Assembly (NCBI GenBank): GCA_025355345.1
Contig: JANXZU010000034.1
Coordinates: 6,143-70,142 of the forward strand
Source of the DNA: Syntrophaceae bacterium
GTDB taxonomy: Bacteria > Desulfobacterota > Syntrophia > Syntrophales > Smithellaceae
DNA length: 64,000 bases
Reading direction: 5' to 3'
The position numbers were made by a program, and so were the translations under genes. Position 1 is the stretch's first letter. Every line of letters starts with the position of its first letter. The notes below the pieces were generated by a model. The model ran no database searches. It had not been told where the DNA came from and saw only the letters and a list, made by a program, of their open reading frames with translations. Shown here piece after piece: positions 1 to 64,000 of this stretch.

Positions 1-1
1 T

Positions 2-202
2 ACAGGAACGCTGGCTAATATGCCGCGCAACACCGCCAAGGAAATTGTAGAGAGTCTTGGTGGCTCGATTCATTCCAGTACTACCTCTAAGACCACTTAC
101 GTTGTGGCGGGCAGTGATCCCGGCTCAAAACTAGATAAAGCCCGCTTACTGGGTATAAAGATTCTTAGCGAAGAGGAATTTTTAAAACTAATCGACCGGT
201 GA
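2..202 (+). CDS. ligA: NAD-dependent DNA ligase LigA, C-terminal BRCT end (5' part outside window)
   Basis: Frame is open from the window edge. TGTLANMPRNTAKEIVESLGG...TTYVVAG..GSKLDKA..LGIKILSEEEF matches the BRCT tail of bacterial LigA. Confidence 0.8.
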   Translation, partial: TGTLANMPRNTAKEIVESLGGSIHSSTTSKTTYVVAGSDPGSKLDKARLLGIKILSEEEFLKLIDR

Positions 203-206
203 AATA

Positions 207-482
207 ATGAAACGCATACATGTCCACATTAGCGGCAAAGTACAGGGCGTTTTTTTCCGCGCGGAAATTCAGCGTGCTTCAATTGATTTTAAGATTACCG
301 GTTGGGTGCGCAATATGGATGATGGTCGTGTGGAAGCAGTTTTTGAGGGCGAAAAAACTGACGTTGATAAAATGTTGGAATGGTGCAAAGTCGGCCCTCC
401 ATCAGCAAGAGTAGAAAATGTAACAGCCACTGAAGAACACTATACTGGCAGCTTTTATGACTTCAACATTAAGCATTTCTAA
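207..482 (+). CDS. acyP: acylphosphatase
   Basis: 91 aa with VHISGKVQGVFFR and GWVRN..DGRVE, the two acylphosphatase signature stretches. Confidence 0.85.
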   Translation: MKRIHVHISGKVQGVFFRAEIQRASIDFKITGWVRNMDDGRVEAVFEGEKTDVDKMLEWCKVGPPSARVENVTATEEHYTGSFYDFNIKHF

Positions 483-527
483 ATATCTTATCGTCATTGC
501 CAACTACCGCCACAAGAGGTCACACAA

Positions 528-1709
528 TTAATTACATTCTCTAATCGCTTCATCAAACCCGCCCATAGAGTTGACAATCGTTGCATCATCAACGCAGTAG
601 GCGATGCGGAAGTAGCCGGGGCCGGAAAAGCCGCTGCCGGGAACAACAAGAATGTTTTTTTGCAACAGCATTTTGACAAATGCCACATCGTCAGGAATCG
701 GGCTTTGGACAAATAAATAAAAAGCTCCCTGCGGTTTGGCAAATTTGTAGCCAGCCTTGGAAAGCCCCGCACAGAGAAGATCACGTTTATTCTGATAAAC
801 TTTTACATCAACCGCTACATCCTGAAGCCTGGCGACAATTCTCTGCATGAGAGCCGGCGCGTGAACAAAGCCCAAAATGCGTGTACATAAAATCAGCGCG
901 CTTATTAAATCGCCTGCATCCTGAATCTCTGGACTTACGGCAATGTAGCCTATTCTTTCCCCCGGCAAAGACAGAGTCTTGGAATAAGAATAAGCGACAA
1001 TGCTATTAGGATATGCTGCAAGTACACTGGGCACGGTAACGCCATCAAAGACGATCTCCGCATAAGGCTCATCAGAGATAAGATAAATTGTTTTCCCCAA
1101 AGCCCTGCCCTTCTCCAGAAGCACTTGCGACAACTCGGCAATTTCTTTTTCACTGTAAACCTTGCCTGTCGGATTATTAGGAGAGTTAAGAATAATTGCT
1201 TTTGTCTTCTCGCTGATCGCCCCAGCTATAGAATCAATGTCCAGAGAAAAATCTTTTTTTGTTTCAGCATATTTTACAATTCCGCTGAAGTTCTCAATAT
1301 AAAAAGGATACTCCACAAAAAAAGGCTTCAAAACAATCACTTCATCGCCGGGATCAAGCAGCGCCTTGAAAATTACATTTAACGCGCCACCAGCACCACA
1401 GGACATGATTACATGATCAGCACCGATTTTCAACCCGGATGTTCTGCTGATTTTTTGCGCAATAGCCTGTCTTGTTTCGATGTATCCGGCATTGGGTGTA
1501 TAGCCATGCTTCAGAGGAATAATCTCTGCTGCCAGGTTAATTAGCTCACGTTTGAATTCATCCGGCTGTTCAACATTAGGATTGCCGAGACTGAAATCAT
1601 AGACTTTATCCGCGCCATATTTTTTCTTCAGCAGAATACCTTGTTCAAACATCTTGCGAATCATCGATGATTGAGCAATTGATGATTTGATCTTTTTAGC
1701 AATAGTCAT
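528..1709 (-). CDS. PLP-dependent aminotransferase, class I/II (aspartate/alanine aminotransferase-like)
   Basis: 393 aa with SPNNPTG and the SYSKTLSLPGERIGY PLP-lysine motif. Length is typical of the family. Confidence 0.85.
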   Translation of the reverse strand: MTIAKKIKSSIAQSSMIRKMFEQGILLKKKYGADKVYDFSLGNPNVEQPDEFKRELINLAAEIIPLKHGYTPNAGYIETRQAIAQKISRTSGLKIGADHVIMSCGAGGALNVIFKALLDPGDEVIVLKPFFVEYPFYIENFSGIVKYAETKKDFSLDIDSIAGAISEKTKAIILNSPNNPTGKVYSEKEIAELSQVLLEKGRALGKTIYLISDEPYAEIVFDGVTVPSVLAAYPNSIVAYSYSKTLSLPGERIGYIAVSPEIQDAGDLISALILCTRILGFVHAPALMQRIVARLQDVAVDVKVYQNKRDLLCAGLSKAGYKFAKPQGAFYLFVQSPIPDDVAFVKMLLQKNILVVPGSGFSGPGYFRIAYCVDDATIVNSMGGFDEAIRECN

Positions 1710-1730
1710 TTAGTAGAAATCCCGTTTCTT

Positions 1731-2045
1731 TCAATCATGTTTTCTTCTCCTCAACAGAACAAATATTCCCAGCAAAACCAATAGTACCGGCAATATATAT
1801 TGGGAATATTTGTGCAGGTCAAATCCATAGAATTCAACAATCAGAAATAATACTCCCGCAATAGTAATAAACCAGCCGCCAAAATCCCTTACTCTCTGAA
1901 TTATTGTGCCAATTCCGATGACAATTATCAGTATCGGCCAGGTCTGCCCAAAAGGACAAATGCCTGCTTTAGCCAAATATATCAAGACGCCCAAAGTAAT
2001 TAATATCAGACCTCCGATAAACACATGATGTTTTGAACCAGCCAT
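1731..2045 (-). CDS. small multi-pass membrane protein, unknown function
   Basis: 104 aa with about four hydrophobic helices and a basic C-terminus (RRRKHD). Same strand as, and close to, its neighbours. Confidence 0.5.
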   Translation of the reverse strand: MAGSKHHVFIGGLILITLGVLIYLAKAGICPFGQTWPILIIVIGIGTIIQRVRDFGGWFITIAGVLFLIVEFYGFDLHKYSQYILPVLLVLLGIFVLLRRRKHD

Positions 2046-2104
2046 AAATATAACCTCCTCATTGTTATTATAAGCGGCAGAAGCACAGCTCCTGCCGCTG
2101 CGTT

Positions 2105-2869
2105 TTACAATTTCTCCGCTAATTTTAAAAATGGTTTAAATAAATCAATGGGTATGGGAAATACAGTTGTCGAATTGTTTTCCGCGGCAATCTGATTCAA
2201 TGTCTGCAAGTAACGCAGTTGCAGCGACATCGGCTGTGTTTCCATTAATGCTGCTGCATCGACAAGCTTTTGTGCGGCCTGGAATTCGCCTTCAGCATTG
2301 ATAACCTTGGCGCGCCTTTCTCTTTCCGCTTCTGCCTGCTTGGCAATTGCCCTTTTCATTTCCTCAGGAAGATCTATCTGTTTTACTTCAACCCTGTCTA
2401 CTTTAATTCCCCATGGCTCGGTACTGCGATCCAGAATTTCCAACAAGGTTAAGTTAATCTTATCCCTTTCTGATAAAATCTCATCTAATTCCACCTGACC
2501 GCAGACACTTCTTAAGCTGGTCTGGGCCTGCTGAGATGTCGCATAGAGATAATTCTCCACCTTGATAATAGCCGCTGTCGCATCTAATACAGTGTAGAAT
2601 ACTACGGCATTGACTTTAATGGAAACATTGTCACGCGTAATGACATCCTGCGGAGGAACCTCCATGGTAATCGTCCGCATATCCACTTTAACCATTTTAT
2701 CCACAACAGGTATCAAAATAATAAGACCCGGCCCTTTTGTTGCAATCACTCGCCCCAGACGAAAGATAACACCTCTTTCATATTCATTTAAGATACGAAT
2801 CGCTGATGCCAAAAACATAAATACCATCACAATAACCACGATCATCGGTACAGATAAAGCTCCAATCAT
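2105..2869 (-). CDS. SPFH/band-7 (stomatin-like) protein
   Basis: 254 aa with an N-terminal TM helix, then [12 protein letters not shown] and a coiled-coil [11 protein letters not shown] region typical of prokaryotic stomatins. Sits downstream of the NfeD gene. Confidence 0.85.
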
Positions 2870-2895
2870 TGTAAATACCCTCCTTTAATTTATTT

Positions 2896-4206
2896 CTATG
2901 AATTTTGTTCTTTATTTGTTTCTTCCACAATCAAGCTCAGACCTTCAACTTTGACAATTTTTACTTTTGCTCCCTTTTTTATTGACTTTGCACTTGTCGC
3001 CCTCCAGTATTGTCCTTCCAAAAACACATTCCCCTCATTGGCAATGTCGGTCAGCGCTTCAGTTTCAACGCCAATCATCGCTTCGGGGCCGGTCAAGTGT
3101 TTCCGTAGTTGCGCTTTTGTGGCTATCCAAATAATCACAATAAAAAATCCGGAAATAACCAAAACGGCAGGAATCAAAACCTGTAAAGAAATACGCAAAG
3201 ACGGCTCTGCCGTATCAAATAAAAACAATGACCCTAATACTAATGATATGACACCACCAACACTCAGTATACCGTGACTCATAACTTTGATCTCCGCAAA
3301 AAATAAAATAACGCCGAAAATTATCAGCAAAATTCCCGTATAATTTACAGGCAATGTGGATAAACCGAAAAACGCCATCAGGAGCGATATCCCGCCGATT
3401 ACACCCGGCAATATGGCTCCCGGTGTAGAGAGTTCAAAATACAAGCCCGCCAGACCGACAAGAAGAAGAATATAAGCAATATTCGGATCGGAGATTAATG
3501 AAAGTATCCCCGCACGTGTTCCCATCTTCTTATTGTTAATTACCGCGTCCTTTGTTGAAATTTTCTTTTTGCCATTGGCCAGACTTACTTCTTTCTGATC
3601 TATTGCCGCCAAAAGCTTATCTACATCCGCCGCGACAAAATCGATGACATTCAGCTTGAGAGCTTCTTCAGCGGTTATTGATTCACTTTTGCGCACTGCT
3701 TTTTCCACCCATTCTTCAGAACGTCCCCTTGTTTTAGCAATGCTGCGGGCATATGCGGCTGCATCATTTTCCACCTTTGCGGACATGGTTTTATCCATTT
3801 CACCACCGCCAAGGCCTATCGCCACCGGATGAGCGGCGCCGATATTTGTACTTGGAGCCATAGCGGCAATATGTGCGGCAGAGGCGATAATCACACCGGC
3901 AGAGGCTGCACGCGCACCGGATGGATAAACAAATACTATTACCGGTAGTGGCGCGTTGAGAATGCTTTTGGCAATATCACGCATTGCGGTATCCATTCCC
4001 CCAGGAGTATCGAGTAAAATTATCAGACCTTCAGCCTTGTCCTTTTGCGCATCTTCGATACTGCCGGCAATGTATTTAGCCGTGGGCGATGTAATAACGC
4101 CTTCAACTGTGATTACATTGAAAACAGGCTTCTTCTCTTCGGCCAAAACTCCAGCACTTCCAAATATTGAAAGAGTAATCAATCCACAAAGTATTTTCTT
4201 GAACAT
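2896..4206 (-). CDS. nfeD: NfeD-family membrane-bound ClpP-class serine protease
   Basis: 436 aa: signal peptide, ClpP-like domain (LLDTPGG, GARAASAG), multi-TM block and a C-terminal OB-like NfeD domain. Shows the classical NfeD-stomatin pairing. Confidence 0.85.
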   Translation of the reverse strand: MFKKILCGLITLSIFGSAGVLAEEKKPVFNVITVEGVITSPTAKYIAGSIEDAQKDKAEGLIILLDTPGGMDTAMRDIAKSILNAPLPVIVFVYPSGARAASAGVIIASAAHIAAMAPSTNIGAAHPVAIGLGGGEMDKTMSAKVENDAAAYARSIAKTRGRSEEWVEKAVRKSESITAEEALKLNVIDFVAADVDKLLAAIDQKEVSLANGKKKISTKDAVINNKKMGTRAGILSLISDPNIAYILLLVGLAGLYFELSTPGAILPGVIGGISLLMAFFGLSTLPVNYTGILLIIFGVILFFAEIKVMSHGILSVGGVISLVLGSLFLFDTAEPSLRISLQVLIPAVLVISGFFIVIIWIATKAQLRKHLTGPEAMIGVETEALTDIANEGNVFLEGQYWRATSAKSIKKGAKVKIVKVEGLSLIVEETNKEQNS

Positions 4207-4238
4207 TGTTTAACCTCATAAACTTTTGTCTTGAATTA

Positions 4239-4958
4239 TTAAAGCTTAATTTCCTTCATAATCGCCTGAACATCTTCCCATACGGGCTTCTTAGCCGAGG
4301 GGTTTCGTAAAAGATAAGCCGGATGATAAGTCGGCATTAATTTTATACCATCATAATAATGAAAACGTCCGCGTAATGACGTTATGGGAGTATCCGTCTT
4401 TAAAAGTGTTTGCGCGGCGAATTTCCCCAAAGCACAAACCACTATTGGTGAAATAGCCTGCAATTGTTTCTTTAAAAATGGTTCGCATAAGCTGATTTCT
4501 TCGGGCAAAGGGTTACGATTACCCGGTGGACGGCATTTAAGTATATTACAAATGTAAACGTCTTTTCTGTCAATGCCCATTGCTTCAATGATTTTGGTTA
4601 ATAACTGTCCGGCTCTGCCCACAAACGGTAACCCCTGCTCATCTTCATCAGCGCCGGGAGCCTCACCGACAAAAACAATTTGCGCGTTGGGATTGCCATC
4701 GCCAAAAACAAGATTATGCCTTGTTTTTGCAAGTTGACAAAGCTGGCAGTTCGCCATTTCCTGACACACTTGTTTTAATTGTTCTTCATTATTAGTGTTA
4801 ACAACTTTCATTTCATTATTTGCGGGTAACGATTTCTTCCAATCCAAGCCAACAGTCAGGCTGCTTTGATTAAGTACCAGAGATTTGAGTCCCCCAACAG
4901 CAAACAACAATTCCTTTCGCAATTGCTCACGTGTTGATTGAGAAAAAGATTCATCCAT
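4239..4958 (-). CDS. uracil-DNA glycosylase, family 4, with an N-terminal extension of about 70 aa
   Basis: GEAPGADEDEQGLPFVGRAGQLL and HPAYLLRNP motifs of family-4 UDG. Cys residues in positions expected for the Fe-S ligands. Confidence 0.8.
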   Translation of the reverse strand: MDESFSQSTREQLRKELLFAVGGLKSLVLNQSSLTVGLDWKKSLPANNEMKVVNTNNEEQLKQVCQEMANCQLCQLAKTRHNLVFGDGNPNAQIVFVGEAPGADEDEQGLPFVGRAGQLLTKIIEAMGIDRKDVYICNILKCRPPGNRNPLPEEISLCEPFLKKQLQAISPIVVCALGKFAAQTLLKTDTPITSLRGRFHYYDGIKLMPTYHPAYLLRNPSAKKPVWEDVQAIMKEIKL

Positions 4959-6169
4959 TACTTTTTTTTGCCGCCTTTCTTTTTCATCAATCCGGCAACT
5001 CTTTCCAGGATCTTTTCAGCGGCTTCTATTTTAGTCATTACAGGCATTGATTGCACATCTCCTGCCCTGTCAATAATAGTTATTTTATTGGTATCCGTTT
5101 GAAAGCCCGATCCTTCTTCTCGAAGACTATTGGCCACGATTAAATCCATATTTTTCTTTTCTAATTTTTCGTGGGCATTAGCCAGAAGATCTCTTGTTTC
5201 CATCGCAAAACCCACAAGCACAATATTTGTTTTATTCTTGCCAATCTCAGCGATAATATCCGGATTTCTTACAAGCTCAATTGATCTGGGCTTATCGTCT
5301 TTTTTTATTTTCTCACTGGCAAACACTTTAGGCCTGTAATCAGCGACTGCCGCGGCTTTTATCACAACAGTCGCCTTTTTGTAATTGTCAATTACGGCTT
5401 TGTGCATCTCTTGTGCTGTGCGAACCTTGATAACAACTTCCACGTCAGGCAAAGGCAAATTTGCAGGGCCGGTAATCAAAGTAACTTGCGCGCCTTGCCT
5501 GTGGGCAACTCTGGCCAATGCGTAACCCATCTTTCCTGATGAAAGATTGGTAATAAAACGAACCGGATCCAGCGGCTCTTCCGTAGGGCCGGCGGTGATT
5601 AATATCTTCTCGCCTGCCAAACTCTTCGGAGTTAAAAGCTTTTCAATTTCTTCTACTATTTCCGGAATTTCGGGCAGACGGCCAGCGCCTATAGTTTTGC
5701 AGGCAAGTTCACCCACACCACTTTTCATAATAACGTATTTATGATTTTTCAGTTTATTGATATTTTCCTGCACAATCGGGTTGGCAAGCATCCTGTCATT
5801 CATTGCCGGACAAATCAACGTCAGCTTGTCAGCTGCCATTATCGTCGTGGAGAGCAAATCATCGGCGATTCCGGAAGCAATCTTTCCTATGATATTTGCA
5901 GTTGCCGGGGCAATAACAAAGGCGTCAGCAAATTCCGCAAGCGTTATATGAGCCATATCATATTGAGACTGTGGTAAATACATTTCGGTATAAACAATAT
6001 TATTGGAAAGTGTCTGCATTGTTAAGGGCGAAATAAATTCTGTGGCATTTTTTGTCATAATGACTTTGACATGTGCGCCTTCTTTGACCAGCGCCCGGGT
6101 TAATTCGGCCGCTTTATACGCCGCAATCCCGCCGGTGATACCCAAAACAATTTTCTTTCCCTTAAGCAT
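4958..6169 (-). CDS. coaBC: bifunctional phosphopantothenoylcysteine decarboxylase / phosphopantothenate-cysteine ligase
   Basis: 403 aa with an N-terminal flavoprotein domain (GITGGIAAYKA) and a C-terminal DFP/CoaB domain (ITAGPT.EPLDPVRFI.N.SSGKMG). Confidence 0.9.
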   Translation of the reverse strand: MLKGKKIVLGITGGIAAYKAAELTRALVKEGAHVKVIMTKNATEFISPLTMQTLSNNIVYTEMYLPQSQYDMAHITLAEFADAFVIAPATANIIGKIASGIADDLLSTTIMAADKLTLICPAMNDRMLANPIVQENINKLKNHKYVIMKSGVGELACKTIGAGRLPEIPEIVEEIEKLLTPKSLAGEKILITAGPTEEPLDPVRFITNLSSGKMGYALARVAHRQGAQVTLITGPANLPLPDVEVVIKVRTAQEMHKAVIDNYKKATVVIKAAAVADYRPKVFASEKIKKDDKPRSIELVRNPDIIAEIGKNKTNIVLVGFAMETRDLLANAHEKLEKKNMDLIVANSLREEGSGFQTDTNKITIIDRAGDVQSMPVMTKIEAAEKILERVAGLMKKKGGKKK

Positions 6170-6422
6170 ATCTGACCACTTTGATTTTTTTTATTTTTTT
6201 AGGATATAACAGTGTTTAAACACAAGATCAAGGCATAACTGCCATAATCTGCACATAGATTTAATGCTGATGATACTTACAAGTTATTATATATAATTAA
6301 TAATTTGCACTATATCATATCTCGCTGTTTACATATTTTTTTGGGAATTTTTCTTGCAAAAGACACCAAAAGCCGTTAAGTGATTTTCATTAATTTTGAA
6401 TCCTAATACTTCAGAGGTAATT

Positions 6423-7748
6423 ATGAAAAAGTTTAGTTCTTATATAGCAATTTCGGCGGCATTACTAATAGGTACAGCGGTAGCTTTTCTTTTCTTCTTT
6501 GATTACCTGGAGACAGAAAATCCAGCAATTAAATTGAATCAAGATCTTACTGCTGTAGGAAAGATGAAAAATGTCGGAATAACTTTTTCTGATCAAAAAA
6601 GCGGTCTTTCTAATATTATAGTAGAAATTGTACAGGACAATAAAGGCCATATCCTGACGAATGAAAAGATTCGATCCAGGGGCACTAAACAAAAAATAGT
6701 GTTTGTGCCTATTGATACCAGTTCCCTTAACCTTCACGACGGTCCGGCGACCGTAAACATCACAGCGACAGATTATTCTATTTTCAGAAATCAAACTATT
6801 CAATCTATCGCAGTAACGATTGATACCATTCCACCTCAAATTACACTGTTCAGTACGATCAACCATGCAAATCAAGGCGGTACTTGTTTAATTGCTTATC
6901 GGATATCAAAACCTGCTGATTTAACAGGTGTATATGTAAATGATTATTTTACTGCCGGCCACAAATTGATGATTGATAACAAACCTTCTTTCGTTACTTA
7001 TTTTGCGATTCCATATAACGCATCCAGAACAAAATTAAAAATTACAGTGCTGGCGAGAGATATTGCCGGAAACGAAACCAGAATTCCCCTTCCCTGTATA
7101 ATTAAGGAAAAGAAGTTTCGCGCGGATAAGATGAATCTCAGTGAAGCATTCCTGCAGCAAAAAATGCCTGAATTTGAGGCAATGGTTCCTTCTTTACGAG
7201 GTAAAACATTGCTGGAAATATTTAGCTATGTTAATTCTGAAATGCGTGACGAGAACTTCCGATCCATTCAATCTATATGTCAAAAATCAATACCAAAGAC
7301 GCTTTGGGAAGGTACTTTTTTACGCATGCGCAGCGCTTCACCAATGGCGCTTTTTGGTGATAAAAGGACTTATGTTGCTGCGGGCAAGGATTTCGCTAAT
7401 TCTATTCATGTTGGTGTTGATCTTGCCTCAGTCGCCCATGCCGCAATTGAAGCTACCAACAGTGGCATTGTAGTATTTGCCGGCCCCATGGGCATTTATG
7501 GCAATGCTATCATAATTGATCACGGCATGGAAATCTTCAGCCTATACGCACATTTATCTTCCATTGATACTGCTGTCGGTAAAACTGTAAAGAAGGAAGA
7601 AGTAATCGGACATTCCGGGACATCAGGCTTAGCCGGCGGAGATCATTTACATTTCGGCATTATCGTCGGTGGACAATTTGTCAATCCTCAGGAATGGTGG
7701 GATGCACATTGGATTGAAGATAATATCAACAAGAAAATGCGCATCTGA
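6423..7748 (+). CDS. M23 (LytM-type) peptidoglycan metallopeptidase
   Basis: C-terminal HSGTSGLAGGDHLHFG...VNP motif and an N-terminal membrane anchor. ATG at 6423 follows a GAGG Shine-Dalgarno, whereas the ORF-track start at 6396 is a TTG. Confidence 0.8.
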   Translation: MKKFSSYIAISAALLIGTAVAFLFFFDYLETENPAIKLNQDLTAVGKMKNVGITFSDQKSGLSNIIVEIVQDNKGHILTNEKIRSRGTKQKIVFVPIDTSSLNLHDGPATVNITATDYSIFRNQTIQSIAVTIDTIPPQITLFSTINHANQGGTCLIAYRISKPADLTGVYVNDYFTAGHKLMIDNKPSFVTYFAIPYNASRTKLKITVLARDIAGNETRIPLPCIIKEKKFRADKMNLSEAFLQQKMPEFEAMVPSLRGKTLLEIFSYVNSEMRDENFRSIQSICQKSIPKTLWEGTFLRMRSASPMALFGDKRTYVAAGKDFANSIHVGVDLASVAHAAIEATNSGIVVFAGPMGIYGNAIIIDHGMEIFSLYAHLSSIDTAVGKTVKKEEVIGHSGTSGLAGGDHLHFGIIVGGQFVNPQEWWDAHWIEDNINKKMRI

Positions 7749-7868
7749 TATTTTTGGTAATCATGATTAGAAACGACAACTTAAGTTAATTAAACAGCAA
7801 TAGTTTTGTTATTCGATATCTAAATCTCAACATCAGGATTAGATTATAAAAAAAGGAGGGGACTGAAT

Positions 7869-8354
7869 ATGACGATGTTTGCAAGGGAAAGGGATGTAAT
7901 CAAAATAATCATGTTGGGGATATTAGTGTTATTGTTTTCATTGACACCCGTCACACTAAAAGCGGAACCGAGAGAAGTGCAACTATTGTCTATAGGGAAT
8001 ATCGGTGCTGTGCAAAACAATCCCAGTAGATCGAGCAAATTTGTTCTGGATTCACCTTTTGTGATCACATATCTGTACACGTATCACTGGAACGATGGTA
8101 ACGGGACAAACCCGGGAACGATAACATTGCGTAGACATGATGGTAGGATTTACGGCCCTTACCAGGTTACGGGAAGTCAGGGACAAGGCGGAGTTCCAAA
8201 TGCCGTGTGGGAAGTTTACCTTAATGTTGAAGTGCCGCCAGGAAAATACACCGTTGTTGATTCAGAGCCCTACACCTGGTCATGCAATGCAGAATCGGAA
8301 AACAGGGGTTTTGCAGTTGTCAAAGGCTACCGATCCCACCATCGCAGACATTAA
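7869..8354 (+). CDS. secreted protein, unknown function
   Basis: 161 aa with a strong AGGAGG Shine-Dalgarno upstream and a signal-peptide-like N-terminus (MLGILVLLFSLTPVTLKA). No recognisable family. Confidence 0.5.
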   Translation: MTMFARERDVIKIIMLGILVLLFSLTPVTLKAEPREVQLLSIGNIGAVQNNPSRSSKFVLDSPFVITYLYTYHWNDGNGTNPGTITLRRHDGRIYGPYQVTGSQGQGGVPNAVWEVYLNVEVPPGKYTVVDSEPYTWSCNAESENRGFAVVKGYRSHHRRH

Positions 8355-8433
8355 CAGGCATGCTGTGGCAAAAATGTTTCAGGGGAAAAAGGACAACGTC
8401 GTCCTTACAATCCTGAAAGGAGGTCATGAATAA

Positions 8434-9012
8434 ATGGATGAAAAATCTTCAACACAGGAAGAAATTGTGCGTTACTCATGGATGGCTTCTGTACATGTCT
8501 TAACCAATCCTTCCGCGTGGAGTGGTGTGACTTTATGTTTTGGAATAGGTGCGCTGGGACTAGGAATTCTTTTCACCTTTATCAGCAAAAGCTTGGCCGG
8601 ATTATACCTTGCCTCAGGCATCTTTGGCGGTCTTATGTTAATCTTTATCCTTGTCGGAGGCGTCATCGATATTTTTGGAGGATTTCGGGTTAATTTCATT
8701 CTCACAAGCGATGGTGTCCGGAGTATATCCGGTAAGGGTGCTAAGACTGCTGCTAATGCAGCTTTAATCGGGGGAGTCCTCACAGGAAATCTAACCGGAA
8801 TAGCGGCAGGCGCGGCTGCACAATCCGAACAGAATGTATCTATCCTCTATAGTGAAGTTAAAAAAATTAAAGTAAATTCCCGGCGCCGGTATATTCTGGT
8901 GAAGGGCGATTGGTTGCAGAAGCCCATAGGCCTGTATTGCAATGAAGACAACTTCACCGGCGTTCTCCAGCTTCTGCAGGGACAATGTTCTTCGGACAAA
9001 TTCGTTGTATAA
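8434..9012 (+). CDS. membrane protein, unknown function
   Basis: 192 aa with 2-3 hydrophobic helices followed by a soluble tail. A GGAGG lies upstream, and the gene is tightly spaced with its neighbours on the same strand. Confidence 0.5.
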   Translation: MDEKSSTQEEIVRYSWMASVHVLTNPSAWSGVTLCFGIGALGLGILFTFISKSLAGLYLASGIFGGLMLIFILVGGVIDIFGGFRVNFILTSDGVRSISGKGAKTAANAALIGGVLTGNLTGIAAGAAAQSEQNVSILYSEVKKIKVNSRRRYILVKGDWLQKPIGLYCNEDNFTGVLQLLQGQCSSDKFVV

Positions 9013-9027
9013 AACGGGAGGTATTGT

Positions 9028-9546
9028 ATGTATCGTTTTTTATGTTTTGTGGGTTTGCTCACGATCCTTTCACTCAGTTTTTGCATAACGGCTTGTGACA
9101 CCGGCAGCAAGCAACCCGCCGGCGTTGTATCCATGGATAAACTCAAGGCTCAAGGCAAATGCCCTGTTGAAATTGTCAAAGCTTCTGCGGCAAGTACTGT
9201 TGGCAATACTGCAACAGGTACGAATCCTACCGTAACACTATCGATAAAAAATGTATCTGATAAAAAAATAACTCTTATCAACTGGGCAGTGATTAATGCT
9301 GATAAAAATGGGAAGCTATGCAAGAGCTGGAAGGACGAAAGCGGATTTGCAGAAATCGGAGGGCTTGAACCCGGAGAGACGATGGAGGGTAAGTCCTTTA
9401 GCTCTGATCCTGAAACATCAAAAGTTGTTGTGGTCATCAAAGATATGGCTTACGAAACTAAGCAAAGCGGTTTCGATATTGCTTTAAAATGGACAAACAA
9501 AAATTATGACTCAGAAATACAAAAAGCTAAAGAATCGTTTAAATAA
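9028..9546 (+). CDS. lipoprotein, unknown function
   Basis: 172 aa with a lipobox-like LSFCITAC after a hydrophobic N-terminus and a GGGAGG Shine-Dalgarno upstream. Confidence 0.55.
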   Translation: MYRFLCFVGLLTILSLSFCITACDTGSKQPAGVVSMDKLKAQGKCPVEIVKASAASTVGNTATGTNPTVTLSIKNVSDKKITLINWAVINADKNGKLCKSWKDESGFAEIGGLEPGETMEGKSFSSDPETSKVVVVIKDMAYETKQSGFDIALKWTNKNYDSEIQKAKESFK

Positions 9547-9565
9547 GAAAGAAAGGGGGCGGACG

Positions 9566-9721
9566 ATGAAAAGAATCATTATGTGGACAATAGTTTTAAT
9601 GATGCTTGTATCAATTGGAGGATGTTTGGTAGTGGACGAAGGCAGAAGAGATGGCGGTCATCATGAAAGAGACAGGGGACATGATCGGGATAGAGATCAT
9701 GACGGTGATCGAAGGCATTAA
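9566..9721 (+). CDS. 51-aa mini-lipoprotein with a His/Asp/Arg-rich tail
   Basis: ATG at 9566 is preceded by AAGGGGG. The product is MKRIIMWTIVLMMLVSIGGC followed by DEGRRDGGHHERDRGHDRDRDHDGDRRH. The upstream part of the track ORF (from 9506) overlaps the previous gene. Confidence 0.45.
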   Translation: MKRIIMWTIVLMMLVSIGGCLVVDEGRRDGGHHERDRGHDRDRDHDGDRRH

Positions 9722-9839
9722 GAACGAAATTTGCAAAGTAATAATAGCATCGTTACTTTACTTTACAAAAGTTAAACTTTGTTTTATAAACCATTAGCGA
9801 TCGTAATCGCTAAAAATTAAACCTTAAAGGAGACAGACA

Positions 9840-10388
9840 ATGAAACAAAAGGCTTATCAAGTTACTTTTCCAGCTACACTCGTTTTGGTGATGGTTACGT
9901 TTCTATTCACTATCTTTATCGCCAATGTAAATCTTTCTTTTGCCGCCGCAGAAGGCAAGAAATCGAACGATATTGCTAAAATATCTGCTGTTGATCATAC
10001 TGAGACCCAGATAAAGATGCTGGAAGGCGCTTTAAATATTACTGACGCCCAGAAAGAATTATGGAATGATCTCACCAAGGTTATGCGCGAAAATGCGAAA
10101 GACACCGACGCACGTCATGAAGCCCGTCAAAAAGCAAGAGCTGAGAGGCATGAAAAAGGCGTAAAAAGAACATCACTAGAACATATGAAATCACACTTGG
10201 AAACTACCGAAGCCCATTTAGATCAAATGAAGAAGTTAATCCCGCCTTTCGAGGCTTTATATGCCAGCATGTCGGACGAACAGAAGAAGACTACCGATGC
10301 AATATTCGATACAGGGAAACATAAAAGACATGGAAAACACGGGAAACATGGAAAAAACGCAAAAGATGAAAAGGCCCAGGTCAAATAA
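9840..10388 (+). CDS. Spy/CpxP/ZraP-like periplasmic protein with a His/Lys-rich tail
   Basis: Signal peptide, two LTxxQ-type motifs (ITDAQ, MSDEQ) in a helical, charged protein, and a C-terminal GKHKRHGKHGKHGK. AAGGAG Shine-Dalgarno upstream. Confidence 0.6.
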   Translation: MKQKAYQVTFPATLVLVMVTFLFTIFIANVNLSFAAAEGKKSNDIAKISAVDHTETQIKMLEGALNITDAQKELWNDLTKVMRENAKDTDARHEARQKARAERHEKGVKRTSLEHMKSHLETTEAHLDQMKKLIPPFEALYASMSDEQKKTTDAIFDTGKHKRHGKHGKHGKNAKDEKAQVK

Positions 10389-10425
10389 TCAGTAAATTTA
10401 TAATCCAAGAATGGAGTGTGATTTT

Positions 10426-10740
10426 ATGAAAACATCAAATACATGGAATTTTAGATCTATATTGAGCAAGATTATTCTGGGGTTTGTTTTAGTCTCCATG
10501 ATAATCAGCCTGGACGTGGCGCCGGCCATCAGTAGAGATGGACGTGAAGGACATGACGAGCGCCGTTACGAACACGATAGACGGGGACATGACCGCGATT
10601 GGCGGAGACACGACCGCGAACGTGTTTATGACCATTCCGGCTACAGGGGACGAGGCTATGTAGCGCCGCCGGTAGCATTTTTGCCACCACCACCGCCGGG
10701 CCTGGGTATCTTTTTCCCACCCATATTTTTTCCTCAATAA
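10426..10740 (+). CDS. secreted His/Asp/Arg-rich protein with a Pro/Phe-rich C-terminal tail
   Basis: ATG at 10426 follows GGAGTG. Signal peptide, then GREGHDERRYEHDRRGHDRDWRRHDRERVYDH, then PPVAFLPPPPPGLGIFFPPIFFPQ. Confidence 0.45.
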   Translation: MKTSNTWNFRSILSKIILGFVLVSMIISLDVAPAISRDGREGHDERRYEHDRRGHDRDWRRHDRERVYDHSGYRGRGYVAPPVAFLPPPPPGLGIFFPPIFFPQ

Positions 10741-10938
10741 GGATTGCTGCGCATCTGCTGACCGGTTTTCAAGATTATTTGAACCGGTCAGTCAACGCAA
10801 ATAAAACAGTTGGCTGGAAGTGATTAAACAGTGAACAAATTTTAGATAAATGGGTATGGCCATTTTACCAACAATAAATAAATGTTGATTCAATGGCGGT
10901 TTAATAACCTTAAATTAAATATTTAAAGGAGAGTCTCA

Positions 10939-11271
10939 ATGAAAACCAGGTATTTTTTAGTCGTGTTATTTGTTACTTTTGTTTTAGGTTTAACCACATT
11001 TGCTTATGCCCAGAGTCATGAAAGAGTACGAGATATCGATCACAGGATTGGTGTTGCAAATGATAGAATTGACAGAGGTTTTGATTCTGGTGCTCTGACA
11101 AGAGGAGAAGCCGACAGACTGAAGCGTGAACTCAATGCTATACGCGATGATGAAGCAAGAATGACAGCAGACGGAAGACTTAGCCGTCACGAGAAAGAAC
11201 GTCTTGACAGGGAATTGGACCGTTTAGAAAGACGTATTTCTCGACTCAAGCACAACGATCATAGAAGATAA
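10939..11271 (+). CDS. secreted helical protein with an internal duplicated motif, unknown function
   Basis: AAGGAG Shine-Dalgarno and a signal peptide ending FAYA-Q. Contains two copies of G.L[ST]R.E..RL.REL and ends KHNDHRR. Confidence 0.55.
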   Translation: MKTRYFLVVLFVTFVLGLTTFAYAQSHERVRDIDHRIGVANDRIDRGFDSGALTRGEADRLKRELNAIRDDEARMTADGRLSRHEKERLDRELDRLERRISRLKHNDHRR

Positions 11272-11323
11272 TTACGCGGCAAATCATTTGCCGTTGTAAT
11301 CAAAGTGACACTTGTTTTAGCAA

Positions 11324-11354
11324 GGCCTCCGGGATTTTCAAAATCCCGGAGGCC
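11324..11354 (+). terminator. GC-rich perfect hairpin after the secreted-protein gene run
   Basis: GGCCTCCGGGATTT-loop-AAATCCCGGAGGCC, about 14 bp of perfect stem. There is no clear T-tract, so intrinsic-terminator status is uncertain. Confidence 0.5.
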
Positions 11355-11484
11355 TACAATTCCTGCAATAAATATAATTTGAAGAAAGCCTGATGGTCTG
11401 TGAATTATTTTGTGTAAACGGTTTCGGCCTGCAAAAGTTAATTTAAGATACCATCAGCATAATGTTTTTAAAGGCGGAAAGGAT

Positions 11485-11714
11485 ATGAAGAGATTTTTTG
11501 TTTCCATATTTTTAACTATATCGTTTTGTTTTTCCGTCAGTCTGGCCTTTGCCGGCGCAGTGACAGGCACGGTGTAACAGGACCCGGTGCAAAAAATTCC
11601 TGCGATACCAAAAATGGCTGGGTTTACACTCAGTACAACGGCAGGGACAATTGTGTACGTTGTGACACAAAAAATGGCTGGCGTTATGACGGCAACAAGA
11701 ACTGCGTAAAATAA
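11485..11714 (+). pseudogene. frame-split small secreted Cys-rich repeat peptide
   Basis: A 30-codon ORF at 11485-11577 encodes only a signal peptide (MKRFFVSIFLTISFCFSVSLAFAGAVTGTV*). The -1 frame continues as GVTGPGAKNS-CDTKNGWVYTQYNGRDNCVR-CDTKNGWRYDGNKNCVK to 11714. Confidence 0.35.
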
Positions 11715-12139
11715 GAAATTCCCGATAAATAATTCTTATTATATTATGTTTTACAGTTGGCAGGATAGATTTATCTATCATGCCATATTTTATTTCAGGC
11801 AATTCTGCCTTCGTCGGTATCCGTCAGCCGATATAACCTTCAGCAGAATCATAACTATGAGATATTTTTAACTTAGCATCATTTCATCCCGCTCAATCTC
11901 GGGACACACGTCGCACCCAAATATCACAAGATTTATCCCCTGAAAGAAATTGACAATTACAATGGTTTTAATGTAGTTTATACAAATTAAATATCAAATA
12001 TTAAAAGGTCGATTTATCGGGCATAATTTCAAGTAAGCTTTCAAAAAAAATTTACATTATTTTTTGAAAACAACTTGGTATTAATTCTCGTTTTAATATT
12101 AAATTTCTTAATAATGAAAAGTAAAACAGGGGTATTTTT

Positions 12140-14248
12140 ATGCTTAAATCAAAAAATGTTTTGCTGGTTATTTTAATTTTTACCGGACTTGCCGCTTTTG
12201 CCTACGCTGCTGAAAAGCCCCAAGCCGCGCCGCCTCAAATTACACTCTTGCGCTGGGTTCCCCTTTCTTCGGACTCACCTGATACTGTTAGGGAAATAAT
12301 TCGTTCGGAAGTTGATAATCGCGAGGGATTCTCCACAACTTCGGAAGAAAAGGCAAACCTCAAAGCAGTGGAAGATGAAAAAGAAAGAGACGATACCGAT
12401 TATAAAAATTCGATCATTACTGCCAATAAAGAATTTATTCGTGCCAAGAAAAAAAGGGACGATACTACAACGCAATTCCAGTCTTCCACAACCGAGCTTG
12501 AAGAATTCGCTAAAAGCATTAAAACAATCCGCGCCACTATCGAAAATCTCGATGGGCAAATTGATCGCTACGATCAAGATATAAAAGCACAGCAGAATTC
12601 TTTGAAACGATGGCTGGCGACAGAAAAGCAGGGAGAAATTGTTGTTGCCGTCATTTATACCCGCGGGTTTAAAGACAGCGCTCATGATTTAGAAGGTATT
12701 GCCGATAAAGCTTCGGCACCGCTTATAGCTTCACATATGGGCACTTTCATCCAGTCATTTACCAAAGTAATTAATAATTTCGTCGCTACTGACTTTATCA
12801 GCGCAACGGAAGAAGGCACGGCCAAATGGAATAACGAGGAGCCTATCCGCATTGAGCTCGAAAAGGGTGATAAAGGCACAACTTATCTTCGCCTGAAACG
12901 CTATGAACTTTATCCATTTCAAGAAAACAAGTCCGGAATATTTAAAACAATCGCTCCTTCGACAAAACATAAAGTTGCCATTGTCAAGTCCCGTAAGGAT
13001 ATGGACGCTTTTATGACGCAAAATATGTATGCTTCAAAAAATTATGAGATGAACCGAATTGATAGACTTATCAATGAAACAAATCAAAGCAACAGCGTTG
13101 CCGAGGAAGGATTAAATGAACAGGTTAAATCTTTCCAGGAAAGGATAAATAATCTTCAAGAAAAAATAGGTTCAGCTAAATCAGAAAAAGAAGCCCAGAA
13201 AATGCTTCTTAAGCGTAAAGAAGAAAGTTACTATAAAATGAGCCTTGATGTTGCATCTGTTAGAGAAAGAAAAAATGAAACAGAAAAACAATTTCACGAC
13301 GCACAGGCAACCCTGCAAGAGAAAAAACGCGTACATGAATCTGTTATTATTAAAACTTCGCTAGCAACCACAAAAGGCTCACAAACTCCGGCCGAAGCAT
13401 CCGCCGAGGCGATTTTAGATAAGCTGGCAGAAGTTAAAAATGACGCAAAAACTCAACATTCCAGCTCCACAACAGATGTTACCAACTTTCGGGTTAGTGG
13501 GGAATCGTCAACTCAGTCCATTACTGAAGCGCGAATCATTGCCCTTCGCTTAATATCATTCATTAACGAAGGGGATAGCGTGCGTGTCAAGATGGCGTTT
13601 CGTGTAAAAACTGTACTCGAGGAACAAGAACCCGCCGCAGAGCCGGTTAAACCTCCGTCGGCCCCACCTGCTACTGCATCTGATTGGGAAACCAAACCCG
13701 AACCAAAACCAGAACCGGTCGCCCAAACACCAAAAGACAATACTAAAACAGTCATTCCTTTTAAACGTACCTACCAGCCTCTGGCTACAAAAGATGCTCT
13801 AGGGTGCCTCTTTGATTTACGCAGTGTCAATGTGACTAAAAACGGCCTGCAAGTAGTCTTGGAGGTCATTAATACCGATGAAGCCGTTAGAAGCGTTGCT
13901 TTTTATGATCAAAGATTCCCTGCAAATTGGACTAGATCAAGAACATATGATAATTTAAACAAATACTATGAAACAACTATGGCTTATGTAGTGCGCGGTT
14001 CTCAATCAATATTAATGTACGATATTGATAGCCGTGGTCGTGGAATCGAAATTCAACCGAAGACATCAGTGACTATTGGGTTGACCTTTAAGAATATTCC
14101 TGCAAATATAAAAACTATGAAGGTAAACCTTCATCCGTTTATTTATTACGGCAGTGGATTTTCAAAACAATGGCAGGAGTTTGATCTTCCCCTGCCGACA
14201 ATACGCCTGAACGTTTCTTCTCCGGTCAGAGCAATAAAAAATAAATAG
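12140..14248 (+). CDS. large secreted coiled-coil protein with a Pro-rich linker and a C-terminal beta-rich domain, unknown function
   Basis: 702 aa: signal peptide (LAAFAYAAE), long heptad-like charged regions, the linker EPAAEPVKPPSAPPATASDWETKPEPKPEPV, and a C-terminal block of about 170 aa. No family recognised. Confidence 0.6.
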   Translation: MLKSKNVLLVILIFTGLAAFAYAAEKPQAAPPQITLLRWVPLSSDSPDTVREIIRSEVDNREGFSTTSEEKANLKAVEDEKERDDTDYKNSIITANKEFIRAKKKRDDTTTQFQSSTTELEEFAKSIKTIRATIENLDGQIDRYDQDIKAQQNSLKRWLATEKQGEIVVAVIYTRGFKDSAHDLEGIADKASAPLIASHMGTFIQSFTKVINNFVATDFISATEEGTAKWNNEEPIRIELEKGDKGTTYLRLKRYELYPFQENKSGIFKTIAPSTKHKVAIVKSRKDMDAFMTQNMYASKNYEMNRIDRLINETNQSNSVAEEGLNEQVKSFQERINNLQEKIGSAKSEKEAQKMLLKRKEESYYKMSLDVASVRERKNETEKQFHDAQATLQEKKRVHESVIIKTSLATTKGSQTPAEASAEAILDKLAEVKNDAKTQHSSSTTDVTNFRVSGESSTQSITEARIIALRLISFINEGDSVRVKMAFRVKTVLEEQEPAAEPVKPPSAPPATASDWETKPEPKPEPVAQTPKDNTKTVIPFKRTYQPLATKDALGCLFDLRSVNVTKNGLQVVLEVINTDEAVRSVAFYDQRFPANWTRSRTYDNLNKYYETTMAYVVRGSQSILMYDIDSRGRGIEIQPKTSVTIGLTFKNIPANIKTMKVNLHPFIYYGSGFSKQWQEFDLPLPTIRLNVSSPVRAIKNK

Positions 14249-14281
14249 CATTTAATGATGAGGTTCTTAAAGGAGGCAATA

Positions 14282-14740
14282 ATGAAAAATATTATTCTAT
14301 TAATATTCCCGATACTTTTCTTGCTCTACAGTACAGCTAATGCCGATTATTATAAATGGGAGGATGAAACCGGGGCTACTCACATCACTGATTACCCACC
14401 TCCGCAGGCCGATACACATAAAAATGTAAAAGTACATAAAGACAGTTCCGACAATCCGCCAATCGATGACGAACAAGAATCTAAATCTAAAGCACAAAAG
14501 AAAACGGATGTCACTCTTTTCACTAAAAATGATTGCGCTGATTGTGACAAAGCGCGGGACTTTTTAAAATCCAAGAAAGTAACTTTCACCGAATACAACA
14601 TGGATAAGGATAAATCTGCAGCGGCAAAAAGAAAGTCTGTTGATGACGGCGAAGATGTTCCTTTTGCAATAATCAACAGAAATCAGGTATATGGATTTAC
14701 AGAAAGTGTTTACAATCGAGCCCTGAAAGCAACCCCATAA
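14282..14740 (+). CDS. DUF4124-like N-terminus fused to a glutaredoxin-like domain
   Basis: ATG at 14282 follows AGGAGG. Signal peptide, then YYKWEDETGATHITDYPP (DUF4124 pattern), then LFTKNDCADCDKARDFL (CxxC thioredoxin-fold start). Confidence 0.7.
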   Translation: MKNIILLIFPILFLLYSTANADYYKWEDETGATHITDYPPPQADTHKNVKVHKDSSDNPPIDDEQESKSKAQKKTDVTLFTKNDCADCDKARDFLKSKKVTFTEYNMDKDKSAAAKRKSVDDGEDVPFAIINRNQVYGFTESVYNRALKATP

Positions 14741-14748
14741 GGCAATGA

Positions 14749-15543
14749 ATGAAAACTACAATATATTGTTATACGGGAACGGGAAATTCGCTTTGGACAG
14801 CGCGCAAACTATCTTATGCGCTGGGAGATGCACAACAAATACCGATCAAACTTGCAGGCTTTGACATTATTCATTGTGCTTCAGAAAACATCGGCTTGAT
14901 CTTTCCTGTTCACATCTGGGGATTACCCGCACCCGTTATTGATTTCATCAACCGATTGGAAATCGACCCTTCAAAATACTATTTTGCAGTAGCGGTCAAT
15001 GCCGGACAGGTTGCCGCTACTCTAATTCAATTACAAAAGCTTATGCAGACCAGAGGCATCAACCTTTCTTCAGGATTCTCAATTGATCTGCCCAGCAATT
15101 ACATTCCATGGGGTGGTGCTATAACTCCTGCGGCGCAACAAAACAAATTCAATAATGCTATGCAGAAAATTAACAAAATTGCCTCAACTATTAAATCAAA
15201 AGAAACAAAACCTCTGGAAAAAGGTCCGGCGTGGCAGAACATTTTTCTTTCTTTTTTTTACCGCAAGTCTTTTCCTCATGTTCAAAAGATGGATAAATCT
15301 TTTTGGGCTGACGATAAATGCACTAATTGCGCAATCTGTGAAAAAATCTGTCCGGCACAAAACATATTGATTGCGAGTGGTAAACCAAAATGGCAAAATC
15401 GCTGTGAGCAATGCTTTGCGTGTCTGCAATGGTGCCCTGAAGCATCTATTCAGTATGGTAAAAATACTTCAAAGAAAAAACGCTACAATCATCCGGAAGT
15501 AAAACTAAGTGATATGCTGGCAAGCGTTCCCGCTAAAAAATGA
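14749..15543 (+). CDS. flavodoxin-like / 2x[4Fe-4S] ferredoxin fusion (EFR1-type)
   Basis: N-terminal IYCYTGTGNS flavodoxin-like start and C-terminal CTNCAICEKICP and CEQCFACLQWCP cluster motifs. Confidence 0.7.
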   Translation: MKTTIYCYTGTGNSLWTARKLSYALGDAQQIPIKLAGFDIIHCASENIGLIFPVHIWGLPAPVIDFINRLEIDPSKYYFAVAVNAGQVAATLIQLQKLMQTRGINLSSGFSIDLPSNYIPWGGAITPAAQQNKFNNAMQKINKIASTIKSKETKPLEKGPAWQNIFLSFFYRKSFPHVQKMDKSFWADDKCTNCAICEKICPAQNILIASGKPKWQNRCEQCFACLQWCPEASIQYGKNTSKKKRYNHPEVKLSDMLASVPAKK

Positions 15544-15548
15544 TTTGA

Positions 15549-17150
15549 TTAAGGCAGCTTAATCCTTTGTCCGTAAAATAAGTTATCAGAACTTCGTATA
15601 TTATTAATCTTCCGTATTTCTTCGATTGTTGTGGAATTATTCTTTGCTATGGAAAAAAGAGTATCTCCTTTTTTCACAGTGTAAATTCTTGATGCCTTCA
15701 TCGCTCCGCTATTCTTGACCCTGTAACTGTGTATACGGAGTTGACGATCTGGCGGTTTTTGAACCAAATTAGCCGGAACTAATATTTTCCTGCCAACAAT
15801 TAGCACATCATTTTTCTTCATTTTGTTTAGTCTGAGGAGCGTAGCCGTTTTAGTTTTAAAATTCCTAGCCACAGAAAAAATTGTATCACCACGTCTTACT
15901 TTATAGAATGTTGTCTTTATTGCAGGACCATCCACTACCTGCAGTTCCTCTTTATCACCTGCGCCATCGGCATTATCATTGTAGTTTGCTGCATCACTGA
16001 CAGTGGGTATTGATGCTGTACCGGATAAATACTCGGTCACAGAAGCGGCAACTGCCCCCGCCAGCTTCTTCTGGAAGCCATCAGTTTTCAGCAAGCGCTC
16101 TTCCTGCGCATTTGATATGTATGCCGTTTCAATAAGCACCGCCGGAATATCGGGTAATTTTAATACCCTGAACGGTGCTTCCTGAACCTTTTTATGCTTC
16201 AAGCTATTAACCCGATCAAGCTGGCTGATTAAAGTGCCGGCATATGTTTTAGATAAATTTATCGTATTGGTCTGAAACATATTCAGGATAATCTGATCGG
16301 ATTCATTCTTGCCTTCGCCATTAGGCACGCCACCTATGATATCGGACAAATTTTCATTATTGGCCATTAATTTTGCGGCCTCACTGCTTGCGGCACCGTT
16401 AGAAAGGCAGTACACAGAACTTCCTTTTGCAGTTCTGTTTCTGGCCGCATCGGCATGAACGCTGATAAATAGACTTGCGTTTAAATCCTTGGCAATTTGC
16501 AGGCGTTTATTGAAAGAAACATAATAGTCCCCGTCACGCGTCAAAACGGCCCGGTATCCGGGAAGTTTGTTGACTGCTTTTTTTATTTCACGACCAATTA
16601 CCAGCACAATATTTTTTTCATACGTGCCTTTTTTCCCTACAGCACCAGGATCTTCACCACCATGCCCCGGATCGATAACTATAATTTTTCTCTGTATCAA
16701 TTTAGGAAGCTGTTCTTTAATGTTCAGTTCCTGCGCGGGGATGTCAAGGACAATATCAATCACAACACGTTGCGGTTTATCCAGTATTTTTTTCAACTTA
16801 AACACATCGGCTTTGAGATGATTATCCAGAATGAATTCAATTTTAACCGTATCGTTTTTAGTATCATAGAATATGATTTTTTTAATTCCCGGTTTATCTA
16901 GAATAATCTCTGCGGGTATTGATTTACTAAAAGTTGCGTCAGTAAATTTTATAGTAAGAATGTTTTCATTTTCTTTGGATTCATATATCAGATCGCCATC
17001 AAGATCAAAAACAATTCTCGTATGATCAGGAGCAGCCCAATACCGGACATTGGATATCTCAGTTGAACTAAAGCAATTACCGAAATTGAAAAAAATAATG
17101 AAAATACTAAAAGTAAAACATATTTTATGCAGCCATTTATTTTTTATCAT
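15549..17150 (-). CDS. amiC: N-acetylmuramoyl-L-alanine amidase with an AMIN domain and two C-terminal LysM domains
   Basis: AMIN-like N-terminus (VRYWAAPDHTRIVFDL), Amidase_3 core (IDPGHGGEDPGAVG), and two LysM repeats (YKVRRGDTIFSVA, YTVKKGDTLFSIA). Confidence 0.85.
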   Translation of the reverse strand: MIKNKWLHKICFTFSIFIIFFNFGNCFSSTEISNVRYWAAPDHTRIVFDLDGDLIYESKENENILTIKFTDATFSKSIPAEIILDKPGIKKIIFYDTKNDTVKIEFILDNHLKADVFKLKKILDKPQRVVIDIVLDIPAQELNIKEQLPKLIQRKIIVIDPGHGGEDPGAVGKKGTYEKNIVLVIGREIKKAVNKLPGYRAVLTRDGDYYVSFNKRLQIAKDLNASLFISVHADAARNRTAKGSSVYCLSNGAASSEAAKLMANNENLSDIIGGVPNGEGKNESDQIILNMFQTNTINLSKTYAGTLISQLDRVNSLKHKKVQEAPFRVLKLPDIPAVLIETAYISNAQEERLLKTDGFQKKLAGAVAASVTEYLSGTASIPTVSDAANYNDNADGAGDKEELQVVDGPAIKTTFYKVRRGDTIFSVARNFKTKTATLLRLNKMKKNDVLIVGRKILVPANLVQKPPDRQLRIHSYRVKNSGAMKASRIYTVKKGDTLFSIAKNNSTTIEEIRKINNIRSSDNLFYGQRIKLP

Positions 17151-17289
17151 ATTTTCCTTTTAACAAGTATGATTTTAAAATAGCAAATTTATCTTTCTTA
17201 CGCAACTATTAGTATAGAAAAGATATTGACAAGCACTTTCGATAATGCCATTTTCTCAAAGGAACAATTTTAGCTGAAAGAGGATATCT

Positions 17290-18834
17290 ATGCAGAAAAA
17301 TCGATTTAAAGATGCTTTATTGAATCCGGATGTGTTCACGGTCACTTGGGAACTGGTACCGGGAAGAGGTGCAAGAGAAGTAGCCCAGGAAAAGGCCTTA
17401 TCTCTGGCCATTCAGGCGGCTTCCGGAGGCAATATTTCTGCCCTGACCGTTACAGATAATCCGGGAGGAAGCCCCGCCATGTTTGCCGATTTCATGGGCA
17501 GTGAAATTCTAAAGCTGGGCATTGAGCCACTCGTCCATTTTACCTGTAAAGACAAGAACCGCAGTCAAATTGAAAGCCAACTTTATGCTCTGGATCGGAC
17601 AGGTGTCAGAAACCTCCTGGTGATGAGCGGTGATTACCCGGTATCGGGCTACCTTGGCAGACCTGCGCCGGTCTTTGATCTTGATCCTATCCACACCCTG
17701 CAACTGATAACAGAAATGAACCGTGGACTGGAATATCCGGGAGCCAAAGGTACCGTCCATCATCAACCCGGCGATTTTTTCCCCGGAGCAGTCGTTTCTC
17801 CCTTCAAGGCGACCGAAGCAGAGCAGATGGTTCAGTATTACAAACTTAAAAAGAAGATCGATGCCGGGGCCCAATTTATTGTTACACAACTGGGTTACGA
17901 TGCCCGAAAATTTCATGAAGTTCTACTTTTTATGAAGCTCAGCGGCTTCAATATTCCACTTATGGGGAATATTTATATCCTTCCGTACGGTGCGGCAAAA
18001 ATGATGAATCGCAATGAACTGCCCGGCTCCGTCGTCACGGATAAACTTCTGGCTGATCTGGATCGGGAGCGAAACGATCCAGATAAAGGAGAAAGTGCCA
18101 GAATATTGCGCGCCGCCCGGATGTACGCCATTATGAAAGGAATGGGTTTTAGCGGTGTGCATATCGGTGGTCATAATATCAAATATGAACAAGTGGAAAA
18201 GATCATCAGGCAGGGAGAGGAGCTCGCCCCTGTCTGGAATGATCTTATCCGGCACTTTGACTATCCTATCCCCGGCAGTTTTTATTACTTTGAGTATGAT
18301 TCGACAACCGGCCTTAACAGTGAGAAACCAACGGAGCGGCAGTCACGGCCACTCGATGCTCAAGTCGGATGTTCTTATTGGTTTTCGCGCCTCTTGCATA
18401 AACTTCTTTTTGAACCGGAAAAGAAACTGTACGGTCTTATGAAGAGACTAAGCCGCATAATTGATGGAACAAGGTTTGAGCGCTTATTTCACAAACTTGA
18501 GCATTTAACCAAAGTATTATTTTTTGACTGCAAGGACTGCGGCGACTGCGCCCTTATTGATGTAGCCTACCTCTGCCCGATGTCGCAATGCCCGAAGCAC
18601 CAACGCAACGGAGCATGCGGCGGAAGCTTTGAAGGGTGGTGCGAAGTCTATCCCGGAAAGAAGCTTTGTATCTATGTCAGGGCATATAGCAGGCTGAAGA
18701 AACACGGGGAGGAAATGCAATTGGATAAAGGCATTGTCCCACCCTGCAACTGGGATTTTCATCAAACGTCATCCTGGATAAATTATTATATGGGCAAAGA
18801 CCATACTTCAAAAAAGCAAGACAGGAGTTCATGA
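17290..18834 (+). CDS. metF: methylenetetrahydrofolate reductase fused to a Cys-rich MetV-like C-terminal domain
   Basis: The N-terminal ~300 aa are MTHFR-like (TWELVPGRG, TDNPGG, LLVMSGD). The C-terminus carries CKDCGDCAL...CPMSQCPK..RNGACGG. Confidence 0.8.
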   Translation: MQKNRFKDALLNPDVFTVTWELVPGRGAREVAQEKALSLAIQAASGGNISALTVTDNPGGSPAMFADFMGSEILKLGIEPLVHFTCKDKNRSQIESQLYALDRTGVRNLLVMSGDYPVSGYLGRPAPVFDLDPIHTLQLITEMNRGLEYPGAKGTVHHQPGDFFPGAVVSPFKATEAEQMVQYYKLKKKIDAGAQFIVTQLGYDARKFHEVLLFMKLSGFNIPLMGNIYILPYGAAKMMNRNELPGSVVTDKLLADLDRERNDPDKGESARILRAARMYAIMKGMGFSGVHIGGHNIKYEQVEKIIRQGEELAPVWNDLIRHFDYPIPGSFYYFEYDSTTGLNSEKPTERQSRPLDAQVGCSYWFSRLLHKLLFEPEKKLYGLMKRLSRIIDGTRFERLFHKLEHLTKVLFFDCKDCGDCALIDVAYLCPMSQCPKHQRNGACGGSFEGWCEVYPGKKLCIYVRAYSRLKKHGEEMQLDKGIVPPCNWDFHQTSSWINYYMGKDHTSKKQDRSS

Positions 18835-18883
18835 TTATATTCATTGAAGATTCTAATTAAATAGAGTAGAAACTCGCAAACAA

Positions 18884-18960
18884 GGGCGATTAGCTCAGTT
18901 GGATAGAGTGCTAGCCTCCGAAGCTAGATGCCGTGAGTTCGAGTCTCACATCGCCCACCA
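18884..18960 (+). tRNA. tRNA-Arg (anticodon CCG)
   Basis: Manual cloverleaf: acceptor GGGCGAT/ATCGCCC, D arm GCTC..GAGT, anticodon arm CTAGC-CTCCGAA-GCTAG, T arm GTGAG-TTCGAGT-CTCAC, encoded CCA. Confidence 0.9.
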
Positions 18961-19041
18961 AGATAAATACATTAAAAAAGAATCTCTTATATTTGAATTG
19001 ATAATTTTTGACTGCTTCCAGAAAGAAGGAAGAGCGGATAT

Positions 19042-20064
19042 ATGTCTCAAAAAACTAAATCATCATTAGAAGTTTTGACCGGACTTATATTTATTATTGG
19101 TTATTTATGGTTAATATACCCATTGCATTCTCAATGGGTAAAAATTGTTTCCGCAATACCAATCCTTTTATTTTTTATTTATTTAGAATTCATTAATAAG
19201 AAAAGCCTCAAAGACATCGGCTTTAGATTGGACAACTGGTATGGCTCTTTTAAAATACTGTTTATTTTTACACTAATAACTATGCCTGTTTTGTATGTAA
19301 CATGGCAGTTTTCTTTTCCCGTAAACAATTATTTTTATAAGGAGTATTCTTTCTGGGAAAAACTTGTTACCTTTCCGTTCTGGGGGTTATTCCAGGAATA
19401 TATTTTTCTGGCATTTTTTTTCAGACGTTACAGAGATATATTTTTTCCTCATACAAATATTGCTATCATTTTTTCAGCATTAACTTTTTCCATGGTACAT
19501 ATTCCTAATCCTCCGCTAATCATATTTTGTTTTGTCGCAGGCGTTGTTTGGGCTGCTACTTATAACAAATATCCCAATCTTTTCACCATAGCGATATCTC
19601 ACGCATTATTAGGAATCTTCTGTTCTAATATATTGCTTGTATATACTACTGTAGGACCAAACGCTGATATTGGCAAATGGTGTAAATATCATGATTCTGT
19701 ATATGGCTGCATTGACGTTATTAATAATACAATGCCTTCCAAGAATAACAATGTTTTAGATGTAAATATAAATCATGAGAAAAATAGTATTTTTGTTAGC
19801 GGCTGGGTTGCAAGCACGGATAAAATAAAGAATATCCGAATAAACTTGGGTGGCAAAGATTATTCTATTCATTGCGGGGAAAAACGAGAAGATGTTGCAG
19901 CATATTTTAACAAGCCGGATTTTTTATACAGTGGCTTCAATACCAATATACCTGTCTCTGATTTTTCTCCAGGATATTATAAACTGATCCTCAAGGTTTA
20001 TCTTGAAGGAGAACTGTTTTCTATTCACTACCCATATCCAGGAATATGGGTTAATCTTAGATAG
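19042..20064 (+). CDS. CPBP-family (CAAX-like) intramembrane metalloprotease with an extra C-terminal soluble domain
   Basis: Multi-TM N-terminal half with QEYIFLAFFFRR (EExxxR-type motif) and FSMVH (FxxxH motif). About 130 aa of non-membrane sequence are appended. Confidence 0.7.
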   Translation: MSQKTKSSLEVLTGLIFIIGYLWLIYPLHSQWVKIVSAIPILLFFIYLEFINKKSLKDIGFRLDNWYGSFKILFIFTLITMPVLYVTWQFSFPVNNYFYKEYSFWEKLVTFPFWGLFQEYIFLAFFFRRYRDIFFPHTNIAIIFSALTFSMVHIPNPPLIIFCFVAGVVWAATYNKYPNLFTIAISHALLGIFCSNILLVYTTVGPNADIGKWCKYHDSVYGCIDVINNTMPSKNNNVLDVNINHEKNSIFVSGWVASTDKIKNIRINLGGKDYSIHCGEKREDVAAYFNKPDFLYSGFNTNIPVSDFSPGYYKLILKVYLEGELFSIHYPYPGIWVNLR

Positions 20065-20131
20065 ACGCTACTGTCCGTTTTGAAAATTGTAATTATTTCG
20101 ATGATACTGCTTTGAACACTTTTCGTTTGAC

Positions 20132-20848
20132 TCACCTACACAGAAGAACGATGAGAAGGAATAGAATAATAATGACGTGTGCAGCTATAATACCAAATTT
20201 GTGTCTTTGGTAGAATTCGTTTGCTTTTTGAATCCTTTCAAGACCGCCGCATAATCGCCTGACACGCTCCAACCCATGGTATTTTTCATTATCCGAGGCA
20301 GTATCGTTTTGAAACGCAAACATGGGATAAACGGCATAGATATGATCAGCCAAAGGACGAAACAAGGTGTCGATGATAATCCCTTGCCAGGGTTGATAAG
20401 CAACGGTTTCAGCATAATGCCTGTTTAAGGCATATGCATGACCGAGACTCTGGTATGCAACTTTTTGTATAAATGGATTAGTCGTTTTCCGGCTTGATCG
20501 TATTAATGCACCCAAAAGCAATACTTTCCATTCTGGATGTTCCACAAGAAATTGAGTGCATTTCTGAAAACGCTTCGCGTCAAAGCGGTCAAATATAACG
20601 TCATCTTCAAAAATAATGATCCTCTCTGCGCCGGACTCTAAACCTTTACGCAGGCAGGCTGTGTGAGATTCATACATTCCCTGTTCGACATCTAGTGGAT
20701 GACGTTTGGCAATGAAGAATTCAACTTTCCCGGTGAGTCCTACTTTGGCAAACGATGCCTCTGCTGCCTTCCTCCTGTCTTCACGCTCTTCCAGAGAGAT
20801 GCAGTATATACGATCGAAAAAATCCCAGCAATTATTATCTTTGTTCAC
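20132..20848 (-). CDS. glycosyltransferase family 25 (LPS/LOS-type) with a C-terminal TM helix
   Basis: DRIYCISLEEREDRR start and an FEDDV motif typical of GT25. GTG start and a hydrophobic C-terminus. Confidence 0.7.
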   Translation of the reverse strand: MNKDNNCWDFFDRIYCISLEEREDRRKAAEASFAKVGLTGKVEFFIAKRHPLDVEQGMYESHTACLRKGLESGAERIIIFEDDVIFDRFDAKRFQKCTQFLVEHPEWKVLLLGALIRSSRKTTNPFIQKVAYQSLGHAYALNRHYAETVAYQPWQGIIIDTLFRPLADHIYAVYPMFAFQNDTASDNEKYHGLERVRRLCGGLERIQKANEFYQRHKFGIIAAHVIIILFLLIVLLCR

Positions 20849-21132
20849 GGAATCCTCAATTAAGCACCTTTATATTTAACCTACTTTATATTATGAGTAT
20901 TGCGCACTGTCAAGAAGTTGCTGGACATTGAACCCACATAAAAGCGCATTCCTTTCCATAATTGTTTAACTAAATCCATTGCAGAAAAGAAATACCTCGT
21001 GTATTTAATCCATCAACTTCTAACTTGAGATTTACTTTTATGACAACACAGGACCTCTAATATATCATCGCTCTTACGCTTGGAAGGCGTCTTAACTCAG
21101 AAAAAACGGTTTGCTTCAAAGGATAATGTTTC

Positions 21133-21483
21133 ATGATTCGAAGAAAAATTGCCAAATACCTTGCCGGGAAGAATTATATTCATGAGATGCTTGCAAATCC
21201 TGTGGATCTGAGTGAATTTAAAGAGCGCCCAACACCCCAGATGATCATCGGCTTTATCTTAATGGGATTGAGCTACGTGATCGGTTGGCCTGCGGTTATC
21301 GCTTTGAGCGCTCTGGCAGCCTGGTTGCAGGAGCCATTGATCGCAATCATCGGCTGCCCGACAACCTACGGCCTCTCCTATGTTGTCTTTATTCTCGGTG
21401 CCTGGCTTGCACGAGCACCCCACTACATGGGAACTCTTGCCAGATACGCTATCCAACGTTTCTTTAGAAAATATCTCTCCTGA
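21133..21483 (+). CDS. small membrane protein, unknown function
   Basis: 116 aa with 2-3 hydrophobic helices. No recognisable family. Confidence 0.4.
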   Translation: MIRRKIAKYLAGKNYIHEMLANPVDLSEFKERPTPQMIIGFILMGLSYVIGWPAVIALSALAAWLQEPLIAIIGCPTTYGLSYVVFILGAWLARAPHYMGTLARYAIQRFFRKYLS

Positions 21484-21665
21484 TAGATTGTTCACCAGGC
21501 ATAAACTTCATGCAATGTTGAGATAAATATCAAATACTTAAGTAATGAGTCCAATATAATCCTTGATTTCTGTTCAGCTTCAGTATAAAAGATCCAATCA
21601 AAAAATTTTAGGACTCCCCTTGCCTGTGGCCATGACCATGGGCTTTAGAGCCGAAAGGAGGAAAT

Positions 21666-22136
21666 TTGAAAAGATACGAAGTTGTTGTTATAGTCAAATC
21701 TGATCTGAATGAAGAAGACATTACCGCCCTGATCGATCGCTGTCAGGCAATTATCACCGACCGGAAAGGTGTTATTGCAAAAGTCGATAAATGGGGTAAA
21801 AGGCGTCTTGCCTACGAAATCAACAAACAAAAAGATGGGTTTTATTTTCTTATCGATTGTGCCGGTGACGGACCCATCATCTCAGAACTTGAAAGAAATT
21901 TCAAAATTGATGATCGCATTCTGAAATTCATGACAGTGAAAAGAGAAGGCGCTGTGACCCGTGAAGGTATGGATCAGGAAGTTGCCGCAGCAGAGGTTAA
22001 ACGGACGCAAATCCGCATTGAAAGCGATCCCTCAGGCGCAAACAGGGAAGAAAAACCTTCTTCAGATGTAAAACCACAAAGAATTTCATTTAAAAAAACT
22101 GATGCTAAAGAACAAGCACCAGTGAGGGGGGAATAA
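21666..22136 (+). CDS. rpsF: 30S ribosomal protein S6 with a long charged C-terminal extension
   Basis: TTG start after GGAGG. YEVVVIVKSDL...WGKRRLAYEI matches the S6 core, followed by a tail of about 55 aa. Confidence 0.9.
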   Translation: MKRYEVVVIVKSDLNEEDITALIDRCQAIITDRKGVIAKVDKWGKRRLAYEINKQKDGFYFLIDCAGDGPIISELERNFKIDDRILKFMTVKREGAVTREGMDQEVAAAEVKRTQIRIESDPSGANREEKPSSDVKPQRISFKKTDAKEQAPVRGE

Positions 22137-22139
22137 ACA

Positions 22140-22409
22140 ATGGCAATACCTAGCGGAGATAGACCAGCAAGACAGCCCCAGAAAAAGTTTTTTCACAGAA
22201 AAAAGTTTTGCCGATTTTGTACTGATTCTAATATCAAAATTGATTTTAAAGCCCCTGCTATTCTAGGCAATTTTGTAACAGAAAGAGGCAAGATCATGCC
22301 ACGTAGAATTACTGGTAATTGCGCCAGCCATCAAAGGGAGATGACTGTAGCAATAAAACGCGCTCGTACTATAGCGATTATGCCTTTCGTCACCGCTGAA
22401 GGAAGATAA
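22140..22409 (+). CDS. rpsR: 30S ribosomal protein S18
   Basis: KKFCRFC....IDFK....L..F..ERGKI.PRRITG.C..HQR....AIKRAR..A..P pattern of S18. Confidence 0.9.
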
Positions 22410-22431
22410 AGGCAATCTTTAAAACTGATCT

Positions 22432-22474
22432 GCCGGTCTTTTTCTTCACAGAAAAAGACCGGCAATTCTTTTCT
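22432..22474 (+). terminator. intrinsic terminator after rpsR
   Basis: GCCGGTCTTTTT-CTTCACAG-AAAAAGACCGGC, a 12-bp stem, followed by a T-rich stretch. Confidence 0.6.
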
Positions 22475-22523
22475 GGTTACATCATTCCGACAAGACAATT
22501 TAACTTTTGCCAGGTTATCACCC

Positions 22524-23498
22524 TTGAAAAAACTTGATTTATTAATTCTCAAAAGCCCTTTTATTAAACAATTATTTATCATTACTATTTTTGTTTTTTC
22601 CACTGTTTTCATTCCTTTTTTGGGATCTTTTTGTCTGATCCTGTTTCCGATGATTCTTTTTGTGCTGGGCACAATTAACGGCGAAATTAAAACAGTTACG
22701 GCTTTTTTTATTTCCTGTTTGCTGCTTTTGATCTTGTCTTTTTTATTGAATCAGGCCACTCCCCTGCTTCCTATAATTACCATGGGGCTCTCCGGCCTGC
22801 TGGCAGCAAAGATAGTAGCCCAAAATAAATCCACTGAAAAAATAATCGCCTACCCTGCCCTGCTCATAATTGCGTTAATTTGTTTTTATTTTATCTACAA
22901 CAGTTTCGAACAATCTGTTCATCCCTGGAAGTTCATCCAGAAATATGTTGCTTCAATAATTGACGCCAACATAAAATTATATAGCCAGTTGCCACTGGCA
23001 AAAGAAGATATTGATTTTATTAAAGATAATCAACACAGTATAACAACTGCCTTCACTCAGATATTCCCCTCTCTTATCGTCATCTTCACTGTATTTATTG
23101 TCTGGATAAATATCCTGATCGGAAAAATTGTATTGATCAAATCCGGTATATCCCAACCCAAGCTCATGATGCTTGCCAATTGGAAGACTCCGGACTTTTT
23201 TATTTGGATTTTTATTATCTCCGGTGGGCTTACTTTGATTCCCAATGATGATATCAATTTTTTAGCGTTAAATATATTTCTGGTTATCTGTTTTGTTTAT
23301 CTTCTCCAAGGCTTCGCCATTATAGGCTTTATCTTCCAGAGTAAAAATGTTCCTGCTTTTCTCCGTTTTCTTTTTTATTTTTTTATTGCGATCCAGCAAT
23401 TTCTTATGATAGCAATAGCAGCAGCCGGATTATTTGATATCTGGGTTGATTTTCGAAAATTTTTCCGCAAAGATCACACGACTGACATTATGTCTTAA
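22524..23498 (+). CDS. DUF2232 (YybS-like) polytopic membrane protein
   Basis: 324 aa with many TM helices. It sits directly upstream of rplI as yybS does in Firmicutes. The family call is by architecture and synteny, not a search. Confidence 0.6.
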
Positions 23499-23522
23499 AA
23501 ATATAATATAAGGAGGATTTTA

Positions 23523-23966
23523 ATGAAGGTAATTTTAAAGCAAAACGTACCTTCTCTGGGAAAATCCGGAGATTTGATTAAAGTCAATGACGGCTATGCC
23601 CGTAATTTGCTGATTCCGAAAGGCCTGGCCATCGAAGCTAATGAAAAAAATATAAAAACCCTGGAACACGAAAAAAAGAATATCTTACAAAAAACACAAA
23701 AGGAACATAAAACCGCTGAGGATCTGGCTATCGCCCTTGCCAATGTCACGCTCACCATGTCCCGCAAAGTTGGTGATCAGGATAAGATTTTTGGTTCGGT
23801 CACAACTAAAGACATTGAAATAGCGCTTAAAGAAAAAGGGTATGATATTGACCGGAAAATGATTATCCATGATGAACAGATTAAATCCTTGGGCGAATTT
23901 AAAATAAAAATCAAATTAATTTCCGGTGTGGAAACTGAACTTAAATTAATCGTTGTTGGCGAATAA
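23523..23966 (+). CDS. rplI: 50S ribosomal protein L9
   Basis: MKVILKQNVPSLGKSGDLIKVNDGYARNLLIPKGLA is the canonical L9 N-terminus. Confidence 0.9.
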   Translation: MKVILKQNVPSLGKSGDLIKVNDGYARNLLIPKGLAIEANEKNIKTLEHEKKNILQKTQKEHKTAEDLAIALANVTLTMSRKVGDQDKIFGSVTTKDIEIALKEKGYDIDRKMIIHDEQIKSLGEFKIKIKLISGVETELKLIVVGE

Positions 23967-23968
23967 AA

Positions 23969-25327
23969 ATGCGAGATATCGATCCATCTTCATTCAAAGT
24001 TCCACCGCAAAATCTTGAAGCTGAGCAGTCTATCCTCGGGGGAATTCTCTTGGAAAACAGCTCTATTAATGGCGCCTTGGAGATCATTAATGATAAAAAT
24101 GATTTTTATAATGAGGCTCACCGCAAGATATTCAGCACCATTATTGAGCTTTCCGAAAAAAATGAACCGGTTGATCTGATAACTTTAAGTAATGCTCTCA
24201 AAGATAAAAGCATGCTCGATTCAGTCGGCGGCACTTCTTATCTGGCTTCTTTGGTGGATAATGTTCCTTCAGCGGCAAATGTTGCCAATTACGCTAAAAT
24301 TGTTAAAGAGAAAGCAATTCTGAGGGGACTAATCGGCTCGGCAACGGATATTATTAACAGTTGTTACGCTACCGGTTCTGACGTTGATGAGGTTTTAGAT
24401 AAGGCCGAACACAGCATATTTGAAATATCGGAAAATAAAGTCCGTCCTTCGTTTTATCCGATTAGAGACATTGTCAAGGATAGCTTCAGGGCAATTGAGG
24501 ACCTATACGCCAACAAGCAAATCATTACCGGCGTGCCCACAGGTTTTGATAAAATTGATGATTTGACCTCCGGTCTGCAGAAATCAGATTTAATCATTAT
24601 CGCCGGACGACCCAGCATGGGAAAGACAGCCTTTGCCCTGAACATTGCCCAATCTGCCGCAATGGAACATAAAATCCCTGTTGCCATTTTTTCTCTGGAA
24701 ATGTCCAAGGAACAACTTGCTTTCCGATTGCTTGCCTCTGAAGCGAAAGTCGATTCGCAGCGACTGCGGAAGGGTTTTTTAGGCGAAACTGACTGGCCAA
24801 AATTGACTACAGCCGCCGGACGCCTCTCTGAGGCACCTCTGTTTATTGATGATACAGCCGCCATTTCGGTTCTGGAAATGAAGGCCAAATCACGCCGACT
24901 GTCCGCAGATCAAGGACTGGGTTTGATTGTTGTGGACTACATACAATTAATGCGGGCCGACGGGTATCGCGACAATCGTGAACAGGAAATATCGGCAATC
25001 AGCCGATCACTAAAAGCTCTGGCCAAAGAATTGAAAGTCCCGGTTATTGCTCTTTCTCAGCTCAACCGTAAAGTTGAAGACCGCACCAATCGCCGTCCCC
25101 AAATGGCGGATTTGCGCGAATCAGGCGCTATTGAACAGGATGCTGACGTAATTGCTTTTATCTACCGCGATGAAGTTTATAACAAATCCGATGATAATCC
25201 GGAAAAAGGCACAGCAGAAATAATAATTGGCAAACAACGAAACGGCCCCACTGGAACCGTGAAGCTGGCCTTTCTGGAGAAATTTACCAGCTTTGAAAAT
25301 CTGGCTCACTCAGAAAGCACTAATTAA
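23969..25327 (+). CDS. dnaB: replicative DNA helicase DnaB
   Basis: PPQNLEAEQSILGG start, Walker A GRPSMGKT, the SLEMS motif and an IGKQRNGPTG end. 452 aa, so no intein. Confidence 0.95.
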   Translation: MRDIDPSSFKVPPQNLEAEQSILGGILLENSSINGALEIINDKNDFYNEAHRKIFSTIIELSEKNEPVDLITLSNALKDKSMLDSVGGTSYLASLVDNVPSAANVANYAKIVKEKAILRGLIGSATDIINSCYATGSDVDEVLDKAEHSIFEISENKVRPSFYPIRDIVKDSFRAIEDLYANKQIITGVPTGFDKIDDLTSGLQKSDLIIIAGRPSMGKTAFALNIAQSAAMEHKIPVAIFSLEMSKEQLAFRLLASEAKVDSQRLRKGFLGETDWPKLTTAAGRLSEAPLFIDDTAAISVLEMKAKSRRLSADQGLGLIVVDYIQLMRADGYRDNREQEISAISRSLKALAKELKVPVIALSQLNRKVEDRTNRRPQMADLRESGAIEQDADVIAFIYRDEVYNKSDDNPEKGTAEIIIGKQRNGPTGTVKLAFLEKFTSFENLAHSESTN

Positions 25328-26172
25328 TCATTATCCGGCTTGAGATACGGCAGAGCAAGTTGCACCTTTTTTAATGCCTGTTTCTCGATCTGGCGGGCTC
25401 GCTCCCGCGTGATGTTATATTTATCACCTATTTCCTGCAGCGTTTCCGGATTATCCGCCATTACACGGTTAAGAATTATATATTTTTCTCTCTCATTCAG
25501 GGTAGTAAGCGCAGCTGTGATATTATCTTTAACTAAACTTCTTTCTTCATTTTTGATCAGAGACACTTCCTGATTTTCACCTTCAAAAGCAAGAAAATCA
25601 ATATGAGAGTTCTCACCATCGTCACCTATAAGCTCATTGAGGGAAACATCGCGCGAACCCATGCGCATGTCCATTTCAGCAACTTCCGATCCTTTAACTC
25701 CCAAGGATGAAGCAATTTCGGCAAATTCCGGTTTTGTTTTGGATATCGATTCTAACTCTTTTTTAGCCTGACTTAACTTGAAAAAAAGTTTTCGCTGGGC
25801 TTGAGTAGTCCCGATTTTAACAATGCTCCATGATTTAATCAAATAATTTTGAATGTAGGCGCGAATCCACCATACCGCATAGGAAATCAAACGGTAGCCT
25901 TTGTAAGGATCAAATTTTTTCACAGCGTGAATCAGGCCGATATTACCTTCCTGAATTAAATCAGCAAGTTTAAAGCCATAGTTGCGGTATTCATGGGCAA
26001 TCTTGACAACAAAACGCAAATTTGAAACGATCAATTTTTCCGCTGCTTCCATATCGTTGTACTTTTTTAAACGCACGGCCAGCTTAAATTCTTCGTCAGG
26101 CGTCAAAAGAGCAAAGCGGTTAATCTCGTTTATATATAAATCAAGTGTTCCTGTTACTGCAGGTAGTTTCAA
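25324..26172 (-). CDS. rpoH: RNA polymerase sigma-32 (heat-shock sigma factor)
   Basis: LRFVVKIAHEYRNYG, DLIQEGNIGLIHAVKKFDP and the RpoH-box-like TTQAQRKLFFKL. Confidence 0.85.
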   Translation of the reverse strand: MKLPAVTGTLDLYINEINRFALLTPDEEFKLAVRLKKYNDMEAAEKLIVSNLRFVVKIAHEYRNYGFKLADLIQEGNIGLIHAVKKFDPYKGYRLISYAVWWIRAYIQNYLIKSWSIVKIGTTQAQRKLFFKLSQAKKELESISKTKPEFAEIASSLGVKGSEVAEMDMRMGSRDVSLNELIGDDGENSHIDFLAFEGENQEVSLIKNEERSLVKDNITAALTTLNEREKYIILNRVMADNPETLQEIGDKYNITRERARQIEKQALKKVQLALPYLKPDND

Positions 26173-26206
26173 CTATATTGTCTCCTCACTTTTCTAATTC
26201 CCATAA

Positions 26207-26235
26207 CTTTTATCTGACTAATTTTTTCCGGTCAA
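26207..26235 (-). promoter_or_regulatory. candidate sigma-70-type promoter for rpoH
   Basis: On the minus strand: TTGACC, 17 nt, TAAAAG, about 30 nt upstream of the GAGGAG Shine-Dalgarno and start of rpoH. Confidence 0.35.
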
Positions 26236-26240
26236 GACAA

Positions 26241-26567
26241 TAATGAGACCCAAGTTTCAGAAACAAAGTGCGCTGAAACTTGCAGGTCAAATTATCCCGC
26301 AAAGCGGCGGCAATAAGACTCAGATGTCAGAAGCGAAGTAACCTAAAGGTCATCTGCGACGCACTGAAATCTGTTAGTCGAATTAATGAAACTCAAATAT
26401 TATCCCTACAAGGGATGTCGCATATTTTCAAAGATGCCTACGGCTTTTTCAAGGTTGCTCCACAAATGCAGTACAGTAATATTTGCTAGTTGAATTATCC
26501 CGCCGTAGGCGGAGGATATCGCAGATATCCGTGGTATCCTACGTGCGAAGCATAGCGGGATAATTAC
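26241..26567 (+). repeat. intergenic composite hairpin-repeat array A (about 3 units)
   Basis: Short unit at 26241-26308, long-loop unit at 26312-26385, partial unit to 26420, and an M3-type unit with a nested hairpin at 26489-26567 (AATTATCCCGC...GCGGGATAATT). Confidence 0.8.
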
Positions 26568-26577
26568 TAATCCTTCC

Positions 26578-26606
26578 TTGACAGAGGGCATATTTATGTT
26601 TATTCT
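26578..26606 (+). promoter_or_regulatory. candidate sigma-70-type promoter for the diadenylate cyclase gene
   Basis: TTGACA, 17 nt, TATTCT, located 34 nt upstream of ATG 26640, with AAGGTG as the Shine-Dalgarno. Confidence 0.45.
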
Positions 26607-26639
26607 AAACAAAATAAAAATACAAAATAAGGTGAACAA

Positions 26640-27512
26640 ATGCAATCGATAAGTAATACCATGATCGAATATGCGATCAAAATTGCACATGATGTCAATG
26701 CCGATGCTTTACTTGTCTGCGTGGACGTAACTAAAGATATTATTTCCCTTCCAGAAGATATAAAGAAAGGTATCGGCTTGATTATCGTAACTACTGAGGA
26801 TCAAAAGCTACCGCCCGAGATTAATAAATATGCCAAAAGGCTCGATGTTCCCAATGTCAATCTGACACGCGTAGGAAAAATTAAAATTGCGATCGCCAAA
26901 GGAATCGTACTTGGTTATTTCAAAAGAGGAGACAAGATAATCTGTTTGAGCGGTGTGCCCAAGTTTGGTTACGCAGACAGCATTTTGTTTATCGATGTTG
27001 GCAAGGAATTTCAAATTTTGACCTCAGATTTTATTAATGATGTACTTGAAGCTGTCCAACCGGAAGTCTTTAACGCTATATTAAATTTATCCTGCGAACT
27101 GGCCGCTAAGGGACGTGAAAACAGAAAAATAGGAACGATGTTTGTGCTGGGGGATGATGAAAAAGTCATGCAACTTTCCCGGCAAATGATTATCAATCCA
27201 TTTCTGGGATATTCGGAAGAACAACGTAATATTTTAAATCCTGAACTTGAAGAAACAATAAAAGAATTTTCGGCAATTGATGGAGCCTTTATTATAAATG
27301 GTAAAGGGGCAATTATAACAGCCGGAAGGCATCTCAATGCAGCACTGGAGGGCCGCGATTTTCCCGCAGGCTTAGGCAGCAGACATATCGCTGCCGCGGG
27401 TATAACAAATGTGACTAAGGCAGTGGCCATTGTCATTTCCGAATCATCCGGAAATGTTTCGGTATTTAAAAATGGAAAATTGTTTGTCACCATTAAAAAA
27501 CCAGTAGAATAA
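26640..27512 (+). CDS. diadenylate cyclase (DAC domain) with an N-terminal pyruvate-kinase-C-terminal-like domain (DacZ/CdaZ-type architecture)
   Basis: The C-terminal half carries GTMFVLGDD, DGAFIING.G.I..AGRHL and GLGSRHIAAAGIT..T.AVAIVISESSG.VSVF, which is the DAC signature. The N-terminal ~130 aa (ADALLV..., G..KRGDKIICLSGVP) resemble PK_C. Confidence 0.8.
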   Translation: MQSISNTMIEYAIKIAHDVNADALLVCVDVTKDIISLPEDIKKGIGLIIVTTEDQKLPPEINKYAKRLDVPNVNLTRVGKIKIAIAKGIVLGYFKRGDKIICLSGVPKFGYADSILFIDVGKEFQILTSDFINDVLEAVQPEVFNAILNLSCELAAKGRENRKIGTMFVLGDDEKVMQLSRQMIINPFLGYSEEQRNILNPELEETIKEFSAIDGAFIINGKGAIITAGRHLNAALEGRDFPAGLGSRHIAAAGITNVTKAVAIVISESSGNVSVFKNGKLFVTIKKPVE

Positions 27513-27720
27513 TGACACTCGCTGAGAGCAAATAAAATGAAGCTCGAAGCGCAAGTGGTAATGAGACTCAAAATTCAGAAACAAAGTGAGATGAATTTTG
27601 TAAGTCGAATTATCCAATCCCAATTAATTGGATTGGAAATTATCCCCTGAGCGAAGCGAATGGTGATAATGGGATGAAGCTGAAAACGAATGAAATGAAT
27701 TAAGCAGGGGTAATGAGGAT
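27510..27720 (+). repeat. intergenic composite hairpin-repeat array B
   Basis: Starts at the dac stop codon (TAATGACAC). Full unit at 27559-27675 (M1 + CCAATCCCAATTAATTGGATTGG + AATTATCCCC..GGTGATAAT). The degenerate last unit ends in TAATGAGGA, which doubles as the clpB Shine-Dalgarno. Confidence 0.8.
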
Positions 27721-27726
27721 AAAAAT

Positions 27727-30315
27727 ATGCGTTTCGATAAATTTACTTTAAAAGTACAGGAAGCTCTTCAGGATGCTCAATCTTTGGCTGACTCTTATGG
27801 CCATCAGATGGTTGAGCCAGAGCATCTTCTTGTTTGCTTCATCAAGCAGGAAGAAGGTATTGTCAGCGCCATCCTGAATAAACTGGGAGCTCAACCCAAA
27901 CAAATAGAACAGGAACTTACGAGCTATCTCCAAAAGCAACCGAAGATCGAAGGAGCGGCAACCGGCCAGACTTACCTGTCGGGCAGATCAAACAAAGTAT
28001 TTGATAAAGCGCTGACCGAAGCGGCACAGCTTAAAGACGAATATGTTAGCGCGGAACATGTATTAATTGTTATCGCTGAAGAAAAAGAAGGACAAGCCGG
28101 TAAAATTTTGCGTAAAACCGGCGTAACAAAAGAAAGCATTTTCAAAGTGCTGGTGGATATTAGGGGTAACCAGAGAGTTACCGACCCCAATCCCGAAGGA
28201 AAGTATCAGGCATTAGAACGCTATGCCAGAGACTTCAATGAGCTGGCGCGTAAAGGCAAATTTGACCCGGTAATTGGCCGCGATGAAGAGATTCGACGAA
28301 TCATGCAGGTCCTTTCGCGCCGCACAAAAAACAATCCGGTTTTAATCGGCGAACCGGGAGTCGGTAAAACCGCTATCGTGGAAGGATTAGCGCAGCGCAT
28401 AGTCAACGGCGATGTTCCCGAAAATTTGAAGGATAAAAGAATAATCGGCCTGGATATCGGCGCTTTGATAGCGGGAGCAAAATATCGCGGTGAATTTGAA
28501 GAAAGACTCAAAGCAGTTTTAAAAGAAGTAATCAACTCCACAGGGGAAATAATTCTCTTCATCGACGAAATCCATACTGTTGTTGGTGCTGGCGCTGCCG
28601 AAGGCTCTGTCGATGCCTCCAACATGTTAAAGCCCGCCCTTGCCCGGGGTGAATTACGCTGCGTAGGTGCAACAACTCTAAATGAATACCGCAAATATAT
28701 TGAAAAAGACGCCGCACTGGAGCGACGTTTCCAACCCATAATGGTTAAGGAACCGACAGTGGAAGATACCATTGCTATTCTGCGCGGTTTAAAGGAACGC
28801 TACGAAGTTCACCACGGAGTTCGAATCAAAGACTCTGCCATTATTGCCGCCGCGACTCTTTCCAAACGCTATATCGCCGACCGTTTCCTGCCGGATAAGG
28901 CGGTGGACTTGATTGACGAAGCGGCCTCACGGTTAAGAATAGAATTAGACAGTATGCCGGAGGAAATAGACACAATTAACCGGAAAATAATTCAACTGGA
29001 AATTGAACGCCAATCGCTGAAAAAAGAAACAGATAAAACCTCCAAGGACAGACGGAATAAGCTCGAAGGCGAACTGGCTGAACTTAAGCATAACATGGAT
29101 CAGATGAAGCTACATTGGTCCAGTGAAAAAGATATCATAAAAAAAATTCAACATATCAAAAGTCAGATGGAAAATTTAAAAACGGAGGAAGCCAATGCTC
29201 AGCGTGATGGTAACCTTGCCTTGGCAGCGGAAATCCGTTACGGCAAACTCGTTGCCTTGGATAAAGAATTACAGGAAGATCAAACAAAGCTTTTGGAAAT
29301 ACAGAAAAGCAAACAAATGCTCAAAGAGGAAGTAGATGCTGAAGATGTTGCTGAAGTTGTTGCCAGCTGGACAGGTATTCCGCTTGCAAGAATGATGGAA
29401 AGCGATGTTCAAAAACTTATTCACATGGATGAAAGACTAAAGATGCGAGTAATTGGACAGGATGAAGGTATTGGTGCTGTTTCTTCTGCGTTGCGCCGCG
29501 CACGATCCGGATTGCAGGACCCCAATCACCCTATCGGTTCATTCATTTTCCTGGGACCAACCGGTGTTGGAAAAACCGAACTTGCCCGGGCTTTGGCGGA
29601 ATTTATGTTTGATAACGAACAGGCAATGGTGCGCATCGATATGTCGGAATACATGGAAAAGCACGCCATCGCTCGTTTGATTGGCGCCCCACCGGGCTAT
29701 GTCGGTTATGATGAAGGTGGATATTTAACTGAAGCTGTAAGGCGTAAACCCTATTGCGTCTTGCTTTTTGATGAAATAGAAAAGGCTCACCCGGATGTTT
29801 TTAATATACTGCTGCAAATACTCGATGATGGCCGGTTGACAGATGGTCATGGCCGCACTGTTGATTTCAAAAACACAATTGTGATTATGACATCCAATGT
29901 CGGCAGTGGGTGGATTCAAGATGAATCTCTCGATGAGCGTGAAAAACAAGATCGCTCTATGGAATCTCTGAGAACCACTTTTAAGCCGGAGTTCTTAAAC
30001 CGGATTGATGAAATCATCATGTTCAGAGCGCTTACTCTGGAAGACATAAATTCCATTGTGAATATTCAATTATTGCTGATTGATAAAAGACTTAAAGATA
30101 GAAAACTGAGCATCGAATTGACAGACGCGGCAAAAAAACATATAGCAGCGGAAGGTTATAGTCCTGTTTACGGCGCTCGTCCACTGAAAAGATCGCTGCA
30201 AAAAATTATTCTGGACCCACTGGCACTGGAGATTCTCGCCGGTAAATTTATTGAGGGTGACCAAATCATTGTCAGCTTGTCCAACAAGGGTGAAATTACT
30301 ATTAACAAGAAGTAA
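27727..30315 (+). CDS. clpB: ATP-dependent chaperone/disaggregase ClpB
   Basis: 862 aa with two AAA+ modules ([16 protein letters not shown]) and a long coiled-coil middle domain. Confidence 0.95.
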
Positions 30316-30327
30316 AGGAGGATAAAC

Positions 30328-31179
30328 ATGGGCAACACTGTAAAAACAGCTCTTCTACTGGGAGCATTAACCGGTCTTTTGATGCTGGTTGGCGGCCTGA
30401 TTGGCGGAAAGGGAGGTGTTTATATCGCTTTTATTTTTGCCGTAATTTTAAATTTTGGCAGCTATTGGTTTTCTGACAAAATCGTTCTAAAAATGTATAG
30501 TGCGCAGGAAGTATCGGAGAGTTCCGCGCCTGACATTTACGCTATCGTTCGTAATCTGGCCATGAAAGCAAGCCTGCCAATGCCGCGGGTTTTTATTATC
30601 CCCGAGGAAACACCTAATGCCTTTGCTACCGGCCGAAATGAAAACCATGCTGTCGTTGCCGTAACCGAAGGAATAATGAGAATACTGACCAAGGAAGAGT
30701 TAGAGGGCGTTATTGCCCATGAACTCTCTCATATTAAAAATAAAGATATGCTGATTAGTTCCATCGCCGCAACCATAGCGGGTGCAATTAGTATGCTAGC
30801 GACTATGGCCCAGTGGGCCGCAATTTTCGGTGGGGGCCGCAGTAGTGATGAAGATAGTGGCGGTGGTATAATAGGTTTGATCGCTATGGCCATTTTTGCG
30901 CCGCTTGCCGCAGCAGTAATACAAATGGCTATTTCCCGTTCGCGCGAATATCTGGCTGACGCTGGCGGCGCAAATATAACAAAGAATCCTTACGGACTGG
31001 CCAGCGCGCTGGAAAAACTTACTCAGGCATCACAAATAATTCCGATGGATGCCAAACCGTCTACTGCTCATTTGTTTATCGTCAATCCATTATCCGGAAA
31101 AGCTTTTATGAATCTTTTCAGCACTCATCCACCGCTGGAGGAAAGAATAGCCCGTTTAAGAAGTATGAAACCATATTAG
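30328..31179 (+). CDS. htpX: zinc metalloprotease HtpX (M48)
   Basis: HELSHIKN (HExxH), four TM helices and a [10 protein letters not shown] end motif. Confidence 0.9.
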
Positions 31180-31218
31180 TAATATATTTCGCAAGACAAT
31201 TCATGTAGGAGACCCACA

Positions 31219-31629
31219 ATGGCAGAAGATATAAAAGATTCTGGATTTGTTATAAAGGATAAACGCATTTTTGCGGAATCAGGTGAAGCAAAACAAACGG
31301 ATGCTTCAGCTACACCTGCCGCGGAAGATACTAAACCTGCATTTCCTGAAGCGGCACAATCCGGTAATGATAAAGAGCCTGATTATCCACCGATAAATTT
31401 TACCAATTTTGTTTTATCACTAAGCACCTCTGCGCTCTTTCATTTTGGGGATTTTCCCGATAAGGAGGGCGGTAAAACAGAAAAAAACCTGCCTGCCGCA
31501 AAGCAAACTATTGATATACTGGATATGCTGGGTGAAAAATCCAAAGGTAATCTCAATGAAAATGAAACTCAATTAATTCAAGGCATCCTATACGAGTTGA
31601 AATTACGATACGTTAAAGAAAAGGCATGA
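31219..31629 (+). CDS. DUF1844-family protein
   Basis: INFTNFVLSLSTSALFHFG....NL..AKQTIDILDML.EK.KGNL pattern, which I recognise as DUF1844. Confidence 0.65.
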   Translation: MAEDIKDSGFVIKDKRIFAESGEAKQTDASATPAAEDTKPAFPEAAQSGNDKEPDYPPINFTNFVLSLSTSALFHFGDFPDKEGGKTEKNLPAAKQTIDILDMLGEKSKGNLNENETQLIQGILYELKLRYVKEKA

Positions 31630-31630
31630 G

Positions 31631-32470
31631 ATGCTTTTTAAGGCGCCGGCAAAAATCAACCTCTTCTTGCGTGTCCTGCGTAAACGTGAAGATAATTATC
31701 ACGATATCGCTTCACTCATGCAAAAAATAACCCTTTACGACGAGCTGAACTTTTCGCTGCGCCCGAAAGGAATTGCTTTAACCTGCCCCGATAGCGATTT
31801 GCCCATTAATGCGGACAATATAGTCTTTCGCGCCGTCCGGGCAATCTTTAATTACGTCAACTATACTTCCGGCATTGAAATTACTCTTAACAAAAACATA
31901 CCGCAGGCCGCCGGTCTTGGCGGTGGCAGTTCTGATGCGGCAACAACTTTAATGGCGATAAACGAAATATGCGAACTTAATTTAAATAAAACCCAGCTGA
32001 TGAAGCTGGGAGTAAAGCTTGGCGCCGATGTCCCCTTCTTCATTTTTGGCAACACAGCGCTGGCTTCTGGTATTGGCGACAAATTGACACACTATTCACA
32101 TATACCAAAGCTCAACATAGTCTTAATAAATCCGGCATTCCCGCTTTCGACAAAAACCGTTTACGAAAATCTTAATTTGAGATTGACAAGAAAAAAAATT
32201 AATTATAGCATTCCGCCGGTTTTCACACTGAGTGATGTAGTGGCTCAATTGCATAATGATTTAGAAGCAATATCATTAAAAATGCATCCGGAATTGCAGA
32301 ATTTAAAGCAACTTTTGCTGGGTCATGGAGCGCAAGGCGCCCTGATGTCGGGTAGCGGCCCCACACTCTTTGGAATTTTCAACGACGAAATTTCGGCAAA
32401 AAGAGCACTTACTTCCATAAAACAGGAAGTTCCCGGTAAGTACGCAGTTTATTTTGCCCAGTCGTTATAA
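31631..32470 (+). CDS. ispE: 4-diphosphocytidyl-2-C-methyl-D-erythritol kinase
   Basis: APAKINLFL.V, PQAAGLGGGSSDAA (GHMP kinase motif) and MSGSGPT. Confidence 0.9.
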   Translation: MLFKAPAKINLFLRVLRKREDNYHDIASLMQKITLYDELNFSLRPKGIALTCPDSDLPINADNIVFRAVRAIFNYVNYTSGIEITLNKNIPQAAGLGGGSSDAATTLMAINEICELNLNKTQLMKLGVKLGADVPFFIFGNTALASGIGDKLTHYSHIPKLNIVLINPAFPLSTKTVYENLNLRLTRKKINYSIPPVFTLSDVVAQLHNDLEAISLKMHPELQNLKQLLLGHGAQGALMSGSGPTLFGIFNDEISAKRALTSIKQEVPGKYAVYFAQSL

Positions 32471-32519
32471 CTTCAGCGCTTTCAGATGTAAGTAATATTT
32501 GATAGATCATTAAATGTTT

Positions 32520-32594
32520 TGGGGCGTCGTCAAGCGGTAAGACACAGGACTTTGATTCCTGCATTCGGAGGTTCGATCCCTCCCGCCCCAGCCA
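32520..32594 (+). tRNA. tRNA-Gln (anticodon UUG)
   Basis: Manual cloverleaf: TGGGGCG/CGCCCCA acceptor, anticodon arm CAGGA-CTTTGAT-TCCTG, T arm GGAGG-TTCGATC-CCTCC, encoded GCCA. Close in form to E. coli tRNA-Gln. Confidence 0.9.
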
Positions 32595-32621
32595 AAAATA
32601 AATTATTGAGGAAAAATTAAA

Positions 32622-33563
32622 ATGTTAGAGAAGATCAGACTTTTTTCCGGAAACGCTAATATTGCCCTGGCTAATAAAATTTGTGAAAATCTCGGTGTTG
32701 CTTTAGGGAAAGCTAATGTAACAACTTTCAGTGATGGTGAAACGCGTGTCGAGATAAACGAAAATGTGCGAGGCATGGACGTTTTTATTATCCAGTCTAC
32801 TTGTTCACCGGTAAACGTAACGTTAATGGAACTTCTGATCATGATTGACGCCATGAAACGGGCTTCCGCCGAGCGGATTACCGCTGTGGTTCCCTATTAT
32901 GGTTATGGCCGTCAAGACAGGAAAGTCGCACCGCGAGCGCCGATTTCAGCAAAATTAGTGGCTGATCTCATTACCACTGCCGGAGCTAACCGTGTCCTTT
33001 CCATTGATCTGCATGCCGGTCAAATTCAAGGTTTTTTCAATATCCCTGTGGATAATCTTTTTGCCACAAAAGTATTACTTGAATATATGAAAAAAACTTA
33101 TCAGGAAAATACTGTTGTTGTTTCACCAGATACCGGAGGAGTGGAGCGTGCCCGCGCATTCGGGAAAAGGCTGGGAGCAAGCCTTGCGATTATCGATAAA
33201 AGAAGAGAAGGCCCCAATGAAGCACAGGTAATGAATATTATTGGTAATGTTGAAGGAAAAAGAGTTATCATCCTTGATGATATGATAGATACCGCAGGAA
33301 CAGTTCTGCAGGGCGTCAACGCCCTCAAGGAAGCTGGAGCGCTTGAGGTTTCTGTCTGCTGCACACATCCGGTCTTATCCGGTCCAGCAATAGAGCGCAT
33401 CGAATCAGCTCAAATTAAAGAAGTTTTAGTCACCGATACGATTCCACTAAGCGATATTGCGGCTAAATGCAAAAAAATTAAAGTTTTATCTGTATCAGGA
33501 CTTTTGTCTGAAGCTGTACGCCGGATTTACTATAACGACTCTGTAAGCTCATTGTTTATATAA
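32622..33563 (+). CDS. prs: ribose-phosphate pyrophosphokinase
   Basis: [19 protein letters not shown], and [12 protein letters not shown] plus [11 protein letters not shown], the PRPP-binding loop. Confidence 0.95.
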
Positions 33564-33835
33564 TTGTAGAAGTATTTCTATGTGTTCATATTCATGTTTT
33601 CAGCACCCTGAAATCATAGCTTTAAATCAAAAAAACCCTTTTATAAATCAATAAAATGGATAAAGTTACTAAACTGACGGTCATTTTATATATTTTATCA
33701 AAAATCTCTTGAAATTATCATGATTAAAGTATAGAAGCCGTAATCAGCTTCAGCATATTATTTCTATGTCCGAAATTAATGCTGACGAATAAATTCGATT
33801 AATATTAGTATATGTAATTATCTAGGAGGAAATAA

Positions 33836-34510
33836 ATGGAGATCAACGAGTTAGCGGCTCAAGTCCGTAAAGAACAAAAAAAAGGTCCAGCCCGCCGTTT
33901 ACGGCAAAAAGGATTTGTACCGGCGATTTTTTACGGCCGATCCGCAGAAAATATATTATTGGCTGTGAATAATAAAGAACTGCTTAAATTGCATAAAGAC
34001 AAGAAAGATCATTCCTTCATCAAACTGATTATTGATGATGGCAATAATAAAAAGATAGAAAAGCTTTCGTTAATCAAAGAATTACAGGTTCAACCCTTAA
34101 CCGGAAAATTCTATCATGCCGATTTCTATGAAGTAGATATGAAACATAAACTCACTTTTGAAGTTTCATTACGCTACATCGGAAAATCTATCGGTGTGGA
34201 AAATGGCGGCGAATTACAGCATATTAAACGTGAAGTTAAAGTTTCCTGTCTGCCGACAAATCTTCCTGATCATATCGATGTGGATGTTAGTGCACTTGAT
34301 ATTGGTGATTCTATTAAAATAAAGGAATTGAAACTTGCTGAAGGAATATCAGTCCTTGATCCACCTGATGCAGCGGTTGCAGCGGTTGCCGTAATCAAGG
34401 TTGCCAAGGCCACGCCTGAAGAAGAAGCAGCAGCGGCAGCAAAGGCGGCAACAGCAACTACGGAAACACCGGCAGCAGCAGAAAAGACTGAAAAAGAAAA
34501 AGGTAAATAA
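33836..34510 (+). CDS. rplY: 50S ribosomal protein L25 / general stress protein Ctc form
   Basis: RRLR..G.VPAI.YG start and a two-domain Ctc-length protein with an Ala/Glu-rich tail. Confidence 0.85.
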   Translation: MEINELAAQVRKEQKKGPARRLRQKGFVPAIFYGRSAENILLAVNNKELLKLHKDKKDHSFIKLIIDDGNNKKIEKLSLIKELQVQPLTGKFYHADFYEVDMKHKLTFEVSLRYIGKSIGVENGGELQHIKREVKVSCLPTNLPDHIDVDVSALDIGDSIKIKELKLAEGISVLDPPDAAVAAVAVIKVAKATPEEEAAAAAKAATATTETPAAAEKTEKEKGK

Positions 34511-34596
34511 GACGCTATCCAAATGGATTGGAGAAAATGTTTCCCTCTATTTTAGCAAAGATTTTCCCATGGCGCGCAAAAGAGAGGGAACAAGAG

Positions 34597-35193
34597 ATGT
34601 ACTTGATTGTTGGTTTGGGAAATCCGGGAACTCGCTATCGGGCTACAAGACACAACATCGGGTTTATGGTTTTGGAACTACTGGCCGCTAAACTCGAGTT
34701 AAATTTAAGTCAAAAGAGTTTTAATACTTTATGGGGCAAAGGTAAGATCGCTTCTAAGAATTTAATTTTAGCCATGCCTCAAACATACATGAATTTGAGT
34801 GGTAATGCTGTAAGGCAGTTACATGCGTTCTTTAAAACGGAAATCAGTAATCTGATAGTCATCCACGATGACCTTGATTTGTCTTTCGGGTCAGTTCGAC
34901 TGAAAACAGGCGGGGGAAATGCAGGACATAAGGGTCTTGCATCCATTGAGGAAAACTTAGGCTCTTCCGAATTTATGAGGGTAAGACTGGGTATCGGCAA
35001 ACCGGTTGAAAAATCCCGCATTGAAGGTTATGTTCTTGAACCTTTTAACAAGAAAGAGCTCTGCGTTCTGCCTGAAATTATTCAGTGGGCAGCAGACGCC
35101 ACAACTGAGATCGTTTCATCAGGCATGCCAACAGCAATAGGCAATTACCAAACAAAAAATATAAGTACTATCTTAAAAAAGGAGGAACAATGA
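34597..35193 (+). CDS. pth: peptidyl-tRNA hydrolase
   Basis: MYLIVGLGNPG..Y..TRHN.GF start and GGGNAGHKGL. ATG 34597 follows GAGAGG, and the longer track ORF adds 23 atypical residues. Confidence 0.9.
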   Translation: MYLIVGLGNPGTRYRATRHNIGFMVLELLAAKLELNLSQKSFNTLWGKGKIASKNLILAMPQTYMNLSGNAVRQLHAFFKTEISNLIVIHDDLDLSFGSVRLKTGGGNAGHKGLASIEENLGSSEFMRVRLGIGKPVEKSRIEGYVLEPFNKKELCVLPEIIQWAADATTEIVSSGMPTAIGNYQTKNISTILKKEEQ

Positions 35194-37631
35194 TGTTAAG
35201 GAATCAACGAAGTATCTGGACAGTTTTACTAAGCGGTTTAGTAATGCTATTACTTGCCGGAACCGCTTTCGCAGGTGAGGCGGATATCAAATTACCTGAT
35301 GTTCTAGCTGTTACATTTTTGGGTGGCAAGTTGACAGGCTGGATGATTTTAAATTGCGGTCTTGCCATATGCGCCATTGGTATGATTTTTGGTGTGCTTC
35401 AATATGTGCAAACCAAGAATCTGCCCGCACACAAAGCAATGCTTGATGTTTCTCAGACAATCTGGGAAACCTGCAAAACCTACCTTTTCCAGCAAGGTAA
35501 ATTTTTAATCGGTTTGTGGATACTGATCGCCATTTGCATCGTTTATTATTTTGGTGTTTTGCAAGGCAAGGTAACATCCGACGTTATTATCATACTTATA
35601 TGCTCCATCGTCGGTATCCTTGGTTCTTATGTTGTAGCCTGGTTTGGTATCCGCATTAACACGGTTGCCAATTCTCGAGCCGCCTTTGCATCACTGAGTG
35701 GCGATCCCTTGAACATAGTTAATATCTGTTTACGTTCCGGCATGAGTGTCGGTCTGCTTTTAGTCAGTATAGAACTTTTCTTTATGATCATCATTCTGGC
35801 CTATATTCCCAAAGAATTGGCCGGTCCCAGCTTTATCGGTTTTGCTATCGGTGAATCTCTTGGCGCATCCGCTCTGCGTATCTGCGGTGGTATCTTCACC
35901 AAGATTGCCGATATCGGCTCCGACCTGATGAAAATCGTTTTCCATCTTCCCGAAGACGATCCGAAAAACCCCGGTGTTATTGCTGACTGTACCGGTGACA
36001 ATGCTGGTGACAGCGTTGGCCCCACTGCTGACGGTTTTGAAACCTACGGTGTTACCGGTGTTGCCTTGATTGCCTTTTTGGCTTTGTCTTTAGCCAGCAA
36101 TCCTGCGATGGGTGGTAAATTGATTGTCTGGATTTTCGCTATGAGAATCCTCATGATTCTGACTTCTCTTGCCTCATACTTTGTTAATGATGTTATCAGC
36201 AAATCATTTTTTGCCGGCAAGAAGGATTTTAATTTTGAACATCCGTTAACCAATCTGGTTTGGATTACATCAATCGTATCCATTGGCGTTACATTCCTTG
36301 CAAGTTATTTTCTCTTGGGCGACCTGACCGACAAATACCAAGGCTTGTGGCTGCCTCTTTCCATCATCATCAGCTGCGGAACTATTGCCGGTGCTTTGAT
36401 TCCGGAACTGACAAAAGTTTTCACCAGCACTTCATCACGTCATTGCGAAGAAGTTGTTAATGCTTCCCGTCAGGGTGGACCTTCTTTGAACATTCTCGCC
36501 GGGCTCGTTGCCGGTAACTTCTCCGCTTTCTGGGAAGGCCTGACCATCATGCTCCTGATGCTGGTTGCCTACCTGGTATCTACAAACGCCGCGATTATTG
36601 CTCTTATGCCGCCCGCTTTTGTTTTTGCCGCTCCGGTGTTCGCTTTCGGTCTGGTGGCTTTCGGTTTCCTGGGCATGGGCCCGGTTACAATCGCTGTTGA
36701 CAGCTTCGGTCCGGTATCGGATAATGCTCAGTCTATTTATGAACTTTCCATGATTGAATCACGTCCCGATGCAAAAGAAGTTGTTAAGAAAGAATATGGC
36801 ATTGAACCTAATTTTGAAACAGCCAAACACTTTCTGGAATCAGCAGACGGTGCAGGTAATACCTTTAAAGCAACTGCCAAACCCGTGTTGATCGGAACTG
36901 CAGTTGTCGGTGCTACCACAATGGTTTTCGGTATCATCATCCTGCTCGAAGGACTATTCGGCAATGTTATCGGTAAACTTTCTCTGGTTCAGCCGGAAAT
37001 CATTCTTGGACTGCTTATGGGTGGTTGCGTGATTTACTGGTTCACCGGTGCATCTATTCAAGCAGTGAGCACAGGCGCCTATCAGGCAGTTGTGTTTATT
37101 AAGAAGAATATCAATCTTGATAAAAAAGAAGCTTCGATTGAAGACAGTAAAGAAGTCGTAAAGATTTGCACCCAGTACGCTCAAAAGGGAATGATCAACA
37201 TCTTCATCGTCATTTTCTTTATGACGCTGGCTCTGTCTTTCTTCAACCCTTACTTCTTTATCGGATACCTCATCGGTATCGCCTTCTTTGGTCTCTTCCA
37301 GGCGATCTTCATGGCCAATGCCGGCGGTTGCTGGGATAACGGCAAGAAGATTGTTGAAGTAGATCTGAAGATGAAAAACACTCCGCTGCATGAAGCAAGC
37401 GTAGTAGGCGACACAGTCGGCGACCCCTTCAAAGACACCTCTTCTGTTTCTTTGAACCCGGTCATCAAATTCACGACTCTGTTTGGTCTGCTCGCAGTAG
37501 AAATCGCAGTAACCATGACCAATACCAATTTGAAGTATGGTTTGGCTGCCTGCTTCTTTATAATTGCTTTGATTTTCGTTTATCGTTCGTTCTACAGCAT
37601 GCGGATTGTCAGCGAAAAACTTGGTGAATAA
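35190..37631 (+). CDS. hppA: membrane-bound proton/sodium-translocating pyrophosphatase
   Basis: 813 aa, about 16 TM helices, with GDNAGD, DSFGPVSDNA and GDTVGDPFKDT motifs. The start overlaps the pth stop (ATGATG). Confidence 0.9.
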   Translation: MMLRNQRSIWTVLLSGLVMLLLAGTAFAGEADIKLPDVLAVTFLGGKLTGWMILNCGLAICAIGMIFGVLQYVQTKNLPAHKAMLDVSQTIWETCKTYLFQQGKFLIGLWILIAICIVYYFGVLQGKVTSDVIIILICSIVGILGSYVVAWFGIRINTVANSRAAFASLSGDPLNIVNICLRSGMSVGLLLVSIELFFMIIILAYIPKELAGPSFIGFAIGESLGASALRICGGIFTKIADIGSDLMKIVFHLPEDDPKNPGVIADCTGDNAGDSVGPTADGFETYGVTGVALIAFLALSLASNPAMGGKLIVWIFAMRILMILTSLASYFVNDVISKSFFAGKKDFNFEHPLTNLVWITSIVSIGVTFLASYFLLGDLTDKYQGLWLPLSIIISCGTIAGALIPELTKVFTSTSSRHCEEVVNASRQGGPSLNILAGLVAGNFSAFWEGLTIMLLMLVAYLVSTNAAIIALMPPAFVFAAPVFAFGLVAFGFLGMGPVTIAVDSFGPVSDNAQSIYELSMIESRPDAKEVVKKEYGIEPNFETAKHFLESADGAGNTFKATAKPVLIGTAVVGATTMVFGIIILLEGLFGNVIGKLSLVQPEIILGLLMGGCVIYWFTGASIQAVSTGAYQAVVFIKKNINLDKKEASIEDSKEVVKICTQYAQKGMINIFIVIFFMTLALSFFNPYFFIGYLIGIAFFGLFQAIFMANAGGCWDNGKKIVEVDLKMKNTPLHEASVVGDTVGDPFKDTSSVSLNPVIKFTTLFGLLAVEIAVTMTNTNLKYGLAACFFIIALIFVYRSFYSMRIVSEKLGE

Positions 37632-37658
37632 AACGTAATTTAACACTTAACCTTAAAA

Positions 37659-37687
37659 GGCGCTCCCGAAACGGAGCGCCTTTTTTT
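37659..37687 (+). terminator. intrinsic terminator of hppA
   Basis: GGCGCTCC-CGAAAC-GGAGCGCC followed by TTTTTTT. The T-tract runs directly into the first TAATGAGAC repeat. Confidence 0.8.
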
Positions 37688-37897
37688 AATGAGACTCAAA
37701 TTACAGGAACGAAGTGAACTGGAATTTGTAAGTCGTAATGAGACAAGCTGAAAACAAACGTAATGCGGTTTGAAGCGTAAGTCGAATTATCCAATAGCCA
37801 AAGGCTATTGGGAATTATCCCCGAAGCGTAGCGTAGGTGGTTAATGAAACAACTTAATCAGAACAGAAGCAAACTGTAATCTGTTAGTTGATTATAC
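37687..37897 (+). repeat. intergenic composite hairpin-repeat array C (three M1 units)
   Basis: Units start at 37687, 37736 and 37842. The middle unit carries GTCGAATTATCC + CCAATAGCCAAAGGCTATTGG + AATTATCCCC..GGTGGTTAAT. The last unit overlaps the 3' end of the convergent gene 37884-38366. Confidence 0.8.
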
Positions 37898-38366
37898 TCT
37901 CCAATATCTTCGCAGCCGATAAAACAAAAAGCGGACATTGTTTGGTAAACACTCCGGCTTCCCTCGCCTTTTTCAATTCTTCCGGATTTTTCATATCATA
38001 AGGAATAAGTTCTTTGCACAATACGCTTTTGTTTTCAGCGGCAAATTTCTCTAGTAATTCATTCGTTTTATTATATGCTATTTCCTTAGCCGGAAAATCA
38101 GCGGGGTTTATGGTGCCAAACTTCATACCTATGATCAATGCAGCGCCGGAAACGGCTCCACAAATATGTCCGTTTCTTCCCACGCCTCCTCCCAAAGCCG
38201 ATGCCATTTTTACTGCATCCTCTTGGTTGATCCCAACTTCGTTTGCATATGCTTTAATAATCGATTGAGCACAATTATATCCCTTCTTCATACACTCGGA
38301 AGCTATCTCAGGTTTATTCATCTTCGTATCCTTTCTTGCGATTAGATTAATACGCTGTTCATTCAA
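37884..38366 (-). CDS. C_GCAxxG_C_C-family putative redox protein
   Basis: GYNCAQS, HICGAVSGA and later Cys residues in the family spacing. Confidence 0.7.
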   Translation of the reverse strand: MNEQRINLIARKDTKMNKPEIASECMKKGYNCAQSIIKAYANEVGINQEDAVKMASALGGGVGRNGHICGAVSGAALIIGMKFGTINPADFPAKEIAYNKTNELLEKFAAENKSVLCKELIPYDMKNPEELKKAREAGVFTKQCPLFVLSAAKILESIIN

Positions 38367-38653
38367 ATGTTAAATGCTTTTTTGTTTTTCCGCAAAACCA
38401 GTTTTATCGCGATATAGGGAAACAAAAAGAATATAAGGGCGCAAATCTTCATGAAGGCTATGCCGTAATAGCACACCAACTCATATTCGTGTTTGTTTAC
38501 CTTGAACCATGGTGAAGTTAAATTATAACCCCAGTCTCCACTGGCCAAAAAGAAAACAAACCATATCATAAGTAGCGAATAAGTCAGAAAGAAACAACGA
38601 ATCAGAATACCTGCCAAATTTTCCAGTAAAAATATTTGTTCATCTTTATGCAT
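38363..38653 (-). CDS. small membrane protein, unknown function
   Basis: 96 aa with three hydrophobic helices. It overlaps the downstream gene by 4 nt, indicating operon coupling. Confidence 0.45.
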   Translation of the reverse strand: MHKDEQIFLLENLAGILIRCFFLTYSLLMIWFVFFLASGDWGYNLTSPWFKVNKHEYELVCYYGIAFMKICALIFFLFPYIAIKLVLRKNKKAFNI

Positions 38654-38738
38654 AAATATCCTCCTGATTAATCGTAATTAACTTGACAAAAAGGCACTGT
38701 TTTTTATATCTTCTCATTAAATGTTTCAAATCTAACTT

Positions 38739-38807
38739 TAATGAGACTTAAGTTTCAGAAACGAAGTGAACTGAAACTTGTTAGTCGAATTATCCCGCTG
38801 AAAGCGG
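38739..38807 (+). repeat. solo composite hairpin-repeat unit D
   Basis: TAATGAGAC-TTAAGTTTCAG-AAACGAAGTGAA-CTGAAACTTGTTA-GTCGAATTATCC-CGCTGAAAGCGG. Confidence 0.8.
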
Positions 38808-38829
38808 TTGTAGAAGAAAGGATAAACTT

Positions 38830-38982
38830 ATGAATCTGCATCTTAGCCTTGGTCCAGTATTGTCGCTTATTACTGGTATTATCATTCTAATCTTTCCGAA
38901 GCTTCTAAACTTTATAGTAGCAATCTATCTGATCATCATCGGATTTATTGGAATTTTTGGTCACGGTCGCATTAGCTTGTAA
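38830..38982 (+). CDS. 50-aa two-helix membrane protein (DUF3096-like)
   Basis: Below the ORF-track cutoff. MNLHLSLGPVLSLITGIIILIFPKLLNFIVAIYLIIIGFIGIFG matches the DUF3096 pattern as I remember it. AAGGA lies upstream. Confidence 0.5.
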   Translation: MNLHLSLGPVLSLITGIIILIFPKLLNFIVAIYLIIIGFIGIFGHGRISL

Positions 38983-38987
38983 ATGGT

Positions 38988-41900
38988 TTATTGCTTTCGC
39001 GATGCCGGCATCAGAACCTCAACAGAATGTTTCTGATGATCATTAATCAGCGGAATAGCCATGTCTTGAGCAACGGCACCATCAATTGTTACGCTGCCCA
39101 CTTCAAACTCTTGATTTGTTTTCCGGACAGTAATTAGGTAAACACTCTGCCGAAACACATATTTAATTTTGAATTCTCCCCAATCTTCAGGGAGGCATGG
39201 ATTAAATGTTATTTTGTCCATGTTAATAGATATTCCTAGCAGCGACTCCAGAACAAGCCTGTACATCCAGGCAGCAGATCCGGTAAACCATGTCCAACCG
39301 CCACGGCCGACATGCGGATACACAGCATAGACATCGGAAGCAATAACATAAGGCTCAACTTTATAAATATCCACATCCTCGGGCGACCTCGCGTGATTTA
39401 TCGGGTTTATTATAGACAATAGATCCCACAGACGCTGATTGTCGTGTAAAGCGGCAAAAGCCATGGCCGCCCATACCGCCGCGTGAGTGTACTGACCGCC
39501 ATTTTCTCTCACACCGGGAACATAACCCTTAATATAACCCGGCTCCAGTTCAGACTTATCAAAAGGCGGGTCAAGCAACTGGATTAGTTTTTTGTCGCGG
39601 TGAACCAGATACTTATCTAAAGATTCCATCGCTTGCCGCACCCGGTCATAAGCTCCGGCACCGGAGAGAACAGACCAACTTTGCGCAATCGAATCAATCC
39701 GGCATTCCGTATTTGCTGCTGATCCCAATACTGAGCCGTCATCGAAATATGCACGGCGGTACCAGTTGCCATCCCAGCCTTCGCGCTCTATGCTTTGTTG
39801 TAGATTGGCAGCTTCTTTATTGCATAAATCGGCAAATGGGATGTCAATTTTCAGGCGGGCAATTTCAGAAAACTTCATGAGTACCTCATACAGGAAGAAA
39901 CCCATCCAGACACTTTCTCCTTTACCTTCCTCTCCTACCTTATTCATGCCGTCATTCCAGTCGCCACAGCCCATAAGCGGCAGGCCATGACTGCCGAATT
40001 TTAATCCCCTTTTAATAGCTCGCACACAGTGATCATATAAACTTGTTGCTTCATCAGATAAACCAGGCAGTTCGTAATAGGAATCCTCCTGTGCGTCCAG
40101 CTGACGACCCTCAATAAACATTACTGCTTCATTCAAAATGCCCCGATCACCGGTAGTGTTAATATAGCGGCTCACAGCTAAAGGCAGCCACAGATAATCA
40201 TCAGAACATTGCGTGCGCACACCCCTTCCGGAAGGCGGATGCCACCAATGCTGCACATCTCCTTCCTGAAATTGACGGCTTGCGCATAAAAGCAAATGCT
40301 GACGTACAAGATCCGGTTGGGCATAAACAAGCGACATTGTATCCTGCAACTGGTCACGGAAACCAAAGGCACCGCCGGACTGGTAATAACCGTTTCGAGC
40401 CCAAAGACGGCATGATATCGTCTGGTATAATAACCAGCCATTGGTTAATATATTGAGAGACTGGTCCGGCGTTTCCACTTGTATAGTGCCTAGTGTCTTG
40501 TGCCAGTATTTCTGAACTTCATTAAGAATGCTTTGCGCTATTGTTGATCCTCTGAAATTTTTAACCGTGTTACTGGCATCATCAGCACCTCTTCTACCGG
40601 TAACACCAAGTCTGAAGATTGTTTCATGATTCTGTCCATCATCTAATTCAAAGTTAACCTGTATGGCGGCGCAGGGATCAAGGGCTGCGCCGACTTTGCC
40701 GGAGAGTTGAGAACGCGTCATGGCTGCTGGACTTGCAAGGTCACCATTACGCCCGATAAACTCCGTTCTGTCTCCGGTGATAATTCGATTTTTATCATCT
40801 ACATCAAAATAAACTACCCGATCAGCAAATTCAGTATTATAAGAATTGCGTGCAAAAATCGCCCCGCTTGCCATATCTACTTCGGTTGTAACATGCATCA
40901 TCGTTTTTGAGCGCAAATCACCCAGCACCCACTCCACATATCCTGTTACAGATAGACTGCGGGAACGACCTGATTCATTGTGCAATTTTAATACTGTAAA
41001 TTTAATCGGTGCATCTATTGCCACATAAATCCACAACTCTGATCTAATTCCCTCTTCAATGTGCTCAAAAACACTGTAACCAAATCCGTGCCGGGTTATA
41101 TATGGTGTAGCCGCTCGGCAGGGAAGTGGCATGGGCGACCAGAAATGTCCTGTTTCTTCATCACGAATATAGAACGCCTCTGGGCTCAAATCGCTTACCG
41201 GATCGTTGTACCAAGGTGAAAGACGGAACTCATGGGCATTCTCACTCCAGGTTGAAGCAGAACCGCTCTCTGAAATTACTGATCCGAAATGAGGATTAGC
41301 CAATACATTAACCCAGGGCGCAGGTGTCACACTTCCGGGTTTTGTTATAATCACATATTCTCGTCCGTCGGTTGTAAATCCGCCAAGCCCGTTTGCAAAA
41401 ACCAGCTCTGGTAAAGTGATCTGTTTTGGCTTCTTGATTTGTGCATGTTGAGTCCGAGTAGGTTTGAAACGAGGAACAACCGATTCTGTAAGAGGACGAC
41501 GGCTGATTTGTTCTATCAGAGTGCCCCTGCTGTCTTTTAGTATTACACGGGCAACAGTTTGCAAAAGGATTCTGTCTTCGTTTGATATCAAGTCACCGGG
41601 CCTGACAAATATGCCGCCCGGTTTGTCAATCACATTCGCTTCAATACCTGCTGTAATCATGCCCTTTATCTGGTCATGGAGAAATTGTCTGTAGATCGCG
41701 TTATCTTCATTCCAGATTACAAGATCAACTGCCAGTCCTTTTAAGCGCCAGTATGCATGTGCCTGTTCAAGTTGACGTACAAGCTCTATATTTGCATGGT
41801 CACTGATCTGAAGCAGCACAATAGGCAAATCTCCGGAAATGGCATAACCCCACAAACCCGATTGCCCGCGACGGTTTTTGAAGATAATCTTCGGATCGGC

Positions 41901-44900
41901 GCGCAGAGCTGAATTGCCGTAAATTATTGAACCTGCCATACGTCCGTAAAGCTGGGCGTCGGCTTCTGTGGCATTTATTTGCCGCAACACAACATGACTG
42001 TGTGTCTGTGCCAGATCAAAAACACGATCGGCAAGATGGCGATCTGAATATTTTTCGGCAAGATTAAGCGCATTATCCCGTGTTTCACCGATACCGGAAA
42101 CAATATTAATCGTCACCGATTGTCCCGGATCCAATTTAACGCGGCAACGTATGGATACAATGGGATCCAGGACTGAACCTTCAGTATCCGAAAGTGTTTT
42201 GGACTTATCGACAGACCAATTCATCGCCTGCGGGTTTACTATAGTATTTCCACGACCAATAAATTTCAGACGATCTGTTTCATAAGATAATTCTTTTTTC
42301 TCCACCTCGTGCAATGCCATCAGATGAAACATCCAGTGTGAAGGTTCATCTTTTGAACGTGGTCTTCTTGTACAAAGAATCGTCTGGCGTGCACGCAGGA
42401 TTTCCGTCTGAACAAAAAGATTACCAAAGGCGGGATGCAGCGCATCAGCTGCCGGCACCGCAAGAACAATTTCCGCGTAACTGGTTACATCAATTTCTCT
42501 GATTCTTCTGGAACGGTTTGTGACACGTACACGCCGTAACTCAATATCATCCTCGGGAGATACTGCTATTTCCGTGTGCGTGTTGATTTCATGATCTCGA
42601 CGGCGAAACTCAACCTTTGCATCAGAAAGAATAGCTTCATATCTTTCCGGTTGTTTCAGCGTTGGTTGATAAGCTGTAGACCAATACTCTCCGCTTGCCA
42701 GGTCACGAATGTAACAGAATGTACCCCAATTATCGCGGGTGAAATCTTCGCGCCAGCGTGTAAGGGCCATGTCCTTCCAGCGGCTGTATCCTCCTCCCGC
42801 ACTGGTAACCATCAGATGGTATCTTCCATTAGATAATAACTGCACCTTTGGTATGGGCGAACTGGGAGTATTAAATATACGTGCCGGAATCCTTTGCTGT
42901 TGGAAAGTCTTCCGAATAATAATATCCTCTTCGATTTGCTGATAGAAAGCAACAGCTCTGGGAACGCGCTCCTGGAGGAGTAGCATAGCTGATTGAAACA
43001 TCGGATCAGACTCGAAACGCCTCTGCATCGGACAATCAAGAAGAAGGTAGGCAAGCGCCAGTAAGCTCATGCCTTCATGATGAGCCATAAACGATCTTAC
43101 TACAACACTCGATTGACCACTTGGTACTCTTGAAGGCGTATAATCAATCGCCTCATAGAAACCATAGGGCCCTTCCATACCCTCCCGACTCAACCTCTGC
43201 AAATTTAGACAGGCATCCTCAGGTGCTACCATCAGAGCCAGCGCTGAAGCGTACGGAGCCACAACCAGATCATCGGAAAGTCCTCTTTTCAGGCCGAGTC
43301 CTGGAACACCAAAAGCATGATACTGATAGTTCAGATGGATATCGATTGTGCTGTATCCTGATTCTGAAATGCCCCATGGCACTCCCCTTTCTTTTCCATA
43401 ATCAATCTGTCTTCTTACGGCTGCCTTATAAGTCTGGTCCAGCAGTGTATTTTCATAATTAGGCATTACCAGAAGCGGCATAAGATACTCAAACATTGAA
43501 CCATCCCAGGAAAGAAGAACCGGATATTTCCCCGGATTAGTCAGAAGTCGTCCCAGAGCAAACCAGTTTTCCTGTGGTAGTTGCCCCTGGGCAATTCCGA
43601 TGAAAGTGCAAAATCTGGCCTCCGATGCCAATAGGTCATAGTAACTTGCGTCACGACGGCGCTCACCAACGCTATAGCCGATGGTTAACAATTGACGTCC
43701 TTTATCAAACAGGAAGCTGTAATCCATATCAGCATAGTCATTTGCCTGCGATGCCAGACGATTGATCGCTTCTATTCTTTCTTCCGCACGCTTACTGCTT
43801 TCCTTGACCATCTGGCGAAAATCAGCAAACCACGCTGTCTCCTCGGCAGTTGAATTGCTGCCAATTATGTTTTCAATTCCTTTTAGTAAGGACATTTCTG
43901 ATCTTGTCAATTCCCTTAACGTGGGAATTGAAATTGTTTCAAAGTACTCACTGATTCTTGCCGTAGGTGATTTAAGCGTAATCCAGGGGCAAAAAAAGGT
44001 TGCTTCATCTAAGGCATCTCCACATTGATGCACCAGGGCTTTGACCCACTTCATTATAGAACTTTCTGTTTTTGCATCAAAGGAGGAAGCAAGGTCAATT
44101 GACGACTTCGCAAGATGATCGAGACAATGAAACACCGGTTTTAGCTTCATTTTGCCGGGATCAGTAAGTGATCCGAGATATCTTTGAAAATCGGCAAGTT
44201 GTTTTTGTGCCGCAACTCCCGGATTATCCATAAGGACAGTAACAGTATCGCTTATACCTTTGAATAATTGAGATCCCAAAATCTTCTGATCGGGTAGATC
44301 AATAAAACCCCATCGCAAAGTCAATAAGTGCCCGCCAAGATTACCGCTGTCAACTGTGGATATGTAATGAGGTGGGAGGGTTGCCAGGCTTTGAGTGTCA
44401 TACCAATTATAAAAGTGACCACGATAGCGATCCATTTTCGCCATCGTCTGGAAGGTATTAGTTGTACGTTCGATTAATTCTCCTGCCGTTATATACCCAA
44501 AATCATACGCGGATAAATTTGCCAGCAAGGACATCCCCATGTTTGTAGGCGATGTGCGATGTGTAATTACGTTAGCCGGATGTTCCTGAAAGTTATCAGG
44601 CGGCAGCCAATTATCCTCCGGACCAACAAAAGTTTCAAAGAATGTCCATGTTTTTCGTGCAATTTTTCTAAGAAAGATAATTTGTCCATCTTTAAGTTCT
44701 ATACCGCCAACAACAATTTTCCGGCTTACCCACCAGGTAATTACAGGAGACAGAAACCAGAGAATCAGAATAATAATAGCTACGCTAAGCGCTGCCGGTC
44801 GCGCTTTCAGCAAATAAATAAATAGCCCGGTAGAAAGCAAAGGACCTATCCACATTGCCCGACATGAGGCAACAAAGTGATTGCCACTGAGATTTGTAGG

Positions 44901-47732
44901 ATTGGAGGAAGGATTCCACTCCAGCAGTCTCCTGTGTGAAACGAGCAACCTCCAGAGTGTACGGACAATCGCATCCAGACTGAAAAAAGCTTCGTAAGGA
45001 AGGCAAACAAGTATAAACAAAGTCTGATAAATGTGCCTTCTGCCTTGACGGAAGGCAGCAACAAAATGTTGACTAAGCGCCACATCTCCCGGCTTGTTTA
45101 AGAGTTCCATAAATATTTCAGCAGCTGAAGGAATCAGAAATATTCCAAGTACCATTATTGTCCAGAGCCAAACCGGAGACATGATGGCCCATCCCATAAT
45201 TAACATCAAGGTCAGCGCCGCCGGAACCAGACTGCGCCTGAGATTGTCGAATATCTTCCACTGAGAAAGCCATGATATTGTGTTTTTTTGATATTCCCCA
45301 CCAGAGACTGGAACTTTAGACCTTAGCCAACCGGCGATTTGCCAATCACCGCGAATCCAGCGATGCCTTCGGCTCACATCAGCACTGTATTGCGAAGGGT
45401 GCTCCTCGTATAATTGAACATCGGAAAGCAAACCACAACGCGCATGGCAACCTTCTATAAGATCGTGGCTAAGTATCATATTTTCCGGAAATCGTTCACT
45501 CAGTGACTTTTCAAACGCATCGACATCATAAATGCCTTTACCAATGTAGGAACCTTCACCGAATACATCCTGGTAGATATTAGAAACAACGCGCGTATAT
45601 GGATCAATACCGGTTTCACCGCCCCATAATTGCGCGTACCTTGAGTTACCGTCGCGCGATAAGCTTTCGGCGAGGCGAGGTTGAAGAATTCCGTAACCTT
45701 CAACAATACGATGAGTTGCTTCATCATAAAGCGGTCGATTCAGCGGATGAGCCATTGTTCCCACAAATTGCTGAGCGGAATCACGGGGAAGTTGAGTATC
45801 AGTATCCAGCGTAATAACGTACTTCACATTAGATAATATTTCAGTAATGCCGACGATAAGAGAAAAGCGATCATTTGCTCCTCCTCGCAGGAAGGCATTT
45901 AAGTCTGCTATTTTCCCACGCTTGCGTTCATAACCCATCCATATTTGTTCCTTTGGATTAAAACGGCGTGGACGGTGGAAAAGAAAGAAAAGACCTCCTT
46001 TCACACCTCTGTATTTATCATTTAGTTCTTCAATCCTCTTTTCTGCCAATACCAACAACTCATCATCAGCTGCAGTTGTTTCCTCATGAGCATCACGAAA
46101 ATCAGTAAGCAAAGCAAAGTGCAGGTTATTGTCCCTATTTGCTAAAAATCTTATTTCTAATGATTCGACCAGGTCTTCAACGTTTGAAGTACTCGTTAGC
46201 ATAGTAGGGATTATAACCAGAGTGCTTGATTCCGGTGGAATTTCGCGGGAGAAGTCCATACGCGGCAGCGGATGCGGCCTGGCCAAACGCGATGACAGCC
46301 AGTTTGCCAAGGCTACAGCCAGACTACTTGCGCCAAGAATAAAAATAATAGTTACAGGCGCCAGCATCCAACCATGAAAACTATGGGCTTGAACATAAGC
46401 CAGTAAACCACCGGCGACAATCAGTGTGATTGCCATTATTGTTCCAAGATACATAAATAAAGGAAATCTGGCTAAATATCGACGGATAAAATTAAAGACA
46501 GGCTGGCGCATCTGAGCCCTTTTTTCAAGTTCACGCAATCCATTGTCGATCAGGTAATAACCAACATGCGCAACCCGATCATTGTTGCCATGCTTTGATA
46601 AGCATTCTCCGGACAAATCGACTGCCAGGCGAGCCACTTCACTTTCGGATATGGGGCTGTTCTTGGCTATCCTTTCAACGATATGACGATATCGATCTCG
46701 TGTTGTAAAATCCATCTTAATGTATGTATCACTGGGGTCTTCAAGGAGAATCTGTTCGACAATGCTCATTGTCTCAACAAACTCACGCCAGTTCATAGCC
46801 GCCAGAAACCGAAGACTGCCGATACTGTTACTAACAGATACCTGATCAGCGGCCTGCTGCTGATTCTCTGATTGGACCATCTGTTCAATCGTCAGATTAG
46901 ATTCGGCAAGCCGTTGCTCAACCCATGTAAGCGGCAACGCAAAAGCCGGACTCTGCCCACGTAAACGACGCGTAAATTCCGCGACAAACGATCTTGTCAT
47001 CGGTTGATCGGACCTTGCTAAATCAGCGATTACTAAAACGATGTTTTTGGGGTCTCTTTTGACAACATCCGCCATCTGGTCTGCCCAATAATCCGCGCGC
47101 GCCCTATCGGCCATGGCTGCCATGCTTAACTTTCCAATACGCCTTAGATTTTCGATCAGTGCCAGGCGAAGCATGATCGGGATTGCCCATAACTCACCCA
47201 ATTTTAAATATGTTACTGTTTGGTAGGACGTGATAAAACTGATCAGGCTTTCCATATCCACCCGTCCATCCCCATGGGAAATTGTCTCCAGCGCAATCTC
47301 ATATACACGGGGGAATCCCGCCAATGGGCCATTTTGAAGACGCGGCAATCCACGACTATAATCTTTGGACAAATGTCTTTTAGCCAAGCGAATATTTTCT
47401 TCAATCAAATAGAAATTATCGAGAAGCCATTCTTCGGCAGGTGCTATAGGATTGTTTTCTTTGACAACGGAGGTCAGTTGATTACATGTTTCAATCAACA
47501 AATTTTGATTTTCATTAAGCCGCGACAGAAGCTTTTCAGAAGTCTTTTTACTCGTCAACTTATGCACGCCCGCCAGTGTTTTACTGTGTTGCTTCATCTG
47601 ATCGGTGCTCAGCAATTCCGATCGCAGGGGCAATTCATCGTAGGAGTGCTTCCTGCCGAAAGCACCACTGAGGTTGCGTTTTTTCACGCTCGGCAATGGC
47701 TCTTCTAAATTTGTCTTGTCGATAAACTTCAC
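38988..47732 (-). CDS. ndvB: cyclic beta-1,2-glucan synthase (Cgs/NdvB/ChvB-type: TM + GT84 domain + GH94 phosphorylase-like domain)
   Basis: 2914 aa with a GTG start after GAGGAG. Shows ITLDTDTQLP (DxD glycosyltransferase), several TM blocks, and a C-terminal GH94-like region with FGFRDQLQD. Size and order match Cgs. Confidence 0.85.
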   Translation of the reverse strand: MKFIDKTNLEEPLPSVKKRNLSGAFGRKHSYDELPLRSELLSTDQMKQHSKTLAGVHKLTSKKTSEKLLSRLNENQNLLIETCNQLTSVVKENNPIAPAEEWLLDNFYLIEENIRLAKRHLSKDYSRGLPRLQNGPLAGFPRVYEIALETISHGDGRVDMESLISFITSYQTVTYLKLGELWAIPIMLRLALIENLRRIGKLSMAAMADRARADYWADQMADVVKRDPKNIVLVIADLARSDQPMTRSFVAEFTRRLRGQSPAFALPLTWVEQRLAESNLTIEQMVQSENQQQAADQVSVSNSIGSLRFLAAMNWREFVETMSIVEQILLEDPSDTYIKMDFTTRDRYRHIVERIAKNSPISESEVARLAVDLSGECLSKHGNNDRVAHVGYYLIDNGLRELEKRAQMRQPVFNFIRRYLARFPLFMYLGTIMAITLIVAGGLLAYVQAHSFHGWMLAPVTIIFILGASSLAVALANWLSSRLARPHPLPRMDFSREIPPESSTLVIIPTMLTSTSNVEDLVESLEIRFLANRDNNLHFALLTDFRDAHEETTAADDELLVLAEKRIEELNDKYRGVKGGLFFLFHRPRRFNPKEQIWMGYERKRGKIADLNAFLRGGANDRFSLIVGITEILSNVKYVITLDTDTQLPRDSAQQFVGTMAHPLNRPLYDEATHRIVEGYGILQPRLAESLSRDGNSRYAQLWGGETGIDPYTRVVSNIYQDVFGEGSYIGKGIYDVDAFEKSLSERFPENMILSHDLIEGCHARCGLLSDVQLYEEHPSQYSADVSRRHRWIRGDWQIAGWLRSKVPVSGGEYQKNTISWLSQWKIFDNLRRSLVPAALTLMLIMGWAIMSPVWLWTIMVLGIFLIPSAAEIFMELLNKPGDVALSQHFVAAFRQGRRHIYQTLFILVCLPYEAFFSLDAIVRTLWRLLVSHRRLLEWNPSSNPTNLSGNHFVASCRAMWIGPLLSTGLFIYLLKARPAALSVAIIILILWFLSPVITWWVSRKIVVGGIELKDGQIIFLRKIARKTWTFFETFVGPEDNWLPPDNFQEHPANVITHRTSPTNMGMSLLANLSAYDFGYITAGELIERTTNTFQTMAKMDRYRGHFYNWYDTQSLATLPPHYISTVDSGNLGGHLLTLRWGFIDLPDQKILGSQLFKGISDTVTVLMDNPGVAAQKQLADFQRYLGSLTDPGKMKLKPVFHCLDHLAKSSIDLASSFDAKTESSIMKWVKALVHQCGDALDEATFFCPWITLKSPTARISEYFETISIPTLRELTRSEMSLLKGIENIIGSNSTAEETAWFADFRQMVKESSKRAEERIEAINRLASQANDYADMDYSFLFDKGRQLLTIGYSVGERRRDASYYDLLASEARFCTFIGIAQGQLPQENWFALGRLLTNPGKYPVLLSWDGSMFEYLMPLLVMPNYENTLLDQTYKAAVRRQIDYGKERGVPWGISESGYSTIDIHLNYQYHAFGVPGLGLKRGLSDDLVVAPYASALALMVAPEDACLNLQRLSREGMEGPYGFYEAIDYTPSRVPSGQSSVVVRSFMAHHEGMSLLALAYLLLDCPMQRRFESDPMFQSAMLLLQERVPRAVAFYQQIEEDIIIRKTFQQQRIPARIFNTPSSPIPKVQLLSNGRYHLMVTSAGGGYSRWKDMALTRWREDFTRDNWGTFCYIRDLASGEYWSTAYQPTLKQPERYEAILSDAKVEFRRRDHEINTHTEIAVSPEDDIELRRVRVTNRSRRIREIDVTSYAEIVLAVPAADALHPAFGNLFVQTEILRARQTILCTRRPRSKDEPSHWMFHLMALHEVEKKELSYETDRLKFIGRGNTIVNPQAMNWSVDKSKTLSDTEGSVLDPIVSIRCRVKLDPGQSVTINIVSGIGETRDNALNLAEKYSDRHLADRVFDLAQTHSHVVLRQINATEADAQLYGRMAGSIIYGNSALRADPKIIFKNRRGQSGLWGYAISGDLPIVLLQISDHANIELVRQLEQAHAYWRLKGLAVDLVIWNEDNAIYRQFLHDQIKGMITAGIEANVIDKPGGIFVRPGDLISNEDRILLQTVARVILKDSRGTLIEQISRRPLTESVVPRFKPTRTQHAQIKKPKQITLPELVFANGLGGFTTDGREYVIITKPGSVTPAPWVNVLANPHFGSVISESGSASTWSENAHEFRLSPWYNDPVSDLSPEAFYIRDEETGHFWSPMPLPCRAATPYITRHGFGYSVFEHIEEGIRSELWIYVAIDAPIKFTVLKLHNESGRSRSLSVTGYVEWVLGDLRSKTMMHVTTEVDMASGAIFARNSYNTEFADRVVYFDVDDKNRIITGDRTEFIGRNGDLASPAAMTRSQLSGKVGAALDPCAAIQVNFELDDGQNHETIFRLGVTGRRGADDASNTVKNFRGSTIAQSILNEVQKYWHKTLGTIQVETPDQSLNILTNGWLLYQTISCRLWARNGYYQSGGAFGFRDQLQDTMSLVYAQPDLVRQHLLLCASRQFQEGDVQHWWHPPSGRGVRTQCSDDYLWLPLAVSRYINTTGDRGILNEAVMFIEGRQLDAQEDSYYELPGLSDEATSLYDHCVRAIKRGLKFGSHGLPLMGCGDWNDGMNKVGEEGKGESVWMGFFLYEVLMKFSEIARLKIDIPFADLCNKEAANLQQSIEREGWDGNWYRRAYFDDGSVLGSAANTECRIDSIAQSWSVLSGAGAYDRVRQAMESLDKYLVHRDKKLIQLLDPPFDKSELEPGYIKGYVPGVRENGGQYTHAAVWAAMAFAALHDNQRLWDLLSIINPINHARSPEDVDIYKVEPYVIASDVYAVYPHVGRGGWTWFTGSAAWMYRLVLESLLGISINMDKITFNPCLPEDWGEFKIKYVFRQSVYLITVRKTNQEFEVGSVTIDGAVAQDMAIPLINDHQKHSVEVLMPASRKQ

Positions 47733-47991
47733 TCTTCAGGTCTCCTCACTAAATTGAAAATTGGAATTTTACGATTAATAATCAAGCACAAAACCAAAAT
47801 TGTCAGAAACTGTTTACTTTCTGAAAATATAACATTACACGCCGGAACATATGGAGAAATGAATTATGTGGTGGAAACAATAATATATTAGAAATACAAT
47901 TACATTTTATATTAAATAAATGCAAAATTCAATTTTATTTTAATAGGATGATGGAATTGGATTTATTAGACAAATCACAAAATACGAAATA

Positions 47992-50025
47992 TCACGCTTT
48001 ATTATATTCAGAGAAAATCATGGAAAATGTTGCACGGCCTTGAGTTGCAGACCGCAAATCAGTGGAATAACCGAACATGGCTTTGAGAGGAACTTTTGCT
48101 TTAACTTCACTGATTGTACCTTTGGGATTGACGGCTTGTATCTCGCCTTTACGGGAGTTGATATCTCCGATGACTTCTCCAACAAATTCACCGGGGGTAA
48201 TAATATCAACAAGCATAATCGGCTCCAGCATAACCGGATCAGCCTGATTACATCCGTCACGAAAAGCAGTAGCCGCCGCTATCTTGTATCCCTGGGCCGA
48301 AGACTCACCTTCCTTGAAAGATCCTCCGATTATTGTCACGCTAATATCTGTAACTGGATAGCTGCTGAGGACTCCACTCATCAAAGCCTCTCTAATGCCT
48401 TCTTCAATTGCCTCATGATATTCAGCGGGTATAATGCCATCAGCCAGTTTATTGATTATTTCATTTCCGGATGCACGTTTTCGCGGTGCCATTAAGAGCC
48501 GAACATGACCTGCATGTTTCTTGTCGCCAAGTTCTCTTTCAAAAACTCCTTCAACTTCAATCTGTTTTTGAATTGTCTCACGATAAACAACACGAGGCCT
48601 TCCGACATTAACGTGAGCGTTGAATTCACGGCGCAACCTATCAACGATGATTTCCAGATGAAGTTCACCCATTCCGGAAATCACTGTTTGTGCAGTTTCG
48701 TCATCATATTTCACCCGCAGCGTAGGATCTTCATCGAGCAGTTTTATCAGCGATGAATTTAGCTTTTCCTGATCGGCAGGCGTTTTGGCTTCAATTGCCT
48801 GACTGATTACCGGTTCATAAAATTCCATCAACTCCAGCATAATAGGATGAGCTTCATCACAAAGAGTGTCCCCTGTGGTTGTGTCTTTGAGTCCCATAAC
48901 GGCAATCAGCTCTCCTGCCGAAGCTTTTTCGATTCTTTCTCTTTTATTGGCGTGCATGCGCAAAAGACGGGCAACTTTTTCTTTTTTCTTTTTTACCGGA
49001 TTGTAGACTTCATCATTGGCATGTATTTGTCCTGAATAAATTCGCAAATAAGTAAGTTTGCGGCCATCATCAAGCATGATCTTAAAAGCAAGCGCCGCAA
49101 GCGGTTCCTTATCAGAGCTGTGCCTTACCTCTTCATTTTTAGTAATCGGATTAATCCCTTTTACCGGCGGTATATCTTCCGGAGATGGCAGAAAATTAAT
49201 CACCGCATCCAGTATTGGCTGAATACCTTTATTTCGCAGTGCGGCTCCACAAAGTACTGGGACTATCTGCAAAGAAATGGTTGTTTTTCGTAATGCCGCC
49301 AGTATTTCCGCAACTGTTATTTCTTCGCCGCCTAAATACTTTTCGGCAAGAGCATCATCTGCTTCCGCCAGTATTTCAATCATTTTTTCTCTCTGGCTTG
49401 TGGCTTGTTCTCTAAATTCCTCCGGGATTTCCTGAATTGTATATTCCATGCCATGGCTTCCATCATCCCAAACCATCATTTTTTGATTTATTAAATCGAT
49501 TGCACCGCGAAATTTTTCTTCGCTTCCCGCGGGTATCTGAATGGGAACAGGAATGGAAGTAAAGCGTTCACCCATCATCCGGACAGCTTCAAAAAAATCA
49601 GCGCCGACCCTGTCCATCTTATTAATGAAAGATATTTTGGGAACTCCATACTTATCGGCCTGATGCCAGACAGTCTCTGATTGAGGCTCAACACAACCGA
49701 CGGCGCAAAACACAACTACAGCACCATCAAGCACACGCAAAGATCGCTCGACTTCAATAGTGAAATCAACATGGCCGGGTGTATCAATGATATGGATTTC
49801 ATGATTTTTCCAGTCACAAGTTGTAACTGCCGAAGTAATGGTTATGCCTCTTTCCTGTTCCTGCGGCATCCAGTCCATGACTGCCTCGCCATCATGAACT
49901 TCTCCCATCTTGTATGATTTACCGGTGTAATAAAGAATTCTTTCGCTGACGGTTGTTTTTCCCGCGTCAATGTGAGCGACTATGCCAATATTGCGTATCC
50001 TGGATATTTTTGATTTCGGTGCCAT
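47992..50025 (-). CDS. fusA: elongation factor G paralog (outside the str operon)
   Basis: [17 protein letters not shown] and NKMDR GTPase motifs plus domains II-V. 677 aa, with no rpsL/rpsG/tuf nearby. Confidence 0.9.
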
Positions 50026-50032
50026 AAGAAAA

Positions 50033-50656
50033 TTATTTTTTCTCTTCTTTCATGGGAACTAAAATGCCGGGATCTGGACTAAATGCTTTTGAAGTTGATA
50101 TATGACCTTTAATGGAACTGATTTCCTTACCCTCCACTAATATTTTCACTTTCTTTATGTCTGGTATATTTTTCGTAAGAGAATTAGTTAAAGAATTAAT
50201 TGATGCCATCTCCGATGAAGAACTACCTGGATGCAACTTAGTCAGGCTTTTGGTAAAATTAACATAAGCGATACCGTAATTGTTAATCTTTACATCTTTC
50301 AAACTAACACCAGCCGGAAATGTATTAATATTTTTTTCTTTTGATCCTTCAAGTAGCGCCTTTATAACCTCTTTGGCCTGAGCCGCAGCATCATTTTCTT
50401 TATTAATGTATCTTTTTTCTCCAACCAAAAGAAGCTCCTGCTGATCAGAAAACCATATTATCGCCACTTGTTTTTCTTTCATTTTCAATGGATCCGCGTC
50501 AACTGCAGGGAATAAAGCATTAAATAGAATTATAAAGAACAAAATAAGGATGATGACAATACTCCCGATTATTGCGAACAAGTAGATAATCCTCGTGGAT
50601 TTCTTTTTTTTCTTTTCCTTTACATCTTCTGAGCGGCGGTGTTTTTTCGACGTCAT
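50033..50656 (-). CDS. membrane-anchored GerMN-domain protein
   Basis: ATG 50656 follows AGGAG. Basic N-terminus, one TM helix, then a GerMN-like region ([12 protein letters not shown]...AYVNF...ILVEGKE). Ends 7 nt before the EF-G start. Confidence 0.6.
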
Positions 50657-50734
50657 ATAAAACAAAACTCCTCTTTTAAAAAACTGCGTCAATCTAGGGT
50701 ATTTTTAACTGGCTGTCAAGAAGAACAAAATTAG

Positions 50735-51160
50735 TGAGCCTTTATTTTACCCTAAAGGGCACTGAGCCGAAAAGTAGTGTCCGGAAAATCTTAGAGCGAA
50801 TTATCCCGCCACCTTAGAGGTGGCAGGGACGAGCTTCGCTTCGTTCATTTTACCACGGCACTTTGCGCATACAAATCCTTAATGTGCTCATTATCCCCAT
50901 TCGCTAAGCACAGGGGATACTATCCAATAGCCGTTGGCTCTTGGATAGTTCGTCCAGCAAATTTCAGTGCGCCTATAGTGACCTTTAGGTTATACGCTTC
51001 TGAAACTTGGGACTCATTACGACTTACGCTTCACTATAGTTCAGCGAGCTTTCATTATCCCGCTCCGCCTATAGTGGCCTTTAGGCAATTTGCTTCGGGG
51101 ATAGTTCGACTTACGCTTCAAATTTCGCTGCGCTCGTTTTCAGCTTGTCTCATTAATAAT
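50735..51160. repeat. intergenic composite hairpin-repeat array E (largest; forward units followed by reverse-complemented units)
   Basis: Forward GCGAATTATCCCGCCACCTTAGAGGTGGC at 50796-50826. Reverse units at 50885-51019 and 51093-51155. The terminal TAATGAGAC (rc, 51147-51155) contains the rubrerythrin stop codon. Confidence 0.8.
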
Positions 51161-51740
51161 TTTCAGCTAGCACTTCGTAATACGCTTGAGGATGATTACA
51201 TGCAGGGCATTCTTTTGGCGCCTCCGTCCCTTCGTGAACATAGCCGCAATTAATACAATGCCACTTTACTGAAGTTTTCTTTTGAAATACTTCAGTACGT
51301 TCAAGATTGGCAATAAGCTTTCTGTATCTGCTTTCATGAAATTTCTCTACTTTCGATATTTGTTCAAAAGACCGAGCTACTTCCGGGAAACCTTCTTCCC
51401 TGGCAACTTTAGCAAAAGCAGCATATATTGTCGTCCATTCCATGTTCTCTCCGGCAGCCGCCGCTTCCAGATTTTTCTTAGCATCTCCAATAACACCAGC
51501 GGGATACGCAGCCGTAATCTCGGCCTCCCCTCCTTCCAAGTATTTAAAAAATATTTTAGCGTGTTCTTTTTCGTTTTCCGCCGTTTCCAAAAAAATATGC
51601 GCAATCTGTTCGAAACCTTCTTTCTTTGCGGCACTGGCATAGTAAGTATATCTGTTCCTAGCCTGTGACTCACCGGCAAAAGCTGTCAATAAATTTTTCT
51701 CTGTTTTTGTTCCTTTAATTGATTTTCCCATTATTGCCAT
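51153..51740 (-). CDS. rbr: rubrerythrin
   Basis: N-terminal four-helix diiron domain (two E..H-type motifs) and a C-terminal rubredoxin-like CINCGY...CPACN. Confidence 0.9.
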
Positions 51741-51901
51741 CTCCTTTCTTGATGATATTTTTGGTTACTGGATGTTTTCTGTTATCAGAATTTTAATTAT
51801 AAGAATACCAAAATAAAATTTTATATCCCCATAAAGAATTAAGTTACTTTTTAAACGATCTTGTAGTATGAATCAAAAAAATATAAGGAGGTTTTTTAGT
51901 C

Positions 51902-52087
51902 ATGTCAACTATTATGCCGGAAGCGGAAAATGTTCAGAAAGCAATCAAATGGATTTCCTCAAACATAGAAGATAGTAGCACTCAGCCTTTACATAAACTT
52001 ATTGAATCGGCTGGTTTAAAATTTGATCTATCCCCCAAGGATTCTGATTTTTTAATGGGTTTTTTCCGCAACCATAACAAAAAATAG
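51902..52087 (+). CDS. 61-aa hypothetical protein
   Basis: AAGGAGG Shine-Dalgarno 8-9 nt upstream. No family recognised. Confidence 0.35.
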   Translation: MSTIMPEAENVQKAIKWISSNIEDSSTQPLHKLIESAGLKFDLSPKDSDFLMGFFRNHNKK

Positions 52088-52168
52088 TAACAGAATCTAA
52101 GCTAAACAGAAAACATCATTTTGTGCATGTTAATGGGCATGCAAAACCGGGGTATTGGAATGTGTATG

Positions 52169-52615
52169 TTATTCAACCTGCGACATTTCCTCGAATATTT
52201 TCATTTCTATTGTACGAAAAAATACATCATATTGCTCTTTTTCTAACAGCCTGCGCATTTCCCAGCCTGCTTCTGTTTTCTTTTCCGCAATAACAGAAAG
52301 GACAACTTCACATTCCTTCCAGTTAAGTTTTCTGACTGAGGCATGACTCTTTGTCCTCCAATCATCCTGCGTGATATAATCTGAATCAACTGTTAATTTT
52401 GTATAATTGATCTTGACGTTGGCGCCTACGTATTTTTCTCTGAAAACTCGGGCAATCGCTTTGAGAACGACTGTCTCCTTAGCTTCATAATTATGCCTGA
52501 ATTCGTCAGGTTTGTATATGACCAATTGTCCCAACTTAGAAGAACAGGAGATTAAACTTGCAATAATTATTGTACAAGCTATCGATATGGAGATAAATTT
52601 TTTAAGATTGGTCAC
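52169..52615 (-). CDS. lipoprotein, unknown function
   Basis: GTG 52615 follows GAGGTG. The N-terminus MTNLKKFISISIACTIIIASLISCSS has a lipobox. The longer track ORF would overlap the HD gene. Confidence 0.45.
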   Translation of the reverse strand: MTNLKKFISISIACTIIIASLISCSSKLGQLVIYKPDEFRHNYEAKETVVLKAIARVFREKYVGANVKINYTKLTVDSDYITQDDWRTKSHASVRKLNWKECEVVLSVIAEKKTEAGWEMRRLLEKEQYDVFFRTIEMKIFEEMSQVE

Positions 52616-52644
52616 GTTATTCACCTCATCTAAAATTATTTTTC

Positions 52645-53220
52645 CTACTTGATTTTGCCATTCACCCACCAGTCGCTTTTATCTTTGAACCACCAATTGG
52701 AAGAATCTGTTTTAATAATTTTTTGAGCCATTTTTTTGCCTGCTTCAGTATCCAGTCGCTGCATTGCGACACTTATCCATTCATCGGCATACTTATTGCC
52801 CAAATCACCGCATTCTTTTAGTTGCAGAATCAGGGCTATCTGATCGGCATCGCGGGCAATTAATGCTTCCCTTGTTTCCTGACGGTTAAATTCATCAATT
52901 GACGATTTAATATCACCGCCAAAAGGCAGGTCTTCAGTCAATTCCCGCACGGCTTTATCTTCATCGACATCTACATATTTTTTGTTTACATAATTCATAT
53001 CACCGGTGCGAGCTTCTGGTAAATCATGAAAGACACACATTTTTAGTACTCGCAATTCATTGAGAGATGCGTCCGTCTTACACAGAGCATAACCTACAAA
53101 TACAGTCCGTAATATATGTTCGGATACAGATTCCTTGCCGCTGCCCAGAAACTGATAACCACTGCGCGGCGTTTTATTCAACATTCCAGTTTCAAATAAA
53201 AAGTTAGCAATATTATCCAT
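52645..53220 (-). CDS. HD-domain phosphohydrolase (YfbR-like)
   Basis: ESVSEHILR...VFHDLPEARTGD (H...HD...D metal ligands). Confidence 0.75.
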   Translation of the reverse strand: MDNIANFLFETGMLNKTPRSGYQFLGSGKESVSEHILRTVFVGYALCKTDASLNELRVLKMCVFHDLPEARTGDMNYVNKKYVDVDEDKAVRELTEDLPFGGDIKSSIDEFNRQETREALIARDADQIALILQLKECGDLGNKYADEWISVAMQRLDTEAGKKMAQKIIKTDSSNWWFKDKSDWWVNGKIK

Positions 53221-53452
53221 TTTGTTGGAAATCCTTCTTCAATACCTTAATGCGTGTGGCCATCATATCCGCCATTTTTGCAACTTGCGCCTGCAGCGAT
53301 GCTACACTGTCCTGCCTCATGCCTGCTATTTTATCCAATTGAGCTTTCCAGTGTTCCAGTAGAACAATTTCATTCTCTTTTAATTTTTTTTCAAAACGCT
53401 CTTGATATTCCTTTATAAATGCACTGGATGAATCCATTGACGCCATATACAA
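53213..53452 (-). CDS. 79-aa helical hypothetical protein
   Basis: AAGGAGG lies upstream. Predicted coiled-coil-like, and overlaps the HD gene start by 8 nt. Confidence 0.4.
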   Translation of the reverse strand: MYMASMDSSSAFIKEYQERFEKKLKENEIVLLEHWKAQLDKIAGMRQDSVASLQAQVAKMADMMATRIKVLKKDFQQNG

Positions 53453-53585
53453 ACCTCCTTTGTCTCTTTATTTTATTCTTTATACTATTAGATGTACATC
53501 TTGCAACCGGAAATGACAGTTTGACACTATGGATTAAATACTATAAAGAAACGCCACAAAATTAATAAAGACTGGATAAAACTAT

Positions 53586-54455
53586 ATGTCACCTAAAACA
53601 AACTCAGAAGATATCGCCGGCGGACAAGCTCTCATCGAAGGAGTTATGATGCGACACGGCAATAAAATAGCGGCGGCAGTTCGCAGGCCTGATAAGCAGA
53701 TCGTTATTCAGGAACGTGAATATATTCCCCTGACAAAAAGATACAAAGTTCTGGGATGGATGTTTATCCGTGGATCAATCAGCCTGTTTGAAATGATGAT
53801 TGTCGGAATTAAGTGTCTGATGTTTTCAGCAGAAGTTGCCTTATCAGAAGAAGAAAGAAAACCAAAAAGCTGGGAATTTACACTTTCTTTCATTATCAGC
53901 TTCGCAGTAGCAATATTTTTCTTTGTTGTTGTCCCGGCCTTCTTCTTTACTAAAATAAAAGATTTTGTACCAAATTTGATTCTTCTTAATATTCTGGAAG
54001 GCTGCGTACGTCTGGGAATGTTCCTTGGTTTTTTATCTCTAACTCTCTTGATGGAAGATATGCGCCGTGTTTATATGTATCACGGCGCTGAACATAAAAC
54101 TGTATTTGCCTGGGAAAATGGCCAGGAATTAACCGTGGAAAACATCAAAGAATTCTCCACCCGGCATCCGCGCTGTGGAACAAGCTTCATTTTGTTCGTC
54201 ATGATTGTCTCTATTTTGATATTTTCTTTATTAGGACGCCCGGATTTTCTGCACAGAGTACTCTATAAATTATTACTGCTTCCCGTTGTCGCCGGCATTT
54301 CTTATGAGGCCATCCGCTTTACCGGTAAACACAGTAACTGGAAGTGGGTACAACTATTGAGCTGGCCTGGTTTGACTCTGCAAAAGATTACCACCAGAGA
54401 ACCATCTGATGATCAAATTGAAGTCGCTATTGCTGCAATGAAAAAAGTAATTTAA
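53586..54455 (+). CDS. DUF1385-family membrane protein
   Basis: GGQALIEGVMMR start motif, YHGAEHK, and several TM helices. Confidence 0.75.
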   Translation: MSPKTNSEDIAGGQALIEGVMMRHGNKIAAAVRRPDKQIVIQEREYIPLTKRYKVLGWMFIRGSISLFEMMIVGIKCLMFSAEVALSEEERKPKSWEFTLSFIISFAVAIFFFVVVPAFFFTKIKDFVPNLILLNILEGCVRLGMFLGFLSLTLLMEDMRRVYMYHGAEHKTVFAWENGQELTVENIKEFSTRHPRCGTSFILFVMIVSILIFSLLGRPDFLHRVLYKLLLLPVVAGISYEAIRFTGKHSNWKWVQLLSWPGLTLQKITTREPSDDQIEVAIAAMKKVI

Positions 54456-54683
54456 CCTAGGCTTGTTTTCAAGCACAGGTAAGAACCCCAAATCATATTA
54501 TCCCTGCATAATACCCCTGCTTATGCGTCATCAATTGACAATTCCAAACAAAAATATTTTTATGAATATATTTCGTCTTGCGAACATATATTTGCCTGTT
54601 GTATAAACATTTGACTTTTCGTTTTATTTGAAGTATTTAATTACAATACAATTTTTCACTCTTTAACAGGGAGGCGAGACATA

Positions 54684-56414
54684 ATGATCAATCGATATAC
54701 TTTCGTTTTATTTATAGCCATATTTTCAGCAGCATTTTTTTGTGAATCCTCAATGGCAAAGGAAGACACCGCACAAATAACTCTCAAAAAGACAGCAACA
54801 TCAAAACAACACATGTATACATATACCGTAAAAAAAGGAGATCTGATTTCTAACATTATCAAACAGATTCCCAACAATGAAGAAGATCCTCAGGATAATT
54901 ACAAAGTCATTAAAGAACTTAACCCGGATATACCCGATCTCAACAAACTCACGGCAGGACAAATATTGATTCTTCCAGGAAAACCAACGGACGAAACCGG
55001 ACAAAACAATATGGAATCAAACGATGAGGATAACGCCACTGCTTCGGCTCCTTCTTATACAAATTCGGCAGGAGGCAATACTTATGCGGTCAGGAATGGT
55101 GACTCCCTGATTAAAATCGTCCATCGTGAACTTAAAATCAAAAAAAATACTCAGCCGATGCTCAAACTCATTAAATCAATAAATCCTAACATTAAAAATG
55201 TTAATAGAATTTATGCCGGGCAGACCATAAAACTTCCCGGTCAAACCGTTTTCGTCAAGGCTGCGGATGAAGATAAAAGTGTCATTCAGGATTTAGGAAT
55301 CCCGCCAGAAAACCAGACACAACCAAAAGACATAATCGAATTAAAAGAAAAGATAGTGATGCCGCCGGAGGCACGTCTTGCGTTTATTAAGCAAGTTATC
55401 ACTCAGATGAACGGATCCATGATGACAACGGGCAATTACTATCTTCCCATACCTAAAACAGGACAGGTGACAATTGATTGTTCTAAAATTCCCGTAATTG
55501 AATTTGATGACCAAACAATCATATTTCTTGATTTGGACAACCGTGCTGAGAATAACCTGAATAAAATGATTACTGATAATTGGGAAAACTACTACCTGAT
55601 CAAAGTGGACAAAAGAGATGATGTCGTAGCCGTCTTAAAAAAGATTTTCAATACCGTCAAAGGGTATACCATGACGAAAAGAGACAAGCCCATGAAGATT
55701 GGCACTCTTCCTCCTTTGGATGTTGTTGTCGACTGGGTTATTACAAAATCTAACTCCACCAAACAGTCACAACCATTAATGCAGGGATTGCGTATAGTTT
55801 ATGAAAATAATCCATTGCTACCAAAAGCTATTAAGAACTATGCACAGAAAAATGGTTTGATTATTACTGAATTTTCTGAGGAAACAGGGATCGTCGGGCA
55901 TCCGGAAGAAATTTATTCCCTGCCTCAAATGTCCGTTTTTCCCACAACATCAGTCAAAGATTTTTCATATTCCTTACTCTCTTATTTAGGTTTTAAAGCT
56001 GATAAAGACGCCAATGTAAAGGTTTTTGATATTGATAAAGACGGCTTTAACTTATCGATAGTGGCCGATGTGCTGGTTGCGACTGCCAATAAACAATATA
56101 TAATTTACTCACGAATGCTGCCGGCACAATTCGTTAATGCACTGAAACAAACGGGGTATGAAGTAATTTTTGTTGACGAAAAAGATACACCTAAAATTCT
56201 AATAGAAAAGATTTTGCCCAGTTTTAATGTTACATTCACCTCAGGATTATTTACTTTCTCCGGCGTTGATAAAAATCATGCTCCATATGCTTTGAGTTTT
56301 CAGGGCACTAAAATAAAGACAGACAATGATTTGTTTATAATTGATTTTGAAATTGATCAGGGACTGAGAAGTCTGCTTCGTGAAGCGTGGGCGGCAAATA
56401 TCGCCAAATATTGA
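54684..56414 (+). CDS. secreted protein with two LysM domains and a large uncharacterised C-terminal region
   Basis: Signal peptide, LysM repeats (YTVKKGDLISNII...AGQILILP; YAVRNGDSLIKIV...AGQTIKLP), then about 370 aa without a recognisable family. Confidence 0.65.
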   Translation: MINRYTFVLFIAIFSAAFFCESSMAKEDTAQITLKKTATSKQHMYTYTVKKGDLISNIIKQIPNNEEDPQDNYKVIKELNPDIPDLNKLTAGQILILPGKPTDETGQNNMESNDEDNATASAPSYTNSAGGNTYAVRNGDSLIKIVHRELKIKKNTQPMLKLIKSINPNIKNVNRIYAGQTIKLPGQTVFVKAADEDKSVIQDLGIPPENQTQPKDIIELKEKIVMPPEARLAFIKQVITQMNGSMMTTGNYYLPIPKTGQVTIDCSKIPVIEFDDQTIIFLDLDNRAENNLNKMITDNWENYYLIKVDKRDDVVAVLKKIFNTVKGYTMTKRDKPMKIGTLPPLDVVVDWVITKSNSTKQSQPLMQGLRIVYENNPLLPKAIKNYAQKNGLIITEFSEETGIVGHPEEIYSLPQMSVFPTTSVKDFSYSLLSYLGFKADKDANVKVFDIDKDGFNLSIVADVLVATANKQYIIYSRMLPAQFVNALKQTGYEVIFVDEKDTPKILIEKILPSFNVTFTSGLFTFSGVDKNHAPYALSFQGTKIKTDNDLFIIDFEIDQGLRSLLREAWAANIAKY

Positions 56415-56497
56415 AATCTTTTTACTGATATGACAATTAATTATTAAGCGCTTCGTTCTTTTACGCGGCGCTTTTAATTTTTTGTGAAACTCCAATT

Positions 56498-56697
56498 TAA
56501 TGAAACTCAGATGTTGCCAACGCAGTGCAGCAATGTCTGCAAGTTGTAATGAGACTAAAACTTCAGAAGCAAATAACCTAAATACCCTAAAGAGCACCAT
56601 TGGGTCACTATAGACGCATTGAAGTTTTGTAGTCGAATTTTCCAATTGCCAAAGGCTATTGGAAATTATCCCGCGTGCGAAGCGGGACAATATAATT
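56498..56697 (+). repeat. intergenic composite hairpin-repeat array F
   Basis: Unit at 56498-56546 (TAATGAAAC...). Long-loop unit from 56547 with GTCGAATTTTCC + CCAATTGCCAAAGGCTATTGG + AATTATCCCGC-GTGCGAA-GCGGGA. Confidence 0.8.
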
Positions 56698-56729
56698 ATA
56701 CCACTCCTTGTTATTTATGGATTCATATT

Positions 56730-57701
56730 ATGGTTAAAGCAATAGCCGTTTTTTCCGGCGGACTGGACAGCATGCTGGCTGCAGAGTTAATCCGCAGGCA
56801 AAATATTAATGTTTTATGCCTTACATTCACTACACCTTTTTTCGGCGCCGAAAAAGCTCAAGCCGCGGCAAGACAGCTAAATCTGCCACTTACTGTTGAA
56901 GATATAACTCCCCAGCATTTGAAGATGCTTAAAGCTCCCCGATATGGCTACGGGAAAAACATGAACCCCTGTATCGATTGCCACATATTAATGCTGCAGG
57001 AAGCTAGTAAAAAAATGGTGGCAACAGGCGCTGATTTTATTTTTACAGGAGAGGTGCTGGGGCAGCGGCCAATGTCACAGGGGAAACAATCCCTTCATGT
57101 GGTTGCTAAAAATTCCGGTTTTCCCGATTACATTCTGCGACCGCTCAGCGCGGGACTTCTTGAACCGATAAAGGCTGAAAGAGAAGGTATCGTTGATCGT
57201 TTGCGACTACTTTCCATACAGGGAAGAGGCCGTAAAGAGCAAATGCAGATGGCTATTGATTTCGGAATCAGAGATTACGCGCCTCCGGCAGGTGGCTGCC
57301 TGCTTACGGACTCTATGTTCACAAGACGTCTGCGCGATTTATTTACACATCAGGAAGACCATGACATTTCTGATCTCGAGTTATTGAAATACGGACGTCA
57401 TTTCCGCGCGAATGATCAGGGCAAAATCATAGTCGGTCGCAATAACTCCGATAATGAAAAGCTGCGTGGACTATCAACCGATGATGATCTTGTTTTGTTT
57501 ATGGCTGATTTTCCCGGACCACAGGTTGTGGTGCCTCACGGAATTGTTACCCTCCTGCCGCTGGCGGCATCACTTTGTGTCCGCTACAGTGACGCTCCCG
57601 CTGATCGTGAAGCAAACGTAATATGTCAGCACAAAAAATCATCCAAAACAATTCAAGCCAAAGCAGCCAACAAAGAAGATTGCGAGCGCTGGATTATTTA
57701 G
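56730..57701 (+). CDS. PP-loop ATP pyrophosphatase (MnmA/ThiI-like tRNA-thiolation superfamily)
   Basis: AVFSGGLDS (SGGxDS PP-loop) and NPCIDCH. ATG 56730 is chosen because the upstream part of the track ORF lies on repeat array F. Confidence 0.7.
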   Translation: MVKAIAVFSGGLDSMLAAELIRRQNINVLCLTFTTPFFGAEKAQAAARQLNLPLTVEDITPQHLKMLKAPRYGYGKNMNPCIDCHILMLQEASKKMVATGADFIFTGEVLGQRPMSQGKQSLHVVAKNSGFPDYILRPLSAGLLEPIKAEREGIVDRLRLLSIQGRGRKEQMQMAIDFGIRDYAPPAGGCLLTDSMFTRRLRDLFTHQEDHDISDLELLKYGRHFRANDQGKIIVGRNNSDNEKLRGLSTDDDLVLFMADFPGPQVVVPHGIVTLLPLAASLCVRYSDAPADREANVICQHKKSSKTIQAKAANKEDCERWII

Positions 57702-59280
57702 ATTTAATTGAATGTTTACGAACTAAATGTTCCGGACGCAACAAATCATAAACGGTCTTTACCGGATTGAAAACTATCAGCGGCAGTTCAACAAACATGG
57801 TATTCCAATAGGCCATGCCGCCGTTCCAGAGTCCGGGCAGTTCCAAGGCCTTCAGCGCTATTCCCTTTTCATTTTTTTTCGTTATAAGATAGGCATTCTT
57901 GTTGACGTAATTATTGAGATTAAATTTTTCTCCCCGGTAATCTTTAATGCAACAGACCATGTCCACCGGATTAAAATACTTTGCCTGCGACCAGATTGCC
58001 AACTGCTCAGGCTTACTTCCATCAATATGTCCGCGTTCAACAATCTGTAGAGTCTGTGTGCAGTTTTTCTCTGCCACCCAGAATGGCCCCCCGCCAGGTT
58101 CCCCGACATTTTTTACCATGCCGCAAACCCGCAACGGACGATTGAGTGAAGATTTGAGAACAGATATTTTTTTATTATTGGATAGCTTAGCAAAGCCTGG
58201 CATAAAAACGATATTGAGTGTTTTTGAACAATACTTGACGATATTTTCGATATCGTCAACACCGAGCTTTTCCTTTTCTATTCTGGATAAAAATGTAAAA
58301 ATATCTTCCCTAATTTTAAAGGCGATTCCACCAAGCAGCTTCTTATATGGCAGATTCTTTTCCCGCACTGGTCGTGGCGCGATATTATCAATGTTTTTTA
58401 CAAATATAAAATCGGCATCAAGGCTGCCCAAATTGGCCAGAAGAGCCCCATGCCCGCCGGGACGGAATATAAGTCTGCCTGCAGCATTGCGCAGGGGAAT
58501 ATTATTTTCAGCAACAGCAATTGTGTTTGTATCCGATGACTGCACAGAATATGATATCTGAAATTTAGCGCCCCATCTTTGCTCATATTTACCAACCGCA
58601 GATTTCATAAACTTCACTACAGTTTTTTTATGTTCGGCAGATATGGTTAAGTGCAGCAGGCAAATATTTTTTCTATTCTGTAAATATTGAGCGGCTTCAT
58701 CCAGATGTTCTTCGAGCGCTGTACGGACTTCTCCCGTCAAGTAGCGATGAAAAGGAATCAGCGCTTTGGGGAGCGCGCCGAAATTATGCCCTTTACCTGA
58801 CAAGATAAATTCCAACAATCCTTTGATGTTCTTTTCCGCATGCAGTTTTTGCCCATTATTGTCATTATTAATTAAAGAGAAAAAGGGGAACTTCGCTAAA
58901 TCACGAAAGAATTTATTATCGAGATGGGCAGAGCCAAAGCTGCCTTTTTCCATCACCGGAAACCATTCAGCAAACATCCGACTGGCGGCACCCGATGCCG
59001 GGACAAATTTAATCAGCTTATATTTGCTCGATTCTTTTTCATAAAAGTCGATTATTTTTTTTCTTTGCCCGGCTGTAAGGGACATGATTCCGTCATTAAC
59101 CGTACAGGGACGATACAGTTTCAGGTAACTTGCACCCCTTCTGTAAATTGCCAGTTGTTTATGCAAATCATCTGGATCAAAATCAGAAACCTTGATGTTT
59201 TCTAAATCATTTAAAATGGAGCCCTTCCGATGGAATCCGGAAACGTTTTGCAGCGGGTTAAATATTTTTTTCTTTTCCAT
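57694..59280 (-). CDS. DUF4301-like protein
   Basis: 528 aa. The KFVPASGAASRMF stretch and the N-terminal layout resemble DUF4301 as I recall it. Unverified. Confidence 0.5.
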   Translation of the reverse strand: MEKKKIFNPLQNVSGFHRKGSILNDLENIKVSDFDPDDLHKQLAIYRRGASYLKLYRPCTVNDGIMSLTAGQRKKIIDFYEKESSKYKLIKFVPASGAASRMFAEWFPVMEKGSFGSAHLDNKFFRDLAKFPFFSLINNDNNGQKLHAEKNIKGLLEFILSGKGHNFGALPKALIPFHRYLTGEVRTALEEHLDEAAQYLQNRKNICLLHLTISAEHKKTVVKFMKSAVGKYEQRWGAKFQISYSVQSSDTNTIAVAENNIPLRNAAGRLIFRPGGHGALLANLGSLDADFIFVKNIDNIAPRPVREKNLPYKKLLGGIAFKIREDIFTFLSRIEKEKLGVDDIENIVKYCSKTLNIVFMPGFAKLSNNKKISVLKSSLNRPLRVCGMVKNVGEPGGGPFWVAEKNCTQTLQIVERGHIDGSKPEQLAIWSQAKYFNPVDMVCCIKDYRGEKFNLNNYVNKNAYLITKKNEKGIALKALELPGLWNGGMAYWNTMFVELPLIVFNPVKTVYDLLRPEHLVRKHSIKSK

Positions 59281-59406
59281 AATGTTTTTCCTTTATTTAA
59301 TTTTTCTCAGAACATCAAGTTCAAATATTAAAATTGTTGATTGAATCTTGACGTAACCAATCTTTTAAAGTAGTAATTCTCGGACAAATTGAACAAGGAG
59401 CAAAAA

Positions 59407-60534
59407 ATGAAAAACTACTTTTTCTTCCGATCAGTCTTTGGAGTAGCTTTATTTCTGTTTTTTTTCTCGATATTATCTGCAAATGCAGCAGAAACAATCA
59501 AAATAGGTGTTCCCGGCGCGCATACGGGCGATTTGGCCTCTTACGGCCTGCCCACAGTAAAAGCCGCCCAGCTAGTCGTTAAGGATGTTAACGCCAAAGG
59601 TGGTATTTTGGGCAGAAAGGTGGAATTGATTATTGAAGATGAAGCCTGCAAGCCTGAACTGGCCAGCAACGCCGCCACTAAATTAGTTTCCGGCAAGGTG
59701 GACGCGGTAATAGGCCATATTTGCAGCGGCGCTACCAAAGCCGCCCTGCGTACCTACAAAGATGCAAAGATTATTGTCATCTCCCCATCCGCCACTAGCC
59801 CTGAATTGACTCTATCCGGTCAATACCCAAATTTCTTCCGAACTATCGGTTCTGACGCCGTGCAGGCGAAGCTGGTTTCTGACTTTGCCGTAAAAACACT
59901 AAAATTTACGAAATTTGCCGTTATTCATGACAAAGGCGACTACGGTAAGGGGTTCGCAGAATATGCAAAAAAATATATTGAAGAATGCAAAAATACCCAT
60001 GTTGCTCTTTTTGAAGGCATAACAGCAGGCGCGGTTGATTATTCCGCAATTGTTCAGAAAATCAAGCATTCCGGAGCTGAAGCAGTCATCTATGGCGGAT
60101 ACCACCCCGAAGCCGCTTCAGTTGTGCAACAAATGCGCAAAAAAGGCATGAAAACCCTGTTTATTTCAGATGACGGAGTTAAGGATAATACATTCATCAA
60201 AGTTGCAGGGCAATACGCTGAAGGAGTTTATGCATCTGGTCCCCGAGACACAACAAACAATCCTCTGGCCATAGCCGCAATTGATGCTCATAGAAAAGCT
60301 TATGGTACGGAGCCCGGCGCATTTTACCTCAACGCGTATTCCGCAACCATCGCCATTTTAAACGCAATAAGTAAAGCCAAATCCACTCAATATGAAGCTG
60401 TGGCCAAGGCTCTGCGCGGAAATAAAGTTGATACGCCGCTGGGGAAAATATCCTTTGACAAGAAGGGTGATGCTCTCGGCGTCGGCTTTTCCATGTATCT
60501 GGTAAAAAATGGAGCTTATGTGGAATTAAAGTAG
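59407..60534 (+). CDS. livJ: branched-chain amino acid ABC transporter substrate-binding protein
   Basis: ATG 59407 follows AAGGAG. Signal peptide, then IKIGV..A.TGD.A.YG and a type-I periplasmic binding fold pattern. Confidence 0.85.
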   Translation: MKNYFFFRSVFGVALFLFFFSILSANAAETIKIGVPGAHTGDLASYGLPTVKAAQLVVKDVNAKGGILGRKVELIIEDEACKPELASNAATKLVSGKVDAVIGHICSGATKAALRTYKDAKIIVISPSATSPELTLSGQYPNFFRTIGSDAVQAKLVSDFAVKTLKFTKFAVIHDKGDYGKGFAEYAKKYIEECKNTHVALFEGITAGAVDYSAIVQKIKHSGAEAVIYGGYHPEAASVVQQMRKKGMKTLFISDDGVKDNTFIKVAGQYAEGVYASGPRDTTNNPLAIAAIDAHRKAYGTEPGAFYLNAYSATIAILNAISKAKSTQYEAVAKALRGNKVDTPLGKISFDKKGDALGVGFSMYLVKNGAYVELK

Positions 60535-61437
60535 ATGAACTATTTCGGCGAATTATTCTTTAGCGGGCTGACACGCGGCAGCATTTACGCTCTTCTTGCC
60601 CTGGGCTACACAATGGTCTATGGCATTCTACAGTTGATAAATTTCGCGCACGGTGAAATATACATGATCGGCGCGTTTACCGCTTTGATTGTTGCTTCAG
60701 TTTTAACAGTAAAAGGGTTTTCGTCAATTGCGATACTTGTTCTTGCAGCTGTTGTGGCAGTTGTTTATTCCGCCGCCTATGGCTATACGGTGGAAAAGAT
60801 TGCCTACAAACCTTTGCGACAGGCGCCACGTCTCTCGCCCCTAATCAGTGCAATAGGCATGTCAATTTTCTTGCAGAACTACATCATGCTTGCCCAGACA
60901 TCTGATTTTCTGCCATATCCCAATTTGCTGCCGCCCATCCCACTTTTTAACCGATTCAGTAATATTATCGGCCCTTCAGAGCTGAGCATTGTCCTGACCT
61001 CGGCAATATTGATGATCTTGCTGACCTTGTTTATAAAATTTACCAAAACGGGGAAAGCAATGCGCGCAACTGCTCAGGACAAAGAAATGGCAATGCTGGT
61101 GGGAGTTAACGTCAACCGTGTCATTTCCACAACCTTCATCATCGGTTCAGCGCTGGCGGCAATCGGTGGAATTCTCATAGCCTCTCATACCGGCAGGATC
61201 AATTTTTATATCGGCTTTAGCGCCGGCATCAAAGCCTTTACTGCGGCTGTTCTGGGAGGAATAGGCAGCATCCCCGGTGCCATGCTTGGGGGGCTTGTGC
61301 TGGGCTTAGCAGAGAGCTTTGCCACAGGTTATATATCCAGCGATTACGAAGATGTTTTTGCCTTCGCACTTCTGGTGTTAATATTAATTTTTAAGCCGTC
61401 AGGGCTGTTAGGCCGAGCGAATAACCAAAAGGTTTAA
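60535..61437 (+). CDS. livH: branched-chain amino acid ABC transporter permease
   Basis: LVNGL-type start (GLTRGSIYALLALGYTMVYG), FAHGE, 300 aa. Confidence 0.9.
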   Translation: MNYFGELFFSGLTRGSIYALLALGYTMVYGILQLINFAHGEIYMIGAFTALIVASVLTVKGFSSIAILVLAAVVAVVYSAAYGYTVEKIAYKPLRQAPRLSPLISAIGMSIFLQNYIMLAQTSDFLPYPNLLPPIPLFNRFSNIIGPSELSIVLTSAILMILLTLFIKFTKTGKAMRATAQDKEMAMLVGVNVNRVISTTFIIGSALAAIGGILIASHTGRINFYIGFSAGIKAFTAAVLGGIGSIPGAMLGGLVLGLAESFATGYISSDYEDVFAFALLVLILIFKPSGLLGRANNQKV

Positions 61438-61450
61438 TCAGGAAAAAACC

Positions 61451-62680
61451 ATGAAGATAACTGCTGAACTTAAGAAATCATTTTATATCGCTCTGTGGTT
61501 TATTCTGCTTACCTTCCCTATAATGGTCATCCGCGTTAATACAATTGAGCAGATTGTTATCTGGCGATGGGTAAACCTGCTCTATGTTGGCATTGGCAGC
61601 TTTGTACTTTCTTTTTTATGGCAATTATTCCTGAAGAAAAAAAGCCGATCTGTTCAAACTATCGGCACCAAACCCTCGCCTCTGAGGCGTTTGCTCTATG
61701 AGCCGAAATTCAACCGCCCTGCCCTGGTTGTAATAGCTATTTTCACAATAATCTTTCCCTTTATCTTCTCTCACTATCAGGTCAACATTATGACGACCGC
61801 TCTTATCTATGTGATGCTGGGACTGGGTCTGAACATTGAGGTGGGACTTGCCGGACTTTTAGATCTGGGATATGTCGCCTTTTACGCCGTGGGAGCTTAC
61901 AGTTACGCGCTCCTCAATTATCACTTTGGCCTGGGTTTCTGGACTTTGCTTCCCGTGGGAGCAATACTTGCTGCCTTTTTCGGTATTTTAATCGGACTCC
62001 CCGTCTTACGTTTGCGTGGCGATTACCTGGCGATTGTCACTTTGGGATTTGCCGAAATTATCCGTCTTATTCTGGAAAACTGGAATACGTTTTCTTTTGG
62101 CCCCAGTGGCATATCCAATATTCCACGCCCCGGATTATTCGGCATTAAGCTGAATTCTGAACAGTCAGCAATTTATATGTATTACCTGTTAGTTATTTTT
62201 TGCCTTTTAGCGATTTTCGTCGTCCATCGATTAAAGAACTCACGCATCGGGCGGGCATGGAATGCGCTGCGCGAAGATGAACTTGCCTGCCAAGCAGCAG
62301 GTATTGATAAAACCAGAACAAAACTTACAGCCTTTGCCCTGGGAGCAACATGGGCAGGAATGGCCGGAGTTCTTTTTGCCGCTAAGACAACCTTTATTAA
62401 TCCGGCCAGCTTCACTTTTCTGGAATCAGCCATGATTTTATCAATTGTTGTTTTGGGCGGAATGGGATCAATTATCGGAGTGGTCATCGCGGCACTGGCC
62501 ATAATATTATTACCGGAATATCTGCGCGTTTTCAGTGATTACCGGATGATCTTATTTGGCGCGGTACTGATCACGATGATGATTTTTCGACCACAGGGAA
62601 TTATTGCTGATATGCGCAAGAAATATGAATCTCATAAAACCAGCGGTTCAAAGATAAAGGGCATAGATCAAAATGGATAA
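61451..62680 (+). CDS. livM: branched-chain amino acid ABC transporter permease
   Basis: GLNIEVGLAGLLDLGYVAFYAVGAY motif block of LivM, with an extra N-terminal TM region. Confidence 0.9.
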   Translation: MKITAELKKSFYIALWFILLTFPIMVIRVNTIEQIVIWRWVNLLYVGIGSFVLSFLWQLFLKKKSRSVQTIGTKPSPLRRLLYEPKFNRPALVVIAIFTIIFPFIFSHYQVNIMTTALIYVMLGLGLNIEVGLAGLLDLGYVAFYAVGAYSYALLNYHFGLGFWTLLPVGAILAAFFGILIGLPVLRLRGDYLAIVTLGFAEIIRLILENWNTFSFGPSGISNIPRPGLFGIKLNSEQSAIYMYYLLVIFCLLAIFVVHRLKNSRIGRAWNALREDELACQAAGIDKTRTKLTAFALGATWAGMAGVLFAAKTTFINPASFTFLESAMILSIVVLGGMGSIIGVVIAALAIILLPEYLRVFSDYRMILFGAVLITMMIFRPQGIIADMRKKYESHKTSGSKIKGIDQNG

Positions 62681-63470
62681 TGTTCTGGAAGTAAAAAATC
62701 TGACCCTTAATTTCGGCGGACTGCAAGCGCTCGACAACGTCTCTCTGGAAATTAATAAAGGTGAAATTGCGGCGCTCATCGGTCCTAACGGCGCAGGTAA
62801 AACCACATTATTCAATTGCCTGACCGGAATCCACAAACCTGCTGCCGGAGACATAATTCTCCATCCACCACAGGGAAAGTCACGCCGTCTCAATAATTTT
62901 AAAATTAATCAAATTACGACTTTGGGGATTGCGAGGACTTTTCAAAACATCCGCTTGTTTGGCGGCATGACTGTTTTGGAAAACGTGATGATTGGCCGTC
63001 ATTGCCGAACAGGTGCGGGCATTGCCGGCGCAATTTTGCGAGATAAAAGCACACGCCATGAAGAAAATTTAATTGTCAATGAAAGTTACTGTATTTTGGA
63101 AAAAATCGGCCTGAATATTTACGTAAACGATCTGGCGAAGAATCTGCCTTACGGCGCGCAGCGGCGTCTGGAAATTGCCCGCGCCCTGGCAACCGATCCT
63201 TTCCTGCTGCTTCTGGATGAACCGGCAGCGGGCATGAATCCACAAGAAACCAAAGAATTGGAAGATCTGATTTACAGTTTGCGTGACGACCATAATCTTT
63301 CCATATTACTTATTGAACATGACATGAAGTTGGTGATGAATCTTGCGCAGAATATATTTGTCCTCGATTACGGCGAAGAAATCGCCCGGGGGACACCGCA
63401 GGAAATTTGCCGAAATCCGGCGGTAATTAAGGCCTATCTAGGGGTAGAAGCCAGTGCTGAATATAATTAA
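62673..63470 (+). CDS. livG: branched-chain amino acid ABC transporter ATP-binding protein
   Basis: Walker A GPNGAGKTT, signature YGAQRRLEIARAL, Walker B LLLLDEP. Confidence 0.9.
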   Translation: MDNVLEVKNLTLNFGGLQALDNVSLEINKGEIAALIGPNGAGKTTLFNCLTGIHKPAAGDIILHPPQGKSRRLNNFKINQITTLGIARTFQNIRLFGGMTVLENVMIGRHCRTGAGIAGAILRDKSTRHEENLIVNESYCILEKIGLNIYVNDLAKNLPYGAQRRLEIARALATDPFLLLLDEPAAGMNPQETKELEDLIYSLRDDHNLSILLIEHDMKLVMNLAQNIFVLDYGEEIARGTPQEICRNPAVIKAYLGVEASAEYN

Positions 63471-64000
63471 TATCGAAACTTTTTATGGAAACATCCGCGC
63501 GCTCAAGGGCATATCCCTCTGTGTTCACCGGGGAGAAATAGTAGCACTGATCGGCGCAAACGGCGCGGGAAAAACGACAACATTAATGTCTATTTCCGGA
63601 ATTATCCCGATTAGCTGCGGTCGGATTCTTTTTGAAGGAGAACCCATTGAAAACAAGAACCCTGAGGATATCGTCGCCGCGGGAATTTCCCAAGTTCCTG
63701 AAGGAAGACGTATCTTCCCTCAACTTAGTGTACTGGAAAATCTGAAAATGGGTTCTTTTTTACGCAGAGATCATCAAGGAATAAAAAATGACCTAGAATA
63801 CATCTTTGAGCTTTTCCCCATCCTGAATAAGCGCAAGCATCAGGCTGGTGGCACCTTGAGCGGCGGTGAACAGCAAATGCTGGCGATATCGAGGGCAATG
63901 ATGGCCAGGCCTACACTCCTACTACTGGATGAACCTTCACTGGGGTTGTCGCCGATAATGACAAAACAAATTTTTCAAATCATCAAAAAGATTAATACTG
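63454..64000 (+). CDS. livF: branched-chain amino acid ABC transporter ATP-binding protein (3' end outside window)
   Basis: GTG 63454. Walker A GANGAGKTT, signature LSGGEQQMLAISRA, Walker B LLLLDEPS. The frame is open to the window edge. Confidence 0.85.
   Translation, partial: MLNIINIETFYGNIRALKGISLCVHRGEIVALIGANGAGKTTTLMSISGIIPISCGRILFEGEPIENKNPEDIVAAGISQVPEGRRIFPQLSVLENLKMGSFLRRDHQGIKNDLEYIFELFPILNKRKHQAGGTLSGGEQQMLAISRAMMARPTLLLLDEPSLGLSPIMTKQIFQIIKKINT

Follow-up and report, generated by a model that had tools for sequence, protein, structure and literature searches.

An apparently undescribed family of hairpin-forming intergenic DNA repeats in Smithella-like bacteria and their phages

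Introduction

Among the described systems closest to the repeats reported here, REP/BIME and REPIN-RAYT elements are short, non-coding, extragenic imperfect palindromes, present in high copy number and in intergenic mosaics that vary between related genomes; RAYTs act on folded single-stranded hairpins. The BOX elements of Streptococcus pneumoniae (boxA-boxB(n)-boxC) are modular, with variable internal modules, intergenic and structured; they show presence/absence polymorphism, and no transposase of their own has been identified. The ends of IS200/IS605 elements and of PATEs are recognized as hairpins together with specific foot-adjacent bases, fold in a strand-specific manner and integrate beside a short fixed sequence. 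In integron attC sites, structure is conserved over sequence, short boxes flank a variable stem, and recognition is of the folded single strand. MITEs of the Correia/NEMIS type are short insertions without coding capacity that lie at gene boundaries and may provide or maintain expression signals.

Here we analyse a window of 64 kb, i.e. the whole 64,000-nucleotide stretch taken from a Syntrophaceae contig (JANXZU010000034.1), in which six intergenic stretches are genuine copies of one hairpin-forming DNA repeat family. The principal module, M1, is like REPs found in high copy number, extragenic and variable between related genomes; a folded single strand is its likely substrate, and a RAYT gene occurs in the same clade. 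M1 differs from REPs in its length (54 nt versus 20-40 nt), in stems that differ widely between copies of one genome, and in having conserved non-paired flanks rather than the terminal GTAG or CGTC by which REPs are defined (PMC3733652). The survey behind that definition does not cover Smithellaceae-type taxa (PMC3733652), and we saw GTAG only in some M1 copies from contigs binned to Omnitrophota. Furthermore, M1 units are co-oriented head-to-tail, whereas BIMEs alternate and REPINs are inverted doublets, and the RAYT of the clade is flanked by another hairpin family.

The M1 mosaics resemble BOX in being modular, intergenic, structured and presence/absence polymorphic, with ordered modules in variable internal number and apparent mobility without coding sequence. 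This resemblance is organizational only, because the sequences are unrelated; the host phylum is another one, and here each module is a hairpin, TAAT junctions are shared and nested loop insertions are frequent. With IS200/IS605 elements and PATEs, the hairpin, the strand asymmetry of wobble pairs (70 versus 24, see below) and a fixed TAAT(GAG) flank would fit, as would integration without a classical inverted-repeat or target-duplication signature; in contrast, no TnpA/TnpB lies near any copy, and the ends are not distinguishable as LE and RE. M1 may likewise be compared to attC in its conservation of structure above sequence, its short boxes around a variable stem and a folded single strand, but its hairpins are not separated by cassettes or ORFs, no integrase lies in the vicinity, and copies are dispersed genome-wide rather than gathered in one array. 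As small non-coding insertions at gene boundaries the repeats recall MITEs, but we saw no IS-derived terminal inverted repeats (the units run from GAGAC... to ...GGGG/GGGATAAT, which do not form an inverted repeat) and found no parent IS, and the flank is a fixed TAAT(GAG) and not a variable duplication.

Results

Six intergenic gaps carry copies of one repeat family

A first-pass annotation of the window had proposed a modular, intergenic repeat family at six loci, and this is borne out by counts against shuffled sequence and by covariance-model matches. The 9-mer TAATGAGAC has seven exact matches (26241, 27559, 37687, 37736, 38739 and 56547 on the plus strand; 51147-51155 on the minus strand), compared with 0.44 ± 0.62 in shuffles, none of 100 of which reached seven; with one mismatch allowed it is weakly enriched (26 versus 14). 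GTCGAATTATCC is found with at most one mismatch at 26286, 26489, 27604, 37781, 38784 and 56632 (plus) and at 51099 (minus), and AATTATCCC nine times where 0.9 would be expected, including one occurrence (63600) within a coding gene. The covariance model R1, built from 140 M1 copies, external ones and those of the window together, and run with filters off, gave 10 M1 matches with E < 2e-5 and an eleventh, weak one; all lie inside the six listed gaps, and the scan of the 64-kb window returned no M1 match elsewhere. An independent repeat search yielded the same families (D1-D7, D14, I1-I4). Altogether the window holds about 12 M1 copies, i.e. about one per 5 kb, in the following arrangement (M2 and M3 being the hairpin modules that follow M1).

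26241..26297, plus strand: M1 unit with stem CAAGTTTCAG/CTGAAACTTG in the divergent sigma70/DAC spacer (R1 73.8 bits, E 1e-17)
26296..26307, plus strand: short GC hairpin CCCGC-AAAG-CGG, completing a unit of about 70 nt (sequence)
26311..26384, plus strand: M1 CAATAAGAC...GTCGAATTA (R1 31.2 bits, E 8e-6, for 26316-26381)
26339-26359, plus strand: 21-nt micro-insertion TAACCTAAAGGTCATCTGCGA in the apical loop of M1 26311..26384
26384..26500, plus strand: M1 TAATGAAACTCAAATATTA ... CAAATGCAGTACAGTAATATTTGCTAGTTGAATTATCC split by an insertion of about 58 nt (26403-26460; arm-matching scan)
26493..26567, plus strand: closing module of M3 type, AATTATCC...GGGATAAT, with nested short hairpins; right end of the mosaic (sequence)
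27510..27558, plus strand: M1 TAATGACAC...GTGG, with C-G for G-C at the 7-48 pair; its TAA is the DAC stop codon (R1 30.1 bits, E 1.6e-5)
27559..27615, plus strand: M1 with stem CAAAATTCA/TGAATTTTG (R1 75 bits, E 5e-18)
27608..27671, plus strand: M2 palindrome CCAATCCCAATTAATTGGATTGG, then M3 hairpin AATTATCCCC-TGAGCGAAGCGAAT-GGTGATAAT (repeat D6, folding)
27672..27726, plus strand: remains of a degenerate unit, followed by the native copy of the target, GTAATGAGGATAAAAAT, with the ClpB ribosome-binding site (compared with empty orthologous spacers, which read TAA, TGAGGATATAACT, ATG)
37655-37686: intrinsic terminator of hppA, upstream of the repeat
37687..37735, plus strand: M1 directly after the hppA terminator, head-to-tail with the next M1 (R1 43.4 bits, E 3e-9)
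37736..37792, plus strand: M1 of subtype GCTGAAAAC/GTTTGAAGC, whose stem includes a tandem G·A (R1 59.1 bits, E 1.4e-13); 84% complementary to 51099-51155 (I2)
37785..37841, plus strand: M2 palindrome CCAATAGCC-AAA-GGCTATTGG, then M3 hairpin (repeats D7, D14, folding)
37842..37897, plus strand: degenerate M1 TAATGAAAC...GTTGATTATAC (R1 17 bits, E 0.068, weak); its 3' arm overlaps the last codons and stop (37884-37886) of the convergent C_GCAxxG gene
37884-38366, minus strand: ORF of the C_GCAxxG gene
38739..38807, plus strand: single basic unit, M1 plus short hairpin CCCGCTGAAAGCGG (R1 81.5 bits, E 8.5e-20, the best in the window)
50732..50827, plus strand: probable M1 variant TAGTGAGCC...GAGCGAATTATCC with C-G at the 8-47 pair and a ACCCTAAAGGGCAC micro-unit in the 5' arm, then hairpin CCCGCCACC-TTAGA-GGTGGCAGGG (sequence; no R1 score); an intact counterpart lies on the opposite strand in L187-L190
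50949-51019, minus strand: M1 with a 20-nt micro-insertion, 50973-50992 (R1 38.1 bits, E 9.5e-8, for 50949-51016)
50870..51019, minus strand: block of M1 50949-51019, then M2 (CCAAGAGCC..GGCTATTGG) and M3-type hairpins (I1, I3, I4)
51099-51155, minus strand: M1 starting just past the rubrerythrin stop codon (R1 55.8 bits, E 1e-12)
51020..51155, minus strand: block of M1 51099-51155, then M3 carrying a micro-insertion plus the remnant of a collapsed M1
56480..56546, plus strand: truncated 5' piece GTGAAACTCCAATT, recurrent across many loci, then M1 TAATGAAAC...GTTG (R1 43.7 bits, E 2.6e-9, for 56498-56554)
56547..56643, plus strand: M1 with stem AAAACTTCA/TGAAGTTTT and a 52-nt loop holding a doubly nested 40-nt micro-insertion, 56574-56613 (arm-matching scan)
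56641..56697, plus strand: M2 palindrome CCAATTGCC-AAA-GGCTATTGG, then M3 hairpin AATTATCCCGCG-TGCGAAG-CGGGACAAT (D6, D7, D14)

R1 misses the M1 at 56547..56643 because of the micro-insertion in its loop, and by the arm-matching scan the loop of M1 26384..26500 measures 72 nt, an architecture that recurs in L017. The stems, palindromes and M3 units quoted in the first-pass annotation are all present in the window as written. Its one-mismatch copy at 27711, however, proved to be TAATGAGGA, with two mismatches, and is the native target copy on the stop/RBS side rather than part of an element. It also made no mention of the nested insertions that interrupt M1 at 26316-26381, 26384-26402 plus 26461-26500, 50949-51019 (minus strand) and 56547-56643, and missed that both orientations are present in the 50735-51160 gap.

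The repeat is present at a minimum of 118 loci, spread over about 34 species-level genomes of Smithellaceae, which disposes of the possibility, raised at the outset, that it is a local duplication. Smithellaceae MAGs account for nearly all related M1 copies; M1 is also present on a few contigs binned to other phyla, and eight loci are on seven tailed-phage contigs with 1-4 copies each. By crude longest-ORF calls, 135 of 147 M1 copies lie outside ORFs. Since 140 of the 147 are distinct in sequence, nothing points to a burst in the very recent past. Literature searches combining Smithella with REP, MITE, RAYT or REPIN found no relevant paper, and searches with repeat 12-mers returned only unrelated papers (three on Staphylococcus aureus, one on canine stem cells), none on bacterial repeats. 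This hairpin-mosaic family, hosted by Smithella-like bacteria and their phages, thus apparently has not been described before.

The M1 fold is conserved by compensatory changes

M1 folds from TAAT/ATTA pairs, a tandem G·A, GAC/GTC pairs and a variable 10-bp stem to an apical C-NNA-G mini-hairpin. Its flanks, TAAT-GA-GAC ... GTC-GA-ATTA, contain fixed single-stranded or non-canonical positions, and in Smithellaceae the module begins with TAATGAGAC and ends with G-NN-(A/G)GTCGAATTA. With a short GC hairpin that begins at AATTATCC, M1 forms the basic unit of about 70 nt; such a unit, M1 plus CCCGCAAAGC(A/G)GG, is the entire insert in L123, L130 and L194. Modules after AATTATCC passed a simple hairpin test in 80% of cases, compared with 50% at random positions, and the test is too lenient for this difference to weigh heavily.

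The compensatory variation noticed between three window copies holds across 140 distinct ones: 94.8% of pair cells are paired, versus 24-39% when the partners are slid, and double changes occur at 17 of the 20 M1 pairs, with none of 500 shuffles matching the observed values. RNAalifold predicted 19 pairs, each of which belongs to the 20 that make up the proposed structure. Covariation extends to the outer pairs (GAGAC/GTC to GAAAC/GTT, GACAC/GTG or GAGTC/GAC; TAAT/ATTA to TAGT/ACTA). M1 copies on contigs from bins of other phyla retain the fixed flanks TAATGAGAC and GTCGAATTATCC but have unrelated stems; within one genome, too, the stems vary widely.

Wobble pairs on the TAATGAGAC strand are mostly G·T (70, versus 24 A·C), and the excess lies on the same strand in copies antisense to genes (14 versus 8). 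The apex is a C-(G/A)NA-G triloop, often GCGAAGC, which is described as an extraordinarily stable DNA mini-hairpin (PMC13037366). The wobble excess and the apex together are suggestive of strand-specific folding of the TAATGAGAC strand. As RNA, M1 folds at -12 to -15 kcal/mol (z about -3), which is no less favourable than folding as DNA; an additional RNA-level role in some copies may therefore exist.

Orthologous sites are empty or filled, and units are nested

The spacer between DAC and ClpB was compared in 80 orthologues. About 50 are empty, with 11-16 nt that read TAA, then TGAGGATA…ATG, while about 20 are filled with 82-351-nt mosaics of differing M1 subtypes; in the clearer cases TAATGAG stands on the left and a TAATGAGGA-like copy on the right (e.g. 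TAATGAGGA, CAATGAGGA, TAGTGAAGA). The empty spacer is the ancestral state, because the most distant orthologues (60-62% identity) have it. The sigma70/DAC spacer likewise measures 130-150 nt without an insert and 214-467 nt with one, in which case GAYAAT stands at both sides, and at its right junction orthologues show GGGATAAT followed by a conserved TTGACAG promoter-side flank.

Integration is at TAAT(GAG)-like sites, which typically lie where a stop codon meets a ribosome-binding site (TAA/TGAGGA), where the T-tract of a terminator ends, at the edge of a unit already in place or inside the loop of a hairpin already present. A TAAT(GAG) copy is left on each side of the integrated unit, and in this way neither the stop codon upstream nor the ribosome-binding site downstream is lost. 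These flanks can be read as a target-site duplication, a fixed target or homology-guided integration. Successive integrations at such sites give head-to-tail mosaics of the order M1(n)-M2-M3, with 1-3 M1 copies each and a composition that varies at one site; mosaics could also grow via unequal recombination between modules. Within any one mosaic the units point the same way, except in the 50735-51160 gap, where two blocks face in opposite directions.

Units also sit within one another's loops. The M1 loop is 12 nt in 142 of 176 copies, and the remaining loops are enlarged in quantized steps, by 18, 20 or 21 nt, by 36 or 40/41 nt (double insertions), by 60 nt, or by a whole unit. Orthologous M1 copies were found with and without the 21-nt micro-unit.

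At the repeat-bearing loci examined, no transposase adjoins the M1 copies, and all-against-all clustering of 861 ORFs from these loci gave housekeeping families only and no multi-copy transposase. An ORF between inverted M1 copies in L051 was considered as a transposase and rejected, as by eye it appears to encode an ArsR-type regulator.

A transcribed RNA element is an unlikely reading of M1

The first-pass annotation took the covariation to point to selection on a fold, of RNA or of cruciform DNA, and from the sense orientation of units at the 3' ends of genes it inferred a possible role as 3'-UTR stabilizer, terminator or sRNA source. Under such a reading the repeats would be cis-acting elements of 3' UTRs or intercistronic RNA, i.e. 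stabilizers, processing sites, terminators or sRNA sources, whose covariation records an RNA fold. The stable predicted RNA folds and the G·U-type wobble excess on the modelled strand are in line with this, as are the copies between co-transcribed genes, which must therefore be transcribed, and all informative window copies are sense to the upstream gene. The sense orientation, however, is confined to the window: among the 147 copies, co-directional contexts comprise 40 sense and 35 antisense (by the same crude gene calls), which leaves the 3'-UTR idea without support. Phage copies occur in both orientations between co-transcribed structural genes, being antisense to these in L200, L203 and L204, and the wobble excess stays on the same DNA strand in antisense copies. 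A terminator role is likewise unsupported, as M1 has no T-tract (it is followed by GAATTATCC), a terminator scan called no M1 hairpin, and the true terminator at 37655-37686 lies upstream of the repeat. Moreover, the orthologous genes function with an empty 12-nt spacer. As to the covariation, it does not of itself point to a host RNA function, because the same pattern is expected if only hairpin-keeping copies are copied or moved.

The family is absent from Rfam 15, against which only two tRNAs exceeded the gathering threshold; at E ≤ 10, nearly all matches in 37600-37960 were to the terminator 37655-37686, and none reached half of the family gathering score. A hammerhead-like reading (UGA-stem-GAA compared with domain II) was rejected by eye, the G5 equivalent being A, A15.1 being U and a three-way junction being absent. 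Taken together, we consider an RNA element an unlikely explanation of the family. An insertion of mobile DNA is the stronger reading, because orthologous sites are empty or filled and insertions are nested.

The RAYT of the clade is flanked by different hairpins

Using RAYT and IS200 sequences as tblastn queries, we were led to a 167-aa ORF in L132 that scores 87.6 bits on NCBIfam REP_Tyr_transpos (NF047646; cut-off 80) and is thus a RAYT. A strict HUH-motif regular expression had found nothing in six-frame translations; it missed this RAYT because it required P before HxH. The same queries led to a second Y1 gene, in L028, which was rejected as M1 mobilizer: it has its own AAAGGGGAC inverted repeats and is not flanked by M1.

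The L132 RAYT lies within the mosaic that occupies the orthologue of window 26173-26639, with an M1 at a distance of about 130 nt, and belongs to a clade of 81-99% identical relatives, one of them named Smithella. If M1 were a REP moved, as in classical REPIN systems, by this single-copy RAYT, these findings would fit, as would the use of folded single-stranded hairpins by RAYTs given the anatomy of M1; the first-pass annotation had anticipated that a RAYT would reclassify the family as REP-like. However, in five genomic contexts (L132, L207, L213, L216 and L222) the RAYT is flanked by GGTTCA(A/G)TC..TGAACC hairpins and never by M1; the window contains none of these hairpins, and nor do 203 of 206 loci. 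No M1 was found within ±4 kb of the RAYT in L207-L213, nor in about 53 kb around it in two other genomes, and both homologues checked for the window's own assembly belong to other assemblies. Smithellaceae M1 copies also lack a terminal GTAG or CGTC tag, and their units are co-oriented instead of forming inverted pairs. We therefore regard mobilization of M1 by this RAYT as improbable.

Discussion

The empty and filled orthologous sites and the nested insertions lead us to view the family as probably one of non-autonomous DNA repeats that are polymorphic for insertion and form hairpin mosaics, in the manner of REP/BIME, REPIN or BOX elements. The hairpin would then be the element's own recognition structure, folded as single-stranded DNA of the TAATGAGAC strand, on which a putative strand- and hairpin-specific enzyme may act in trans, as the phage copies and the lack of an adjoining transposase suggest. 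The likeliest candidate would be of HUH/Y1 type (IS200/IS605- or RAYT-like), with 'peel and paste' movement, and the covariation would reflect selection for continued mobility, not host RNA function.

It is conceivable, if rather doubtful at present, that M1 and the 18-21-nt TAACCTAAAGGTCA micro-units are substrates of an undescribed ssDNA insertion system that targets hairpin loops and whose enzyme would differ both from the local RAYT and from the known IS transposases. To our knowledge, a mobile unit of 20 nt would be smaller than any known mobile DNA. Flanks fixed across several phyla, recursive loop integration and spread into host phages are pointers in this direction.

Alternatively, the repeats might be host-domesticated structural DNA sites that spread mainly by recombination or gene conversion and have a role of the kind proposed for Escherichia coli BIMEs, either binding nucleoid proteins, gyrase or polymerase or modulating supercoiling. 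The retention of TAATGAGAC and GTCGAATTATCC beside unrelated stems in other phyla suggests a sequence-specific binding partner, and module shuffling between mosaics is compatible with recombination. Yet most orthologous sites are empty, and therefore no position is required; precise in-loop insertions and quantized units of 18-21 nt are unlike what recombination predicts, and copies are present in phage genomes. Such domestication seems to us a poor prospect. Chance similarity or simple duplication confined to this region, in favour of which nothing speaks beyond the weak one-mismatch enrichment of the 9-mer, can be dismissed as exceedingly improbable in view of the seven exact copies of that 9-mer against 0.44 expected, R1 E-values down to 1e-19 and the presence of the repeat at 118 or more loci, spread over dozens of genomes.

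In methanogenic systems, Smithella and its relatives play a key part as syntrophic degraders of alkanes and propionate; they are known almost only from MAGs. A repeat family as dense as this one, which has an M1 about every 5 kb here, accounts for assembly breaks, supplies strain-typing markers and marks hot spots, e.g. the sigma70/DAC/ClpB region. The family also offers a natural experiment on the requirements of a hairpin-recognizing mobilization system, namely flanks that are fixed, a tandem G·A step, a 10-bp stem of any sequence and a C-NNA-G cap. The TAAT(GAG) copies on both sides of an insertion, which spare stop codons and ribosome-binding sites, make selfish DNA tolerable inside operons at low cost. 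Finally, the quantized loop insertions of 18-21 nt and the presence of the repeat in phages and other phyla provide a handle for an enzyme search by phylogenetic profiling.

Sequence and fold of the repeat units

All seven exact occurrences of the 9-mer TAATGAGAC that the first-pass annotation had listed in the window were recovered; shuffled sequences contained 0.44 ± 0.62, and 0 of 100 reached seven. GTCGAATTATCC (≤ 1 mismatch) was found seven times in the window, in each case with a TAATGAGAC-type word upstream at a distance of 36 nt or, where an insert intervenes, 36 nt plus its length, and AATTATCCC nine times versus 0.9 expected. When one mismatch was tolerated, the 9-mer by itself was only weakly enriched (26 versus 14). 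An unbiased repeat search of the window returned the same families (direct repeats D1-D7 and D14, inverted repeats I1-I4). The word TAATGAGGA at 27711, previously counted as a one-mismatch copy, has two mismatches and turns out to be the native target sequence and not an element. The copies themselves lie where they had been placed, but nested inserts that interrupt several of them had not been separated out. Blocks of both orientations are present in the gap at 50735-51160.

Two further features of the window were seen in passing. Tandem repeats of 9 nt (CATGGAAAA / CACGGGAAA type) form a run at 10320-10373, presumably in a coding region. A very large ORF of 2,914 aa (38988-47732, reverse strand) lies immediately downstream of the unit at 38739; between the two, a short ORF may begin near 38830.

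We collected 147 copies of M1, the main hairpin module (140 distinct), from the window and at least 118 loci of a species-level genome collection. M1 forms one long hairpin, in which TAAT pairs with ATTA, followed by a symmetric tandem G·A step, GAC paired with GTC, a Y:R pair (GACC..GGTC or GACT..AGTC) and a 10 bp main stem whose 3′ side bears a 2-nt bulge. The apex, AA-[R C NNA G Y]-G-N-R, is a 2-bp mini-hairpin with a triloop, the third base of which is A in 135/140 copies. In the alignment of the 140 sequences, 94.8% of pair cells held standard pairs, compared with 24-39% when the 3′ partners were slid, and 17 of the 20 pairs showed changes on both sides; none of 500 shuffles reached the observed pairing and covariation values. 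RNAalifold, run without a supplied structure, predicted 19 pairs, all of them within the proposed 20. Covariation extends to the outermost pairs (GAGAC/GTC changes to GAAAC/GTT, GACAC/GTG, GAGTC/GAC or GAGGC/GCC, and TAAT/ATTA to TAGT/ACTA), and the inner stem comes in five or more subtypes of unrelated sequence. The covariation first proposed from a few copies is therefore correct and better supported than stated.

A covariance model of M1 matched 10 window copies with E < 2e-5 and one more with E 0.068. All matches fell inside the six gaps at 26241-26567, 27510-27720, 37687-37897, 38739-38807, 50735-51160 and 56498-56697, and the remainder of the window gave no significant match. The accompanying modules M2 and M3 are further hairpins, both starting at AATTATCC; M3 ends in GG(G)ATAAT, the TAAT of which is common to the next unit. 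Another module, ...CCCCAAAGCTTGCTTTGGGGTTCATACCCGTGATT, often stands last in mosaics (e.g. L063 1750-1850, L111 and L098, three external loci), its k-mers occurring 22-29 times; it is absent from the window.

Insertion at orthologous sites

With the DAC gene (26640-27512) as query, 80 orthologous metagenome loci were obtained at 60-90% protein identity. The spacer between DAC and ClpB, which in the window consists of 214 nt of repeats, is 11-16 nt long at ∼50 loci (TAA, TGAGGATATAACT, ATG), including the two most distant ones, and holds 82-351 nt of mosaic at ∼20 others. M1 subtypes and the number of modules vary from one mosaic to another, so this site has been targeted repeatedly; M1 is confined to some lineages of this set. 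Filled sites always start on the left at the stop codon within TAATGAG, and in the clearer cases end on the right in a TAATGAGGA-like copy (e.g. TAATGAGGA, CAATGAGGA or TAGTGAAGA) plus the start codon. Thus TAAT(GAG) stands on both sides, and stop codon and ribosome-binding site both survive. Empty versions of the sigma70/DAC spacer (26173-26639 in the window) likewise measure 130-150 nt and filled ones 214-467 nt, with GAYAAT at either side.

The 5′ flank of M1 is generally T-rich, and units often directly follow a stop codon or the T-tract of a terminator, as in the window:

37655-37686, intrinsic terminator 3′ of hppA, GGCGCTCC-CGAAAC-GGAGCGCC plus a T7 run

The last T of this terminator tail is the first base of the hppA-side mosaic, and M1 lies directly 3′ of a terminator T-tract at several other loci. 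M1 has no T-tract itself, and a terminator scan called 0 M1 hairpins, which argues against the terminator role once considered for it. Separately, the C_GCAxxG gene (reverse strand) has its stop codon and the four codons before it within a degenerate M1 3′ arm (37884-37897), so the repeat may have replaced the original gene end.

Nesting and the micro-unit

Matching 5′ with 3′ arms in 176 M1 copies revealed quantised loop lengths of 12, 30, 32, 33, 48 and 52-53 nt. Of these copies, 142 have a loop of 12 nt and 18 a loop longer by 18, 20 or 21 nt; one copy with an extra 36 nt and four with an extra 40-41 nt hold a micro-unit within a micro-unit, and other long loops carry an extra 60 nt or a whole M1+M2+M3 unit. 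The micro-unit of 18-21 nt reads TAACCT(A/G)AAGGTCA plus 5-8 nt and sits after the conserved triloop A or just before the 3′ arm. Common to many loci (e.g. L119 4403, L125 1640, L076 3837), it is present in the window at:

26339-26359, micro-unit
∼50748-50766, micro-unit variant
50973-50992, reverse strand, micro-unit
56574-56613, double micro-unit

The orthologous DAC-ClpB M1 lacks the micro-unit in L130 and L194 and contains it in L119, L125 and L129. The micro-unit also occupies loops of M3 hairpins, of a hairpin family with no relation to these (GGATTCCCG...CGGGAATGAC) and of GTAG-type hairpins adjoining a RAYT (REP-associated tyrosine transposase) gene. A hairpin family CTGGATTCCCG...CGGGAATGAC (L079 1753, L092 6019, L095 6614 on the reverse strand, L200 6169), whose loop hosts the micro-unit, presumably resembles the dRS3-type ATTCCC-N8-GGGAAT repeats of Neisseria.

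Distribution across genomes and phages

About 107 of the matches listed from the genome collection came from ∼34 MAG species labelled Smithella, Smithellaceae, Syntrophaceae or 'delta proteobacterium'; the others listed were binned as Omnitrophota (4 MAGs), Bacteroidota (3 MAGs), Victivallales, two archaea and one unclassified bacterium (L037). The DAC protein of the window is also present in assembly GCA_043724205.1, and judged by these relatives the window belongs to a Smithellaceae genome. Mis-binning explains some of the loci outside the Smithella group: L022, L048 and L101 resemble Smithella DNA. All loci binned outside the Smithella group carry true M1-type hairpins by the model (34-78 bits). 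On the Omnitrophota, Bacteroidales and Flavobacteriaceae contigs, flanks are identical while stems are unrelated and loop lengths differ; TAATGAGAC and GTCGAATTATCC are kept in L016, L018, L049 and L094 (Omnitrophota), L054 and L068 (Bacteroidota) and L077 (Victivallales). Given such flanks around unrelated stems, and a G+C content of 32% in L054 versus 42% in the window, the element type probably crosses phyla. Some of the cross-phylum hairpins adjoin tRNA genes.

IMG/VR yielded eight M1-matching loci (L199-L206) on seven contigs, which by our reading of their terminase-, portal- and capsid-like proteins appear to be tailed phages. Each contig has 1-4 M1 copies, in either orientation, in short gaps between structural genes; L205 and L206 show four copies in ∼4 kb (L205 5998-9946).

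RNA or DNA fold

The units had been described as sense-oriented at gene 3′ ends. This holds for 3/3 cases in the window, but in co-directional gene contexts across the family crude ORF calls gave 40 sense versus 35 antisense copies; the window pattern is therefore a sampling accident. Stem wobbles on the TAATGAGAC strand were G·T in 70 cases versus A·C in 24, and the excess stayed on that strand in copies antisense to genes (14 versus 8), as predicted for a strand-specific DNA fold and not for an mRNA fold. Both results speak against the repeats being an RNA device, which we regard as improbable. The apex is often GCGAAGC or a relative; PMC13037366 calls this motif a DNA mini-hairpin of extraordinary stability. 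Because M1 hairpins are significantly stable under RNA and DNA folding parameters alike, the case for a strand-specific DNA fold is suggestive, not decisive.

Search for a mobilizing enzyme

The six gaps are flanked by housekeeping genes (sigma-70, DAC, ClpB, H+-PPase, C_GCAxxG, DUF6868, Germane, rubrerythrin, LysM and a ThiI-like protein), and clustering of 861 ORFs of repeat-bearing loci revealed no multi-copy transposase. A tblastn search with a RAYT sequence found a 167-aa ORF in L132 (2775-3278, reverse strand) that scored 87.6 bits (cut-off 80) with the NCBIfam REP_Tyr_transpos model. It lies beside M1, within the mosaic that fills the orthologue of window 26173-26639, a position that favours a classical REP/RAYT system. 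Relatives 81-99% identical form a Smithella clade with at least five genomic contexts (L132, L207, L213, L216, L222). In these five, however, RAYT is always bracketed by its own GGTTCA(A/G)TC...TGAACC hairpin doublets, not by M1; neither the window nor 203/206 loci contain such hairpins, and no M1 was found within ±4 kb of RAYT in two other genomes. The co-occurring RAYT that might have recast the family as REP-like thus exists in the clade, which does run a RAYT/REP system, but one that could not be linked to M1, and we doubt that the repeats are a classical system of this kind.

A second Y1 (IS200-like) transposase gene, apparently frameshifted, was noted in Smithella sp. SCADC (L028 1040-1880), with AAAGGGGAC(AGAT) tandem repeats inverted on either side of it and M1 ∼300 nt away.

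Discussion

The repeat family is real, structured and modular; it is insertion-polymorphic with a fixed TAAT(GAG) junction, recursively nested, and has spread to phages. Rfam contains no model matching the repeats, and we found no record of the family in the literature. REP/BIME/REPIN and pneumococcal BOX elements are closest in behaviour, but M1 has neither the tag nor the cognate RAYT flanks nor the inverted arrangement that define REP/REPIN, and it also lacks the inverted repeats and variable duplication of IS-derived MITEs.

That the repeats are structural sites domesticated by the host is unlikely. We favour a mobile element whose hairpin would be its own recognition structure on single-stranded DNA; the most plausible candidate for the mover would be an HUH-type enzyme acting in trans, and covariation may then be the outcome of selection for mobility. 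Tentatively, and with low confidence, the family could represent a hairpin-loop-targeting system of single-strand insertion, with flanks conserved across phyla and mobile units down to 20 nt.
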